Under the pieces are notes generated by a model. The model was not told where the DNA came from. It saw nothing but the letters and a program-made list of their open reading frames with translations, and did not search any database. A stretch of DNA of 64,000 bases, from positions 4,382,369-4,446,368 of the forward strand of contig OZ242313.1 of the NCBI GenBank assembly GCA_965208065.1, given 5' to 3'. Within the stretch, counting starts at the first letter, position 1. The number at the start of each line of letters is the position of its first letter. Source of the stretch: Spirochaetia bacterium. GTDB lineage: Bacteria; Spirochaetota; Spirochaetia; SZUA-6; Bin103. The position numbers were made by a program, and so were the translations under genes. Of the stretch, positions 1-64,000 are shown piece after piece.

Positions 1-1
1 G

Positions 2-253
2 CCGCCGGAGATGGTGCAGGTAATGGAGTGGTACCGCGAAGGCCTGGGCACCACCGACGCCGCCTTGCGCAAGGATATCTGGTTCCGGATGGTCGACGTG
101 GCCGCCGACAACCTGTGGGTCATCGGCACCGTGCAGCACCCCGGCTACTTCAAGGTGCTCAACACCAAGCTCGCCAACTACCCGGAGGAAACCCATCCGT
201 GGGACCGGGGCGGCGACAAGGGGCGCCCCGAAATCTGGTTCTACCGCCAGTAG
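2..253 (+). CDS. ABC transporter substrate-binding protein (family 5, peptide/nickel type), C-terminal fragment cut by window edge
   Basis: ORF-track translation shows typical C-terminal SBP_bac_5 residues and lies immediately upstream of DppB/DppC permease genes on the same strand; the 5' end is outside the window. Confidence 0.6.
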   Translation, partial: PPEMVQVMEWYREGLGTTDAALRKDIWFRMVDVAADNLWVIGTVQHPGYFKVLNTKLANYPEETHPWDRGGDKGRPEIWFYRQ

Positions 254-374
254 CGAAAGGGCTGACGCGCCCGCGGCGAAAGTCCGGGCGCGTCGGAACT
301 GAAGCCGGCCAGAGGACGGCAGGCGTACCGCACGCTGCCGCCCACTGGCCGCGGCTGGCCTGAGCGCGCAGATC

Positions 375-1361
375 ATGACCGAATACCTGATTCGCCGCCT
401 GCTGCTGATCGTCCCGGTCCTGCTGCTCATTTCGTTGCTCGCCTTTATCGTGATGGAGGCGCCGCCGGGCGACTTCGTCACCTCCTACATGATGCGGCAG
501 GCAGAGGCGGGCGCCCTGTTCGACGGCGCCGGCGTCGAGGAAGGGCTGCGCGCGATGTGGGGCCTGGACAAGCCGTGGTACGTGCGCTACCTGCGCTGGC
601 TCGGCAACCTGCTGCGCGGCGACCTGGGCTACTCGCTGTTCTGGCAGGCCCCGGTGGGCGAGATCATCGCCTCGCGCTTCATACTCAGCATGACGGTGGC
701 GTTGGCCGCGACCGTGCTGGTGTGGGTGATCGCGTTCCCGATCGGAATCTACTCGGCAACCCGGCAGTATTCCCTGTCCGACAATGCCGTTACCTTCGTC
801 GGCTTCCTGGGCCTGTCGATACCGAACTTCCTGCTGGCGCTGATCATGATGTATCTCGCCAACCGCTTCCTGAACATCTCGATCGGCGGCCTGTTCTCGC
901 AGAAGTACGTCACCGCCGAGTGGAGCTGGGGCAAGCTGCTCGACTTCCTCGGGCATCTGTGGGTTCCCATCATCGTGATCGGCGTGGCGGGCACCGCCGG
1001 ATTGATCCGGATTCTGCGCGCCAACCTGCTGGACGAGATCAGCAAGTCGTACGTGGAGATGGCGCGGGCCAAGGGACTGCGCGAGACGGTGCTGATCATG
1101 AAGTACCCGGTGCGCATCGCCATCAACCCGTTCATCTCGTCGATCGGCTGGGTGCTGCCGGGCATGATCTCCGGCGACGTGATCGTGTCGGTGGTGCTCG
1201 GCCTGCCCACCGCCGGGCCGCTGTTCCTGCAGGCGCTGCGCCAGCAGGACATGATGCTCGCCGGCGCGTACATCATGCTGATCTCGATTTGCACGGTGGT
1301 CGGCATCCTGCTGTCGGACATCCTGCTGGCGGTAGTCGACCCCCGCATCAGGTACCACTAG
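375..1361 (+). CDS. dppB: peptide ABC transporter permease (DppB/OppB-like)
   Basis: 328 aa; N-terminal TM helix plus the BPD_transp_1 pattern; operon position after the SBP fragment. Confidence 0.9.
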   Translation: MTEYLIRRLLLIVPVLLLISLLAFIVMEAPPGDFVTSYMMRQAEAGALFDGAGVEEGLRAMWGLDKPWYVRYLRWLGNLLRGDLGYSLFWQAPVGEIIASRFILSMTVALAATVLVWVIAFPIGIYSATRQYSLSDNAVTFVGFLGLSIPNFLLALIMMYLANRFLNISIGGLFSQKYVTAEWSWGKLLDFLGHLWVPIIVIGVAGTAGLIRILRANLLDEISKSYVEMARAKGLRETVLIMKYPVRIAINPFISSIGWVLPGMISGDVIVSVVLGLPTAGPLFLQALRQQDMMLAGAYIMLISICTVVGILLSDILLAVVDPRIRYH

Positions 1362-1365
1362 CAGC

Positions 1366-2478
1366 ATGGCGACCGAACTGGCGACTCACGAAGCACTGGC
1401 CGCGCCGCGCGCGAGCATCCCGCAGTGGCGGCTGGTGTGGCGCAAGTTCAGGAAGAGCCGGCTGGCGGTGGCCGGCGCTATCGCCATCGTCCTCTGCTAC
1501 CTCATGGCCGCCTTCGCCGAGTTCTGCGCGCCTTACGATCCGCGCTTCCGCGACGTCGAGCACCCGGCCGCGCCGCCCATGCGCGTGCGCCTGTTTGCCG
1601 ACGGACGCCTGCAGCGGCCGTTCGTGTACGGCGTGGTGCAGACGGTCAACATGGAGACCCTCACCCGGAGCTACGAAATCGACCCCGACCGGCGCCATCC
1701 GATTGCCCTGTTCGTGCGCGGCGACGGTTACCGGCTGTGGGACGTCTTGGCGGGGGAGATCCACCTGTTCGGCACCGCCGACGGCGGCCGGGCGTACCTG
1801 CTCGGCACCGACCGCGACGGCCGCGACCTGCTGTCGCGCATCATCCTCGGCTCCCGTCTGTCGCTGTCGATCGGCTTGGTGGGGGTGGCGCTGAGCTTCT
1901 GCTTCGGAATCGTGCTGGGCTCGATCTCCGGCTACTTCGGCGGGGTGGTGGACATGGTGATTCAGCGCTTCATCGAGGTGCTCACCTCCATCCCCACCCT
2001 GCCGCTGTGGATGGGGCTGAGCGCGGCCCTGCCGCTGCGCTGGCCGGTGGTGAAGGTGTTCTTCTTCATCTCCCTGATCCTGTCGCTGCTCGGCTGGCCG
2101 GAACTGGCGCGCGTGGTGCGCGGCAAGTACCTGTCGCTGCGCGAGGAGGACTTCATCACCTCGGCGGTGCTGGACGGGGTGGGCACCCGCGGCGTGATTT
2201 TCCGCCACATGCTGCCGTCGTTCATGAGCCACATCATCGCCGCGGCCACCCTGGCGGTGCCGAGCATGATCCTGGCGGAGACGGCGCTCAGCTTCCTCGG
2301 CATCGGCCTGCGCCCGCCGGCGGTAAGCTGGGGCGTGCTGCTGCAGGACGCGCAGAGCGTCGACTCGGTGGTGGCGATGCCGTGGCTGTTCACCCCCGGC
2401 CTGTTCGTGGTGGTCAGCGTGCTCGCCTTCAACTTCTTCGGCGACGGCCTGCGCGACGCCGCCGACCCCTACAAGTAA
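1366..2478 (+). CDS. dppC: peptide ABC transporter permease (DppC/OppC-like)
   Basis: 370 aa; the EAA loop region 'ELARVVRGKYLSLREEDF' is typical of DppC/OppC; follows dppB with a 4-nt gap. Confidence 0.9.
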   Translation: MATELATHEALAAPRASIPQWRLVWRKFRKSRLAVAGAIAIVLCYLMAAFAEFCAPYDPRFRDVEHPAAPPMRVRLFADGRLQRPFVYGVVQTVNMETLTRSYEIDPDRRHPIALFVRGDGYRLWDVLAGEIHLFGTADGGRAYLLGTDRDGRDLLSRIILGSRLSLSIGLVGVALSFCFGIVLGSISGYFGGVVDMVIQRFIEVLTSIPTLPLWMGLSAALPLRWPVVKVFFFISLILSLLGWPELARVVRGKYLSLREEDFITSAVLDGVGTRGVIFRHMLPSFMSHIIAAATLAVPSMILAETALSFLGIGLRPPAVSWGVLLQDAQSVDSVVAMPWLFTPGLFVVVSVLAFNFFGDGLRDAADPYK

Positions 2479-2574
2479 GCCGGCACCCTCCACCGTTGCC
2501 GGTAGCATTCTTCTCCGTTCGTTTTCTTGAGAGGGCGGCCCCAAAGGGGTACGGTAGTAACGAGGTTTCCCGCT

Positions 2575-4368
2575 GTGGACGTGACTCCCGCATACCCGCG
2601 CATTCCCTACGGCGAGGCCGACTTCAGGCGCATCCGCCTGCGCCAATGGCTGTACGTCGACAAGACCCGCTTCCTGCGGCGTCTGGAACAGGAGCGCTAC
2701 GCCTTCCTGATCCGGCCGCGGCGGTTCGGCAAGTCGCTGTGGGTGTCGCTGCTGGAAAACTACTACGACCGCTGGTGGGGCCACGAGTTCGATGCCGTGT
2801 TTGCCGGGACCGACATCGGGCACAACCCGACGACGGAGCGCCATCGCTACGTTGTCCTGCGCTTCAACTTCTCGGCGGTCAACGATAATCTCGAGACCCT
2901 GGAGCGGGAGTTCGAGACTTACTGCCACATCGAGCTCCGGGGCGCTCTGGAACGGTATCCCGATCTGTTCTCCGAATCGGCGCTGCGGCGCATTCTCGCG
3001 CCGCCCTCCATCGCCACCAGACTCAGCGAGCTGTTTCGATACGTCAGCAACCACGACATCCCGCTGTACGTGCTGATCGACGAGTACGACAACTTTGCCA
3101 ACACGGTGCTGGCGCACCACGGCGCCAATGCGTACGAGGCTTTCACGCACGGCGGCGGCTTCTTCCGCAACTTCTTCGCCACTCTGAAGTCCGGCACAGA
3201 ACGCAGCGGCGGTGGCATCGAACGCCTGTTCGTTACCGGGGTGTCTCCGGTGACCATGGACGACGTGACCAGCGGCTTCAACATTGGCGTCAACATCAGC
3301 ATGGACCCGGACTTCAACGAGATGGTCGGCTTCACCGCGGCGGAGGTGCGCCGCTTGGTCGAGACCTACCGCGACCACGGCGTCTTCGACCAGGACGTGG
3401 AAGAAGCCATGGCCCTCATGGGCGAGTGGTACAACGGCTACCGATTCGCCAAGACCGCCGATGTCGATCTCTACAACACCGACATGGTGCTCTACTACCT
3501 GAAGCATTCGATGCCGAATCGGCCCGTACCCGACGAACTCATCGACACGAATGTCCGCATCGACTACGACAAACTGCGCCATCTGCTGGTGATCGGCCGG
3601 CAACTGAACGGCAACTTCGACCTGCTGCGGGACATCGTCGGCGAAGCGCAGGTGGACACCCGCATCCAAACGAGCTTCCCGGCGAAACGGCTCACCCGAC
3701 CCGAGAACTTCCTCTCGCTACTGCACTATTTCGGCCTGCTGAGCATCCGCGGGGTCGTGCGCGGCATTCCGCGGCTGGCGATCCCCAACCAGACGGTGAA
3801 GCGGCTGCTGTACGGATATCTTCGCGACGGCTACCACGATGTCGAGGCGTTCTCGGTCGACCTGTTCCGGTTCGAGCAGTTGCTGATGCGAATGGCCAAC
3901 GAGGGAGAGTGGCGGCAGGCGTTGGCGTTCCTGGGCGAGGCGATCGCACGGCAGACGGGGATCCGCGACTACATCGCCGGGGAGAAGGTGGTGCAAGGGT
4001 TCCTGGCCGCCTATCTGAGCGTGACCGACTACTTCGTCTTCCGCTCGGAGGCGGAGCTGGGAAAAGGACATGCCGACATCAGCCTGGAACCGCTGATCGC
4101 GCGCTACCCGCACCTGCGGCGCGGCTACCTGATCGAGTTGAAGTACCTGCGGCGCAGCGAGCCGGCGGACGCCGGAGTGGCCGCTGCGGTGCGCGCCGCG
4201 ACCGGCCAGTTGCGACGCTACTTGACCGACGAGCGGCTGGTGCGGCAGTTTCCGGGGGTGCGCTTCACAGGCTTGGCGGTGGTGTTTCACGGCTGGGAGC
4301 TCGCGTACTGCGAAGCAGTCAGCGACCGATCGATGACAGCCGCTCCACCGGACACCGCCGCTCCCTGA
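2575..4368 (+). CDS. AAA-ATPase-like domain protein (PF09820-type N-terminus with a PD-(D/E)XK nuclease-like C-terminus)
   Basis: Motif 'YVDKTRFLRRLEQERYAFLIRPRRFGKSLWVSLLENYY' is the hallmark of the predicted AAA-ATPase family. The start was reassigned to the GTG at 2575, with GAGG 9 nt upstream; the track start at 2527 is a TTG. Confidence 0.75.
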   Translation: MDVTPAYPRIPYGEADFRRIRLRQWLYVDKTRFLRRLEQERYAFLIRPRRFGKSLWVSLLENYYDRWWGHEFDAVFAGTDIGHNPTTERHRYVVLRFNFSAVNDNLETLEREFETYCHIELRGALERYPDLFSESALRRILAPPSIATRLSELFRYVSNHDIPLYVLIDEYDNFANTVLAHHGANAYEAFTHGGGFFRNFFATLKSGTERSGGGIERLFVTGVSPVTMDDVTSGFNIGVNISMDPDFNEMVGFTAAEVRRLVETYRDHGVFDQDVEEAMALMGEWYNGYRFAKTADVDLYNTDMVLYYLKHSMPNRPVPDELIDTNVRIDYDKLRHLLVIGRQLNGNFDLLRDIVGEAQVDTRIQTSFPAKRLTRPENFLSLLHYFGLLSIRGVVRGIPRLAIPNQTVKRLLYGYLRDGYHDVEAFSVDLFRFEQLLMRMANEGEWRQALAFLGEAIARQTGIRDYIAGEKVVQGFLAAYLSVTDYFVFRSEAELGKGHADISLEPLIARYPHLRRGYLIELKYLRRSEPADAGVAAAVRAATGQLRRYLTDERLVRQFPGVRFTGLAVVFHGWELAYCEAVSDRSMTAAPPDTAAP

Positions 4369-4453
4369 ACCGAAGCCGGACGCTCGGCGACAGCGGCCGG
4401 ATACCGTCGCCGCCAGCGGACCTCGCCGCGGGAAGCACATTGAGCGAATGCAC

Positions 4454-4490
4454 CCAGGCGCGCCAGGCGCGCCAGGCGCGCAGGCGCGCA
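4454..4490. repeat. 9-bp tandem repeat (CCAGGCGCG x ~3.5) in the intergenic region before dppD
   Basis: Direct reading of the sequence: ccaggcgcg repeated at 4454, 4463 and 4472, followed by a degenerate copy. Confidence 0.8.
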
Positions 4491-4497
4491 GCGCGAG

Positions 4498-4526
4498 TTG
4501 ACACCGTGATGCCCGCATGCAGAATT
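4498..4526 (+). promoter_or_regulatory. candidate sigma70-like promoter restarting dppDF transcription (TTGACA -35, weak -10)
   Basis: A perfect TTGACA hexamer at 4498-4503 and a weak -10-like hexamer (4521-4526, ~17-nt spacer) just ahead of the dppD start at 4543; GGGAG RBS at 4531-4535. The -10 match is weak and the leader would be very short, so this is tentative. Confidence 0.35.
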
Positions 4527-4542
4527 GCAACGGGAGCGCGCG

Positions 4543-5559
4543 GTGGACGGGAAGTTGCTTGAGGTGAAGGACCTGTCCATTTCGTTTCCGACCGAGGCGG
4601 GTGTAATCCGGGCGGTCAACGAGGTGTCGTTCGAGGTACCGCGGCGCACCACCGTGGGCGTGGTGGGGGAGAGCGGCTGCGGCAAGTCGGTTACCGCCCG
4701 CGCCCTGCTCAACATCGTGCAGCCGCCGGGGCGCATTGACGGCGGCGAAGTGCTGTTCCATGGCGACGACGGCGCGGGCGAGCCGGTCGACCTGCTGTCG
4801 ATGGCGCCCAAGGGCGCGGCCATCCGCCACTTCCGCGGCAAGCGCATCGCCATGATCTTCCAGGATCCGATGACCTGCCTGAGCCCCGTGCACACGGTCG
4901 GCAACCAGATCGCCGAGTCGATCCGCATCCACGACCGCGACGTGTCCGCTGGCGAGGCGCGCGACCGGGCGGTGGCGCTGCTGACCGAGGTGGGCATCCC
5001 CAACCCGGCGGGACGCCTGGATTCCTACTCCTTCGAACTCAGCGGCGGCATGCGCCAGCGCGCGCTGATGGCGGTGGCGCTGGCGGCGGAGCCGGAGCTG
5101 CTGATCGCGGACGAGCCCACCACCGCCATCGACGTCACCATCCAGGCCAAGTTCCTGGACCTGATCGGGCGCCTGCAGGACGAGCGCCACATGTCGATTC
5201 TGTTCATTACCCACGACCTGGGCGTGATCGCCGAGATCAGCCGCGTGGTGGTGGTGATGTATCTCGGCCGCGTGGTCGAGGTCGGCCGGGTGGAGGAGAT
5301 CTACGAGCGCCCGCTGCATCCCTACACCCAGCTCCTGTTCCGGTCGATCCCGAACGAGCACGTGCCGCGCAAGACGCCGCTGGCCCAGATCAAGGGCGTG
5401 GTGCCGGACCCGTTCTCGCGCCCACCGGGCTGTCCGTTCAGCGACCGCTGCCCGAGCTTCGTGCAGGGCACCTGCGACGCCGCGGTGCCGCCGCTGTACG
5501 AGGTGGAGGAACAGCACCACGCACGCTGCTTCCTCTACGACGGCGAGGTCGCCGGGTGA
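4543..5559 (+). CDS. dppD: peptide ABC transporter ATP-binding protein (DppD/OppD-like)
   Basis: Walker A 'GESGCGKS', ABC signature 'LSGGMRQR', and a C-terminal oligopeptide-transporter extension with Cys motif. Start is the GTG at 4543; the track start at 4525 is a TTG. Confidence 0.9.
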
Positions 5560-6575
5560 CCGACAAGGCGAACGGCGCGCTGTTGGAGCTGCGCCGCCTG
5601 CGCAAGCACTTTCCGATCCAGCGGGGCGTGTTGCGGCGCACCGTGGGCTGGATCCGCGCCGTGGACGACATCGACCTGGAGGTGAACACCGGCGAGACCG
5701 TGGGCCTGGTCGGCGAGAGCGGCTGCGGCAAGACCACCGCCCTGCGCACCATCGTGCGCGCCGTCGAGCCGACCGACGGCGAGATCCTGTTCCGGACCAA
5801 CGGCGAGATGAAGTCGATCACCGCTCTCGAATCCGACGCACTGCGGGAAGTGCGGCAGCAGATACGGGTGATCTTTCAGGACCCGCAGTCTTCGCTCAAT
5901 CCGCGCTTCAAGATCCGGGACATCATCGCCGAGCCGCTGAAGGCGTACGGCGTGACCGCCAGCCGCGGCGAGCTCGACGACATCGTCGTCGACACCATGG
6001 AGCGGGTCGGTCTGGACCGCGCCTACGTCAACCACTACCCCTACTCGCTCAGCGGCGGCCAGCGCCAGCGGGTCGGCATCGCCCGCGCGCTGACCACGCG
6101 GCCGCGGCTGATCCTGGCCGACGAGCCCACCTCCGCTCTCGATGCCAGCGTGCAGGCACAGATCATCAACCTGCTGCTGCAGTTACAACAACAGATGCAC
6201 CTGTCGATGTTGTTCGTGACCCACGACCTGAGCGTGGTGCGCCACGTCAGCGACCGCATCGCGATCATGTACCTGGGCGAAATCGTGGAACTCGGCGACA
6301 CCGACGAGGTGTTCCAGCGCCCCCGCCACCCCTACACCGAGGCGCTGTTCGCCGCCATCCCCAAGCCCGACCCGCGCCAGCCCAGCCGCCGGATCATCGT
6401 GGAAGGCGACATCCCCGATCCCGCCCACCGGCCGTCCGGTTGCCCGTTCCACCCCCGCTGCCGCTACGCCACCGACCTGTGCTCAACCGAGAAACCGGCC
6501 CTCGAGAACCGCGACGGCGCCCACCCCGTAGCCTGCCACTTTCCCCTCCCCCACGGCGAACAACCGGCCGAATAG
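5556..6575 (+). CDS. dppF: peptide ABC transporter ATP-binding protein (DppF/OppF-like)
   Basis: Walker A 'GESGCGKT', 'LSGGQRQR' signature; GTG start overlapping the dppD stop (GTGA). Confidence 0.9.
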
Positions 6576-6591
6576 GCTGGCGCCAGCGGTG

Positions 6592-7455
6592 TCAGGGGCC
6601 TCCGGCGGCGGGAGCCGCGGCGCCGAATTTCCAGATGCTGAGCGCCGTCTTGGCGAACAGCCACTCATGGTCTGCGGCGTTCAGGAAGGGCATGTGGCGG
6701 CGAAACAGGTCCAGGGCGGCGCGGTAGCCGATGTTGCGGAAGATGTGTGGGAAGTCGGTGCCCCACAGCAGTCGCTTCGGACCGAAGGCGTCGTAGATGC
6801 GCTCGTAGACCGCATGCTGATCCGGGAACGGGTAGCGGTCGGCTCCCGCTCCCGGCAGCGCGGCCTGCGCCGCCTGCGGCGTGAGCTTGACGTACACGTT
6901 CGGGTAGCGCGCCAGGGCGAGGACCTTGCGCAACTGCGGAAGGGGCTGTTCCTCGTACACCGCGGCGCCGCCGAGGTGATCGAGAATCACCTTGACCCCT
7001 TCGTGGCGGGCAACGATCGGCTCGATGGCCGGCTGCATCGCCGCCGGGCCGAAGCTCAGCATGCAGGCGCCCAGTTCCTCCGCCTTGCCCCAGATCGGGT
7101 CCTGGCCGGGAGCCGCCCACTCCGCCGGGTCGTCGGCTCGCCCCAGGTGCATGCGCAACCCCTCGAAGCCGTCTTCCGAGACCAGCCGTTCAAGCCGCTC
7201 CACCGCATCGGGCGCACGCCGGTCCATGATCGCGATGCCGGCGAAGGTGGTAGGGTACCGGGACAGGCAGTCGGCAACGTAGCGGTTGTCGAACAGGTAG
7301 TGGATCGGCTGCACGATGCACGCCTTGTCGACGCCGTGCTTGGCCATGGTCTCCAGCAGCAGCGCCACCGTGCCTGCCTCCGCCGTCCCCTCACCGGCCC
7401 ACGGATAACGCTCCGGGTCGTCGCTCCACACGTGCAAATGGCTGTCGATGATCAT
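6592..7455 (-). CDS. amidohydrolase family 2 (PF04909-like metal-dependent hydrolase / lactonase)
   Basis: 287 aa; N-terminal 'IIDSHLHVW' and C-terminal 'LLWGTDFPH' motifs typical of amidohydrolase_2. Confidence 0.85.
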   Translation of the reverse strand: MIIDSHLHVWSDDPERYPWAGEGTAEAGTVALLLETMAKHGVDKACIVQPIHYLFDNRYVADCLSRYPTTFAGIAIMDRRAPDAVERLERLVSEDGFEGLRMHLGRADDPAEWAAPGQDPIWGKAEELGACMLSFGPAAMQPAIEPIVARHEGVKVILDHLGGAAVYEEQPLPQLRKVLALARYPNVYVKLTPQAAQAALPGAGADRYPFPDQHAVYERIYDAFGPKRLLWGTDFPHIFRNIGYRAALDLFRRHMPFLNAADHEWLFAKTALSIWKFGAAAPAAGGP

Positions 7456-7487
7456 CGTTTCTCCCGCAGCTCCACTATACTGGAGCG

Positions 7488-8282
7488 ATGATCAAGCTTG
7501 GCTGCAACTTTCTGAGCCTCCGGGACACCGGCGTCGAAGAGTTCATCAGGATCTGCTACGACCTGCGGCTGGACGTGGTCGACTTCCACCAGCAGGCGTT
7601 CCAGTCGACCGACCCGGCCTACCTCACCCCCATCAAGCTGCTGTGCCTCCGGTACGGCCTGCCGATCGGCTACATAGGCGTCAGCGGGCTGTTCCACGGT
7701 ACCGCCGAGGAGCGCCGCCGGCACGCCGCCGACTCGAAACGCGCCGTCGACCTGGCGGCGTTCCTGGGCTCGCCCCTCATCCGCATGTTCTGCGCCACCG
7801 TCCCGGCCAGGAACGGCGACGGCGAGCACACTTGGCCGGCGATGATCGCCGGCTACCGCGAGGTGGCCGACTATGCCGCCGCCCGCGGCGTTGCCATCGG
7901 CCTGCAGAACCACCCGTCGACCGGCAAGGAGATGCTGCGCATCCGGCGCGAGGTCGACCGCGACAACTTCAACTTCATCATGGATACGGGGCAGTGGCTG
8001 GGATCGCCGGGCTCCGAGCCGCGCGGCGAGACCGATCCGCGGCACGACTTCTACGGCTACATGGCGCAGACCATTGCGCATGCCTCCTACATCCGCACCA
8101 AGTTCTACCGCATCGAGAGCGGCACCGAAGAGTGGCTCGACTACGAGCGCATCGTCGCGATCATCAAGGCCGCGGGTTACAACGGCTGCATCTCCATCGT
8201 GTACGAGGGCGAGCACCCGGACCGCGTCGAGCAGGTCCGTCTCGCCGCGGCCTGGCTTCGGGACCGCCTGGCGGGATTCTGA
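7488..8282 (+). CDS. sugar phosphate isomerase/epimerase (xylose-isomerase-like TIM barrel)
   Basis: 264 aa with AP_endonuc_2-like pattern; divergent from the amidohydrolase gene. Confidence 0.8.
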   Translation: MIKLGCNFLSLRDTGVEEFIRICYDLRLDVVDFHQQAFQSTDPAYLTPIKLLCLRYGLPIGYIGVSGLFHGTAEERRRHAADSKRAVDLAAFLGSPLIRMFCATVPARNGDGEHTWPAMIAGYREVADYAAARGVAIGLQNHPSTGKEMLRIRREVDRDNFNFIMDTGQWLGSPGSEPRGETDPRHDFYGYMAQTIAHASYIRTKFYRIESGTEEWLDYERIVAIIKAAGYNGCISIVYEGEHPDRVEQVRLAAAWLRDRLAGF

Positions 8283-8347
8283 CCTCCGGCCGGTTACGCC
8301 GGGCGGCGCTCGTTGACACGGTGACGGGCGCGTGGCAGATTCGAGCG

Positions 8348-9223
8348 ATGCCCGCGACGGTGTTCGACCAAGCGCAAGTGGAAGCGTATCGCAACGACGG
8401 CTACCTGCTGCTGCGGGACGCGTTCGACGACGCGGCCTTACAGCCGGTGCGCGACGCCATCGACGCCGAGGTGGATCAGCTCGCCGTCCGGTTCCACCGG
8501 GAGGGCAAGGTCAGCTCGCTCTATGCGGATGAGCCGTTCAACCGGCGCCTGGTGCTGCTTTGCGAGGAAGCCGGGGAGCAGGTGAAGATCTGGGAGCTGC
8601 GAACGCGCGCCTCGGTTACTCCCGCGCTGTACGACTTCGTACGCCATCCCGCGCTGCTGGATCTTCTGACCGCATTGCTGGGCCCGGAAGTAGCCTGGAC
8701 GGGCAGCTTCGCGGTGCGCATCAAGCTGCCGGAGACCGAGGAGACCGCGTTCCCCTGGCACCAGGACACCCAGTACTACGGCAACCCGACCCAGCACCTG
8801 CACGTGATCTCGGTGTGGATTCCGCTGGTGGACGTGGACGAGCACAACGGCTGCATGCACTTGCTTGCCGGCAGCCACAAATGGGGTCTGCTCGACGGCG
8901 CGCGGGACGACCAGCGTGTGGTGCGCATGTTCGAGGACGTGGAACAACGTTCCAAACCGGTCGTGCTGCCGATGCGGCGCGGCGGCCTGCTGGCGTTCAG
9001 CAACCTCACCTGCCACGCCAGCATGATGAACACCACCAACGAGATGCGCTGGAGCGTCGACCTCCGCTACGTCGTCCCCGAGGCGGCCGCCGCGCGCAGC
9101 GACGACGAGCGGCATGGCTACGCCACCATCTACGACCACTACCGCATGCGCCCAATCACCGTGGCCAGCCGCGACCCCGACCAGGTAGTGCCCTGGGAGC
9201 AGATCCGCAACCTGGTCAGTTAA
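8348..9223 (+). CDS. phytanoyl-CoA dioxygenase (PhyH) family Fe(II)/2-oxoglutarate oxygenase
   Basis: 291 aa; 'FPWHQDTQYY' (HxD motif) plus a distal His consistent with the PhyH facial triad. Internal ATG at 8348 chosen within a long spurious upstream ORF. Confidence 0.85.
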   Translation: MPATVFDQAQVEAYRNDGYLLLRDAFDDAALQPVRDAIDAEVDQLAVRFHREGKVSSLYADEPFNRRLVLLCEEAGEQVKIWELRTRASVTPALYDFVRHPALLDLLTALLGPEVAWTGSFAVRIKLPETEETAFPWHQDTQYYGNPTQHLHVISVWIPLVDVDEHNGCMHLLAGSHKWGLLDGARDDQRVVRMFEDVEQRSKPVVLPMRRGGLLAFSNLTCHASMMNTTNEMRWSVDLRYVVPEAAAARSDDERHGYATIYDHYRMRPITVASRDPDQVVPWEQIRNLVS

Positions 9224-9303
9224 TACCCTCCTTACTACCCTCTCTCAAGCGCGGCGACCGATGGAAGGTTGCCGGGCGCCCTACAACCTCATAGTCTGGC
9301 CCC

Positions 9304-10167
9304 ATGGCTACTGCCCTGCCCCTGGTTGCCCACTCCACGCTGGAGGAGCAGATTGCGGCGCTGGAGCGTGACGGCTACCTCTACATTCCCGGGTTTCTGA
9401 ACGCGGACGAGGTGGCCGAGTTGCGCGCCGCCGCCGCGCGCATCGCGCCGGTGCCGGAGAACCTGGACACCGACCTGACACCGGAGCGCGACGGCTACCT
9501 GAACAAGTGCATCAACAACGCGTTCAACCGCGACCCGCTGTTCCTGAAGTACCTCGACAAGCCGGGCCTGATCGACCTGGCCGAAGCGGTCCACGGCACC
9601 GACTGCCACATCATCGCCATGCACACCTGGATGGTGGGCCCGGGCCGTCCCGACCAGTCCCTGCACACCGACTGGCTGCCGATCTCCCTGCCCGCGGACG
9701 TGGCGGCCGATCCCCGGGTGCGCCTGCCGATCTTCATCACCACCGCCCACGTCTACCTGGACGACATCACCGACGAGATCGGGCCCACCGCCATCGTACC
9801 GGGGAGCCACCGCTCCGGGCGCGCTCCCGACCCGGCCCAGGACGCCAGCCGGCGAGGCGACCGCAGCCGCGCCAACGGCGGCGCGGCGCCGTCACAGCCG
9901 GAACTGGAGTGGAACGGCGTTGGCGAGCACAGCCCGCTGTGCAAGGCGGGCGACTGCCTGTTCTTCCGCTGCGAACTGTGGCACCGCGGCGCCGCCAACC
10001 GCAGCGGCCGCATCCGCCACACCTTCATGATTCACTACGCGCACCGCATGATTGCCCAGAAGTTCCCGCCCTACCTGAAGTTCCGGTTCGACCCCGAGAT
10101 CGTCGCCCGTGCCACCCCGCGCCAGCGCCGCCTGCTCGGCGAGCACGCCCAGAGCAACTACGACTGA
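9304..10167 (+). CDS. phytanoyl-CoA dioxygenase (PhyH) family protein, paralogue 2
   Basis: 287 aa; PhyH-like 'SLHTDW' and 'WHRGAAN' motifs. Confidence 0.85.
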   Translation: MATALPLVAHSTLEEQIAALERDGYLYIPGFLNADEVAELRAAAARIAPVPENLDTDLTPERDGYLNKCINNAFNRDPLFLKYLDKPGLIDLAEAVHGTDCHIIAMHTWMVGPGRPDQSLHTDWLPISLPADVAADPRVRLPIFITTAHVYLDDITDEIGPTAIVPGSHRSGRAPDPAQDASRRGDRSRANGGAAPSQPELEWNGVGEHSPLCKAGDCLFFRCELWHRGAANRSGRIRHTFMIHYAHRMIAQKFPPYLKFRFDPEIVARATPRQRRLLGEHAQSNYD

Positions 10168-10202
10168 CCTGCTTCCGGCCGGTCGCGCCGTGATGCAGGC
10201 GC

Positions 10203-10577
10203 TCACGCGCGCAGGCATGGCACGTCGTAGCGGGGGATCGTGCCGTCGCGGGTCACAATGGTCAGACCCTCCAGACCAGCTTGCGCGATCTGGATGCGGT
10301 CGAACGGATCGGCATGGATCGACGGCAGTTCGGCAACCGCCAAAGCGTGGCGGACCGTGATCGGCAGGTGCTGAAACCGCTCCTCTTCAAGGGCGGCTTC
10401 GAGATCGTCGGGAGCCTCCAGCTTGCCGAGCTGACGCTTGATGGTAATCTCCCAGGCCACCGCCGCGCTCACGAACACCCGGGTGCGCGGGTCGGCGATG
10501 AGCCTGCGGGAAGGCGTTTGCAGCGACGCCGGATCATCCAGCCACCACAGCAGAACGTGGGTATCGAGCAACAGCAT
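10203..10577 (-). CDS. vapC: PIN-domain toxin VapC
   Basis: 124 aa; 'LLLDTHVLLWWL' N-terminus and acidic residues of PIN; immediately downstream of the antitoxin. Confidence 0.85.
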   Translation of the reverse strand: MLLLDTHVLLWWLDDPASLQTPSRRLIADPRTRVFVSAAVAWEITIKRQLGKLEAPDDLEAALEEERFQHLPITVRHALAVAELPSIHADPFDRIQIAQAGLEGLTIVTRDGTIPRYDVPCLRA

Positions 10578-10587
10578 GATTGGCGAT

Positions 10588-10827
10588 TCAATCGTGGCGG
10601 CCGGAGAATGCGTCCGTCAGTTCGGCCGGCAGTTCGTCGAAGTCGGTGGCGATCCGAACCCGTCCGCGCCACTGGCCACCGCGCCTCGGCGCTCCGGCAT
10701 CCTGGTACGCAATGAGCTTGGCCACCGGCTTGCCCGCCTTGCCGATCACGATCTCTTCACCGCGCCGGACGCGCTCCACGAGACGCGAGAAGTTGGTCTT
10801 GGCCTGATGAATGTTCTGGATCTCCAT
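10588..10827 (-). CDS. vapB: Phd/YefM-family antitoxin (VapB)
   Basis: 79 aa; 'IQNIHQAKTNFSRLVERVRRGEEIVI' is a classic Phd/YefM N-terminus. Confidence 0.8.
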   Translation of the reverse strand: MEIQNIHQAKTNFSRLVERVRRGEEIVIGKAGKPVAKLIAYQDAGAPRRGGQWRGRVRIATDFDELPAELTDAFSGRHD

Positions 10828-10880
10828 AGACTAACGTTAGTCCGACAAGTCAGAGAAGGGCAAGCGCAGATGACCGGAAC

Positions 10881-11855
10881 CATGATCTCCAGGATGGTCG
10901 GGAACAGATCCTCGTGCTGCACGAAGCCGTCCACCGTGGCGCCGCGCTGCAAACCGGGGCCGGCTATGGTCAGCGGCACCCGTACCGCGGCGTCGTAGTG
11001 GCGCTCGCCCTTGCCGGTGAAGCCGTGGTCGAGCAGCAGCTCGCCATGGTCTGCCACCAGGATGAAGTATGCATCGTCCAGCCGTCCACGCTGCTCCAGG
11101 GCGGCCATCACCCGGCCGAGTTGATCATCCAGGTGAGCCAGATCGGCGAAGTAGTAGTGGCGGGTACGGCGCCAGTCGTCCGGGATGGCGCGGTGTGCAC
11201 CCTCGCTGGTGGCGAAGCACTCCGGCGCCAGCGGATCGCCCACCCACTCTGCCGGCGCCGGCGCCGGTATGCGGTCCGCGGTTACCCGGTTCATGGTGGC
11301 AGCCGGCGGACAGAACGGCCCGTGCGGCTGCACGTAGCTCGCCTGCAGCAGGAGCGGCGTGTCGGGCGCGGCGCCGCGCAGAAAGTCCATACCGTGGCCG
11401 GTGATCCACTCGGTCTGCGACACCTCGGCCGGGAACGGCAGCGTGTAGGCGCGCGGCGTGTTGTGCGGGTACTCGGGCGTGGCCCACTGGAACGCGCCCC
11501 GGACCGCCTCGATCCGCTCCCTCAGGTTCTCGCGCCGCGGCCCGTAGGCAGCAAACTCCGGTACGTGGCTCGGCCAGATGGTGGCCAGCACCGCGTCGAA
11601 GTGGTCCGGATGCCGTTCCGCCACCCAGTCCAGCCACTCGCCGCCGCGCGCGTCTTCGGTGACGTGCGCGACGTCGAACCCGTAGCGGGTGTAGTCGGGG
11701 TACAGCCCGGCGAAGTGGGGCCGAAAGTGCACCTTGCCCGCCACGCCGGTGCGGTAGCCGGCGCCCTGCAACAGGCTCATGAAGGTCGGCAGCGCCGGAT
11801 CGAGGCGGTAGCCGTTGGTCAACACCCCGTGCCCGCGCGCCGACAGCCCGGTGGC
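10881..11855 (-). pseudogene. sulfatase (alkaline-phosphatase superfamily) remnant lacking the N-terminal CxPxR active-site region and the C-terminus
   Basis: Internal ~325 aa of the minus-frame ORF matches sulfatase blocks ('GYRTGVAGKVHF', 'ADHGELLLDHGFTGKGERHYDAAVRVPL', 'DLFPTILE'). Upstream sequence is antisense of a dppC fragment; downstream runs into vapB. Confidence 0.7.
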
Positions 11856-12275
11856 TACTTCGCCATCACCATCATCCTCGGCATCATCGGCTGGTCGCAG
11901 TTGGCGCGCGTGGTGCGCGGCAAGCTGATCAGCCTGCGCGAGGAGGACTTCGTGATGGCCGCCAGCGTGGCCGGGGCAACCAAGGCCAGCATCATCTTCC
12001 GCCACCTGCTGCCGTCGTTCATGAGCTACCTGATCGTCAGCCTGACGCTTGCGGTGCCCAACATGATCCTCGGCGAGACCGCGCTGAGCTTCCTCGGACT
12101 CGGCCTGCAGCCGCCGGTGGTGAGTTGGGGCGTGCTGCTGCAGGACGCCCAGAACCTGCAGTCGTTGGCCAACCACTCGTGGCTGCTGATCCCGGGACTG
12201 TTCGTGGTGGTCAGCGTGCTGGCCTTCAACTTCGTGGGCGACGGCCTGCGCGACGCCGCCGACCCGTACCGGTAG
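11856..12275 (+). pseudogene. 3' fragment (C-terminal ~139 codons) of a DppC/OppC-type permease paralogue, no start
   Basis: Translation 'YFAITIILGIIGWSQLARVVRGKLISLREEDF...FNFVGDGLRDAADPYR' aligns residue-for-residue with the C-terminus of dppC at 2041-2478. By eye the nucleotide identity is roughly 85% with the same stop context. Confidence 0.7.
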
Positions 12276-12521
12276 GCCATCCGGTTCGCCGCCGTGCCCG
12301 TACACCTGAGGCGGCAGGCAGCAAGGCGGGCCGGATCACCGCTGCCGGTCGAGCCAGGTGCGCAGGAGGGAGCCGCCCCTGCTCGGCGCGGACGCGCTCG
12401 AACAGCCGTTCGACCTCCGGCTCCACGGTGTGGTCGGTCCGGACGGCGATGCCGCGGCCGGCGCCGCGCGTGGCCCCGGCGACCACGGCAACCTGGCCGG
12501 CAAGCGGAAGGTGTGGCCCGT

Positions 12522-13967
12522 TCATCCGCCGGTTCGAGCCGCCGCCGGTGGCCAGGCCGAGTTCAGTTCGTGGATTGCCAGCGAGACGAGGCGCACGCTC
12601 CCGCCCTCGGCGTACAGCTCCAGCGGCATGTCGCAGGCGGCGGGCAGGAAGCAGAACGATGCCGACACCAGGCCGGCGGCGGCGAATAGCTCCAGCGAGG
12701 TGCGGTCCACCAGGAGCTGCAGGCGCAGGCAGCCGTCGCCGTCGCGGGGCGCCGGGAACGGGTGGCCGAGCCAGGTGAAGCGGGCGGCCGCTACGTCGTA
12801 GCGCAGGTCGTGGCCGCGGACGCCGATGCCGAACGCCGCGGCGTCGCCGGGATCGATCACCGCTTCGACGTGGAACAGGTCCCAGGTGGTGTCCGGCGCC
12901 AGGTTGCGGTACTCGGTGGCGATACGGCTCTGCCAGCCAGGTCCGTGCACATGGTACAGGTCGTGCCGATTCGGGCCGGGGCTGAGCCGGTGCTCCTGCC
13001 AGCGCAGCGTGCGCCGGTGCAGGAGTTCCAATTCCTTCACCGGTTGCCGGCACAGCCGCAGCCCCTGCGGCGTGGTGCGCAGGGTCAGCTCCACCGGAAA
13101 CGACATCTGGCCGTTGAACGGCATCGCCGGGAAGTGCCCGTTGCGCATCCACGAGATCTGGATGCGGCGGCCGTCCTCCGTTGGCACGTCGCTCCAGGTC
13201 TGCGCGGCGTAGCCGTTGGCACCCATCTCGCAGCGCAGCGCCGGTGTCTCCGGCGTGAAGGTGGTTCCGTCGAAGCTGCCCAATCGATACACGCCGGCGG
13301 CACCCCAGAATACCCAGCGGGTGTCGCCCGGGTCGCCGTCCACCGGCAGCTCGAACAGGTCGGGGCATTCACCGGTGTCCGCCACCTCCAGGTCGCACAG
13401 GTGGCGCCATCGTTTCAGGTCGGGCGAGCCGTACAACGCGAAGTCGTTGCCGTCCAGGAACAGCGCCATGATCCACTGCCCCGTGGCTGCGTGCCGAATC
13501 ACCTTGGGGTCGCGGTTTTCGGCGCGCACGTGGCCGAGTACCGGGTTGCCGGAGTAGCGCCGGAAAGTGCGCCCGCGGTCGGTGCTGTAGGCGATTGCCT
13601 GCACGCACGGGGTGGCGCCCGGCTGGTTGGGCCGCGGCGCGCCGAAGCCGCCGGTGGTATACACCGCCACCAGGGCCCGCTCGCCGCCGCCGGCGAACCC
13701 GGTGCTGTTGTCGGTGTCCACCACCGCCGAGCCGGACCAGATGAAGCCGTACTCGTCGGGCGCGATGGCGGTGTCCAGTTCCCGCCAGTGCACCAAATCG
13801 GCGCTCACCGCGTGCCCCCAGGAGTTGGCGGCGTGGTTCATGAATCCCGGCGTGTGCTGAAAAAACAGGTGGTATTCGCCGCGGTACCAGACCAGCCCGT
13901 TGGGGTCGTTCATCCACGAGTGGCGCGGGCTGAAGTGGAACTGCGGGCGGTGCAACTCGTCGTACAT
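12522..13967 (-). CDS. glycoside hydrolase family 32 (beta-fructofuranosidase/levanase-type)
   Basis: 481 aa from the internal ATG (GAGGA RBS 8 nt upstream). N-terminal 'HFSPRHSWMNDPNG' GH32 catalytic signature plus downstream RDP and EC motifs. Confidence 0.85.
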   Translation of the reverse strand: MYDELHRPQFHFSPRHSWMNDPNGLVWYRGEYHLFFQHTPGFMNHAANSWGHAVSADLVHWRELDTAIAPDEYGFIWSGSAVVDTDNSTGFAGGGERALVAVYTTGGFGAPRPNQPGATPCVQAIAYSTDRGRTFRRYSGNPVLGHVRAENRDPKVIRHAATGQWIMALFLDGNDFALYGSPDLKRWRHLCDLEVADTGECPDLFELPVDGDPGDTRWVFWGAAGVYRLGSFDGTTFTPETPALRCEMGANGYAAQTWSDVPTEDGRRIQISWMRNGHFPAMPFNGQMSFPVELTLRTTPQGLRLCRQPVKELELLHRRTLRWQEHRLSPGPNRHDLYHVHGPGWQSRIATEYRNLAPDTTWDLFHVEAVIDPGDAAAFGIGVRGHDLRYDVAAARFTWLGHPFPAPRDGDGCLRLQLLVDRTSLELFAAAGLVSASFCFLPAACDMPLELYAEGGSVRLVSLAIHELNSAWPPAAARTGG

Positions 13968-14030
13968 GTCGGAATCCTCTGGTTGGTATGTTGACGGGAT
14001 TTCACCGGCGACTATAACATTGCGGCTTAG

Positions 14031-14600
14031 ATGTCGGTGCTCGAAACCATTGCCGAACGGCGTTCGATATTCGATTTCCAGCCCACGGCGGTGCCGCGCG
14101 AACGGCTGGAACGCGCCCTGCAGGCGGCCGTATGGGCGCCCAACCACAAGCTCACCGAGCCGTGGCGCTTCATCGTGGTGGGGCCGGAGGCCAAGGACCG
14201 GCTGTGCCAGGTCTACGCGCGCATCAAGCAGGACGACGTGAAGGCCGACATCGAGCCGCAGGCGCTGCGCGAGATTGGCCGCAAGACGGTCAAGAAGCTG
14301 ATGAGCAAGCCGACGGTAATGGCGGTGACCTGCGCCGTATCGGGCGATCCGTTCCTCGACCGCGAGGACTATGCCGCCACCTGCTGCGCCATCCAGAACA
14401 TCATGCTGGCCGCCTGGGAAGACGGCATCGGCATGCAGTGGAGCACCAGCGCCCTCATCGAAGATGCCGAGGCGCTGTCGATCCTGGGCGTCGATCCCGA
14501 ACGCGAACGGGTGGTCGGCCTGCTGTATGCCGGCTTCGCCGAGCGGGTGCCGGTCTCCAAGCGCAAGCCGGCCGCCGAAGTCACCACCTGGCTGGACTGA
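14031..14600 (+). CDS. nitroreductase family protein
   Basis: 189 aa; 'RRSIFDFQPTAV' nitroreductase N-terminus. Confidence 0.85.
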   Translation: MSVLETIAERRSIFDFQPTAVPRERLERALQAAVWAPNHKLTEPWRFIVVGPEAKDRLCQVYARIKQDDVKADIEPQALREIGRKTVKKLMSKPTVMAVTCAVSGDPFLDREDYAATCCAIQNIMLAAWEDGIGMQWSTSALIEDAEALSILGVDPERERVVGLLYAGFAERVPVSKRKPAAEVTTWLD

Positions 14601-14706
14601 ACCGTCCCCCGCCGCACCGCTGCCTAGGCTCGGGAAACCGTTAACCGGTGCCGATGCTACATTCATGGACACCTTGTTCGCGCTCCGCCGTGGCGAGCGC
14701 ATAGTC

Positions 14707-16398
14707 ATGCCCCGGCGGCGTTACCGGTCGTTGCTCGTCGTTCCCGTACTCGCACTGCTGGCCGGCTGTGGTGGATTGACCTCCGTTCCCACGCCGCCCG
14801 CGCCGGCTACGGCGCACCTGTACTGGACCGACGCCGGCACCAACACGATCCAGCGCGCCAGACTGGACGGCACGCAGGTCGAGAATCTCCTGCCGCACGG
14901 CCTGATTGAGCCGTACGGCATCGCGGTGGCCGTGGCCGGCGGCAAGATCTACTGGAACGACTGGGAGGTGGGAATCCAACGCGCCAACCTGGACGGCTCG
15001 GGAATCGAGACCCTGGTGCGCAGCACCCGCACGAACGGCCTCGCCGTCGATACCGCCGGCGGCAAGGTCTACTGGACCGACTACGGCGCGAACATGATCC
15101 GGCGCGCCAACCTGGACGGTTCGGCGGTCGAGGACGTAGTCATCACTTCCCTGGACAATCCCTACGGCATCGCGCTGGACGTGGCCGGTGGCAAGGTCTA
15201 CTGGACCGATTCCGGCACCGAGAAGATTCAGCGCGCGAACCTGGACGGCTCGCAGGTGGAAGACCTGGTGACCCTCGGCGTGAACAACCCGCGAGGCCTG
15301 GCGCTCGACATTGGCAGCGGCAAGATGTACTGGACCGACCGCAGCCTGGGCACGATCAAGCGCGCCAACCTGGACGGAAGCGAGTTGGAAGACCTGGTGA
15401 CTCCGGCGGCGCCGGGAGTGTCGTTCGCCCGTCGCGACGGCTTGGCGCTGGATGTGGGCGCCGGCAAGATGTACTGGACCAATCAAACGCTGGACAGGAT
15501 CCAACGGGCCAACCTGGATGGCTCCGACATCGAGGATGTCACGGACGATGTGGAAGCACCCTATGAAGTCGCGTTGGACGTTGCCGCCGGCAAGATGTAT
15601 TGGACCGACCTGAACAGGGGAATCCAGCGCGCCAACCTGGACGGCAGCGGCGCGGAGTTGCTGGTGGCCATGGGCATTTACGATCCGCGCGGCATTGCCG
15701 TGGATGGCAGCGGCGGCGCGATCTACGCGGTCGACGCGTACCCGAGCGAAGCGAAGCCGAACGAGATTCGGCGCTTCAACCTGGACGGCACCGACGGCGA
15801 GGTGCTCGCCCTGCTCGGCATGCGCGGCGCCCTGGCGATTGCGCTCGACGTGGCCGGCGGCAAGATCTACTGGACCGCCCCCAACCGCGACGATCCCAGG
15901 GAAGAAGCCAAAATACAACGCGCCAATCTGGACGGTACCGGTGTGGAGGATCTACTGACCGTGGCGGACGGCCTGGTCAGTCCGCAGGGCATCGCCGTGG
16001 ACGCCGCCGCGCAGCGGCTGTACTGGACCGACCCGGGAACGGCCAGCATCCGGTCCGCCAACCTCGACGGCAGCGACGTGCAGAACCTGGTGACCGCCGC
16101 CGACGGCCTGGAGAATCCGCAGGGCATCGCCGTCGGCGGCGGCAAAATCTACTGGACCGACCGGCGCACCGACAAGATCCAGCGCGCCAACCTGGACGGC
16201 AGCGGCATCCGCGACCTGGTAACGGGCGGCCTGTCCAATCCGCAGGACGTTGCGCTTGATGGCGAGGACGGCAAGCTGTACTGGACCGACTGGGGCACCG
16301 ACAAGATCCAGCGCGCCAACCTGGACGGCACCGCGGTCGAGGACGTAGTGAACAGCGGTCTCGTCGATCCCTGGGGAATCGCCCTCCACCGCCGCTGA
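14707..16398 (+). CDS. lipoprotein with 12 YWTD (LDL-receptor class B-like) beta-propeller repeats
   Basis: Signal peptide with lipobox 'LLAGC'; 12 copies of a ~43-aa unit 'GGKIYWTDxxxxxIQRANLDGSxxExLV...PxGIALD'. Confidence 0.8.
   Translation: MPRRRYRSLLVVPVLALLAGCGGLTSVPTPPAPATAHLYWTDAGTNTIQRARLDGTQVENLLPHGLIEPYGIAVAVAGGKIYWNDWEVGIQRANLDGSGIETLVRSTRTNGLAVDTAGGKVYWTDYGANMIRRANLDGSAVEDVVITSLDNPYGIALDVAGGKVYWTDSGTEKIQRANLDGSQVEDLVTLGVNNPRGLALDIGSGKMYWTDRSLGTIKRANLDGSELEDLVTPAAPGVSFARRDGLALDVGAGKMYWTNQTLDRIQRANLDGSDIEDVTDDVEAPYEVALDVAAGKMYWTDLNRGIQRANLDGSGAELLVAMGIYDPRGIAVDGSGGAIYAVDAYPSEAKPNEIRRFNLDGTDGEVLALLGMRGALAIALDVAGGKIYWTAPNRDDPREEAKIQRANLDGTGVEDLLTVADGLVSPQGIAVDAAAQRLYWTDPGTASIRSANLDGSDVQNLVTAADGLENPQGIAVGGGKIYWTDRRTDKIQRANLDGSGIRDLVTGGLSNPQDVALDGEDGKLYWTDWGTDKIQRANLDGTAVEDVVNSGLVDPWGIALHRR
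14800..16390 (+). repeat. coding tandem repeat, ~129 bp x12 (YWTD blades)
   Basis: Periodic recurrence of aacctggacggc / tactggaccgac at ~129-bp spacing in the DNA. Confidence 0.75.
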
Positions 16399-16417
16399 GA
16401 TCTGCGCCGCGGGCGCG

Positions 16418-17335
16418 CTACGACGGCTTGAGTTCGCCGAGAGCGTATTGGCCGCGCGCGATGCGCTCGCGGCTCTCGATGCCGCCGTAGCCGGAGTCGG
16501 GGCGGAAGCCGATCAGGTCGAGCAGCTCGGGCGTGGCGCCGGCGAGCACCTCGTCGGAGACGCCCATCACCAGGTTCTCCTGCTGCCGGAACTGCCAGGC
16601 GCAGAAGTTGGTGGTAAGGCCGATGCGCGGCTGGTCGGTGTGGTTCTCGCCGGTGGAGTGCCACACCCGCCCGTCGAGTGCAATGAAACTCCCCGCCGGC
16701 GCCTCCGCGGCGACCCATCCGGCATCCTCGTCGAGTTCGTGGTCGGGCTCGCGCCCGCACAGGTGGCTGCCCGGCACCACGATGGTGGCCCCGTTTTGCG
16801 CCGTGAAGTCGTCGATGGTCCACATGATGTTGCACACGCACGCCGGGGAGATGGCGGCGGGGTGCATGCCCTGCTCGCCGGTGCGGTGGTGGCCGCGCGT
16901 GTCGTCGCGGTCCATGTCGCCGGGACGCAGCAGGGTCTGCCGGGCGGCGTTGGTGGGCGGCGGCATCCACCACTGGTCGGTGTGGAACCGGGTGGCGCCG
17001 CCCGGCAGGGCGAGGTGGCCGTTGTAGGAGGACAGCAGGTGGCGCGGTCCGACCACGTGCGCGACGATCCGGCGCATCACCGGGTGGAACAACAGGTCGC
17101 GAAACCCCTGCCCCTTGTTGAGCAGAAACGAAACGAGCTGCTTGCGGTCGCCGAGGATGCGCTCGATGCCGATTTGCGCCTCCGCTTCGGCCTGCTCGAG
17201 CAGGCGCGCTCGTAGCGCATCCGCCGCTGCCCTGCTGATGGCATTTTCGACGATGCAATAGCCGTGCTCGTCCAGGTGCGCTTTTGCGTCCGCGAGTGCG
17301 GCGGCAGTGGATACCGTGTCGGTCGTCGTCTGCAT
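16418..17335 (-). CDS. phytanoyl-CoA dioxygenase (PhyH) family protein, paralogue 3
   Basis: PhyH pattern (HTDQWW ... WHSTGEN); start assigned to the internal Met (MQTTTD...). Confidence 0.8.
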   Translation of the reverse strand: MQTTTDTVSTAAALADAKAHLDEHGYCIVENAISRAAADALRARLLEQAEAEAQIGIERILGDRKQLVSFLLNKGQGFRDLLFHPVMRRIVAHVVGPRHLLSSYNGHLALPGGATRFHTDQWWMPPPTNAARQTLLRPGDMDRDDTRGHHRTGEQGMHPAAISPACVCNIMWTIDDFTAQNGATIVVPGSHLCGREPDHELDEDAGWVAAEAPAGSFIALDGRVWHSTGENHTDQPRIGLTTNFCAWQFRQQENLVMGVSDEVLAGATPELLDLIGFRPDSGYGGIESRERIARGQYALGELKPS

Positions 17336-17454
17336 GCCTCCTGTCGTGACACAGGTCGCGGGACCTGTCAAGAATTCCGCGCACGCCGGCCGGTTGCCCG
17401 CTTGGGTCAGGGTATGGCCGCTCCGGCCGGGTGCGGCTACTATGGGCGGCGAAC

Positions 17455-18297
17455 ATGAACGATAATTCAGGAAAGATTGCGGTGGTGATCGGGGCCACCT
17501 CCAAGTGGCAGGCGGATGGGCGCAACACCCTGATGGTGCACGGCAGTACGCTCGACGACAGCGGCCTGCCGGTGGGCGTGCGCTGGGGTGTGGGCGGCGC
17601 GGTGGCGCAGAAGTTCGCCGCGGAGGGCTACTTCACCGTACTCACCACCCGCCGCGCGGCCAACGCGGCCGCGCTCAAGGCGGCGATCGACGCCCAGGGC
17701 GGCGAGTCGATGGTCGTGGAGCTGGACCTGGTTTCGGAGGGCTCGATCGCGCGCGCTTTCGGGACCGTTCGCCGCGAGGTCGGCGAGCCGGACGTGGTGG
17801 TGTACAACGCCGGCTACCTGGAAGGCCGCGAGCTGCCGCCCGGCCAGGAACTGATCGAGCACATCCCCACCGAGATGTTCGAGACCGCCCAGAATCTGGC
17901 CAGCCGCGGTCCGTTCCTGGTCGCCAAGGAGGTGCTGCCGCCAATGCGCGAGCGCGGCTCCGGGTCCTTCCTGCTCACCAACAACGCGTCGTCGCTGCGC
18001 GGACGCAAGCGGCTCACAGGCCAGTCGCTCTACTACCCGCGGGTAATGATGCGCAACCTCGCGCAGGTGCTCACCGAGGAATACTCCGAGCACGGCGTGC
18101 ACGTGGCCAACGTCGTGATCGACGGCCTGATTGACTCACCCGGCACCCGCGCCCTGCCGGCCGCGCAGGAGCGCCCCGAGACGGTAATCAACCCGGTCAA
18201 GATCGCCGAGGCATTCTACTACCTGCATACTCAGGACCGCTCCTGCTGGACCCACGAGTTGCAGCTCACTCCATCCGCCACCCCGCCGAGCTACTGA
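17455..18297 (+). CDS. short-chain dehydrogenase/reductase (SDR)
   Basis: Glycine-rich N-terminus 'KIAVVIGATSK', 'NAG' motif, Tyr/Lys active-site region. Confidence 0.85.
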   Translation: MNDNSGKIAVVIGATSKWQADGRNTLMVHGSTLDDSGLPVGVRWGVGGAVAQKFAAEGYFTVLTTRRAANAAALKAAIDAQGGESMVVELDLVSEGSIARAFGTVRREVGEPDVVVYNAGYLEGRELPPGQELIEHIPTEMFETAQNLASRGPFLVAKEVLPPMRERGSGSFLLTNNASSLRGRKRLTGQSLYYPRVMMRNLAQVLTEEYSEHGVHVANVVIDGLIDSPGTRALPAAQERPETVINPVKIAEAFYYLHTQDRSCWTHELQLTPSATPPSY

Positions 18298-18369
18298 TCC
18301 CAGGAGCGAGACCCGCTCACGACCTAGGGCCTCCGGCAGCGCCCGTTCGTGGTCGGCCATCATCTCCTC

Positions 18370-20544
18370 CTACGCCTGCTCGTCGACGGCGCCCAGCTTC
18401 GCGGGCGGCTGCAGCGGCAGTTCGATCACCATCTCCGTGAACGCACCCGGCTCGGTGTTGACCTCAATGGTGCCGCCGTGCTCGCGCACGATGTCGGCGG
18501 ACATCGCCAGGCCGAGACCGGTGCCCTTGCCGGCCGGCTTGGTGGTGAAGAACGGCGCGAAGATCTTGGCCACGACCTCCGGCGGCATGCCGTCGGCGTT
18601 GTCCTTGATGCGGATTACGGCGCTGTCGGCGGTGCGCTTGCTGGAGATGTGCAGGGTCGGCTGGTAGGAACCGCCCTCGCTGCCGACGCCGGCGCGGCGC
18701 TTGTCGTCGGTGGCGTCGCAGGCGTTGGCCACCATGTTCAGGAATACCCGGCCAAGGTCTTGCGGGATCACTTCCATTTCCCCCAGCCCGGCATCCAGGT
18801 CGTACTGCACATCGAGTTGGAAATCCGGGTCGGTGGCGCGCGCGCTGTGGTAGGCCAGCCGTGCGTATTCCTCCAGCAAGCCGTTGATGTCGACCTTCAG
18901 CACCTCCGCGGAGTGGCGCCCGAGCATCAGCATGTCGTGCACGATGCGGTTGGCGCGGTCGCCGTGCGAGCGGATGCGCCCCAGGTTGTCGACCAGGTCG
19001 CCGGTGATCTCGGCGAGCAGCGAGCGCTGCTCCTCGTCCAGCTTGTCGCCGCCCTCCTCCAGCACTTCCTTCAGCTCGTCGATCAGCTCTGCCGACGCCT
19101 CCGAGAAGTTCTTGACGAAGTTCAGCGGGTTGCGGATCTCGTGCGCGACGCCGGCGGTCAGCTCGCCGAGCGCGGCCAGCTTCTCGCGCATCACGATCTG
19201 GTCCTGGGCACGGCCCAAGTCCTCGAGCGCCGTCTCGAGCTGCTCGTTCTTGCCCTTCAACTCATCCGCCAACCGCTCCACCAGGTTCAGGCGCTGCACC
19301 TCCAGGGCGTGGCGGCGGAACACCTCCAGGGCCGCGGCCATGTCGGCCACCTCGTCGCGCCCGCCGATCTCCACCCGCGCCTCCAGGTCGCCGCCGGCCA
19401 TGCGCCGCATCCAGTCGGACAGCTTGCCCAGCCGGTGCAGCAGCACCCGCCCGATGAACAGCCAGGCGATCAGCACGGCGCCGACCAGGCTGATGGCGCT
19501 GATCAGCAGCAGCAGCGTGCGGGCGGTCAGGATCGCCTGCGTGGAGGCCTGCGTCGCCGCCCGCGTGTGCCCGTGCGCGGTGCCCACCAACTCATCCACT
19601 ACCGCCACCAGTTCCACGGCGAGGTCCCGGTTGTGCGCCAACAGGTCGCGCTGGCGCTCGGCCAGGCGCAGTTCGCGAGTGCGCAGGTCGAAGCCACTGC
19701 CGCGTTCCAGGCCCAGTGCCACCAGCCGGGCGAAGATCGGCACCACTTCGGCGCGCAGGGAAGATTCCTCCAGCGCCGCCAGGCTGCGCTCGATGCGGCC
19801 CGCCGCGGACTCGAAGCGCTCGCGCAGCGGCTCGATCGACGAGGCGTCCTGCAGGTTGAATGCGCTTGCCAGAAGCTGCGAGGCGATGCTGCCGTCCGCC
19901 TGCAGGTCGGCGAGCCGGCGGTAGCGCCCGAGTTCGCGCTCCGACAGGTGCTCGGTGCGCGGCGCCGGCGGCTCGCCGAGGGTACGGTACCCGGTGATGG
20001 TGTAGAACAGCTGGTCGTCGATCGCCGGCACCACCAGTTCCTCCAGGCTGCTGCGCAGCGCGCCAAGCTCGGCGCGCAATTCGGCACTCTGTTCGTTGAG
20101 CGGGAACAGTTCGAGCATGCCGTCGCCGATCGCCTCGATATTGGACAGGAGCGTGTCGGCATGGGCGCGCACGCGCGCGATGGTGGCCGCGTCGGCGCCT
20201 ACCTGGTGCAGCGCATCGAGTTCCTCCTGCAGCGCGTCGTGGGTGTCGGTGATGCGGGAGGCAACGCCGGAGAACTCCGCACGCGTCGCGGCGGTGGTGA
20301 GCCGTGGCGCCGCCGCCACCAGGCTGCTGGCGTGCTGCGCAACGCCGAACGATGCCACCATCTCGGGAACGCTGCCTTCGTTCACCCGCCGCTGCACGCT
20401 GGCGACACGATCCAGGAACAGCCAGGCAACCAGACTCGCCGCGACCGTGAGCGTTACCGCGGCGCCGATGCCCAGGAAGAACTGGCCCGAGAGGCGGGAC
20501 GGGTAGTGCAGCAACTGCTGCAAGCGCTCTCTCACTCCCGGCAT
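18370..20544 (-). CDS. sensor histidine kinase with a large N-terminal periplasmic sensor domain and a HAMP domain
   Basis: Two TM segments flank a ~300-aa extracytoplasmic region; HAMP; HisKA 'AHEIRNPLN'; HATPase_c G-boxes 'GKGTGLGLAM'. Confidence 0.85.
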   Translation of the reverse strand: MPGVRERLQQLLHYPSRLSGQFFLGIGAAVTLTVAASLVAWLFLDRVASVQRRVNEGSVPEMVASFGVAQHASSLVAAAPRLTTAATRAEFSGVASRITDTHDALQEELDALHQVGADAATIARVRAHADTLLSNIEAIGDGMLELFPLNEQSAELRAELGALRSSLEELVVPAIDDQLFYTITGYRTLGEPPAPRTEHLSERELGRYRRLADLQADGSIASQLLASAFNLQDASSIEPLRERFESAAGRIERSLAALEESSLRAEVVPIFARLVALGLERGSGFDLRTRELRLAERQRDLLAHNRDLAVELVAVVDELVGTAHGHTRAATQASTQAILTARTLLLLISAISLVGAVLIAWLFIGRVLLHRLGKLSDWMRRMAGGDLEARVEIGGRDEVADMAAALEVFRRHALEVQRLNLVERLADELKGKNEQLETALEDLGRAQDQIVMREKLAALGELTAGVAHEIRNPLNFVKNFSEASAELIDELKEVLEEGGDKLDEEQRSLLAEITGDLVDNLGRIRSHGDRANRIVHDMLMLGRHSAEVLKVDINGLLEEYARLAYHSARATDPDFQLDVQYDLDAGLGEMEVIPQDLGRVFLNMVANACDATDDKRRAGVGSEGGSYQPTLHISSKRTADSAVIRIKDNADGMPPEVVAKIFAPFFTTKPAGKGTGLGLAMSADIVREHGGTIEVNTEPGAFTEMVIELPLQPPAKLGAVDEQA

Positions 20545-20566
20545 GTGCCCGCGACCGCCGTCTCGC

Positions 20567-21847
20567 TCAACGTCCCGGTGCGGAGCCGTGGTCCAGGGCA
20601 GCCGCCGGCCGGTACCGTCCATCCGCGCCGATCCGGGTCAGGAACACCGCGTCGGAGCCCTGGTTGTCGGCGTCGCCGTAGCGCAGCTCGAAGCCGTCGA
20701 TGTCGATCACGTCGCTGCCGCGCAGGCTGCCCAGAAAGCAGTCCCGCGTTACCTCGGCGCCGCAGCCCGCCACCCCCGCCACGGCCAGCCGCCCGGCCAG
20801 GTAACCCTCGAAGGAAACGAAACCGGGCTCCGCCTCAGGATCGTAAGCCGCCAGGGCGCGCAGGTAGGAGCCGACCACGGGCAGGGCGTCGTCGGTGGGA
20901 AACGGTACCACCTGGGTCACGTACACCCCTTCGCCGGCCGCACCGAGCTCCTCGGCGAGCGCGTTGCTGCCCACGAACGACACGGTAAGGAAGGCCGGAT
21001 CCATCCCCACGTGCCGCGCCCACCTGATCAGCGCCGCCACCGGCTGGTAGGCGCCGATCATGATCACCGCCTCCGGTTCGCCGCGGCGCAGGTCGAGCAG
21101 GGCGGTCTTCACGGCGGTGGTGTTGCGCGGATAGAGGCCGATCGACACCGGCTGCATGGCGCGCCGGTCGAGCGCCAGCCGCACGCCGCGGTAGCCGGCA
21201 CGGCCAAACGAGTCGTCCTGGTACAGCACCGCGATGCGGGTCACCCCCAGGTCCTCGGTCAGCCGGGCGACCATCTCCTCGGTCTCCTGGTAGTAGGAGG
21301 CGCGCAGGTTGAGCACGTTGTCCCACTCCGGATCGCGCAGGAACTCGGCGCCGGTGAACGGGGCGATATAGGGCACGCCCGCCTGCGCGGCGACTGGCGT
21401 CGCGGAGCGCGAGGTGGGGGTGCCGACCGCGCCGATCAGGGCGAATACCTGGTCCTCTTCGATCAGGTGGAAGGTGTTGGCGATCGCCGCCTCCGGCTCG
21501 TAGGCGTCGTCGTGGGACACCAGCTGCAGCCGGCGGCCGTGGACGCCGCCGCTGCTATTTGCTTCGTCGAACGCCGCCTCGATGCCCAGCCGCATGTTCC
21601 TGCCCAGCTCACTGGCCGGGCCGCTGAAGGCGGCCGACTGCCCAAACAGGATGCGCGCCGCGGACACGCCCGGCACCGGCGTGTCACTCGCCGCCGCGGA
21701 CACCGACGTGCCCGCTTCTTCGCTGGCCGCGGCCGGCGGCGCGGGTACCGAAGAGTCGTCCCGATCACAGGACAGCAGCCCGGCCAGCGATACGGCGCAG
21801 GCCAGGGACACGGCAGCCGCGTTGTACGCGTGACGCCGCGGCTTCAC
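20567..21847 (-). CDS. periplasmic binding lipoprotein, LivK/Peripla_BP_6-like (branched-chain amino acid-type ligand-binding fold)
   Basis: GTG start; signal peptide with lipobox 'LLSC'; type I periplasmic-binding-fold motifs; sits directly between the kinase and the REC-PP2C gene. Confidence 0.8.
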   Translation of the reverse strand: MKPRRHAYNAAAVSLACAVSLAGLLSCDRDDSSVPAPPAAASEEAGTSVSAAASDTPVPGVSAARILFGQSAAFSGPASELGRNMRLGIEAAFDEANSSGGVHGRRLQLVSHDDAYEPEAAIANTFHLIEEDQVFALIGAVGTPTSRSATPVAAQAGVPYIAPFTGAEFLRDPEWDNVLNLRASYYQETEEMVARLTEDLGVTRIAVLYQDDSFGRAGYRGVRLALDRRAMQPVSIGLYPRNTTAVKTALLDLRRGEPEAVIMIGAYQPVAALIRWARHVGMDPAFLTVSFVGSNALAEELGAAGEGVYVTQVVPFPTDDALPVVGSYLRALAAYDPEAEPGFVSFEGYLAGRLAVAGVAGCGAEVTRDCFLGSLRGSDVIDIDGFELRYGDADNQGSDAVFLTRIGADGRYRPAAALDHGSAPGR

Positions 21848-21851
21848 CGAC

Positions 21852-23024
21852 TCAGGTCTCGAATTCGCCGCGCGAGATAACCAGGCAGGTAACGTCGTCC
21901 GACTGCGCGGTGTCTCCGGCGAACGCGTGCACGGCATCGAACACCGCCTGGCTGGCCGCCCTGCTTCCCTCCGGGACGCCGCCGGCAAAGATGGCGCGCA
22001 GGCGCTGCACCCCGAACTCCTCCTGGTCGGCGTTCATCGCCTCGGTCACGCCGTCCGTGTACAGCACCAGCATTTCGCCCGGCTCGAGGGTCATGGCGGA
22101 TTGCGCGTAAGGGTAGTCGGGCATCACCCCCAGGGCCACCCCGCCGGTGAGCGGGAGCAGTTCGGAACTGCCGTCCGCGCGCACCAGTAACGGCGAGTTG
22201 TGTCCGCCATTGGCGTAGGTGAACGCTCCCGTCGCCGGGTCGAAGGTCGCATACAGCACGGTCACGAACATCAACCCCTGGTTGTCCTCGGTGAGCAGGT
22301 TGTTGACCTCCCCCAGCACCTCGCCGGGGTCGGAGAGCCCCACGGCGGCGCCCTTCAGCAGGGTGCGTGAGGACATCATGAACAGGGATGCGGGCACGCC
22401 CTTGTCCGAGACGTCGGCGATCGCCACCCCAACCAGACCGTTCTGGAGCGTCACGATGTCGAAAAAGTCGCCTCCGACCGCGCGCGCCGCCTCCATTTGG
22501 CCGTGAATCCGGTAGTCGCTGCCGCCGGGAAAGCGCGTCGGCAGGATCGACTGCTGCATCTTGCTCGCCAGGTCCAGCTCGTTCTGCAGCACCACCAGCC
22601 GGTCGCGCGACGCCAGCGCCTCGCGCCACTCGGCGACCCGGCGCAGCGTGCGTTCGATGGTGACCTTGAGATCCTCGAAGTCGAGCGGCTTGGTGACAAA
22701 GTCGAACGCGCCCCGGTTCATGGCGGTGCGGATGTTGTCCATATCGCCGTAAGCGGAGACGATGACGCAGCGCAGGTTGGGGTCGACCTTCGGAATCTGC
22801 GCGAGCAGGGTCAGTCCGTCCATCTTCGGCATGTTGATGTCGGACAGCACCATGTCGACGTCGCTGTGCACCTCGAGCATCTCCAGGGCTTCCACGCCGT
22901 CGTGGGCAAACACGAACTCGTAGCGGCCGGCACGGACGTCGCGCCGCATGCGCTGCCTTATGAGCGGCTCGACGTCCGGCTCGTCGTCGACGACCAGAAT
23001 CTTGTGCGGCTTTGCGGGGCTCAT
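21852..23024 (-). CDS. response regulator receiver fused to a PP2C-type (SpoIIE/RsbU-like) Ser/Thr phosphatase
   Basis: REC motifs (VVDDEP ... MVLSDINMP ... K) followed by PP2C/SpoIIE motifs (GGDFFD, ADVSDKG, YTDGVTEA); GGAGG RBS upstream. Confidence 0.85.
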   Translation of the reverse strand: MSPAKPHKILVVDDEPDVEPLIRQRMRRDVRAGRYEFVFAHDGVEALEMLEVHSDVDMVLSDINMPKMDGLTLLAQIPKVDPNLRCVIVSAYGDMDNIRTAMNRGAFDFVTKPLDFEDLKVTIERTLRRVAEWREALASRDRLVVLQNELDLASKMQQSILPTRFPGGSDYRIHGQMEAARAVGGDFFDIVTLQNGLVGVAIADVSDKGVPASLFMMSSRTLLKGAAVGLSDPGEVLGEVNNLLTEDNQGLMFVTVLYATFDPATGAFTYANGGHNSPLLVRADGSSELLPLTGGVALGVMPDYPYAQSAMTLEPGEMLVLYTDGVTEAMNADQEEFGVQRLRAIFAGGVPEGSRAASQAVFDAVHAFAGDTAQSDDVTCLVISRGEFET

Positions 23025-23053
23025 CACTACGCCTCCCCTGGTATGCTCCTGAG

Positions 23054-24532
23054 CTACGTCGGCGCCGCCTGCGAAACGGATGCCTCCATCCCGAACCGTT
23101 CGGTCGCCTGCAAGGTTTCCCGAACGTCGTCCCAGGTGGTGTTGTGGTTGATGATACAGAGCCTGAGCGCGAACGTCCCGTGCAACAGCGTCGACGACAG
23201 AAACGCGCGGTCTTCCCAGAACACGCGGGCCAGCACCTTGCGGTTGACCTGTTCCAGCGCCGGCTCGTCGTGGCCGCGGTCCGCCGGGTTGACGCGGAAG
23301 CACACGATCCCGAGCGACACCGGCGTCAGGAACTCCAGCACCGCGCTCTCCCGCACGTACTCCTCGGCGCGCGCAGCCAGCTCCATCCCCTTGTCTACCG
23401 CGCGCCGGAACGCCGCCATGCCGAAAGTCTGAATCGACATCCACACCTTCAAACCGCGAAACGAGCGGCTCAGTTGCAAGCCCCGGTCGGACATGTTGGG
23501 GTGGTTCGCCCCCCACACCGTGTCCTGCAGGATGTCGTGGTGCACTTCGAACGCGTGTTCGAGGGTGCGTGCGTCCTTGACCAGCAGCGCACCCGCCTCG
23601 TACGGCTGGAACAGCCACTTGTGCGGGTCCAGCCCGATCGAATCGGCGCGCTCAATCCCGCTCAGGAACTGCTTGCCGCGTTCGGTAACCACTGCGAAGC
23701 CGCCGTAGGCAGCGTCCACGTGCATCCAGATGCCCTCGGCCGCGCAGTAGTCCGCAATCGCCGGCAGCGGATCGACCGCGCCCGTGCTGCTCGTCCCGGC
23801 GTTCGCGCAGACCGCGATCGGGGTGCAACCCGCGGCGCGGTCGTCGGCCACGGCGCGCGCCAGGAGGTCCATGTCCAGCCGGAACTGCGCGTCGCTCGGC
23901 AGCAGCCTGATGCGTTCCGGGCGCACGCCGACGATGCGCGCCGCGCGGACGTGGGCGCTGTGGCTCTGGTCGCTCATGTACACGGTGGCGCGTTCCGGGT
24001 GGCCGGCCGCCTCGCGCGCCGCCACGAACGCATCGACGCTGGCCGCCGAGCCGCCGCTGGTCAGCAGACCGCCGGCGCCGTCGGGATAGCCGAGCCAGCG
24101 GCGAAACCAGTCGATTACCACCAACTCGACCTGGCTGGCCCCGCTCGCGACCAGCCAGGTGCAGGCGTTGACGTTGTAGCCCGCGGCCAGGAAATCGGCC
24201 AGTATGCCGGGCCAGGTTGGGGCGGACGGGATGAACCCGAAGCAGCGCGGGTGGTCCAACCGGATTGCGAGCGGCAGGATTTCGCGGGCGGCCTGCTCCA
24301 TTACCTCCACCGGCGGCCGGCCCGCCTCCGGGGGCGCGGCCATCAACTGGTGGTCGAGCACCTGCTTGAACTCGCCGTCCCAGGCGTTTTCGCCCGGCAG
24401 CTCCCCGATGCGCTCTACCAGCAGTTCCGCTGCCCGGCGCGCGAGATCGAGCATCTGCTCCGGCGCCATCGCCAAGTCATCGCGCACCTGGTCGTGCGGC
24501 GGCTTTCCCGTGCTTGTTGCGATCCTATCCAT
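23054..24532 (-). CDS. pyridoxal-phosphate-dependent group II decarboxylase (aromatic-amino-acid/DABA decarboxylase family)
   Basis: 492 aa; 'SIGLDPHKWL' PLP-lysine motif of Pyridoxal_deC; first gene of the minus-strand operon. Confidence 0.85.
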   Translation of the reverse strand: MDRIATSTGKPPHDQVRDDLAMAPEQMLDLARRAAELLVERIGELPGENAWDGEFKQVLDHQLMAAPPEAGRPPVEVMEQAAREILPLAIRLDHPRCFGFIPSAPTWPGILADFLAAGYNVNACTWLVASGASQVELVVIDWFRRWLGYPDGAGGLLTSGGSAASVDAFVAAREAAGHPERATVYMSDQSHSAHVRAARIVGVRPERIRLLPSDAQFRLDMDLLARAVADDRAAGCTPIAVCANAGTSSTGAVDPLPAIADYCAAEGIWMHVDAAYGGFAVVTERGKQFLSGIERADSIGLDPHKWLFQPYEAGALLVKDARTLEHAFEVHHDILQDTVWGANHPNMSDRGLQLSRSFRGLKVWMSIQTFGMAAFRRAVDKGMELAARAEEYVRESAVLEFLTPVSLGIVCFRVNPADRGHDEPALEQVNRKVLARVFWEDRAFLSSTLLHGTFALRLCIINHNTTWDDVRETLQATERFGMEASVSQAAPT

Positions 24533-24628
24533 CTACGGCAGGCTACCCCGGCATCGCGGTCAGGAGCAAACCGCCGCAACCAGTCGGCTGTACTGCGACG
24601 GCTCTCGGAGTGAGCGCCGTGGGCGCCG

Positions 24629-25132
24629 CTACGATTTGCTCCAGGTACACTCGCCGGTCGTTACCAACCGATCGCCGGCCAGGTACTGGGTCGCGTAGGG
24701 GCAGGTTCCGGTGATGCCGGCGTACTTTCCGGTGCCACCGCGCAACTCCCAGCTGCCTTCGCCGCCACCGCCGGTGCCGATCGTACCCTGGTCCCGAATT
24801 GCCGTCGTGTACAGAAGGTCGCCATCGAGGTCGGTGTTCACGCACGGCGCCTCCAGCGTGATGCCGGCGTCCGAGCTGTGCGAAAACACCAGGCACTCGG
24901 AGGTACTGTGCATGCCATCGGCAAACGGACCGCCGCTGCTGTCGAGAACCGTCTGCGTGCCCTTCAACACGCCGCCAGTATAGGACTCATCGGAATGTTC
25001 CACGGTGATGTACGAGTGCTGGTAACTTCTGAGCATGAAAAAGGTTCCGCTCTCGTCCGCCAGCGCCGTGCCGGCTCCCGCCACGAGCAGCGCCACGGCT
25101 GCCGCAATACCGATAGTCATTCGTTCGAACAT
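24629..25132 (-). CDS. secreted hypothetical protein (4 Cys, Gly/Thr-rich)
   Basis: Cleavable signal peptide 'MTIGIAAAVALLVAGAGTALA'; no recognisable domain. Confidence 0.55.
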   Translation of the reverse strand: MFERMTIGIAAAVALLVAGAGTALADESGTFFMLRSYQHSYITVEHSDESYTGGVLKGTQTVLDSSGGPFADGMHSTSECLVFSHSSDAGITLEAPCVNTDLDGDLLYTTAIRDQGTIGTGGGGEGSWELRGGTGKYAGITGTCPYATQYLAGDRLVTTGECTWSKS

Positions 25133-25308
25133 CGCAATACTCCCTTCGATCAAATCAGGCCGTTGCCTGCGTGCATTGGAATCGCCGCGAAGATAACTAG
25201 CACCATGACCGCTTTCAACCGCAAGGTTGCCAGCGCGGCCAGCGCGTCACACCCTCGACACCGGCGCGTTGCTCCTGCACCATTCAGCATACCGTGACGA
25301 GGAGGGCA

Positions 25309-25677
25309 ATGGTGAGTCAAGATCACGTGAAGCCGAGCAGTAGCAAGGCGCAGCGAGAGGAACGGCTGCCCGCTTTTCTGGACCGGGTGATCGCCGATTA
25401 CCCGGAGGTGTGGCGGGCGTATCGGATGCTCGGCAATGCGGCCGCGAATGCCGGCCCGCTCGACGCGCGATCGCAACGGCTGGTCAAGCTTGCCCTGGCG
25501 GTTGGCGCCCGCTCGCAGGGCGCCGTCCACTCGCACGCACGCCGCGCCCTGCGCGAGGGCATCCCGGCGGCAGCAGTACTGCAGGTGCCGTTGCTCGCGG
25601 TGTCTTCCATCGGCTGGTCGGCGGCCATGGCCGCGCTGGCCTGGGTGCGCGACGTCACCGACGCCGCGGCTTCGTGA
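25309..25677 (+). CDS. carboxymuconolactone decarboxylase / AhpD-like family protein
   Basis: CMD-family helical core, ~120 aa. Confidence 0.65.
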   Translation: MVSQDHVKPSSSKAQREERLPAFLDRVIADYPEVWRAYRMLGNAAANAGPLDARSQRLVKLALAVGARSQGAVHSHARRALREGIPAAAVLQVPLLAVSSIGWSAAMAALAWVRDVTDAAAS

Positions 25678-25739
25678 ACGGCGTGCAGCCGCCGCCGGGA
25701 CGCCGCTCGCGCAGCGTGGACCGGTAACGAGGCAAGGGC

Positions 25740-26789
25740 ATGGCACACACCACCGTTGCCGTGATCGGCGACCGGTTTGTCCGCACCACCCTCCTGCGGG
25801 ACGCCATTGAGGACGCCATTGAAGAGGCCGCCGGCGGCCTTGCGGATAAGCTGCGCTTCGTTACCGACGAGCACGACTGGCCCGATGTGCCGATGGCCCA
25901 CGACGGGGAGATCCGCGAGTACACCGGCGACGCGGATCGGGTGACCGCCGTGCTGCGGGAGGCGCAGGTGGCGGCGGTGCACATGGCAGCCCTCGGCGCG
26001 AAGGTGCTGGCGGCGGCGCCCGAGCTGCGGCTGGTGGCGTGCGCGCGCAGCGGCGCCGTAAACGTGAACCTGGAGGAAGCGAAGCGGCGCGGGGTGGTGG
26101 TGTGCAACGCACCGGGGCGCAACGCGCGGGCGGTAGCGGAGTTCACGGTGGCGCTGATCATCGACGTGACCAAGGGCCTCGCCCGCGGCCACCGCGACCT
26201 GACCGCGGCGGGGCGCTGGCGCACCGACTTGTACCGCCACGACACGGTGGGCGAGGACTTGGCGGCGCTGACCGTCGGCCTGCTGGGGATGGGCCACATC
26301 GGCCGCCTGCTGGCGCCGCTGCTGACGGCGTTCGGCGCCCGGGTGCTGGGTTGCGACCCCTACGTTCCGGCGCAGGTGTTGGCCGCCGCCGGGGTGGAGC
26401 CGTGCGCGTTCGCGGAGCTGCTGGCGCGGTCCGACGTGGTAAGCCTGCACGCCCGCCACCGCCCGGGAACCGCTCCGCTCCTCGGCGCGCGGGAGCTGGC
26501 GCAGATGCGCCGCGGCGCCTACCTGATCCAGACCGCGCGCAGCCCGCTGCTCGACTACGACGCCCTGGCGCGGGAGCTGGCGCAAGGGCATCTGGCAGGC
26601 GCCGCCATCGACGTGTTCCCGGACGAGCCTCTGCCCGCCGGCCACCCCCTGCGGGCGCTGCCCAACGTCACCCTCACCCCGCACATCGCCGGCGCCTCGC
26701 GCGGCAGCGCCCGCGCCGGCGCCCGCATGGCCGCCGCCGCGGTGGCCGCATGGCTGCGCGGGGAGCCGCCTCCCCACCGCATGGTCTAG
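25740..26789 (+). CDS. D-isomer-specific 2-hydroxyacid dehydrogenase (NAD-binding)
   Basis: 'GLLGMGHIGR' Rossmann motif and catalytic His/Glu/Arg pattern of 2-Hacid_dh_C. Confidence 0.85.
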   Translation: MAHTTVAVIGDRFVRTTLLRDAIEDAIEEAAGGLADKLRFVTDEHDWPDVPMAHDGEIREYTGDADRVTAVLREAQVAAVHMAALGAKVLAAAPELRLVACARSGAVNVNLEEAKRRGVVVCNAPGRNARAVAEFTVALIIDVTKGLARGHRDLTAAGRWRTDLYRHDTVGEDLAALTVGLLGMGHIGRLLAPLLTAFGARVLGCDPYVPAQVLAAAGVEPCAFAELLARSDVVSLHARHRPGTAPLLGARELAQMRRGAYLIQTARSPLLDYDALARELAQGHLAGAAIDVFPDEPLPAGHPLRALPNVTLTPHIAGASRGSARAGARMAAAAVAAWLRGEPPPHRMV

Positions 26790-26812
26790 CCTCTCATGCG
26801 GGTGCCGCGCGG

Positions 26813-27940
26813 TCAGCCGGTTGCCGGCAGCTCGATCAGGTCGCGCGTGGTGGTAGTGAGGACGCGCCCGGCATGCTCCTCAATCACTACCGTGTCCTCG
26901 ATCCGCACGCCGCCGAAGCCGGGGACGTAGATGCCCGGCTCCACCGTCACCACGTGTCCGGGAGCGAGGATGTCATCGCTGCCGGGCCGCAGCGCCGGTG
27001 CCTCGTGGATCGCCAGCCCGACGCCGTGGCCGAGGCTGTGGGTGGGATACTCGCCGTAGCCGGCGGCCGTGATCCCCTCCTTGGCGGCGGCGTCGACTTC
27101 GCTGCAGCGCGCGCCGGCGTGCAGCGCGGCGACGCCGTCCGACTGCACCTGCCGCACCGCCTCGTAGAGGTGTTTCTGGCGCGGCGACGCCGGCCCCACC
27201 ACCACGGTGCGGGTCATGTCGGCGCGGTAGCCGTCCACCGCGGCGCCGAAATCGAACGTGATCATGTCGCCGGGAACGATCTCGCGTGCCGATGGCCGCG
27301 CATGCGGCAACGCGGAGTTGGGTCCGGACGCGGCGATCGTTTCGAATGCGGCGCCGTCGGCGCCGTGCCGGTAGAACAGCTCCTCGAGGCGGCGCGCCAG
27401 TTCGCGCTCGCTGATCCCCGGACGAATCAGGGGCAGCAGTTGCGCAAACGCGGCGTCGCTGATCACGCAGGCACGCGCAATGGCCGCAACTTCCGCCGCG
27501 TCCTTGCGCTCGCGCAACGCGGTAACCGTTCCGCCGGCCGGGTGCAGGGCAACTTCCGGCAGCCCGGCGCGCAATTGATCGCACAACTCCACGGTAACGC
27601 CGGCCGGATCGAATGCCAGCCGGCGCAGCCCGGCGTCCTGCAATGCTGCCGCCAGCTCCTTGGTCGCCGGACGGCCATGCCGTTCGATTTGCCAACCCGG
27701 GCACTGCCGGGCCGCCTGTTCCACGTAGCGCACGTCGGTCAGAAACAGCGCCCGATCGGCGCTGACCACCGCGAACCCGGAGCTGCCCGTGAACCCGGTC
27801 ACGTAGCGCAGGTCGAAGTCTTCCAGGTTCTCCTGCCGCACCAACAGCAGGCCGTCGAACTCTTCGTGCGCGCTCAACCACTCGCGCACCGCGGCCAGAC
27901 GGCTGCCCGCCGCGGAGGCCGATGCCGGGGATATCTCCAT
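26813..27940 (-). CDS. M24 family Xaa-Pro aminopeptidase / creatinase-fold peptidase
   Basis: 'HSLGHGVGLAIHE' metal-binding block and 'GHVVTVEPGIY' motif. Confidence 0.85.
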   Translation of the reverse strand: MEISPASASAAGSRLAAVREWLSAHEEFDGLLLVRQENLEDFDLRYVTGFTGSSGFAVVSADRALFLTDVRYVEQAARQCPGWQIERHGRPATKELAAALQDAGLRRLAFDPAGVTVELCDQLRAGLPEVALHPAGGTVTALRERKDAAEVAAIARACVISDAAFAQLLPLIRPGISERELARRLEELFYRHGADGAAFETIAASGPNSALPHARPSAREIVPGDMITFDFGAAVDGYRADMTRTVVVGPASPRQKHLYEAVRQVQSDGVAALHAGARCSEVDAAAKEGITAAGYGEYPTHSLGHGVGLAIHEAPALRPGSDDILAPGHVVTVEPGIYVPGFGGVRIEDTVVIEEHAGRVLTTTTRDLIELPATG

Positions 27941-28020
27941 GGCGCCATTCTGCCACAAGCGGTCCAGTTTGCTCACGGGCGCGCGCAGCGCCGCGGCGGA
28001 AATGGCGGTATGATGTATCA

Positions 28021-29415
28021 ATGCGAACCACCACCGGGCGCCGGATGCCGGCGCTGTTCCTGACCGTCCTGCTGGCCGCCGGCGCGTTTCCGCTCGCGGC
28101 ACAGTCATCGCCCGGCGCTGCCACCGGCGCGCTGGTCGGTGCCTTCGGGCAGGCCTTCGGCCCGCCGCCCGACCATCCGGACGGCGAACTGGACCCGGCG
28201 ACGCGCGCTGACATCCAATCGATCATCACCAGCATCTCGGAACGCCAGCTCGACACCGCAGCGCTCGGGCGCCTCAAGGACAGCGGCGATGCGCGCATCC
28301 TGTGGTTCGTGGCCGACCTGATGCGCTTCATCGGCCAGCGCGAGATGGAGACCCTGAACGTCATTTTCGAGGAACTGACCGGGGTAAGCCCGCGGCGCGG
28401 CGACTACAACGCCATTCCCGACCACCTGATGGCCTGGGATCTGCCCGCGTTCCCCGGCTACCGGCGGCTCAAGGGCGACCTGATGACGCTGATCGACTCG
28501 CGCTGGGAGCCATTCTTTGCCGACGAGAATTCGGCGGTCGACTGGCGGCTGGTGGCGTGGGGCGGCGTGCTGATGGACGACCGCGGCGACGCCGGCCCCG
28601 GACAGCACTGCTTCCGCTGCATCCCGGCGCTCGACAATCCGCCGGTAACCGATGCCGCCGACGGGAGCTGGTACCCCGACGACGCGCTGGTGTTCGGCCT
28701 GGTGGTGAACGGCGCGGCGCGCGCCTATCCCAAGAACATCATGGAAGTGCACGAGATGGTGAACGACGCTCTCGGCGGGCGCACCTTCGGCATGCCCTAC
28801 TGCACCCTGTGCGGCTCGGCGCAGGCGTACTACACCGACGACATCAAGGGGTTCTACCCGGTGCTGCGCACCTCCGGGCTGCTGTCGCGCTCCAACAAGT
28901 TCATGTACGACCTGGTAACCACCTCCGCCGTCGACACCTTCACCGGGCGCGCCCTGTCGGGGCCGCTGCACGAGGCCGGCGTTACCCTGAACCAGCTCAC
29001 CGTGGTCACCTCCACCTGGGGCGCCTGGAAGGAGGCGCACCCCGGCACCACCATCGTCGCCGAGGATGGCGGCGTGCCCGGCAAGCGCTATCCGATGGAC
29101 CCGCTGCGCGGGCGCGACGACAACGGTCCGATCTTCCCGGTCGGCGACGTGGATACACGGCTGCCGGTGCAGGAGCGCGTGCTCGGCGTACTCGGCGCCG
29201 GCGGCACCGCGGTGGCGTTTCCGGTGGCCAACGCCGTGCTGGCCCTGCAGGCCGGCGCCACCGTGGAGTTGGCCGGCGTGCGGGTGGCCATGGACGGCAG
29301 CGGCATCCGCGCCTTCATCGACGGCCAGGAGGCGCCGAGCCACGAGGCGTTCTGGTTCGCCTGGAGCCAGTTCCGCCCCGCAACGCTGCTCTGGCAGAGG
29401 GAGGCGGCCGGATAG
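28021..29415 (+). CDS. DUF3179 domain protein, secreted
   Basis: Signal peptide; conserved 'PYCTLCGSAQAY' Cys motif characteristic of DUF3179. Confidence 0.7.
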   Translation: MRTTTGRRMPALFLTVLLAAGAFPLAAQSSPGAATGALVGAFGQAFGPPPDHPDGELDPATRADIQSIITSISERQLDTAALGRLKDSGDARILWFVADLMRFIGQREMETLNVIFEELTGVSPRRGDYNAIPDHLMAWDLPAFPGYRRLKGDLMTLIDSRWEPFFADENSAVDWRLVAWGGVLMDDRGDAGPGQHCFRCIPALDNPPVTDAADGSWYPDDALVFGLVVNGAARAYPKNIMEVHEMVNDALGGRTFGMPYCTLCGSAQAYYTDDIKGFYPVLRTSGLLSRSNKFMYDLVTTSAVDTFTGRALSGPLHEAGVTLNQLTVVTSTWGAWKEAHPGTTIVAEDGGVPGKRYPMDPLRGRDDNGPIFPVGDVDTRLPVQERVLGVLGAGGTAVAFPVANAVLALQAGATVELAGVRVAMDGSGIRAFIDGQEAPSHEAFWFAWSQFRPATLLWQREAAG

Positions 29416-29485
29416 CCGACCCGCCCTGCACGACTCCGCACGTCCGCCGCTTCCCGCGGCGGCGCCCAGCCCCGATAATGCGCCC

Positions 29486-30664
29486 GTGCCCGCGCCGCGC
29501 ATTCGCCGCCTGTTCCTGACCCTCTATATCCCGGAACTGCTGTACACCATCGGCTGGGGGCTGATCCTCCCCGTCCTGCCACGGCTGGCCACCAGCCTCA
29601 GCGGCAGCGTGGCCGGCGCCGCCGGCATCGTCGCCCTGGTGGCGGTCGGCACCCTGATCGTGGACATCCCGGCCGGGATACTGGCCGCCCGCTGGCCGCA
29701 GCGTACGCTGGCGCTGACCGTACTTGGCACCCTGGCGGTCGCCGGGTTGCTGGCCGCCTTTGGCGGCACGGTGGTGCTGCTCGGCGCCGCCGCGCTGCTG
29801 CTCGGCGCCGGACGCGGCACCTGGATGGTGACGCGCATGGCGGTGGCGCGCGAAACGGTGCCCGCCGATCAGCGCGGGCGGGCGCTGGCCACGCTCGGCG
29901 GCGTGAACCGGATCGGTTCGTTCGCGGTCGGCCCAGCCGTGGGCGGTGCGATAGCCGGCCTGCTCGGCCTGTGGGCGCCGTTCGTGGCGCTCTCCTGCCT
30001 CATGATCCTGGCCGGCGCCGCGGTGCTGCGCTGGACGCCGCGGCGGCCGCCGCCGGCGCCGGCGCGCAGCGGCGGCTGGTATCATCCGGTGGCGATCTTC
30101 CGCGACCACTGGCGGGTGTTGCTGCGCGCCGGTCCCGCCATTATCGCCCTCAACCTGATCCGGGCCGGACGGCAGTTGTTCATCCCGCTGTGGGGCGAGT
30201 CGATCGGCCTGTCGGTGGCGGAAGTGGGCCTCGCCATGAGCGCTTCCGGGATCGCCGACATGCTGCTGTTCTATCCCACCGGGGTGGTGATGGACCGCCT
30301 CGGGCGGCGCTGGGCGGCGGCAAGCTCGATAGCGGTCATGTCCCTGAGCTTGGCCCTGATGCCCCTGTCCGGCAATTTCCTGAGCCTGCTGCTGATCGGG
30401 ATACTGGCCGGCGCCGGCAACGGTATGGGCAGCGGATTCCTGATGACCATGGGCACCGATCTCGCCCCCAAGCGGGGCGCCGGCGAGTTCATCGGTCTGT
30501 GGCGGCTGATCGGCGACGTGGGTACCGCCGCCGGCCCGGCGGTGATCGGGGCGGTGGCCGGTATCCTTTCGCTGGCGATTGCCGGCCCGGTGGTGGGACT
30601 GTTCGGCCTCGGCGGCGCCGCACTGTTCGTGTTCTCCGTCAAGGAGACCCTGCGGCGCCGGTAG
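29486..30664 (+). CDS. MFS transporter
   Basis: 12 predicted TM helices; 'MDRLGRR' motif-A-like loop; GTG start assumed. Confidence 0.7.
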   Translation: MPAPRIRRLFLTLYIPELLYTIGWGLILPVLPRLATSLSGSVAGAAGIVALVAVGTLIVDIPAGILAARWPQRTLALTVLGTLAVAGLLAAFGGTVVLLGAAALLLGAGRGTWMVTRMAVARETVPADQRGRALATLGGVNRIGSFAVGPAVGGAIAGLLGLWAPFVALSCLMILAGAAVLRWTPRRPPPAPARSGGWYHPVAIFRDHWRVLLRAGPAIIALNLIRAGRQLFIPLWGESIGLSVAEVGLAMSASGIADMLLFYPTGVVMDRLGRRWAAASSIAVMSLSLALMPLSGNFLSLLLIGILAGAGNGMGSGFLMTMGTDLAPKRGAGEFIGLWRLIGDVGTAAGPAVIGAVAGILSLAIAGPVVGLFGLGGAALFVFSVKETLRRR

Positions 30665-30674
30665 CGGTCAAAAA

Positions 30675-30712
30675 ACAGACAGGCGTCTTGACATTAACAG
30701 ACATACGTCTGT
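30675..30712 (+). promoter_or_regulatory. candidate LexA operator: two AACAGAC half-site palindromes (AGAC-N4-GTCT) overlapping a TTGACA -35 (30688-30693) in the lexA promoter
   Basis: First copy is the imperfect 'acagac aggc gtcttg' (30675-30690). Second copy is the perfect 16-bp palindrome 'ACAGAC ATAC GTCTGT' (30697-30712), 15 nt before the lexA ATG. Confidence 0.5.
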
Positions 30713-30726
30713 ATTGTCGATTTCCC

Positions 30727-31368
30727 ATGACTGCCGCTTCCCGATACCGCTCCCAAGAGCGCAAACGGCGCATCTTCCTGTTTGTGCGCGACCGCATTCT
30801 GTCCGGGGCGCCGCCCACCACCCGCGAGGTGCAGGCCCACTTTGGCTTCCGCGCGGTACAGTCGGCGCGCGACTATCTGGAGGCCCTGGTGCGGGACGGC
30901 CTGCTGGACAAGGAGCCGGGCAAGGCGCGCGGCTACCGCCTGCCGGCCGGGAGCACGCCCTATCCCGCGGTGCTGGTGCCCCTCCTCGGACGGGTCCAGG
31001 CGGGCGCCCTCACTACCGCCAGCGAGGATCCGGACGGCTACGTGCCGGTGCAGTCGGCCAAGCCGCGCGACGAGCTGTTCGCCCTGCGTGTGCGCGGCGA
31101 AAGCATGCGCGACGCCGCCATTCTGCCTGGCGACGTGGTAATCGTGCACCGCCAGGAAAGCGCCGCCTCGGGCGAAATCGTCGTGGCACTGGTGGAGGAC
31201 GAGGCCACGGTAAAGCGTCTCAAGCTGCGCGCCGGGCGCATTGAGCTGCATCCCGCCAACCCGGCGTTCGATCCGATCGTGCCCGACGCCGACCGGGTGC
31301 GGATCCTCGGCAAGGTGATCGAGGTGCGCCGCTACCTGGAAGGCAGCGCCCCGGTGCTGGAACCGTGA
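30727..31368 (+). CDS. lexA: LexA repressor (S24 peptidase)
   Basis: N-terminal winged-helix region, Ala-Gly cleavage region, and Ser/Lys catalytic dyad ('GESM' ... 'KRL'). Confidence 0.9.
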   Translation: MTAASRYRSQERKRRIFLFVRDRILSGAPPTTREVQAHFGFRAVQSARDYLEALVRDGLLDKEPGKARGYRLPAGSTPYPAVLVPLLGRVQAGALTTASEDPDGYVPVQSAKPRDELFALRVRGESMRDAAILPGDVVIVHRQESAASGEIVVALVEDEATVKRLKLRAGRIELHPANPAFDPIVPDADRVRILGKVIEVRRYLEGSAPVLEP

Positions 31369-32084
31369 GCCCACCCGCTACGGACACGCCTCCGGTGGCG
31401 GACGTTGCCCTGATTGCGGGCGCTTCACTGGTGCCGGCCGCCGCCCTGTTGCCGGATGCCGCGCTGCAGCCGGCGGCTGCGCGCCTGCCGGGCGCCGCTT
31501 CGTTGATTGGCCGCGCCGACAGCGCCGAACGGTTGTGGCGCCCGGCGGAGCTTGCCGGGCGCCTGTGCGAACTGGCGTCCGACCCGCACGGGGTCCATCT
31601 GACCCTGGCCTGCGCGCTGATCCGCTCCTTTCAACAGGCCGCCGAACCGGCCGCCTGGGTCACCGCCTCCCGCGCCACCTTCTTTCCGCCCGACGCCGCC
31701 CACGGCGGCGTCGATCTGGCCGCCCTGCCGGTGGTTACCGTACCCGGTCCAGAGGCGGTGCTCAGCGTCGCCGAGCGGCTCACCCGGTGCGGTTCCTTTG
31801 GGCTGATCGTGCTGGAGCTGGGCACTCACCTGGCCGTACCGGCGGCCGTGCTCGGCCGCCTGGCACGCCTGGCGCGGCGGCACGATACCGCTCTGCTGTG
31901 TCTCACCACGTCCAAATCGGAGACTACCCTCGGGTCGCTGGTGGCACTCCGCGGGCGCGGCTTTCGCACTGCAACCCGCCATCCGGGCTACTTTCACTGT
32001 GGCATCCGGGTAATCAAGGATCGCCGCCACGGCCCCGGCGGGTCGCTGGCGGTCGCCTGCCATGCCCCCTACGGCATGTGTTGA
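31365..32084 (+). CDS. imuA: ImuA-like protein (RecA/SulA-fold component of the imuA-imuB-dnaE2 cassette), divergent
   Basis: Assigned from position (ATGA overlap with lexA, directly upstream of imuB) and size; sequence is Ala/Leu-rich and divergent. Confidence 0.6.
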   Translation: MSPPATDTPPVADVALIAGASLVPAAALLPDAALQPAAARLPGAASLIGRADSAERLWRPAELAGRLCELASDPHGVHLTLACALIRSFQQAAEPAAWVTASRATFFPPDAAHGGVDLAALPVVTVPGPEAVLSVAERLTRCGSFGLIVLELGTHLAVPAAVLGRLARLARRHDTALLCLTTSKSETTLGSLVALRGRGFRTATRHPGYFHCGIRVIKDRRHGPGGSLAVACHAPYGMC

Positions 32085-32085
32085 C

Positions 32086-33615
32086 GTGGGTGTGCTGCCG
32101 CTGCAACTGCTGCTGCGGCGGCACCCCGGCTGGAAACGGCAACCGGTCGCGGTGGTCAGCGAGGACAAGCCGCTGGGCATCGTGGTGGCAGTGAACCGGC
32201 GTGCCCGCGCCGCCGGAGTGCGGGCCGGGATGCGCTACGCTGCGGCGCTCTCCCTGGTCTCCCACCTGCACGCCGGTACGATCTCTCCCGACGACCTGGC
32301 GGCGGGAGTACGGTTGATCCGGGAGCGGCTGCTGACCATCAGCCCGCGGGTCGAATGGGGCGGCGACGGCTGGGCCGCTTCCGGGTTGTTCTGGCTGGAG
32401 GTGGCCGGTTTGCGGCGCCACTATCCCTCCGGCGCCGCGCTGGCCGACGCCATCGGAAAGCTCCTGCGCACCGCCGGCCTGGCAGCCGCGGTGGTGCTCG
32501 GCTACACCCGGCTGGGCACCTGCCTGCTGGCTCAGGACAGCGTCGCGCGGGGCGGCTGCCGAACGCTGGTGGTTGCCGATGAGGCCGGCGAACGCGCCGC
32601 CGTCGCCGCCGTGCCGCTCGACCGGCTGCCCCTGGAACCGGCGGCGCGCGACCTGCTGGAGAAGCTGGGCGTGGCCACCGTGGAGCACTTTCTGCGCCTC
32701 CCCTACGCCGAACTGCTGCGCCGCTTCGGGGCGCCGGTGGCGGAGTTGCGCCGTACCGCCCGCGACCCCACGCGCCTGCCCGTGCAGGGCCGCGACGCAC
32801 CGCTGCCGCTGCAGCAGCGGCGGCGGCTGACCTACCGGGCGAGCGATGCCGAACGCCTGCTGCGCCACTGCCGGGTGCTCCTCGACCGGCTGCTCGGCCG
32901 CCTGCAGCATGACGGGCGCGCGGTCACCGAACTGCAGTTGCAACTCCTGCTGGAAGACGGCTCGCGGCGGCACGAGCTGATTCGCCCCGCCGCCCCCACC
33001 CGCCAGCGTCACCTGCTGCTGGATCTGCTGGCCCTGCGGCTGCGGGCGCTCGACCTGACCGCGGGGGTGGAGGAACTGGCCCTCGACGCCCGCCATACGC
33101 CGTTGCCGGGCGGTCAGGGCGAGCTGTTCCGCACCAGCCAGAGACGCGACCCGGCTGCCGGAGCCGCCGCGCTGGCGAACATCCGCGCCGAATTCGGCAA
33201 CACGGCCGTGGTGCGCGCCGTACTGGAGGATGCGCACCTGCCGGAGGCGCAGTACCGCTGGCAGCCGGTCGACCGCCTGCAAGAAGCGCAACCGCGGCCG
33301 CCGGCGGCGCAGGCCGCACCTCTCGTACGGCGGGTACTCGCCCGCCCACAGCCCATTGCGGCGGCGCGGCGGCACGGCTGCTGCGGGCCCTTCCTGGTCT
33401 CCAGCGGCTGGTGGTACGCGAGCGCCGTTCCGCCAACTGGCGGTCCGCGGCACGGCAGCCCCCCTGCCGGCCACATCCACGACCACCAGGTCCCCTACGA
33501 CCGCGGCCCCGCCAATCGCGCCTACTACTTCATCAGCTCCGCGGACGGCACCCTGGAGTGGATCTACTACGACCTCCTCACCAGCCGCTGGTTCCGGCAA
33601 GGCTGGGTGGAGTGA
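32086..33615 (+). CDS. imuB: ImuB (catalytically inactive Y-family polymerase homologue)
   Basis: N-terminal '[13 protein letters not shown]...PVAVV' resembles the ImuB/DinB-like fold; GTG start 1 nt after the imuA stop; position between imuA and dnaE2. Confidence 0.75.
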
Positions 33616-33628
33616 ACGGACATCGGCG

Positions 33629-36871
<3,243 letters not shown>

Positions 36872-36987
36872 CCATACCCAGCAACGCAGTCAGCGATCGT
36901 ACTTCAGTTCACACAGTGACATAGGCGGACATCCGGTGCGAAACAAGGTGTTCTGAAGTCGAGCACACTGGAGAGAACTCCATCCCC

Positions 36988-37230
36988 TCATGTACCATAG
37001 GTTTCATCGTATATTTCTGAAAGCAGGCGCTCCTCGAAGAGCCAATACCGTGTTGGATGCACCGGCGTCTTTGTCTCCAAAACACTCTGGGTAGCGGGAG
37101 TTAGGAATACCTCCTCTCCATTTTCCCTACGTACTTTCCTGTCGTCTATCACTTCGACTATCACCGATTCATCGTCGTGAAACACGAGCTTCGAACCAAC
37201 CGGAACTCCCATTTCACGGAAATGTATCAT
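36988..37230 (-). CDS. small DUF4357-like domain protein (restriction/defence-associated C-terminal-type domain as a stand-alone protein)
   Basis: 80 aa; strong GGAG RBS; pattern 'KLVF...VEVIDD..V...GEEVFLTPATQSVL...YWLFEE' resembles DUF4357 as I remember it. Confidence 0.5.
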   Translation of the reverse strand: MIHFREMGVPVGSKLVFHDDESVIVEVIDDRKVRRENGEEVFLTPATQSVLETKTPVHPTRYWLFEERLLSEIYDETYGT

Positions 37231-37247
37231 CCTTTCTCCGCTAAGTG

Positions 37248-38198
37248 TCAGACGGACCTATAAGGGATCTTTGAGACATCTACCTTGGGTTCCGACCTGT
37301 AGTTACGAACCAGCATTCCTTGCAAAGTTTTTGCCACGTCAGTTTGGTGGAGCACTGCTGGCCCCACGGTTATCGTGCACTCCGAATTAAGCAACTGATC
37401 CATACCGAATCCACTATCTTTGACGTGATGCCGCAAGTTCCGCCCACTGACCTCCGTCCGGATCTTACTCTGCTCCGGTGCAGCAACAACGGCACGCCGC
37501 TCACGCTCGAGCGCGTAGGAAGGATGTTTGTGGAGGAAACGACTCTTCAGCGCGGTAGCAAAGACAGTTTCAAGTAACTCCTCATAGCGCGGGTAACTCG
37601 AAGCGGATTTCCTTCGACTAACCTCATCCCAAACCTGCGCTGCAGTATCGAGAAACCGCTCAAACTTGGTTGCCGTAGCGTCCCTTGTCGCATCTTCATA
37701 ATTCACCTCATACAACCTGTCCCTCGGAACGGTAGTCGCGAACGAGCAGCCACGCCCATTATCTCCGTACGCTCGCCAGTGAGATAGGTGATCGTGAGAC
37801 TTGTGGACGGAATCAACTTCGAATGGCAAGAAAGAAAGAATGTAGGCGTGACTGACAGGAGATTCAAGCCACTTGGATATACTGCTTCTTCGAAAGAAAT
37901 CACGTCCACCAAATACGTACCAGCCTTCTTGGGGATCGGTAAGATGGACCGAGTCATACAAGCGAAAATACTGGGTCGACGGCTCTGCAAGCAGGGCGTG
38001 AGCAGTTGCGAGCGACGTGTAGTGGACCACCTTGACCTCCTTGGAGTCTCCGTCGAGACGACGTTCATCTTCCAGTTCGTCAGACAGTTCCTCGGCGGCC
38101 TTCCTGAGGTGACTGAGTGCCGCATTGACTTTCCCACTCCGCAGTGCGGTTTTCACCTCCTTGAGCGTGCTCTCCCATGTCACCATGGTATTGGCCAC
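37248..38198 (-). CDS. DUF2971-family protein with N-terminal coiled-coil extension
   Basis: 'VVHYTSLATAHALLAEP...FRLYDSVHLTDPQEG' and 'SHWRAYGDNGRGCSF' match the two signature blocks of DUF2971 (hYTS...NDP.E and W..YAd.h.G) as I recall them. Confidence 0.65.
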   Translation of the reverse strand: MANTMVTWESTLKEVKTALRSGKVNAALSHLRKAAEELSDELEDERRLDGDSKEVKVVHYTSLATAHALLAEPSTQYFRLYDSVHLTDPQEGWYVFGGRDFFRRSSISKWLESPVSHAYILSFLPFEVDSVHKSHDHLSHWRAYGDNGRGCSFATTVPRDRLYEVNYEDATRDATATKFERFLDTAAQVWDEVSRRKSASSYPRYEELLETVFATALKSRFLHKHPSYALERERRAVVAAPEQSKIRTEVSGRNLRHHVKDSGFGMDQLLNSECTITVGPAVLHQTDVAKTLQGMLVRNYRSEPKVDVSKIPYRSV

Positions 38199-38207
38199 CG
38201 AGTGAAT

Positions 38208-38567
38208 CTATAGCCTCCGGCGTCCGGGCATCGAGTCTCCCGGAAGAAGACGCTGAATGCGTTCAAGGACGCTATCTGTCCCCTCATACTTGGAGACGGC
38301 TATGAAAATACGTGCATCCTCAAGGTTGACCTCGTCATCGCCCTCGTACACTCTGTCATCATCTGCAAGCACGGTCTTCTTCGCATCAAGGACCGTAATC
38401 AGAGCCTTGGCCTTGTCTGCGATCGAGAGCACATCCCATGCCGTCATCATTCCGTCTTTCGACTTAGCTACGACCGAAACGCCGTTTATTTCCAATTCGT
38501 ATTCACGCCAGTTAGCGCCTACGTTGGTGTCTTTGCTGTGCATCAGTTGGTCCTTGTCCTCGGTCAT
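38208..38567 (-). CDS. hypothetical acidic protein (119 aa), first gene of the island operon
   Basis: GAGGAAG RBS 9 nt upstream of the ATG; AT-rich promoter region upstream; no recognised domain. Confidence 0.55.
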   Translation of the reverse strand: MTEDKDQLMHSKDTNVGANWREYELEINGVSVVAKSKDGMMTAWDVLSIADKAKALITVLDAKKTVLADDDRVYEGDDEVNLEDARIFIAVSKYEGTDSVLERIQRLLPGDSMPGRRRL

Positions 38568-38736
38568 CCGTGAGCTTCCTCTGGAATCATATCATCGATT
38601 CACCATCGGTGCAGATCGATTACTATACTGATCGAAAGGCGGGGATACCACCATAGGCCATACCGAGCTGATGAGCACCTGCCGGCACTATCTTGTCGAG
38701 TTGAGAAGGCGTTTGTCACAGCCTCTGAACCTCCGC

Positions 38737-39603
38737 TCAAGTAGTCCGGCGGTTGGCGTGGCGGATGGGGACGCCGGCGCGGGCGGCCTGCTCGTACAGG
38801 TAGCCGGTGGCCCAGCGCAACTGGCGGGCGTTGACGTGCTCGATCATCAACGGCACGTCGGCGTCCAGCTTGGCCAGCTCGGTGAAGTAGGCGTGGTAGT
38901 CGAGGCTGCCGTTGCCGGCGAAGGTCTCGTCGAAGCGGACCTGGACGTGGCGCGGCATTTGGGTGTCCTTGGCGTGGCAGCTCACCAGGTGCGGCCCGAG
39001 CTTGGCGAAGCAGTCGCGGATGAAGTCGCCGCTACGGTAGAAGCGCCGCGGACAGAGGGTGATGTTGACCGGATCCAGGTGGGCGGCGAACGCCGGGCGG
39101 TCCACCGCCTGCAGGATCTCCAGGTACACGTCGGCCGAATCGGGCAGGTAGCGCGACTCGGTCTCCAGCACGAACTTCGTACGGCTCGGCTGCACGGTGT
39201 CGATGATGCGCTGCACCGATTCCACCAGGGTGTCGATGGAGCGCTGGCTGAAGTTCTCGGGATAGTGCTTGTTGAACGAGTTGCTGCCCGCCCAGCCGCC
39301 GTGCGCCACGCAGCACAGCGACCCGATGCGCTCGGCACTCTCAAGGCGCCGGCAGATCTCGGCGATGTTGCGCTCGCGCTGCTCCACGTCGGGATCGATC
39401 ACGTTGATACCGAACGCGCCGGTCTCGGCGATCACGATATCCGCCTCCGCAAGCGCCGTCACCGCCTCGCGCAGCAACGCCGGGTCGGAGAAGCGCGGAT
39501 GATAGGTGGCCGCGAAGCCCTGCTCCTGCAGGTGCCGCACGAACTGTTCCGGGGTCTCGACCGGTGTAAAGACCGGCCCGCCGATGCGTATCTGTCTACT
39601 CAT
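38737..39603 (-). CDS. sugar phosphate isomerase/epimerase (xylose-isomerase-like TIM barrel)
   Basis: AP_endonuc_2-like blocks; internal Met start (MSRQIRIGG...). Confidence 0.8.
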   Translation of the reverse strand: MSRQIRIGGPVFTPVETPEQFVRHLQEQGFAATYHPRFSDPALLREAVTALAEADIVIAETGAFGINVIDPDVEQRERNIAEICRRLESAERIGSLCCVAHGGWAGSNSFNKHYPENFSQRSIDTLVESVQRIIDTVQPSRTKFVLETESRYLPDSADVYLEILQAVDRPAFAAHLDPVNITLCPRRFYRSGDFIRDCFAKLGPHLVSCHAKDTQMPRHVQVRFDETFAGNGSLDYHAYFTELAKLDADVPLMIEHVNARQLRWATGYLYEQAARAGVPIRHANRRTT

Positions 39604-39610
39604 TGATTCC

Positions 39611-40654
39611 TCATTTCCAGGGGTCGAGTATGACCTTGCCGCACTGATGGGAAGCACACAATTCGAGCGCTTCCTGCACCCGGCTCAGCGGCAGCCGATG
39701 GCTGACGTGCTGGTCCAGGAGCGGCGACGAGCGCACCACCGCCAGCAGCCGCTCGAAGTCGTTCATGCTGTAATGCCACTGGCCGATCAGCGTCAACCCG
39801 GTTCTGATCATGTCGGGACTCACCCGGATCGGCAACTCCTCGTTGCACTCGGCCACGAACGCGACTTGGCCGCGCGGCCGGGCCGCCTCCACGCACACCC
39901 GCTGCGCGGCGACCACCCCCGCACACTCCACTGCGCAGTCGACCCCGAGCCCGTCGGTAGTGAGCGACCGAATGTGCGCGACCAGCTCGGGATCGGCGGG
40001 ATCCAGTACTGCGGCGGCGCCCATGGCGCGGGCGCGCTCAACGCGCCACGGCACGCCCTCGACCACGATGGCACGCGCACCCCGTGAGGCGGCGTTCACC
40101 AGGGCGCCGAGCCCCACCGGCCCGGCGCCAGTGACCAGCACCGTGTCGAACGCATCGACCGCCATGCGCTGCATGGCGCCGAACGTGGGCCCCAGCCCGC
40201 ACCAGGTCAGCGCCGCCTGCTCGAACGAGATGTCGTCCGGGATGCGCGGCAGCATCCAGGAACGCGCCAGCCGGAATTGTGCGTAGGCGCCGGTGCGCGG
40301 CGGGCTGCCGGTCTGGCCGTTAGCCTGGCTCCGATGCCGGACCTTGTTCATGCAGTGCATGACGTGCCCGGCGCGGCAGTAGCGGCAGGTGCCGCAGGAA
40401 AACAGCCCCAGGATCACCACCCGGTCGCCGACCGCCAGGTCGGAATGGCCGTCCACGGCCGCCACCTCGCCCACCCCTTCATGCCCGAGCGCCTCGGCGG
40501 TGCGGCCCGATTCCCAGGTCTTGTACTCGGTGCACATCGGCACCGCCCGCACCCTGATCAGCACCAGGTCGCCGCGCGGCTCCGGGATCGGCACGTCGAC
40601 CAGCCGCGCCTGCCGCGGCGCGTGGATCACCGCCTTCTTCATCGTGTTGCCCAT
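39611..40654 (-). CDS. zinc-dependent alcohol dehydrogenase (MDR family, sorbitol/threonine dehydrogenase-like)
   Basis: Structural Zn Cys cluster 'CGTCRYCRAGHVMHC', GxGxxG 'VTGAGPVGLG'; AAGGAG RBS before the chosen ATG. Confidence 0.85.
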   Translation of the reverse strand: MGNTMKKAVIHAPRQARLVDVPIPEPRGDLVLIRVRAVPMCTEYKTWESGRTAEALGHEGVGEVAAVDGHSDLAVGDRVVILGLFSCGTCRYCRAGHVMHCMNKVRHRSQANGQTGSPPRTGAYAQFRLARSWMLPRIPDDISFEQAALTWCGLGPTFGAMQRMAVDAFDTVLVTGAGPVGLGALVNAASRGARAIVVEGVPWRVERARAMGAAAVLDPADPELVAHIRSLTTDGLGVDCAVECAGVVAAQRVCVEAARPRGQVAFVAECNEELPIRVSPDMIRTGLTLIGQWHYSMNDFERLLAVVRSSPLLDQHVSHRLPLSRVQEALELCASHQCGKVILDPWK

Positions 40655-40729
40655 TGGCGCTCCTTCACCGTCCATGCAAGCCGTCAGTGTAAGCGGTTTG
40701 GCTACGCCGAGTACCTGGCGCCGTAGAGG

Positions 40730-41443
40730 TTAGAAGCTGCTGCCGGCGGAGCGGGACTGCTCGCCGGCCTCCTGGCGGTGCGAGGCCACGTAACGGTCCC
40801 ACTGTGCGCGGTCGCGGTACAGGATGTCGGCGTCGCTGGCGCTGAAGATGTTCTGAAATACCAGCAGAAAGATGTCGCTGTCGGGGCCAGCCCACTTCGA
40901 GATGCGCGCGGCGAGGGCGATGTACTTCACGTCGTAGTTCACCGGTTGCACGCCGAGCCGTTCCGTTATCGCTTCCTCCAGGATCCCGGATACCTCGATG
41001 TGGCTGCCGCTGCCGCCTGTCTTCAAGGTCTTGCGCACCATGAACAGGCGGTATGAAGACAGGTCGGCCGAAGCATCGTGCTCGCGGTAGAAGTACAGAT
41101 CCATCGACTTCACGTTGCTCCACCCCGCGTACGACACCCGGTACATGCGGGCCACGTCGACGTTGAACTGCTGCTGCAGCCCGATCACGTCGGGCTCCAT
41201 CCCCGCGGCGAAGAAGTCCCGCAGCACTTCGTAATGACCGATGAAGTGCGCCTCCGCGCCGGGCGTCTCCACGGTCGCGCCGCCGAGCTCCGCCAGCACC
41301 TGCTGCGCCGTACTGCCGAACGGAATGGTGCCGTAGCCGTACTCCGGCGGTGCGCCGCTCTGCGCGCCGGCAAGCGTGCCGACCAGCAGCAACAGCGCGG
41401 CAAACGCCGTGTTCCGGCCCACCGTGAACGAGCGTGGTGTCAT
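40730..41443 (-). CDS. secreted hypothetical protein
   Basis: Signal peptide 'AFAALLLLVGTLAGAQS'; no recognised domain. Confidence 0.6.
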   Translation of the reverse strand: MTPRSFTVGRNTAFAALLLLVGTLAGAQSGAPPEYGYGTIPFGSTAQQVLAELGGATVETPGAEAHFIGHYEVLRDFFAAGMEPDVIGLQQQFNVDVARMYRVSYAGWSNVKSMDLYFYREHDASADLSSYRLFMVRKTLKTGGSGSHIEVSGILEEAITERLGVQPVNYDVKYIALAARISKWAGPDSDIFLLVFQNIFSASDADILYRDRAQWDRYVASHRQEAGEQSRSAGSSF

Positions 41444-41515
41444 CTGCCCCTCCCCACGCTTATAACGTAGCGGTGATGCACCACCCGGGACAGCGAAAAC
41501 GGTGCAGGTGCAGTC

Positions 41516-42118
41516 TTACGGGTCCAGGTAGCCGCGCCGGATGGCGTCGTCGATCAGCTTCGATGCGTAGCGCCACAGCTCGGGGGAGCCGTCGTCGATG
41601 ATCCGGTTCAGGCCGCGCACCTGCTGTGCCCGGACGCCGTGGCGCTGCCAGCCGGAGCCTTCGTTCGCGTAGTTGAGCAGCAGCGGCTGCAGCCGGTCGA
41701 GCGCCCGCGCGAACTTCGCTTCCGCACTGTCGTGCGCCTCGAATTCGTCCCATACGGCGCGCAACGCGAACCCATCCTGCGCCGGCAGCAGCGCGAAGAT
41801 GCGCTCGGCAGCGCGCTCCTCACGCTCCTTCTGGCCCTTGCGCGCGGCCTCGTCGTACACGAACGTGTCGCCGGCATCGATCTCCACCAGGTCGTGCAGA
41901 ATCAGCATCTTGAGCACCTTGAGCAGATCCAGCCCGGGCGCGGCGGCATGCTCGGCCAGCACCAGCGCCATCAGCGATATGTGCCACGAGTGTTCGGCGG
42001 AGTTCTCGCGCCGCTGTTTGCCGGTGATGTGGCTTTGCCGCAACACCCGCTTCAGCTTGTCGGCCTCGACCAGAAACGCGATCTGCCGCGCCAGCCGGGA
42101 CTCACCCTGGTGCGGCAT
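41516..42118 (-). CDS. HD-domain hydrolase (YfbR-like 5'-deoxynucleotidase family)
   Basis: 'AEHSWHISLMALVLAEH' and 'LILHDLVEIDAGD' HD motifs. Confidence 0.8.
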   Translation of the reverse strand: MPHQGESRLARQIAFLVEADKLKRVLRQSHITGKQRRENSAEHSWHISLMALVLAEHAAAPGLDLLKVLKMLILHDLVEIDAGDTFVYDEAARKGQKEREERAAERIFALLPAQDGFALRAVWDEFEAHDSAEAKFARALDRLQPLLLNYANEGSGWQRHGVRAQQVRGLNRIIDDGSPELWRYASKLIDDAIRRGYLDP

Positions 42119-42603
42119 CACCGCCCGGCGCTGCCGGGATGGATCGGATCGATCCACTCCACCTGTTCCGGCTCCTCGGCGACCGGGATGTCGAGATTCA
42201 CCACCACCGGCTCCTGGTCGCTGCGCACCAGCACGCACGACAGCGGCTCCTCCCGGCTGACGTTGATCTCCTGGTGCGGGACGTAGGGCGGCACGTAGAT
42301 GAAGTCGCCCGGCCCGGCCTCCGCCACGTACTCCAGCCGCTCTCCCCAGCGCATGCGCGCGCGCCCGCTGACCACGTAGATCACGCTCTCCAGCGCGCCG
42401 TGGTGATGGGCGCCGGTCTTCGCGTTGGGGTGGATCTCGACGGTGCCGGCCCACAGCTTGTCGGCGCCGGCGGTGGCGCGGTTGATCGCCGACGCGCGCG
42501 TCATGCCGGGCGTCTGCGGAGTGTTGCCGTCGAGCCGGTCGCCCTTGACCACGCGCACCCCGTCCTCGCGCCAATCCCGTTTGTTCTGTTCCACGGCGTG
42601 CAC
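42118..42603 (-). CDS. cupin domain protein
   Basis: 'VRVVKGD...GTVEIHPNAKTGAHHHG...YVVSG' cupin_2 motifs; GTG start; stop overlaps the HD gene start. Confidence 0.65.
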   Translation of the reverse strand: MHAVEQNKRDWREDGVRVVKGDRLDGNTPQTPGMTRASAINRATAGADKLWAGTVEIHPNAKTGAHHHGALESVIYVVSGRARMRWGERLEYVAEAGPGDFIYVPPYVPHQEINVSREEPLSCVLVRSDQEPVVVNLDIPVAEEPEQVEWIDPIHPGSAGR

Positions 42604-42628
42604 CAGGCGGTACCTGCGGCAACCGGCG

Positions 42629-43243
42629 TCAGCCGCCGATCTGCGCCAGCGAGCCGGCGATCGACGGTAGCTGCTTCGGATCCAGCCACTCCCGCAGCAC
42701 GAAAGAGCCAGCCACCACCTGCGACTCGATCCGGTTGGCCAGTGCGGCATACTCCACCAGCAACTCGCCGTCGCGGCGGTAGAAGCGGTGCGCCAGAGTC
42801 TCCGGGTCCAGTATCCAGTATTCGGTCACGCCGTGCTGCTCGTATTCGGCGAACTTGGGGCCGACATCCCGGTAGCCGGTGCGCGGACTCAGCACCTCCA
42901 CCACCAGGTCGGGCGCTCCCTCGACGTGATTGTCGTGAATCTGTCCCTTGCGGTCGGCGCGGTAGAACGCCAGGTCGGGCAGGAAGACATTTCTGGAGCT
43001 CAGCCGCACGGCCACGACCTCTCGGAACAAAAACCCGAGCTGGCGGCGGTCGATATACGCGCCGAGCAGGCGATCAAGGAAGTTCAACAGTTCAGCGTGG
43101 CGAATGGAAACCGGTGAGTGCAAGAATATCTCTCCATCGAGCAGGTCGGCGCCGCGTCCGCCCGGCTCCAGCCACTCCAGGAAGTCCTCCGCGGTGAGCA
43201 ACTCGCGTTCCAGGTCGATCGCCTCGGACACCCGTGTCGGCAT
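42629..43243 (-). CDS. Uma2-family (DUF820) PD-(D/E)XK endonuclease
   Basis: 'PDLVVEVLSP...EYWILDP' Uma2 signature. Confidence 0.8.
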   Translation of the reverse strand: MPTRVSEAIDLERELLTAEDFLEWLEPGGRGADLLDGEIFLHSPVSIRHAELLNFLDRLLGAYIDRRQLGFLFREVVAVRLSSRNVFLPDLAFYRADRKGQIHDNHVEGAPDLVVEVLSPRTGYRDVGPKFAEYEQHGVTEYWILDPETLAHRFYRRDGELLVEYAALANRIESQVVAGSFVLREWLDPKQLPSIAGSLAQIGG

Positions 43244-43291
43244 GGCGCAAGTATAGCAGATTCACCGCCACGGCGTGTTATATTGGCCGTG

Positions 43292-44497
43292 ATGAGCGCA
43301 CCCGGCGGCCATGGCGCAGCGCAGTGGGACGACTGGCGCTGGCAGATGACCCATCGCATTGCCACGGTGGAGGAACTGGGCCGCTACCTGCGCCTGGGCG
43401 ATGCCGAACGGGAACAGATCCGTGCGGCCGGGCGCCACTACCGCTGGAGCATTACCCCCTACTACGCGAGCCTGATGGACCCGGACGACCCGGCCTGCCC
43501 GTTGCGCCGGCAGCAGGTACCCGCGGTGCAGGAACTGGACGACGAGATCGGCCTGCCCGACCCGCTGTACGAGCAGGACAACTCGCCAGTCGATGCGGTA
43601 GTGCACGTGTACCCCGACCGGGTGGCGTTCAAGGTAACCAACGTGTGCCCTACCTACTGCCGCTACTGCTTCCGCGAGTACTTCGTCGGCAACGAGGACG
43701 AGCACCATACGCGCCGCAAGATCGACGAGGGCCTGGCCTACATCGCCGCCCACGAGGCGATTCGCGACGTGCTGGTAACCGGCGGCGACCCGTTCCTGTT
43801 CTCGGACCGGCGCCTGGACGAACTGCTCGGCCGCCTGCGCGCCATCGGGCACGTGGAGATTATCCGCTTCGGCACGCGCACGCCGTGCACGCTGCCGCAG
43901 CGCATCACCCCGGAGCTGTGCCGGATTCTTGCCCGCCACCACCCGATCTGGCTCAACACGCACTTCAACCACCCGCGCGAGCTTACCGCCGAGGCGGCGC
44001 GCGCCTGCGGCCTGCTGTTGGCGGCCGGCGTGCCGCTCGGCAACCAGACCGTGCTGCTGAAGGGCGTGAACGACGACGCGCAGGTGATGCGCGCCCTAGT
44101 GCACGGCCTGCTGCGCATGCGGGTGCGGCCCTACTACATCTTCCATTGCCAGCTCCTGGCCGGTACCGCCCACCTGCGCACCAGCATCGAAAAGGGGCTG
44201 GAGGTGATGCAGGCGCTGCGCGGCCACACCACCGGCTTCGGCGTGCCCAACTACGTGCTGGACACGCCGTATGGAAAGGTGCCGCTGCTGCCGCAGTACC
44301 TGCTCGGGCGCGCCGGCGACGAGGTGCTGGTGCGCACCTGGAACGGCGCGGTGTGGCGCGAGCCCAACCCGCGCGGCAACGACCCGCCGGCCGTGCCGCT
44401 GCCGGAGTTGCCGGACCACGCGTATCCCGATGCCGCCACGCCGCGGCGGCCATTTCCCGCTGCCCGGCCGGCCGCCGCACCGGTGCCGGCCGGTTAG
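43292..44497 (+). CDS. kamA: KamA-family radical SAM enzyme (lysine 2,3-aminomutase-like)
   Basis: 'CPTYCRYCFRE' CxxxCxxC radical-SAM cluster in KamA context, 'GGDP' PLP region; Pro/Ala-rich C-terminal tail. Confidence 0.85.
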   Translation: MSAPGGHGAAQWDDWRWQMTHRIATVEELGRYLRLGDAEREQIRAAGRHYRWSITPYYASLMDPDDPACPLRRQQVPAVQELDDEIGLPDPLYEQDNSPVDAVVHVYPDRVAFKVTNVCPTYCRYCFREYFVGNEDEHHTRRKIDEGLAYIAAHEAIRDVLVTGGDPFLFSDRRLDELLGRLRAIGHVEIIRFGTRTPCTLPQRITPELCRILARHHPIWLNTHFNHPRELTAEAARACGLLLAAGVPLGNQTVLLKGVNDDAQVMRALVHGLLRMRVRPYYIFHCQLLAGTAHLRTSIEKGLEVMQALRGHTTGFGVPNYVLDTPYGKVPLLPQYLLGRAGDEVLVRTWNGAVWREPNPRGNDPPAVPLPELPDHAYPDAATPRRPFPAARPAAAPVPAG

Positions 44498-44518
44498 CAC
44501 GGGGAGGAGAGGAGAGCC

Positions 44519-45622
44519 ATGGCCAGTACGTTCGGTCACCTGTTTCGCATTACCACCTGGGGCGAGTCGCACGGCCCCGCAGTCGGCGTCGTCATTGACG
44601 GCTGCCCGCCGGGCATCGCCCTCGCCGAGGCAGACGTGCAGGCGGAATTGGACCGCCGCCGCCCCGGCCAGAGCCGCATCACCACCCAACGCGCAGAAAG
44701 CGACCGCGCCGAGATCCTGTCCGGGATCTTCGAAGGCGCCACCACCGGCACCGCCATCCACATCCTGGTGCGCAACAAGGATGCCCGCTCGCGCGACTAC
44801 GGCGAGATGCGCACCATGTACCGGCCGTCGCACGCGGACTACACCTACGACGCCAAGTTTGGCCGGCGCGACTGGCGCGGCGGCGGGCGGGCGAGCGCGC
44901 GCGAGACCATCGGTCGGGTGGCCGCCGGCGCCATCGCGGCCAAGGTGCTGCGCGAACGCTGCGGCGCCGAAGTGGTGTCCTACGTCAAGCGGGTGCAGGA
45001 TATCGAGGCCGCCGTCGCGCCCGGCGAGGTGACCCGCGCCGCCGTCGAGGCACATATCACCCGCTGCCCCGACCCGGAGGCAGCGGCGGCAATGGAGCAA
45101 TGCATCGACGCCGCGCGCAAGGCCGGCGACTCGCTCGGCGGCGTGGTGGAGGCGGCGGCACACGGCGTGCCGCCCGGCCTCGGCGAGCCGGTATTCGACA
45201 AGCTCGACGCCGACCTCGCCAAGGCGATGCTGTCGCTGCCCGCCTGCCGCGGCTTCGAGATCGGCTCCGGCTTTGCCGGCACGCGGATGACCGGCAGCAC
45301 GCACAACGACCCGTTCTACATGGCCGAAGTGGAACCCGGCGCGCGCCGCGTACGCACACGCAGCAACCGCTCCGGCGGCGTGCAGGGCGGCATCTCCAAC
45401 GGCGAGCAGATCGTGATTCGCGCCGCCTTCAAGCCGACGGCCACCATCCTGCGCCCGCAGCAGACCGTGGACGCGGCGGGCAACGAAGTCACCCTCAAGC
45501 CGCGCGGGCGCCACGACCCGTGCGTGCTGCCGCGCGCCGTGCCGCTGGTGGACGCCATGTTCAACTTGGTCCTCGCCGACCACCTGCTGCGCCACGAGGC
45601 ACAGACCGGCGGCAACCGGTAA
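44519..45622 (+). CDS. aroC: chorismate synthase
   Basis: '[15 protein letters not shown]' N-terminus and full-length AroC pattern. Confidence 0.95.
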
Positions 45623-45658
45623 CCCCCGCGCGCCGTGCCGCCCGGTAGGCGGCCGCGG

Positions 45659-48436
45659 TCAGTGCGCTTCCAGCCAGTCGCCGCCGGTGCCGACCTCAAC
45701 CACCACCGGCACGCGCCCGAGGGGCAGTGCGTCGCGCATGCCGCGCACCACGATCTCCCGCACCTGCTCCAGCTCCCCCACCGGCACCTCGAACACCAGT
45801 TCGTCGTGCACCTGCAGGATCATCCGCGCCGCCAGCCGCGCGCCGCGCAGCTCGCGGTCGATGTCGAGCATGGCGATCTTGATCATGTCGGCGGCGCTGC
45901 CCTGGATCGGCGCGTTGATGGCGATCCGTTCCGACGCCGCGCGTGCCGCGTGGTTGCGCGAGTTGATATCGCGCAGATAGCGGCGCCGGCCGCGCAGGGT
46001 CTCGACGTAGCCGTGCTCGCGGGCGCCGTCCACGGTATCGCCCATGTACTGCTGGATATTCGGGAACTGGGCGAAGTAACGCTCGATGATCTCGCGCGCC
46101 TCGGCGCGGGCGATGTTCAGGCGCTGCGCGAGGCCGAACGCGGACATGCCGTACATCAGCCCGAAGTTGATCATCTTGGCACGGCGGCGCATGTCGGCGG
46201 TGACTTCGTCCAGCGGCACCCCGAACACGCGCGCGGAGGTGGCGGCGTGGATGTCCACGTCGTCGGCGAATGCCTCCACCAGGCCAGGATCGCCGGTGAT
46301 CGCCGCCATGATGCGCAGTTCGATCTGCGAGTAGTCGGCGGCCAGCAGCACCTGCCCCGCGGGGGCCACGAAGGCGCGCCGGATTTCCCGTCCGCGGTCG
46401 CTGCGGATGGGAATGTTCTGCAGGTTGGGGCCTTCCGAGTTGAGCCGCCCGGTGGCCGCAACGAGTTGGTTGAAGGTGGTGTGGATGCGCCCGGTCTGCG
46501 GCATCACGGCGCCGGGCAGGGAGTCCACGTAGGTGGACTTGAGCTTCTGAATCGCGCGGTACTCCAGGATCTCCGGAATGACGGCGTGGCGATCGGCGAG
46601 CCGGGTCAGCTCCTGCTCGGTGGTCATGTACTGGCCGGTGCGGGTGCGCTTCGGCTTGTCGCTGATCTTCAGCCGCTCGAACAGCAGCTCGCCAAGCTGC
46701 TTGGGCGAATTGAGGTTGAACGGACCGCCGGCGAGCCGGTACAGCTCGATTTCGTGCACGGCGATCTCCTTCTCCAGTTCCAGGGAGTACTCGCGCAGCG
46801 CATCCACGCGCACGCCAACGCCGACGTGCTCCATCTCCACCAGCAGCGGCATCAGCGGCACCTCGATCCGGTCCCACAGGTCGCGCTCCTCGAAGCGGTC
46901 GATCTCGCCGTGCAGGGCATCCAGCAACGCGGCGGTCAGATCGGCGCGCTCGCCGGCCCAGGTAGCCAGCTTGGCCGGCGGCAGGCCGCCCTCCGACAGC
47001 ACAGCGGCGCTGAAGTCGCCCTGCTTGAGCAGGTCTTCCGCCACCTCGTCGAGGCTCAGCAACTGGTATCCCAGGTAGTGCTCGCACAGCAGATCCAGGC
47101 CGTGCGCGCCGTCCGACTCCACCAACTGGTGCGCCAGCCGGGTGTCGAGCAGCCGGCCCGCCACGGTCACGCCGTGCCAGCGCAGCGCGGTTACCCAGCG
47201 CTTCAGGTCGTGCCCGACCTTGCTGATGCCGGCGTGCTCCCAGAACGGCGCCAACTCCGCCAGCACCGCCGCCGCCGCCGCGCGCTCCTCCGGCAGCGGC
47301 AGGTAGGCGGCGGCGCCCTCCCGCGCGGAGAATGCCACGCCCGCCAGCGGACAGGTCTTGGCATCGCCGGGCCCGGCAACCACGAACACGCCCACCGACT
47401 CCCGGTTCAGCAGTTCGGCGCACAGCCCGGCGCGCGCGGCCTCGCCTTCCACCAGGGAGTAGTCGTGGTCGCGGTCGGCCAGCGAACGCAACTCGCCCGC
47501 GCCCGCGGAACCCGCCCCCGGCGTCGCCGCCGCGGCGGCCGCGGCATCCCCGAAGATGCGCTTGATCAGGGCGTTGAACTCGAACTCCTGGAACACCGGG
47601 ATTACCCGCTCCGGATCCAGCTTCGCGGTAGCAAAGTGGTCGAGGTCGACGGCCACCTCCACCTCGCGGTCGATGGTGGCCAAGCGCTTGGACAGCAGCG
47701 CCTGCTCCGCGAACGTCTCCACCTTCTCCCGCTGCTTGCCCTTGAGCTGATCGGTAGCGGCCACCAGCTCCTCCACCGACCCGAAGCGGTCGATCAGCTT
47801 CAGCGCCGTCTTCTCGCCCACCCCCGGGATGCCGGGGATGTTGTCCACGCTGTCGCCGGCCAGCCCGATCAGGTCGATCACCTGCTCCGGGCGCGCCACG
47901 CCGAACCGCTCGCGCACGCCGGCCACGTCGTAGACCAGCGGCGGGTCGCCGCCCATGCGCGGCAGCCGGTACAGGAAGGTGTGGTCGCTGACCAGCTGCG
48001 CGAAGTCCTTGTCGAGCGTGACCATGTAGGTGTCGAAGCCGGCCGCCTCGGCGCGGCGGGCGATGGTGCCAATCACGTCGTCCGCCTCCACGCCGGGGTG
48101 GCTGATGATCGGGATGCCCATCGCCTCGGTCATGCGGTGCACGTGCGGCAGCGAGTCGCGCACCCCCTCGGGGGCCTTGGCGCGCGTGCCCTTGTAGTCG
48201 GCGTACTCCTGCGACCGCCAGGTCGGCCCCGGCGCGTCGAACACCACTGCCACGTGGGTGGGTTCCTCGTCGGTAAGGATCTGCAGCAGCGAGGTGGTGT
48301 AGCCGAATACCGCCGACGAGTTGAAGCCATTGGCAGTGATCAGCGGATTGTTCAGGAACACGAAGTAGGCACGGTACACCAGCGGCATGCCGTCGATCAG
48401 GTAGAGCCGCTTGTCGCGCCCCGGTCGCGCCGCCAT
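45659..48436 (-). CDS. polA: DNA polymerase I
   Basis: 925 aa; 5'-3' exonuclease, 3'-5' exo-like and polymerase motifs A/B/C ('DYSQIELR', 'RRAAKMINFGLMYG', 'QVHDEL'). Confidence 0.95.
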   Translation of the reverse strand: MAARPGRDKRLYLIDGMPLVYRAYFVFLNNPLITANGFNSSAVFGYTTSLLQILTDEEPTHVAVVFDAPGPTWRSQEYADYKGTRAKAPEGVRDSLPHVHRMTEAMGIPIISHPGVEADDVIGTIARRAEAAGFDTYMVTLDKDFAQLVSDHTFLYRLPRMGGDPPLVYDVAGVRERFGVARPEQVIDLIGLAGDSVDNIPGIPGVGEKTALKLIDRFGSVEELVAATDQLKGKQREKVETFAEQALLSKRLATIDREVEVAVDLDHFATAKLDPERVIPVFQEFEFNALIKRIFGDAAAAAAATPGAGSAGAGELRSLADRDHDYSLVEGEAARAGLCAELLNRESVGVFVVAGPGDAKTCPLAGVAFSAREGAAAYLPLPEERAAAAAVLAELAPFWEHAGISKVGHDLKRWVTALRWHGVTVAGRLLDTRLAHQLVESDGAHGLDLLCEHYLGYQLLSLDEVAEDLLKQGDFSAAVLSEGGLPPAKLATWAGERADLTAALLDALHGEIDRFEERDLWDRIEVPLMPLLVEMEHVGVGVRVDALREYSLELEKEIAVHEIELYRLAGGPFNLNSPKQLGELLFERLKISDKPKRTRTGQYMTTEQELTRLADRHAVIPEILEYRAIQKLKSTYVDSLPGAVMPQTGRIHTTFNQLVAATGRLNSEGPNLQNIPIRSDRGREIRRAFVAPAGQVLLAADYSQIELRIMAAITGDPGLVEAFADDVDIHAATSARVFGVPLDEVTADMRRRAKMINFGLMYGMSAFGLAQRLNIARAEAREIIERYFAQFPNIQQYMGDTVDGAREHGYVETLRGRRRYLRDINSRNHAARAASERIAINAPIQGSAADMIKIAMLDIDRELRGARLAARMILQVHDELVFEVPVGELEQVREIVVRGMRDALPLGRVPVVVEVGTGGDWLEAH

Positions 48437-48444
48437 CCGCGAAC

Positions 48445-48915
48445 CTACTCCTGCCGCGCCTGTTGGGCCGCGATCAGGTTGCGAAGCTGGAAGCTGTGCC
48501 GGATCGGGTGCATCACGGCGTGCTCGAGCATCGCCTCGACGTTGGTGGCGGTGAGCGCCTGCGTTACCGGCTTGCGGTACGCCTCCCGCGGCACGTCGCG
48601 CAACGGGTCGCGCCAGCGCTCCAGCAGGTGGCTCAGATAGCCGGCGGCCTCATCCGGCGCCCGCTCCGGCGGCGGCGGGCGGTCGATGCCGGGATCGGGC
48701 AGTTCCAGTTGCGTGCACACCCACTGCAAGTAGCCGCGCGCACACTGCAGCACGTGGTGCAGCAGCACCTCCAGCGAGGCGTAGTTGGGATCCTCGGTCT
48801 CGGGCAGCCGCACCCCCGCGCTGCGCGCCTCGCACCAGGTGGCCCAGAACTCCCACAGGTGCCGCTCGTGCAGCCGCACCAATGCCCGCGCGCCCCCGTA
48901 TCGGTAGGCCTGCAC
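48445..48915 (-). CDS. DinB_2/YfiT-like metal-dependent family protein (start uncertain)
   Basis: C-terminal ~150 aa of the minus ORF shows the DinB_2 helical-bundle pattern with conserved His residues. The upstream part of that ORF overlaps the leuS 3' end in another frame, so the GTG at 48915 was chosen. Confidence 0.5.
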   Translation of the reverse strand: MQAYRYGGARALVRLHERHLWEFWATWCEARSAGVRLPETEDPNYASLEVLLHHVLQCARGYLQWVCTQLELPDPGIDRPPPPERAPDEAAGYLSHLLERWRDPLRDVPREAYRKPVTQALTATNVEAMLEHAVMHPIRHSFQLRNLIAAQQARQE

Positions 48916-48929
48916 CAACGCTCGCCCCG

Positions 48930-51449
<2,520 letters not shown>

Positions 51450-51512
51450 GGGTGCCCCCTATTATAAGCGTCCGTAGTCGCGGAGGACTATGGCACGCGG
51501 ATCAGGTGGTGA

Positions 51513-52061
51513 TCAGGTGGAGCCTTGGCCGCGGATCATTACTACCTTGCCGGTGCGCACCATCTCGATGACCGCGAACTTGCGCAGCATGCTGATCAGG
51601 GCGTCGATCTTCTCGGTGGCGCCGGTGGCCATCACGATCATCGACTCCTCGGTCAGGTCCTCGGTCTTGCAGCCGAAGTGCTGGGCGATCTGCAGCGCCT
51701 CGGTGCGCTCCCCGGCGCCGACCGCCACCTTGACCAGCGCCAGCTCGCGCACCACCGCGTTGTCGAACGTGTGGTCGTAGCAGTGCAGCACGTCCACCAG
51801 CTTGTTGACCTGGGCCAGGATCTGGACCAGGCCGCCGTGCGCGCCGGTGGTGCCGATGGTCATGCGCGAGTAGTCGCCATCCTTGGACGGCGACACCACC
51901 AGCGATTCGATGTTGAAGCCGCGCCGCGCGAATACCTGCGCGATGCGCGCGAGCACGCCCGGCTTGTTGGCCACCAGGGCGCTCAAGGTGTGGATCGCTC
52001 CGTTCTCCATGTTCATTCCGTTGTTCGTGGTGCTCGCTGCTTTGGTCGCCTTGGTTGCCAT
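51513..52061 (-). CDS. ilvN: acetolactate synthase small (regulatory) subunit
   Basis: ACT domain 'HTLSALVANKPGVLARIAQVFARRGFNIESL'; ATGA overlap with the ilvB stop. Confidence 0.85.
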   Translation of the reverse strand: MATKATKAASTTNNGMNMENGAIHTLSALVANKPGVLARIAQVFARRGFNIESLVVSPSKDGDYSRMTIGTTGAHGGLVQILAQVNKLVDVLHCYDHTFDNAVVRELALVKVAVGAGERTEALQIAQHFGCKTEDLTEESMIVMATGATEKIDALISMLRKFAVIEMVRTGKVVMIRGQGST

Positions 52062-53791
52062 CAGGTCGATCCTGTCGGCTTGGCGAGCTTCACCGTCGGC
52101 GGCTCCACGATCATGTCCTCCAGCGCGCTGCCGGCGGGGATCATCGGGAACACGTTGTCGGTCTTCTCCACCTCGGCGTTGATCACGCACGGGCCGTCGT
52201 TGTATTCCAGCGCGGCGGTGAGGACGCGGCGCACGTCGCCGGGCCGGCGCAGGTTGAACCCCTTGGCCCCGAACGACTCGGCCAGCTTGGCGAAGTCGGG
52301 GTTGCCCTCCAGGTCGACGCCGCTCTCGCGCTCGTCGTAGAACAGCTCCTGCCACTGGCGCACCATGCCGAGGTAGTGGTTGTTGAGCACGATCACCTTG
52401 ACCGGCAGCTTGTGGATGCAGGCGGTGGCCAGCTCGCACATGGTCATCTGGAAACCGCCGTCGCCGACGATGGCCAGCACCGGGTCGTCCGGCCGTCCGA
52501 ACTGGGCGCCGATGGCGGCCGGGAAGCCGTAGCCCATGGTCCCCGCCCCGCCGGAGGTGAGCCAGTTCTCGGGGTAGTCGGTCTTGTAGAACTGCGCCGC
52601 CCACATCTGGTGCTGCCCGACGTCGGTGGACACGATCGCCCGCCCCTCGGTGAGCCGGTACAGTTCGTCGATGACGTGCTGCATCTTGAGGCCGCCCTGC
52701 TTCTTGTACTTCAGGGGATACTTGACCTTGTAGCGGTCCAGATTGCGCAGCCAGTCATCGGAATCCAGGCGGGTGACGTGCTTGATCAGCTCTTCCACCA
52801 CCAGGCGGGCGTCGCCCTGGATGAAGAAGTCGGGCTTGATCATCTTGCCGTTCTCGCCGGGGTCGATGTCGATGTGGATAACTGTCGCGTTGCGGCAAAA
52901 GCGGTGCGGCTGACCGACAATGCGGTCGTCGAACCGGGAGCCGATGGACATCACCAGGTCGCATTCCACTATCGCCTTGTTGGCGTAGGCGGTGCCGTGC
53001 ATGCCGAGCATGCCCAGCGACAGCGGGTGGCTCTCCGGGAACGCGCCCTTGCCGAGCAGCGTGGTGGTGACCGGCGCCTGCAGGCGCTCCGCCAGGCGGC
53101 GCACCGAGTCGGATGCCTTGGCGATAAGCGCGCCGTGGCCGGCCAGCATGACCGGGCGCTTGGCCCCGTTGAGGGCCGCGGCCACCTGTACGATCACGTC
53201 GCGGTCGCCCTCCTCGGGCACCTCGTAGCCGGGAATGTCCATCGCCTCGTAGGAGCCGTTGCCCATTATCGCCTGGCTTACGTCCTTGGGCACGTCGATC
53301 AGCACCGGGCCGGGCCGGCCGGTGGTGGCAATGTGGTACGCCTCGCGCACGATGCGCGGGATGGAGTCGGTCTCCTTGACCAGGTAGCTGTGCTTCACGA
53401 TCGGCATGGTGATGCCGAAGATGTCCGCCTCCTGGAAGGCGTCCTTGCCGAGCATGCCGGTAACCTGCTGGCCGGTGACCACCAGCATCGGCACCGAATC
53501 CATGTGCGCGGTCATGATGCCGGTCAGCGTGTTGGTGGCGCCGGGGCCGCTGGTGACCAGCACCACGGCCGGCTTGCCGGTGGCGCGGGCGTAGCCGTCG
53601 GCCATGTGGCTGGCGCCCTGCTCGTGCCGCACCAGGACGAACTTCATCTTGTTGTCGGTGGATACCAGCGCATCGAAGATCGGCAGGGCTGCTCCGCCGG
53701 AGAGCCCGAACAGGTACTCGATACCTTCGTTTTCCAGCGCCTTGACCAATGCCTGGCCGCCATCGAAGCCATTCTGATCCGGTGATGCCAT
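52061..53791 (-). CDS. ilvB: acetolactate synthase large subunit
   Basis: 576 aa; three TPP-enzyme domains, 'GDGGFQM' TPP-binding motif; [11 protein letters not shown]. Confidence 0.95.
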
Positions 53792-53948
53792 GGTTCTCCC
53801 TCCTCGGATCGATTAGAGAGGGAAATATGATGGATATCGTACACAGATGCAAGAGACAAACGAAGAAAAGGCGCCTGACCCCTCGATCTTTCGAGAAAAG
53901 ACCCCTGAATTGTCTATTTTGTTGAGTGTTACTGGATTCTTGCGCTAT

Positions 53949-54602
53949 TCAGATATGTGTTTCGACTGCTTGAACGACAGCGTCGGCTGTTTCTGCTGTC
54001 ACCATGCGCAATTTCGCAGCTATGCCGCGCGCCTGCTCGAAAAACTCACCGTCCGGTGCAGAACTCAGGTTGATCTCCGCGGTCAGCAGGGCGGCACTCG
54101 CGGCCGCGGCAGCCAGGTGGGCGGCCGCGCCGATGTCCGACACGGCATGCCGGTTGGCCACCGGCGCCAGCCGCTCGGCCAGGGTGAGGATCGCGGCGCA
54201 CGCCTCCGCGATCGCCAGCGGCGCTGCGGTGGCGCGGCGGGTGGCGGCGGCCAGCGCGTCACGGCGCGCCCGGCGCTCATCCGGCGACCCCTTCGGCAGG
54301 CGCAGCGCGGCCATGTATGCCGCGAAGCTGCGCACGTCCTCCAGGGCGGCGGCCTGCAGTTCCGCGGTGAGCCGGTCGGCGCGTGCAACCGCCTCGCCGG
54401 CCAGCTCCCACGCCTGCTCGTAGCCTTTCTTGCCGTCGGTGAGCCGCGCCACCATCGCCACCAGCGCGCTCGCCAGCGCTCCGGTGACCGCCGCCACCGA
54501 GCCGCCGCCCGGCGTCGGCGAAGCCGATCCGGTCCGCTCCAGGAACTCGCGCACCGGCAGATCGAAGAGCGGCCCGCCGGGGCCGCCGGTCACGTTATTC
54601 AT
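53949..54602 (-). CDS. fchA: methenyltetrahydrofolate cyclohydrolase / formiminotransferase-cyclodeaminase-domain protein (FchA-like)
   Basis: FTCD_C-type helical domain; 4-nt overlap with the folD stop. Confidence 0.75.
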   Translation of the reverse strand: MNNVTGGPGGPLFDLPVREFLERTGSASPTPGGGSVAAVTGALASALVAMVARLTDGKKGYEQAWELAGEAVARADRLTAELQAAALEDVRSFAAYMAALRLPKGSPDERRARRDALAAATRRATAAPLAIAEACAAILTLAERLAPVANRHAVSDIGAAAHLAAAAASAALLTAEINLSSAPDGEFFEQARGIAAKLRMVTAETADAVVQAVETHI

Positions 54603-55465
54603 TGGGGTGTAGCTCCCGCCTGACGGCCGGCCTGTTGCAGCGCCCGCGCGCGCAGCACGTTGCGCATGATGATCGAGGTGGTTACCGAACCCACGCCGCC
54701 CGGCACCGGGGTTACCGCGCCGGCCACGGCGCATACCGTGTCCCACTCCACGTCGCCGGCGAGTCCGCCGGCCACCTCGGTGATGCCCGCGTCAATGACC
54801 GTTGCGCCGGGCCGGATCATGCCGCCGGTTACCACGCCGGGGCGGCCGGCGGCGGCGAACACCAAGTCCGCCTCGCGCACCACGGCCGCCAGGTCTGGAG
54901 TACGCGTATGGCATACGGTAACGGTGGCGTGGCGGGTCACCAGCAGCGCGGCCAGCGGACGCCCCACCGTGTCGCCGCGGCCCACCACCGCGGCGCGCTT
55001 GCCCTGCGGCTGCACCGGCACTTCGGCGAGCAGCTCCAGGCAGGCCAGCGGCGTGGCCGGCAGCAGGGCGTGCTGCTCGGCCGCGCCGAACAGCAGCCCG
55101 CGGTTTACCGGCGTGACGCCGTCCACGTCCTTGTGCGGGTCGATGGCTGCCAGCACGCGGTCCTTGTCCACCGCCGCCGGCAGCGGCAACTCCACCAGAA
55201 TGCCGTGTATGGAAGGATCGCGGTTCCAGTCGGCGAGGGCCGTGAGCAGCTCGGGCGTGGTCACCGCCTCCGCGAACCGCTCCACGCGCACGGTAACGCC
55301 GAGCCTGGCGCCGAGCTTGACCTTGGCCTGCGCGTACCAGCGTGAACCGGGGTCGCCGCCGGCGAGCAGCACCTGCAGGACCGGCGGTACGCCGCCCAAA
55401 CCCGCCTGCACCTCGGCCCGGATGCGCGCCGCAACCGGGGCACCCTTGATGACGCGGGCGCTCAC
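54599..55465 (-). CDS. folD: bifunctional methylenetetrahydrofolate dehydrogenase/cyclohydrolase
   Basis: 'IKGAPVAARIRAEV' N-terminus and Rossmann 'AVVGRGDTVGRPLA' region; GTG start. Confidence 0.85.
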   Translation of the reverse strand: MSARVIKGAPVAARIRAEVQAGLGGVPPVLQVLLAGGDPGSRWYAQAKVKLGARLGVTVRVERFAEAVTTPELLTALADWNRDPSIHGILVELPLPAAVDKDRVLAAIDPHKDVDGVTPVNRGLLFGAAEQHALLPATPLACLELLAEVPVQPQGKRAAVVGRGDTVGRPLAALLVTRHATVTVCHTRTPDLAAVVREADLVFAAAGRPGVVTGGMIRPGATVIDAGITEVAGGLAGDVEWDTVCAVAGAVTPVPGGVGSVTTSIIMRNVLRARALQQAGRQAGATPQ

Positions 55466-55487
55466 TCGTACGGCTCGTACTGGCGGG

Positions 55488-57497
55488 TCAGGCGTCCGGC
55501 TTGCGTGCCGCGCGCGAGCGGCGGCCGAGCAGGCGCGACAACAAGCCGCCCTTGCCGGCAGGCTCCCGGTCCCGGTCCGGCTCGCGGTCGGCGACTGGGG
55601 CGGCTTTCGCCGGGGGCTTGGCTGCCGGCGCCGGCTTGTCCACCACCTTGAAGTCCTCGCCGTACTTCTCGCGGTAGTAGGCGAGGCGCTCCTCGGATGA
55701 ACGTGCCCGTGCCCGGCTGCCGCCCGCCGCCGCCTGGCGCCCCGAGCCACGGTCACGGTCACCGCTACCGCGCGGCTCCGCGCCGCCGGTTGCGCTACGG
55801 CCGCCGTTTGCCCGGACGTTCCCGGCCGCGCGGCCGCCGCTGTCTACCGGCGCGCCGTTGGCGGAAGCCTCGGCGCCAACGGCGGCATCCGCCGCTGCCC
55901 GGACGGCGCCCCCGTCGCGGCTGCCCCCGCGCCCGCGCCCGCGGCTCCTGCTGCGGCTTCGTCCGCCGCGGCTGCCGCTGCCCTCGGACGTGCGCCCGGC
56001 GTCGGACCGTCGCGCCGTGCCGGATGCCGCGGCGGTGCTGGATGCTGCGGCGGTGCCGGATGCTGCGGCTGTGCCGGACGGCGCGCCATTGTGTTGGGCG
56101 CCGTGTTGCGCGCGTGCGCCTTCCGCGCGGTCGCGTGCAGCCGCCGGTGCCGCCTCCGGGCGGGCGCGGCGTGTCTCGCCCGCGTGCGGCGCACCGCCAC
56201 GCGATGCGCCGGCGCCGACCAACTCGGGTGTGCGCCGCCCCCGGTCCGCGGAACCGCGCCGCGGCGTCGGCCGCCCGGCGCCGCGCCCGGGGCCCGAACG
56301 GCGGCGGTCGTCGCGCCCGCGCCCGCCCTGGTAGTGGCCGAGCCAGGCGCCGCCGGTCAGATCCTCCACGTACAGGTCGTCGGTGGCCTTGGAAACCGGG
56401 ATCGGCGTGCGGATGAACTCCTCGATTCCCTGCAGCGCGAACACCCACTCCTGGCACGCCAGCGCAACGGCCTTGCCGCTGCGCCCGGCGCGCGCGGTGC
56501 GTCCGATGCGGTGCACGTAGTTCTCGCTATGCTCCGGCAGTTCGTAATTCACCACCAGGTCGAGCCCCTCGATGTGCAGGCCGCGCGCCGCCACGTCGGT
56601 GGCCACCAGGTAGCTCAGCTCGCCCGCCTTGAGCTGATCGATCAGGCTCTGCCGCTTGCTCTGCGGCAGGTCGCCGATGATGTATTCGCAGCCGAGGCCG
56701 TTGCGCTGCATGCGGGTGGCGAGCTCGAAGGCCGCCTGCTTGGTGTTGGTGAAGATCAGCGCGTTCTCCGGCTGGTCGCGCGCTATCAGTCCAAGCAGCA
56801 GGCTGAACTTGCGCTCGCGGGCGACGTGGTACAGCTCCTGTTCGATTTCGTCCACCGTGACCCGTTCCGGGGTGATGGTGATCTCCGCCGGGCTGCGCAT
56901 GTAGTCGAACGCCAGCGTCTTGACGCGCGTCGACAGGGTGGCGCTGTACAGCATGGTGACGCGCTCGTCGCGCCCCGGCATATGGCGGATCAGCCGGCGC
57001 AGGTCGGGGATGAACCCCATGTCGAACATGCGGTCCGCCTCGTCGATCACCAGGATGCCCACCTTGCGCAGGTCCAGCTTGCGCTGCTCGACGAAATCGA
57101 GCAGGCGGCCAGGGGTGCCGATCGCCACGCGCACGCCCTCCCGCAGAGCGCGCTCCTGCTTGTGGTAGCCCACGCCGCCGTAAAAACTGGCGACCGGGAG
57201 GTCGAGGTACTTGCCGAGTTGCAGCGCGTCGCTCTCGATCTGGTCGGCCAGTTCGCGGGTGGGTGCGACGATCAGCGCAATGCAGTCGTCGAGGCTGCGC
57301 TGCTCCAGGAACAACTGGAAGATGCTGATCAGGAAGGCGGCGGTCTTGCCGGTGCCGGTCTGCGATTGGACCGCGACGTCGGCGCCGATCAGGCTGTATA
57401 CAAAGGTCTGCTCCTGCACCGGCGTACACTGGGTAAACCCCAGATCGTCAATTGCCTGCAGGAGCTTCGGATCAAGATCGAGCTCGTGGAAAGTCAT
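55488..57497 (-). CDS. DEAD-box ATP-dependent RNA helicase with ~270-aa Arg/Gly/Ser/Ala-rich C-terminal tail
   Basis: Q-motif, 'TGTGKT', 'DEAD', 'SAT', 'HRIGRTARAG' motifs; low-complexity C-terminal extension. Confidence 0.9.
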   Translation of the reverse strand: MTFHELDLDPKLLQAIDDLGFTQCTPVQEQTFVYSLIGADVAVQSQTGTGKTAAFLISIFQLFLEQRSLDDCIALIVAPTRELADQIESDALQLGKYLDLPVASFYGGVGYHKQERALREGVRVAIGTPGRLLDFVEQRKLDLRKVGILVIDEADRMFDMGFIPDLRRLIRHMPGRDERVTMLYSATLSTRVKTLAFDYMRSPAEITITPERVTVDEIEQELYHVARERKFSLLLGLIARDQPENALIFTNTKQAAFELATRMQRNGLGCEYIIGDLPQSKRQSLIDQLKAGELSYLVATDVAARGLHIEGLDLVVNYELPEHSENYVHRIGRTARAGRSGKAVALACQEWVFALQGIEEFIRTPIPVSKATDDLYVEDLTGGAWLGHYQGGRGRDDRRRSGPGRGAGRPTPRRGSADRGRRTPELVGAGASRGGAPHAGETRRARPEAAPAAARDRAEGARAQHGAQHNGAPSGTAAASGTAAASSTAAASGTARRSDAGRTSEGSGSRGGRSRSRSRGRGRGGSRDGGAVRAAADAAVGAEASANGAPVDSGGRAAGNVRANGGRSATGGAEPRGSGDRDRGSGRQAAAGGSRARARSSEERLAYYREKYGEDFKVVDKPAPAAKPPAKAAPVADREPDRDREPAGKGGLLSRLLGRRSRAARKPDA
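56005..56076. repeat. 18-bp tandem repeat x4 inside the helicase tail (encodes GTAAAS-type repeats)
   Basis: gccgtgccggatgccgcg / gcggtgctggatgctgcg / gcggtgccggatgctgcg / gctgtgccggacggcgcg read directly from the sequence. Confidence 0.8.
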
Positions 57498-57595
57498 TTC
57501 GGTATTGGTTAGATGGGTCAGGGGCCCGCTGCGTGGGGGCCGCGCGAAAAACGATAACTGTTAGCAGTATACACAAAACGCCCCGCCCGGCATAG

Positions 57596-57619
57596 CCGCG
57601 AGCCCGCGAGCCCGCGAGC
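57596..57619. repeat. 8-bp tandem repeat (CCGCGAGC x3) in the helicase upstream region
   Basis: Direct reading of the sequence. Confidence 0.8.
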
Positions 57620-57935
57620 CGGCGGGAGCCGGGCGTCCCTCCCGTGCGGCAAACTCAACCGGCGGGTGCGGGGGGTCCTGGAGCGACCGTTGCGCGGCGA
57701 GCGGCCTGTACCGGTGGCTGGATGCGGCCTCCCTGCAGTCACGCCGGCCCGGCTACGTGGCCGACCGTGCCCTGCTGGCAACGATGGAAGGCAACGCCGA
57801 GCGGCGCCGCGAGGTCATTCAAGGCTCTCCGTTATTGTGCCGAGTCGCTGCCCTTCCCCGGCCTCAGGGCTCGCTCGGCGGGCCGCTGTAGCGAGGGCCG
57901 TTTGCATGGTGTCTTGTGTCTTGTAAGCGACGCAA

Positions 57936-58005
57936 AAAAAGAGCGCAGGGGCTCGACTGCCGTCCCCGGATTGACGAGAGCGGGTATCGGCACGCCCCTG
58001 CGCCC
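57936..58005 (-). terminator. candidate Rho-independent terminator on the minus strand (10-bp GC stem, long loop, then T7 tract)
   Basis: Minus-strand RNA would read gcgcaggggc ... gcccctgcgc followed by TCTTTTTTTGCG. It lies 40 nt downstream of the 58045..58368 gene. Confidence 0.4.
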
Positions 58006-58044
58006 TGGTTGCATAACTCCGTTGACGACGGCAGTAACGCCGCG

Positions 58045-58368
58045 CTACGTGCGCTCCCCTTTCGGTTCGTTCCTCCGTGCGACGGTTCCCGCGGCGCGCA
58101 CAAGCGCATCCACGTACCGCCGATTGATCAACGACGACAACTCGACGACCTTGAGAGTCAAGTGGGTCTCCAAGCCGTGGACCCTACCGGTCAACACTTC
58201 CTCAAGCTTCACCTGCCGTTGCGCTATGTCGCCGAGTCGCTGGTCGACCCGGCGCAATACCACATCGCGTTCTTCGTCCGTCAATTGCGTGCTCCCGCCG
58301 CGGAGGTTACCAAATCCACGCTGTAACGACTCCCTCATTCCCGCACATTTCGGCTTCCCGACGCCCAT
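58045..58368 (-). CDS. hypothetical coiled-coil protein, paralogue of the C-terminal half of the 58769..59188 product
   Basis: Shares the pattern D..L..(V/L)D..LG........E....L with the neighbouring gene; followed by a terminator-like hairpin; start uncertain. Confidence 0.45.
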   Translation of the reverse strand: MGVGKPKCAGMRESLQRGFGNLRGGSTQLTDEERDVVLRRVDQRLGDIAQRQVKLEEVLTGRVHGLETHLTLKVVELSSLINRRYVDALVRAAGTVARRNEPKGERT

Positions 58369-58514
58369 TCAAGTCGGCGCGGCACCCACCGTGTCTGGCG
58401 CCACGATGCCACCGGGAAGCCACAATCCTCAACCCTCAAGGGCGCCTTTTTCCTAAACGGCACCACTTTTTCCCAAGCGTTCAACCAACCCCTTCGTAGA
58501 CCGGATCCGACCTG

Positions 58515-58755
58515 CCTGAGCGGCTAGGTGGTAAGCATTCAGGACGTTCCAGACGGCGGTCAGCCGCTCAAACGGCAGCTCGCGGCTTCCGAAATCGAGA
58601 GTACTTCCAGACCCGAACTCAGTCCGCCCACGCGTCGTTTGGGAAGAAACCGATTGATTGCGATGGACTGATTTCGAGAGGGTGGCGTAGTACTGATAGA
58701 CCTCGGGATATCAGGCAACCGAATATGAGCGATATCCGTGACACGCGCGCGACGC
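58515..58755. repeat. copy 1 of a duplicated divergent-promoter/5'-start module (motifs cctgaRcggctaggWgg ... ccgattgattgcRatggactgattYcgaWagggtggcgtag ... caggcaaccgaRtatgagcga...tgacacRcgcgcga)
   Basis: Direct comparison with 59293..59445; copy 1 carries an extra ~88-bp insert between motif 1 and the core. Confidence 0.75.
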
Positions 58756-58768
58756 TCTCACGGAGGGT

Positions 58769-59188
58769 TCAGTTCGATCGCGTCTGCGCTCCGCGCGCCG
58801 GCGCCCGCCACAGGACCGTGACCATACTTTCGATTCGGCTTACGCGCCCGCCCAGCGCGTCCAGGCCGCCCCGCAGGTCGCCATCATCGGTGCTCACCTC
58901 CTGTTGCAAAGCGGTGAGCTCGCTGCGCAGTTCCGCCACCTCGGTACCCAGCTCGCTCCGCGCGGCCGCCAGTTCCCCTCGCCACGCCTCCCGCGCCTCT
59001 ACCGTCCGTTCGATCCGCTCCGCGAGCCGCTGCTCTATCTCGGTCACGCGCTGCTCGGCCATCAGGGCGATACTCACCGACAACCCCACGTTCACGCCAA
59101 TCACCATCAGCACCCATACCCACGTCCACTGGCGTCGGGTCCTCGTTGCTTGCCTCAGCGCTTTCCGTGGTGTCTCGATCATCTCCAT
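58769..59188 (-). CDS. membrane-anchored coiled-coil protein (single TM, 139 aa)
   Basis: TM helix 'WTWVWVLMVIGVNVGLSVSIALMA' followed by heptad-rich 'RVTEIEQRLAERIERTVEAREAWRGELAAARSELGTEVAELRSELTALQQE'. Confidence 0.6.
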   Translation of the reverse strand: MEMIETPRKALRQATRTRRQWTWVWVLMVIGVNVGLSVSIALMAEQRVTEIEQRLAERIERTVEAREAWRGELAAARSELGTEVAELRSELTALQQEVSTDDGDLRGGLDALGGRVSRIESMVTVLWRAPARGAQTRSN

Positions 59189-59292
59189 TCCGGATGGACG
59201 AAAGGGGGTACCCTCATTGGCAGATTATCGGCAGTTTCTGCGGGCACCTTGATGGTAACCGCAGCTATCCTGAACTGAACCGCAACGCCCTT

Positions 59293-59445
59293 CCTGAACG
59301 GCTAGGAGGTGGCCGTCCCGGACGGCATCGAACACGCATCCGATTGATTGCAATGGACTGATTCCGATAGGGTGGCGTAGCGTCGACAACGTTCGCTACT
59401 GCAGGCAACCGAGTATGAGCGAAAACCATGACACACGCGCGATGG
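59293..59445. repeat. copy 2 of the duplicated promoter/5'-start module, here driving the LytTR gene
   Basis: See copy 1; includes the ATG and first ~10 codons (MSENHDTRA versus MSDIRDTRA in copy 1). Confidence 0.75.
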
Positions 59446-60344
59446 ATACCACGATGAGCCTTGCATACCGGCAGCTTGCCACGCGGGGCATGGCGCTCGT
59501 GGTGGCCGGTATAGCGGCCGGTTTGATGGCCATCGTCGCGGTATTGGGGCCAATTCGCACCGTGGATACGTTGACCCTCTTGCAGAGGTTTGCGTACTTC
59601 GGAGTCATCACCATCACCGGCGTACCTGTCCTGTTCGCTTCGGGTTTCTTCATTCTCTACGTCCTGCGCAACGTCAGGGTGCGCTACGTAATGTTGGCGC
59701 TTGTCCTGATGTGCGCGTTTGTGGCCGTCCCCTGGGCGGCCCTGTCCATGGTTCTTTACGGGGCCTTTCATGGGGGCGCTTTTCCGACGGTCAGCTACCG
59801 CGCAGTGTACGCATTTGGCATACTGATATCCGGGTTTGGAACGGGGTTCTCGTTCTACGTGCTCTACCAGAAAGCGAGCCGAACGACGCACCGGAACAGC
59901 GTATCGAAAGCCAACGGCACGGCAACAGATTCGCCTGGCTCCCCGGCAGGCACGGACGCCGCGGACCTCACGCAGACCAGGGCGGTGTCGACTTCAGGCG
60001 ATGGCCCGAATGGCAGCGCGCCGGGCAAGGCTCCCGAACTCCGTCTACCGCCGGAGATCGGACGGGATATCGTCTACGCGCATGTCACCGGGCACTATGT
60101 GGAAGTGGTAACCACTTCAGGAAGGGCGGTCGTGTACTCGCGGCTAGCGGACGTGGCGGAAGCAATGCACGGCCAGGGAATGCAGACTCACCGCTCCTAC
60201 TGGGCGGCATACCGGCATATCCGTCGGATTCGCAGCGATGGCCACCGCGTACTCCTGCACCTCACCGGCGGCCGCAAGGTGCCCGTCGGGCGCTCGTTTC
60301 GCAGCTCCGTGCGAGCCTACCTCAAGCGCCGGACCGCTCCTTGA
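59415..60344 (+). CDS. membrane-bound LytTR-family transcriptional regulator (4-5 TM helices plus C-terminal LytTR DNA-binding domain)
   Basis: C-terminal 'IVYAHVTGHYVEVVTTSGRAVVYSRLADVAE...THRSYWAAYRHIRRI' matches LytTR; N-terminal hydrophobic helices. Confidence 0.8.
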   Translation: MSENHDTRAMDTTMSLAYRQLATRGMALVVAGIAAGLMAIVAVLGPIRTVDTLTLLQRFAYFGVITITGVPVLFASGFFILYVLRNVRVRYVMLALVLMCAFVAVPWAALSMVLYGAFHGGAFPTVSYRAVYAFGILISGFGTGFSFYVLYQKASRTTHRNSVSKANGTATDSPGSPAGTDAADLTQTRAVSTSGDGPNGSAPGKAPELRLPPEIGRDIVYAHVTGHYVEVVTTSGRAVVYSRLADVAEAMHGQGMQTHRSYWAAYRHIRRIRSDGHRVLLHLTGGRKVPVGRSFRSSVRAYLKRRTAP

Positions 60345-60501
60345 TTCTGCGCAACGCGCGCCCGACGCTTCGGAAACTACACCAAACAAACACGAATCCT
60401 CTCATTATGAACCCCGTTCGAGCACGCAGCCGGCGTTATCGTAATTCGCAGGCTGGGCGGACGGTACGCATTCATTGAGTTGTGCAGGTAGGGAGTCGCG
60501 G

Positions 60502-61083
60502 ATGTCGAGGCACAGAATCGTCAGCGTCGATGAGGTACGGACCAGAGCCGAGCAGCAATTCCAACGCGACGGATACCACGCCACATCGATACAGACGCTT
60601 GTAGATTGCATCGGAGTCGGACGCGGCAGCATATACGACACCTTCGACAGCAAGCGCGGCCTCTACGTCAGCGCCCTGCGCCGCTACGTCCGATCCCTCG
60701 AAGGGCGCTTCCGGGCGCTGCACGACCAGCCATCGCCCCGGGCGGCCATCCTGAGCGTGTTCGAGAGCTGGATGAAGGAGTCGCGCGACGGCTGCTTTCT
60801 CGTGAACACCTCGGTCGAACTCGCGCCGCACGACGGGGAGATCGCGCAGATCGTGGCGAATTCCTTGCAAGAAATCGAAAACGTGTTCGTGCGGTTGATC
60901 GGCCAGGGCCAAGCCAGCGGCGAGATCCTTCCCGCCGTCGATCCGGTACTCACGGCTCGCGGGCTGCTGGCTCTCTACATCACCTTGTGTGTTCTGACAC
61001 GCTCCGGCAGCGACGAGTCATCCCGGCGCGATTTCGCCGGGATGGCCGGCGCAATGCTGACCGATCACAACCGAAGGAAGTGA
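60502..61083 (+). CDS. TetR/AcrR family transcriptional regulator
   Basis: TetR_N HTH 'GYHATSIQTLVDCIGVGRGSIYDTF'. Confidence 0.85.
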   Translation: MSRHRIVSVDEVRTRAEQQFQRDGYHATSIQTLVDCIGVGRGSIYDTFDSKRGLYVSALRRYVRSLEGRFRALHDQPSPRAAILSVFESWMKESRDGCFLVNTSVELAPHDGEIAQIVANSLQEIENVFVRLIGQGQASGEILPAVDPVLTARGLLALYITLCVLTRSGSDESSRRDFAGMAGAMLTDHNRRK

Positions 61084-61085
61084 AA

Positions 61086-62543
61086 TCAAGGACGTGTATG
61101 GTTGGTCTCTTTGTTCCTCTGAAGGGTAATGCGGACGGTGGTTCCCTGGTTCGGGCCGCCGCTGGAAGTGGTGATGGTCCCGGCGTGGGCGCGAACGATC
61201 GCGCGCGCGATTGACAGGCCCAGTCCCGAGCCGCCCGTCGCGCGCGTGCGAGATTCGTCGCTGCGATACAAACGGTCGAACACGTGCGGCAGGTCGTCTG
61301 CCGCGATTCCCGCGCCGTCGTCCGTTACCGTGATCGTTATCCCACCGTTGGCCGTCCCGGCCGCGACGATCGTGATCCGCCCGCCGGGCCCGGTGTGCTG
61401 CAGCGCGTTCTGCACCACGTTGCCGAGCGCCTGGCTCATCCGCATCGGGTCCAGCTCCAGCGCCGGCAGCCCCGGCGCCGCCTGCAGCTTCAGGGCGACC
61501 TCCCCCATGCGCGCCCGCGGCTGCCACCGCTGTTGCTCGCTCTCCAGCAGTTGCTCCATCGCAACCGGCTCCCGGCTCAGCCTCAGGTCCCCGGAGTCCG
61601 TCTCCGCCAGCCAGTTCAGGTCCCGCACCAGGTTCGCGAGCAAGGTCACTTCTCCGATAATCAGCTCAGCCGCCTCGTCCGGCTCCTGCAACTCGTCGCG
61701 CAGCCCTTGCGCCTCAAGCCGGATTACCGCCAGCGGCGTGTTCAGTTCATGCGACAGATCGTGGATCAGCCGCCTCCTCACATCCTTTTGGGTGTTCAGG
61801 GCGTTGGTCATCCGGTTGAACGCATCACTCATCTGGCCCAGCTCGTCTTCCGACGTCACCGGCAGCAGCGTGCTGTCTTCTTCGCCCTGCTCGATCCTCT
61901 TGGCGGCGGCGGTCAGGAGCGTCACCGGCGCCGTGATGCGGCGTGCGATCCAGGCCGCCACCCCCAACGCCGCCGCGGCGAGCAGTACCCCTCCGAGCGC
62001 CGTGGTGCTGAGCATGCCGCGCAGAAACCCGTGCAACTCGGTGGCAAGGAACTCGCGTTCCACGTCCACGTACACATAGCCCACCGTCCGACCGGTGCCC
62101 CGGTCGACCACGGTCGCGCGCTTGCCGCCCAGCGCCGGCGCCCGCGCCCCCGGCCGCAGCCGCGCCAGGTTGTCCCGGATCACGGCTCCGCCGTCCGCGA
62201 CCACCACGATCCTGATGCGGTCGATGTGGAACGCCGACTCCTCGGCCCCGTCGCCGCGCTCCCGCCGCTCGCCGCGCCCCTCCTCGTGCTCGCTCTCCGG
62301 CACATACAGGTAGCCTGCGTCCGCCAGCGCCCGGTCCACCGTCGCCCAGCCCGCCGAAGCGGTGTACTCGCGGCTCAGGTGGCGCGCAACGTGCTCAGCC
62401 TCCACCACCGCGAGTTGCGCCACGAACCCATCCAGTTGGCTCTGCGTCACGTAGTAGCCGATCGCTACGCTCAACACCACGGTCAACACCACGATGAGCA
62501 CGAACGCCCGCAGAATGCGACCGTGCAGCGACCCCGCCCGCAT
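61086..62543 (-). CDS. sensor histidine kinase (TM-sensor-TM-HAMP-HisKA-HATPase_c)
   Basis: 'HDLSHELNTP' H-box, G-boxes 'GGSGLGLSIA'; 4-nt overlap with the upstream response regulator. Confidence 0.85.
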   Translation of the reverse strand: MRAGSLHGRILRAFVLIVVLTVVLSVAIGYYVTQSQLDGFVAQLAVVEAEHVARHLSREYTASAGWATVDRALADAGYLYVPESEHEEGRGERRERGDGAEESAFHIDRIRIVVVADGGAVIRDNLARLRPGARAPALGGKRATVVDRGTGRTVGYVYVDVEREFLATELHGFLRGMLSTTALGGVLLAAAALGVAAWIARRITAPVTLLTAAAKRIEQGEEDSTLLPVTSEDELGQMSDAFNRMTNALNTQKDVRRRLIHDLSHELNTPLAVIRLEAQGLRDELQEPDEAAELIIGEVTLLANLVRDLNWLAETDSGDLRLSREPVAMEQLLESEQQRWQPRARMGEVALKLQAAPGLPALELDPMRMSQALGNVVQNALQHTGPGGRITIVAAGTANGGITITVTDDGAGIAADDLPHVFDRLYRSDESRTRATGGSGLGLSIARAIVRAHAGTITTSSGGPNQGTTVRITLQRNKETNHTRP

Positions 62544-62545
62544 GC

Positions 62546-63223
62546 TCACGCCTGCTCCGGCACGAACCGGTAACCGGCTCCATACACTGTCTGGATGGGC
62601 TGGCGTCCAGCCACGCCGAGCTGCTTGCGCAGCCGCAGGATGTGGTTGTCGACCGCACGTTCGTAGGCGTCGAAGTCCTCTCCGAACGCCAGTCCTATCA
62701 GCCGCTCGCGGCTCAGCACCTGGTGCGGATGCCGCATGAACGCGGCGAGCAGCGCGAACTGGGCGCTGCTCAGTTCGATTGTCCGTCCTTCCACCGTCAC
62801 CCGACGGGTGGTTTCGTCGATCGTGATCCCGCCCAGGGTCAGCACCCGCTGCACGGTGTCCCCGACACGGCGCAACACCGCCTTGGCGCGCGCCACCACT
62901 TCGTCTGCATCGAACGGCTTCACCACGTAGTCGTCCGCGCCGCAGTCCAGTCCGGCGATGCGGTCGGCGTGGGTTCCGCGCGCGGTGAGCATGATAATCG
63001 GTACCGCCGATTCGCGCCGCAGGATGCGGCATACCTGCATCCCGTCGAGCCCCGGCAGCATCAGGTCAAGCACGATCAGGTCGGGCCGGCCGGCACGGGC
63101 CAGGGTAAGGCCGGTGCGCCCGTCGTGCGCCACTTCCGCGCGGTACCCCACCTGTTCGAAGCGGACCTTCAGCCAGCGCGCGATCCGCGGCTCGTCTTCG
63201 ATGATCAGAACCGAATGCCGCAT
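62546..63223 (-). CDS. OmpR-family response regulator
   Basis: REC 'VLIIEDEP...LDLMLPGLDG' plus winged-helix trans_reg_C 'YGAGYRF'. Confidence 0.9.
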   Translation of the reverse strand: MRHSVLIIEDEPRIARWLKVRFEQVGYRAEVAHDGRTGLTLARAGRPDLIVLDLMLPGLDGMQVCRILRRESAVPIIMLTARGTHADRIAGLDCGADDYVVKPFDADEVVARAKAVLRRVGDTVQRVLTLGGITIDETTRRVTVEGRTIELSSAQFALLAAFMRHPHQVLSRERLIGLAFGEDFDAYERAVDNHILRLRKQLGVAGRQPIQTVYGAGYRFVPEQA

Positions 63224-63263
63224 CGGGCCTCGTGATACTGCCGCGCCATCGGGGTCACGCCGG

Positions 63264-63782
63264 TTACTCCTCGGTCGAGCCTGCAGCACCCCGGTCGTAG
63301 CGGACCGCGGCTGTTCTGTCTGCGTGGATGATCGAAACGTACACCGTTGCATTTTCCCCGAGTCGGCACGTAGCGCCGATAGTATCGACCAAGTTGACCG
63401 TCCGGTACCGGCCAGACCCGTCGCGGACCAGCTCCACATGCAGACCCACCACGTATTCGGATGCGTCGGCAAGAAGCGTACCGGACGCGAATGGAAGGAG
63501 GACGAGGCACCGTTCGATGAGAACCCCGCCATGCTCCGTTCCCGGCTCCTGCGGGTAGAGTCTGCTGAGCAGAGCAGCGCCGCTGCGGGCAACAACGAGT
63601 TCGCCATTGCTGTCGAAACCATACTCGAATCCGCGGCCCTCCAGATTGGAGGATATCAGGAAAAGAAGCCCTGTCGCCGCAGCGACCAGAAGCGTGGCGG
63701 TGGACAGGGCCAACAAGACAATATCCTTGGCGCCAACACGATGTGCGTGTCTGATTACCACGTCAGTGGCGCGAATCCGCAT
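63264..63782 (-). CDS. hypothetical membrane-anchored protein
   Basis: One N-terminal hydrophobic helix 'IVLLALSTATLLVAAATGLLFLI'; no recognised domain; start uncertain. Confidence 0.4.
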   Translation of the reverse strand: MRIRATDVVIRHAHRVGAKDIVLLALSTATLLVAAATGLLFLISSNLEGRGFEYGFDSNGELVVARSGAALLSRLYPQEPGTEHGGVLIERCLVLLPFASGTLLADASEYVVGLHVELVRDGSGRYRTVNLVDTIGATCRLGENATVYVSIIHADRTAAVRYDRGAAGSTEE

Positions 63783-64000
63783 GTCCGATCCCATCAGCCG
63801 TAGACCGATTCCTCAAGGGCAAGAATTCGCTCGCCCAGGGTAACGCCGACGGTCAACGTCAGGGCGACACTGGCAAGAAACAGGAACGTTGCCAACAGCA
63901 GCACCATTTTCCGCGAAGGACCGGATCTACTGCGTAGTGGTTGCGTCCTGACTGCCGCCCGGCCGCGTCGCATCACGAGGTTGGCGGCGGACAGATTCGC

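Follow-up and report, generated by a model that had tools for sequence, protein, structure and literature searches.

A three-gene sensory module in a sponge-symbiont spirochaete, probably reduced from a partner-switching operon, with a recently inserted decarboxylase gene

The window analysed here, a 64-kb stretch of DNA, comes from a member of the Spirochaetaceae that lives as a symbiont in the sponge Aplysina aerophoba. Between positions 24532 and 18370, four open reading frames (ORFs) on the minus strand encode, in this order, a decarboxylase, a REC-PP2C response regulator, a periplasmic binding lipoprotein and a sensor kinase (Table 1). A preliminary description, made from the sequence alone, had placed the four genes and assigned their domains correctly; the intergenic gaps, then given as 20-30 nt, are 29, 4 and 22 nt in gene order, so that two of the three fall in that range. 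Co-orientation, short gaps and the lack of an internal terminator give the cluster the layout of an operon, and the four genes may well be co-transcribed. Terminator-like sites across the region are no more common than in shuffled sequence, the only one on the minus strand sits inside a coding region, and no Rfam element was found. The gene directly upstream encodes a small protein with a hydrophobic, signal-like N-terminal segment and no Pfam family match; the transcription unit may begin with it, and its position is the same in five metagenomic loci that share the four-gene arrangement (L001-L005) and in two sister genomes (L094 and L096). A promoter scan gave a sigma-70-like match at 25218-25190, such matches being no more common than in shuffled sequence. 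The leader conserved between the window and the sister genomes contains a possible promoter (-35 TTGCTC and -10 TAGCCT, spotted by eye).

Table 1. Features of the locus in window coordinates
Feature	Position	Strand	Size and basis
Small predicted secreted protein	24629..25153	-	~167-174 aa; ORF, translation
Conserved leader GGTTGCGGCGGTTTGCTCCTGACCGCGATGCCGGGGTAGCCTG	24539..24581	-	intergenic alignment of window, L094 and L096
Group II PLP-dependent decarboxylase	23054..24532	-	492 aa; Pfam Pyridoxal_deC (PF00282) E=8e-68
REC-PP2C response regulator	21852..23024	-	390 aa; Response_reg E=3e-25, SpoIIE E=4e-51
Peripla_BP_6 lipoprotein	20567..21847	-	426 aa, GTG start; Pfam E=5e-57
Membrane sensor histidine kinase	18370..20544	-	724 aa; TorS_sensor_domain, HAMP, HisKA, HATPase_c

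The receiver of the regulator (residues ~9-123, with the acceptor Asp62) is above the Pfam cut-off, and the match to the phosphatase domain (residues ~196-385; PF07228) covers model positions 3-191 of 192. The output domain is a phosphatase of the RsbU/SpoIIE type and not a DNA-binding domain, in agreement with the original assignment. Asp13/14, Asp62 and Lys112 do not vary among 38 orthologues, in which the PP2C aspartate motifs are also kept, namely GGDFFD (Asp186/189), DVS (Asp204), TDG (Asp324) and DD (Asp375/376). The closest solved protein is 3EQ2, the RssB of Pseudomonas aeruginosa. Among NCBIfam models, the best match is that for Pseudomonas RssB (NF045505), whose score of 101 bits falls short of the cut-off of 700; an RssB equivalog was rejected on this score, 3EQ2 being simply the closest solved REC-PP2C protein.

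For the kinase, 20544 is the most likely start; with the ATG of the longest ORF, at 20622, it would overlap the binding-protein gene. Two hydrophobic segments (residues ~21-45 and ~336-372) bracket the ~300-aa periplasmic domain noted earlier and are followed by HAMP, HisKA and HATPase_c domains, the last two above their Pfam cut-offs; alignment A1 shows no variation at His468 or in the ATP-binding motifs (G-box residues). Such a kinase, combined with a Response_reg protein with conserved residues, has the sequence features of a two-component system. The sensor scores 36.8 bits with PF21689 (cut-off 27), and the TorS model TIGR02956 aligns over residues 21-441 (E=3e-47), with an equivalog score of 161 bits against a cut-off of 676. 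An AlphaFold model of residues 45-345 has a pLDDT of 91, and its only significant matches in the PDB are TorS sensor domains (TM 0.64-0.78), among them the TorS-TorT complexes 3O1H, 3O1I and 3O1J (TM 0.70-0.78). As modelled, the periplasmic sensor is a TorS-like double four-helix bundle.

The binding protein carries the lipobox L-L-S-C27, and its best solved relative is 4KV7 (E=3e-73). It belongs to the Peripla_BP_6 superfamily, so that ‘LivK-like' is apt at that level; as a LivJ/LivK equivalog it was rejected, with 69.6 bits for PRK15404 against a cut-off of 477, a different residue at a key acidic position and no ABC transporter genes among the conserved neighbours of the core. The positions that align with the LivJ pocket are near-invariant in 38 orthologues, and the equivalent of LivJ Tyr202 is retained. 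LivJ Glu226, the residue that binds the alpha-amino group of the ligand, aligns with Ser290, which is invariant in the same orthologues; the amino-acid-like ligand proposed in the preliminary description is hypothetical.

The locus was compared with 36 species-level loci from several phyla (L012-L047) and, among others, with L092, L093, L094 and L096; all comparison genomes are metagenome-assembled, so that mis-assemblies are possible, and one such case, L006, was recognized. The regulator, binding-protein and kinase genes are found in the same order in ~33 of the 36 species-level genomes, an adjacency that is far beyond chance. The adjacency of the REC-PP2C gene is conserved in 33 of 36, which favours the original view that it encodes the cognate regulator, and phosphotransfer from the kinase to it is predicted from this adjacency. 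In 34 of 36 genomes, the binding-protein gene lies immediately upstream of the kinase gene, frequently with a 4-nt overlap, and the conserved neighbours of the core include neither ABC permease nor ATPase genes. Because of this adjacency, the lack of ABC genes and a sensor that folds like the TorT-gated TorS, the binding protein is a well-supported candidate for a ligand-binding co-sensor of the kinase, as had been suggested.

In most of these relatives, the three genes are part of a larger operon. The order STAS, REC-PP2C, HATPase_c_2 (RsbW-like), binding protein and kinase is seen in 24 of the 36 loci, with a tandem STAS in one more; in five others, the STAS gene is displaced within the locus. 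Altogether, STAS and RsbW-like genes accompany the phosphatase in 30-31 of the 36 loci and also in L092 and L093, both of which carry all five genes; L092 is the nearest canonical relative, with a kinase 82-83 % identical to that of the window. Neighbouring genes of the five-gene operon commonly overlap by 4 nt, the RsbW-like kinase is a separate 139-aa protein, and the conserved neighbours in the 36 loci include no sigma-factor gene, nor is any other output conserved beside the canonical operon. Judged by gene content, this operon is a partner-switching module under the control of a two-component system that a binding protein would gate, and such a five-gene switch is common in sponge-symbiont bacteria.

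The window itself departs from this arrangement. As the preliminary description had it, there is no STAS or anti-sigma partner in the 64 kb: tblastn and profile HMMs (36 and 31 orthologues; six frames) detected no STAS or RsbW-like gene, whereas in most relatives both are encoded with the phosphatase. The description had accordingly left the phosphatase without a target, which is fair for the window alone; in relatives, however, the operon encodes a STAS protein and an RsbW-like kinase. L094 and L096 are likewise limited to the three genes for regulator, lipoprotein and kinase, which lie there in the genomic context of the window, and the tree has the topology ((window, L094), L096), L092; in the Acidimicrobiales genome L036, the STAS and RsbW-like genes are independently missing from the operon. 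The three genes of the window cluster thus appear to be a conserved sensing unit, a cut-down copy of the five-gene switch. With two of the five ancestral genes lost, what is left of the operon could also be in decay and without function, but the frames are intact, the catalytic residues are conserved and all three genes are under purifying selection, with dN/dS of 0.07-0.25 in three diverged genomes. The selection analysis contradicts decay, and we consider it scarcely credible.

The decarboxylase has a different history. The group II assignment stands: the PF00282 match spans model positions 13-374 of 375, and the PLP-lysine motif D-P-H-K-W is present in the translation. The best solved relative is 4OBU (E=1.9e-82), the Ruminococcus gnavus tryptophan decarboxylase, followed by plant tyrosine/tryptophan decarboxylases and the aromatic-amino-acid decarboxylase AADC (1e-65 to 1e-48). 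The substrate-specific NCBIfam equivalogs (diaminobutyrate, aspartate, tyrosine, histidine and glutamate) all score far below their cut-offs, and no equivalog assignment is possible because even the top model, diaminobutyrate decarboxylase RhbB, reaches 209 bits against 900. The putative enzyme resembles aromatic-amino-acid decarboxylases and shares the PLP-lysine motif with the R. gnavus tryptophan decarboxylase and with the eukaryotic and plant enzymes.

Its gene sits exactly between the conserved leader and the start codon of the regulator gene. The inserted block extends from ~24538 to 23012, and its counterpart in L094 is ~40 bp; the leader, ~24 nt ahead of the regulator ATG in the sister genomes, is 6 nt ahead of the decarboxylase ATG in the window. 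Homology to decarboxylase orthologues is limited to the coding sequence (24494-23060). Neither the sisters L094 and L096 nor the canonical relative L092 nor any of the 36 distant loci has the gene at this site. Orthologues with 91-92 % identity occupy unrelated genomic sites; one orthologue (L097) shares a 5.28-Mb contig with L096 but lies 1.4 Mb away from it, and another (L095) adjoins an rve integrase. The decarboxylase is a recent single-gene insertion and not a conserved part of the sensory system. Its place behind the leader and ahead of the regulator gene makes it probable that it is now co-transcribed with the downstream genes.

These observations bear on the pathway proposed in the preliminary description, in which all four genes act together and an extracellular amino-acid-like or amine signal, sensed by the binding protein and kinase, controls amine production via Ser/Thr dephosphorylation of the decarboxylase or a partner. 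Tight spacing and co-orientation speak for it, as do the place of the decarboxylase directly behind the leader, with probable co-expression in the window species, and the conservation of the four-gene arrangement at 98-100 % identity in several metagenomes (L001-L005); moreover, the enzyme is aromatic-amino-acid-decarboxylase-like, and for another sponge it has been suggested that the products of symbiont AADC act as host signals (PMC10570526). The adjacency of the decarboxylase and REC-PP2C genes is, however, confined to the species-level population of the window, whereas the five other contexts in which orthologues at 76-92 % identity occur have neither a REC-PP2C gene nor that of this kinase, and no REC-PP2C or kinase gene is near the orthologues in other phyla. 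The one apparent second context of the adjacency, L006, was rejected as a chimeric contig, and the Peripla_BP_6 protein next to a Gemmatimonadota orthologue is unrelated to that of the window. Furthermore, STAS proteins are the targets of known PP2C regulators of this class, and the operon of the family encodes one such protein. Conserved synteny of the two genes, offered originally as a check with chance adjacency as the alternative, is thus limited to one species, as fits a chance or recent neighbourhood; on synteny, a single four-gene pathway is largely refuted, and we regard it as quite unlikely.

The module combines features of several known systems. In Bacillus cereus, RsbK-RsbY-RsbV-RsbW (cf. 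PMC4574943) places sigma-B under the control of a two-component system; RsbK is a cytoplasmic-type hybrid kinase without a known binding-protein co-sensor, and sigma-B is encoded in its locus. The family studied here is similar in that a sensor kinase would control a REC-PP2C regulator whose gene, in the canonical relatives, is accompanied by those for a STAS protein and an RsbW-like serine kinase, but differs in the binding-protein co-sensor, in the lack of a conserved sigma factor and, in the window, of STAS and RsbW-like genes. The juxtaposition of a binding-protein gene with that of a kinase with a double four-helix-bundle sensor is reminiscent of TorT-TorS of Vibrio parahaemolyticus and Escherichia coli (3O1H/3O1I/3O1J; reviewed in PMC8050422). 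The window kinase, however, is a plain HisKA/HATPase protein in which Pfam found no receiver or HPt domain; its sensor is only ~16 % identical to that of TorS, its predicted partner is a phosphatase regulator, and its putative binding protein is a Peripla_BP_6 lipoprotein, unlike TorT, which is of the Peripla_BP_1 type. TorS, by contrast, carries receiver and HPt domains as a hybrid kinase, and it signals to the DNA-binding regulator TorR. Full membership in the TorS/TorT/TorR type was rejected on these grounds, including the PP2C output and the TorS score. With HptB-HsbR(PA3346)-HsbA(PA3347) of P. aeruginosa (PMC8256260) and SypE-SypA of Vibrio fischeri (PMC12826045), the system would share an output in the form of the phosphorylation state of a single-domain STAS protein. 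HsbR and SypE, however, unite phosphatase and RsbW-like kinase activities in one receiver-containing regulator (PMC8256260, PMC12826045), whereas the RsbW-like kinase is separate in the relatives and absent from the window, and neither of the two operons has a dedicated binding-protein-gated kinase.

The reading that we favour, and consider reasonably probable, is that the locus is a three-gene sensory module, reduced from a five-gene partner-switching operon, with a decarboxylase gene recently inserted in its leader. The lipoprotein would bind one conserved small ligand in the periplasm and dock, like TorT on TorS, on the TorS-like sensor of the kinase; docking would alter the autophosphorylation of His468 and the transfer of phosphate to the Asp62 residue in the regulator, thereby switching the phosphatase activity of the latter. 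In the ancestral operon, seen in ~30 genomes, the substrate would be the phospho-serine of the co-encoded STAS protein, phosphorylated by the co-encoded RsbW-like kinase, and in this spirochaete lineage the two partner genes would have left the operon.

Where the substrate now resides is suggested by a second locus (L100), of the sensor-PP2C type, in the same assembly (GCA_026712845.1). It encodes a STAS protein, MCY4485395.1, and an RsbW-like kinase that are 74 % and 63 % identical, respectively, to the operon-encoded proteins of L092, which are their best matches. Because this closely related pair remains in the genome, MCY4485395.1 is the best candidate for the substrate of the window phosphatase, and two phosphatases, the REC-PP2C of the window and the sensor-PP2C of the second locus, might converge on one STAS/RsbW-like switch. 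The pair belongs to a conserved six-gene system of its own (L101-L104) and, therefore, may serve only the phosphatase of that system. The action of an ‘orphan' phosphatase on a distant STAS protein has a precedent in Anabaena, where HenR, a phosphatase, and All4160, a glycosyltransferase with a STAS domain, form a STAS phospho-switch with kinases encoded elsewhere and a non-sigma output (PMC13555669); unlike the system described here, the STAS domain is fused to an enzyme, and there is no binding protein or TorS-like kinase.

Alternatively, the regulator could have been rewired after the loss of the partner genes, either toward a non-STAS substrate or into an RssB-like, phosphorylation-dependent adaptor. 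The absence of these genes in three related genomes and, independently, in L036 would be compatible with rewiring, as would the closeness of the regulator to 3EQ2 and the RssB model and the replacement of one conserved residue, Asn42, by Asp specifically in the reduced lineage. The RssB model, however, scores far below its cut-off, and the retention of all PP2C catalytic motifs under strong purifying selection (dN/dS of 0.07-0.15 in the PP2C part against the sister genomes) favours a working phosphatase over an adaptor, whereas the related STAS/RsbW-like pair still offers a conventional target. Rewiring thus appears unlikely, and a reduced module that acts on a STAS protein encoded elsewhere is the preferred interpretation.

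In a broader reading, for which we see only a slim chance, the binding protein, TorS-like kinase and REC-PP2C regulator, with or without STAS and RsbW, would be a horizontally exchanged sensing cassette typical of sponge symbionts, tuned to one conserved ligand from the host or the community, which in this species has captured an aromatic-amino-acid-decarboxylase-like gene behind its leader. If this is the case, the production of trace amines, a possible host signal, would be expressed together with, and perhaps tuned by, the sensory system.

The conserved unit at this locus is three genes, those for the regulator, the binding protein and the kinase, and it derives from a five-gene operon; the adjacent decarboxylase gene is a recent arrival. 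The four minus-strand genes of the preliminary description are all present as ORFs with the expected Pfam domains (see the table), and the ~300-aa extracytoplasmic domain attributed to the kinase is borne out by two hydrophobic segments that bracket it. The intergenic gaps, from the decarboxylase to the kinase, are 29, 4 (regulator stop codon to binding-protein start codon) and 22 nt, so that the spacing of 20-30 nt described earlier holds for two of them but not for the 4-nt gap. The start of the kinase is probably 20544, not 20622. The G+C content of the window is ~68%, and the remainder of the window looks chromosomal, with genes for PolA, LeuRS and a DnaE-type polymerase. The exact sequence of the regulator protein, which carries the NCBI organism label Spirochaetaceae bacterium, is also found in GCA_026712845.1, GCA_002238925.1 (MPNH01) and several metagenomes; MPNH00000000 corresponds to bin103, a Spirochaetaceae bin (5.5 Mb, 67.4% G+C) that originates from the sponge Aplysina aerophoba (PMC5649159).

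Coordinates of the features in the window and in the comparison loci
Feature	Locus	Positions	Strand	Description
Small predicted secreted protein	window	24629-25153	minus	several cysteines; no Pfam family
Conserved leader	window	24581-24539		GGTTGCGGCGGTTTGCTCCTGACCGCGATGCCGGGGTAGCCTG
Group II PLP decarboxylase	window	24532-23054	minus	492 aa; Pyridoxal_deC (E=8e-68); DPHKW motif
Regulator (REC-PP2C)	window	23024-21852	minus	390 aa; response regulator with PP2C/SpoIIE output (Pfam)
Binding protein	window	21847-20567	minus	426 aa; Peripla_BP_6 lipoprotein; GTG start; lipobox LLSC27
Kinase	window	20544-18370	minus	724 aa; TorS_sensor_domain, HAMP, HisKA, HATPase_c
Spot between kinase and convergent SDR gene	window	18298-18369		empty
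Same spot	L001-L005 (metagenomes)	~14650-15400		Phd/PIN toxin-antitoxin pair
Same spot	L094 (sister genome)	10176-12207		unrelated genes, function unassigned
Same spot	L096 (sister genome)	11222-12064		unrelated genes, function unassigned
YWTD-repeat protein	window	14371-16398	plus	675 aa; ten LDL-receptor class B repeats (E=4e-87)
GH32 glycoside hydrolase	window	12522-14708		adjoins YWTD-repeat protein gene
LexA-associated mutagenesis cassette	window	~30700-36871	plus	putative LexA, small protein and IMS/ImuB-like polymerase (after the near-identical L001 annotation); DnaE-type polymerase
DnaE-type polymerase of the cassette	window	33230-36871	plus
Second sensor kinase	window	61089-63065	minus	659 aa; HAMP/HisKA/HATPase_c; near window end
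Reduced three-gene locus	L036 (Acidimicrobiales)	7455-12139
Mosaic metagenome contig	L006	2907-4397
Compared decarboxylase locus	L010	155-3304
STAS protein MCY4485395.1	second locus (L098-L100)	10001-10342		113 aa; Spirochaetaceae

Among the other genes of the window, the YWTD repeat is best known from animal LDL receptors.

When an alignment of kinase orthologues was used to scan one genome per species, full-length matches were found in 36 loci (L012-L047) from Dehalococcoidia and other Chloroflexota, Acidimicrobiia, Rhodothermales, Caldilineaceae, Alphaproteobacteria and Gammaproteobacteria. Homologues of the window's regulator, binding protein and kinase occur in the same order in ~33 of these loci, and no homologue of the decarboxylase lies within 10 kb in any of the 36. 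Clustering of the flanking ORFs revealed two further conserved genes: one, upstream of the regulator, encodes a 112-aa STAS domain protein (Pfam E=1e-20), and the other, between the regulator and the binding protein, a 139-aa protein with HATPase_c_2 (Pfam E=8e-26), the RsbW-type anti-sigma serine kinase domain. The order STAS, REC-PP2C, RsbW-like protein, binding protein, kinase is found in 24 of the 36 loci, and in one more with a tandem STAS; STAS is displaced inside the locus in five, and in one (L015) all five genes are present, with a short, non-contiguous binding-protein ORF. The remaining loci lack the RsbW-like gene (L040), retain only REC-PP2C, binding protein and kinase (L036) or only binding protein and kinase (L016), or are truncated at a contig end (two loci). 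Overlaps of 4 nt between adjacent operon genes are common across these loci. The same five genes are found in L093 and in L092, the nearest canonical relative of the window locus (kinase 82-83% identical). In 11 loci (L012, L015, L017, L019, L031, L034, L039, L043, L045, L092 and L093), the canonical operon is adjoined, downstream or upstream, by genes for a circularly permuted ATP-grasp protein and an Alpha-E protein, accompanied at L093 by a transglutaminase gene; the ATP-grasp and Alpha-E proteins could be a regulated output.

The reduced form of the locus is shared by two sister genomes, L094 and L096, whose kinases are 86-88% and 84-87% identical, respectively, to that of the window. The three genomes have the same flanks (in one direction MFS, DUF3179, M24 peptidase, 2-hydroxyacid dehydrogenase, CMD and the small secreted ORF, and in the opposite direction SDR, PhyH and nitroreductase), and the locus in L094 and L096 consists of regulator, binding protein and kinase only. 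Alignment with L092 shows that the ~420-bp RsbW-like gene is cleanly missing from the window, and homology and profile searches across the entire 64 kb detected neither a STAS nor an RsbW-like gene, in agreement with the earlier remark that such a partner is lacking. The small secreted ORF, which every reduced-form genome retains immediately upstream of the regulator, was considered as a diverged STAS and rejected: it has a signal-like N-terminus and no Pfam matches, and the STAS profile does not match it. Decay of the phosphatase following the loss of its partners is ruled out by the invariance of all receiver and PP2C catalytic motifs among 38 orthologues and by the low dN/dS relative to the sister genomes (0.07-0.15 for the PP2C part, compared with 0.19-0.25 for the binding protein and the kinase); the reduced lineage shows a specific change at only one conserved column of the regulator. 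The three-gene form of L036 is an independent case in another phylum, and therefore, the switch genes left the operon more than once. Strains differ in what lies between the kinase gene and the SDR gene, and L001-L005 are otherwise 98-99% identical to the window.

The decarboxylase gene interrupts an otherwise collinear region. Window segments 26998-24539 and 23011-20594 align to L094, with ~40 bp between them in L094 vs 1.5 kb in the window, and the conserved leader, which lies ~24 nt before the regulator ATG in L094 and L096, lies 6 nt before the decarboxylase ATG in the window. Protein identities yield the tree ((window, L094), L096), L092, so that a single gain of the decarboxylase in the window's lineage is the most parsimonious history. 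Orthologues with 91-92% identity are located elsewhere: L097 shares a 5.28-Mb contig with L096 but lies 1.4 Mb away from it, between cupin and AAA-ATPase/PDDEXK genes, and L095, in the L092 genome, adjoins an rve integrase. No REC-PP2C or window-type kinase was found near the orthologues with 76-80% identity (in another Spirochaetaceae, a Gemmatimonadota and a Nitrospinae MAG), and nucleotide homology to the decarboxylase orthologues is limited to the coding sequence (24494-23060). Two apparent exceptions do not hold. The mosaic contig L006, a possible second four-gene context, matches the window at 99-100% identity from 24023 towards lower coordinates, at only ~76% over 24473-24024 (the 5' quarter of the decarboxylase gene), and is unrelated upstream; with the switch in identity inside the decarboxylase, it is a chimeric assembly, the preferred reading, or a recombinant and not independent evidence. 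In L008 (Gemmatimonadota), the orthologue adjoins genes for a Peripla_BP_6 protein and a Cache protein, but this binding protein is unrelated to that of the window (30% identity over 87 aa).

Thus, the adjacency is recent and not conserved: the synteny of decarboxylase and REC-PP2C that the preliminary description proposed to look for in other genomes was not found, and with the insertion absent from L094, L096 and the 36 distant loci, there is no support for the suggested link between amine production and signalling. Given its location between the leader and the regulator, the decarboxylase is probably now co-transcribed with the core genes, and its case is a caution, in that tight spacing lent a recently inserted passenger gene the semblance of a pathway member. 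The leader itself contains no riboswitch or other RNA element at E<=1; promoter and terminator scans gave matches no commoner than in shuffled sequence, and a sigma-54 promoter reading of the conserved leader was rejected by eye because of wrong spacing. The decarboxylase is closest to 4OBU (E=1.9e-82), which we take to be the tryptophan decarboxylase of Ruminococcus gnavus, and to the aromatic-amino-acid decarboxylases of plants and animals, and passes none of the substrate-specific NCBIfam models. Proteins annotated from Spirochaetaceae, Latescibacteria, Gemmatimonadota, Nitrospinae and Alphaproteobacteria MAGs share 75-80% identity with it (P0018, P0037, P0045, P0053, P0120 and L010 were compared). 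This cross-phylum identity, together with a tandem duplication in a Nitrospinae contig and the integrase at L095, suggests frequent horizontal transfer of the single gene. Genes for PhyH and TauD dioxygenases are found repeatedly in its vicinity.

A candidate substrate for the orphan phosphatase, MCY4485395.1, was found by a search with the STAS protein of L092, followed by listing of the cluster members; it is encoded on the same 5,035,090-bp contig and assembly as the window's regulator. At this second conserved partner-switching locus (L098-L100), an ammonium transporter gene precedes a six-gene core that encodes a 263-aa protein (263-275 aa across loci), a HAMP-MFS fusion (~692 aa), an ABC_sub_bind binding protein, an 839-aa membrane protein with HAMP, SpoIIE and HATPase_c_2 domains and a faint dCache match, the STAS protein, and a 141-aa HATPase_c_2 protein, an RsbW-like kinase. 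The best operon-encoded matches of this STAS protein (74%) and small kinase (63%) are those of L092. A simple move of the operon pair within the genome was considered, but other contigs (L101-L104) conserve the whole six-gene core, which runs from the 263-aa protein through to the small kinase and is therefore a separate system in its own right; the pair are either relocated operon genes or paralogues. The most economical model is that the window's REC-PP2C would act on MCY4485395.1, such that two phosphatases, this one and that of the second locus, would converge on one STAS switch. In Bacillus subtilis, RsbU and RsbP converge on RsbV in the same manner. The phosphatase of the second locus is accompanied there by a binding protein and a transporter-like sensor.

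On the sensory side, a sequence search of the kinase sensor domain against the PDB gave no match even at E=10. The AlphaFold model of residues 45-345 (pLDDT 91) is all-helical, and in a fold search, its only significant matches are TorS sensor domains, including three TorS-TorT complexes (TM 0.70/0.77, E ~1e-6). The textbook example of a kinase under the control of a periplasmic binding protein is TorS (PMC8050422). The best solved relative of the binding protein is 4KV7 (E=3e-73), LivJ and LivK being distant (E ~1e-15), and the core genes have no conserved ABC permease or ATPase neighbours. Across 38 orthologues, there is almost no variation at the positions that align with the LivJ pocket, which points to one ligand common to the family. 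The position of LivJ Glu226, which binds the alpha-amino group in LivJ, is occupied by an invariant Ser in these orthologues, and the ligand need not be an alpha-amino acid. The closest solved protein to the regulator is 3EQ2, which we take to be Pseudomonas aeruginosa RssB; the regulator scores far below the cut-off of the RssB equivalog model.

Each of these elements has precedents: REC-PP2C control of a STAS phospho-switch in B. cereus RsbK/RsbY, P. aeruginosa HsbR/HsbA, V. fischeri SypE/SypA and Anabaena HenR, and binding-protein-stimulated kinases in TorS/TorT, LuxQ/LuxP and others. Literature searches for this architecture yielded only such analogues; none combined a REC-PP2C/STAS/RsbW cassette with both a non-hybrid, TorS-like kinase and a lipoprotein of the Peripla_BP_6 type. 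The window locus is a reduced member of this family with a passenger decarboxylase. The family is shared by spirochaete, Chloroflexota, Acidimicrobiia, Rhodothermales and proteobacterial metagenome-assembled genomes, with kinase identity of 42-65% and binding-protein identity of up to 80%, as between a Dehalococcoidia MAG and the spirochaete. Several of the genomes are demonstrably sponge-derived, and the cross-phylum similarity, along with the many sponge-derived genome names and sources, suggests horizontal spread. If the mechanism holds, one compact operon would unite two well-studied principles, kinase gating by a periplasmic binding protein, as in TorT-TorS, and phosphatase-driven STAS partner switching, and the identity of the ligand could reveal a cue that is monitored by many sponge symbionts.
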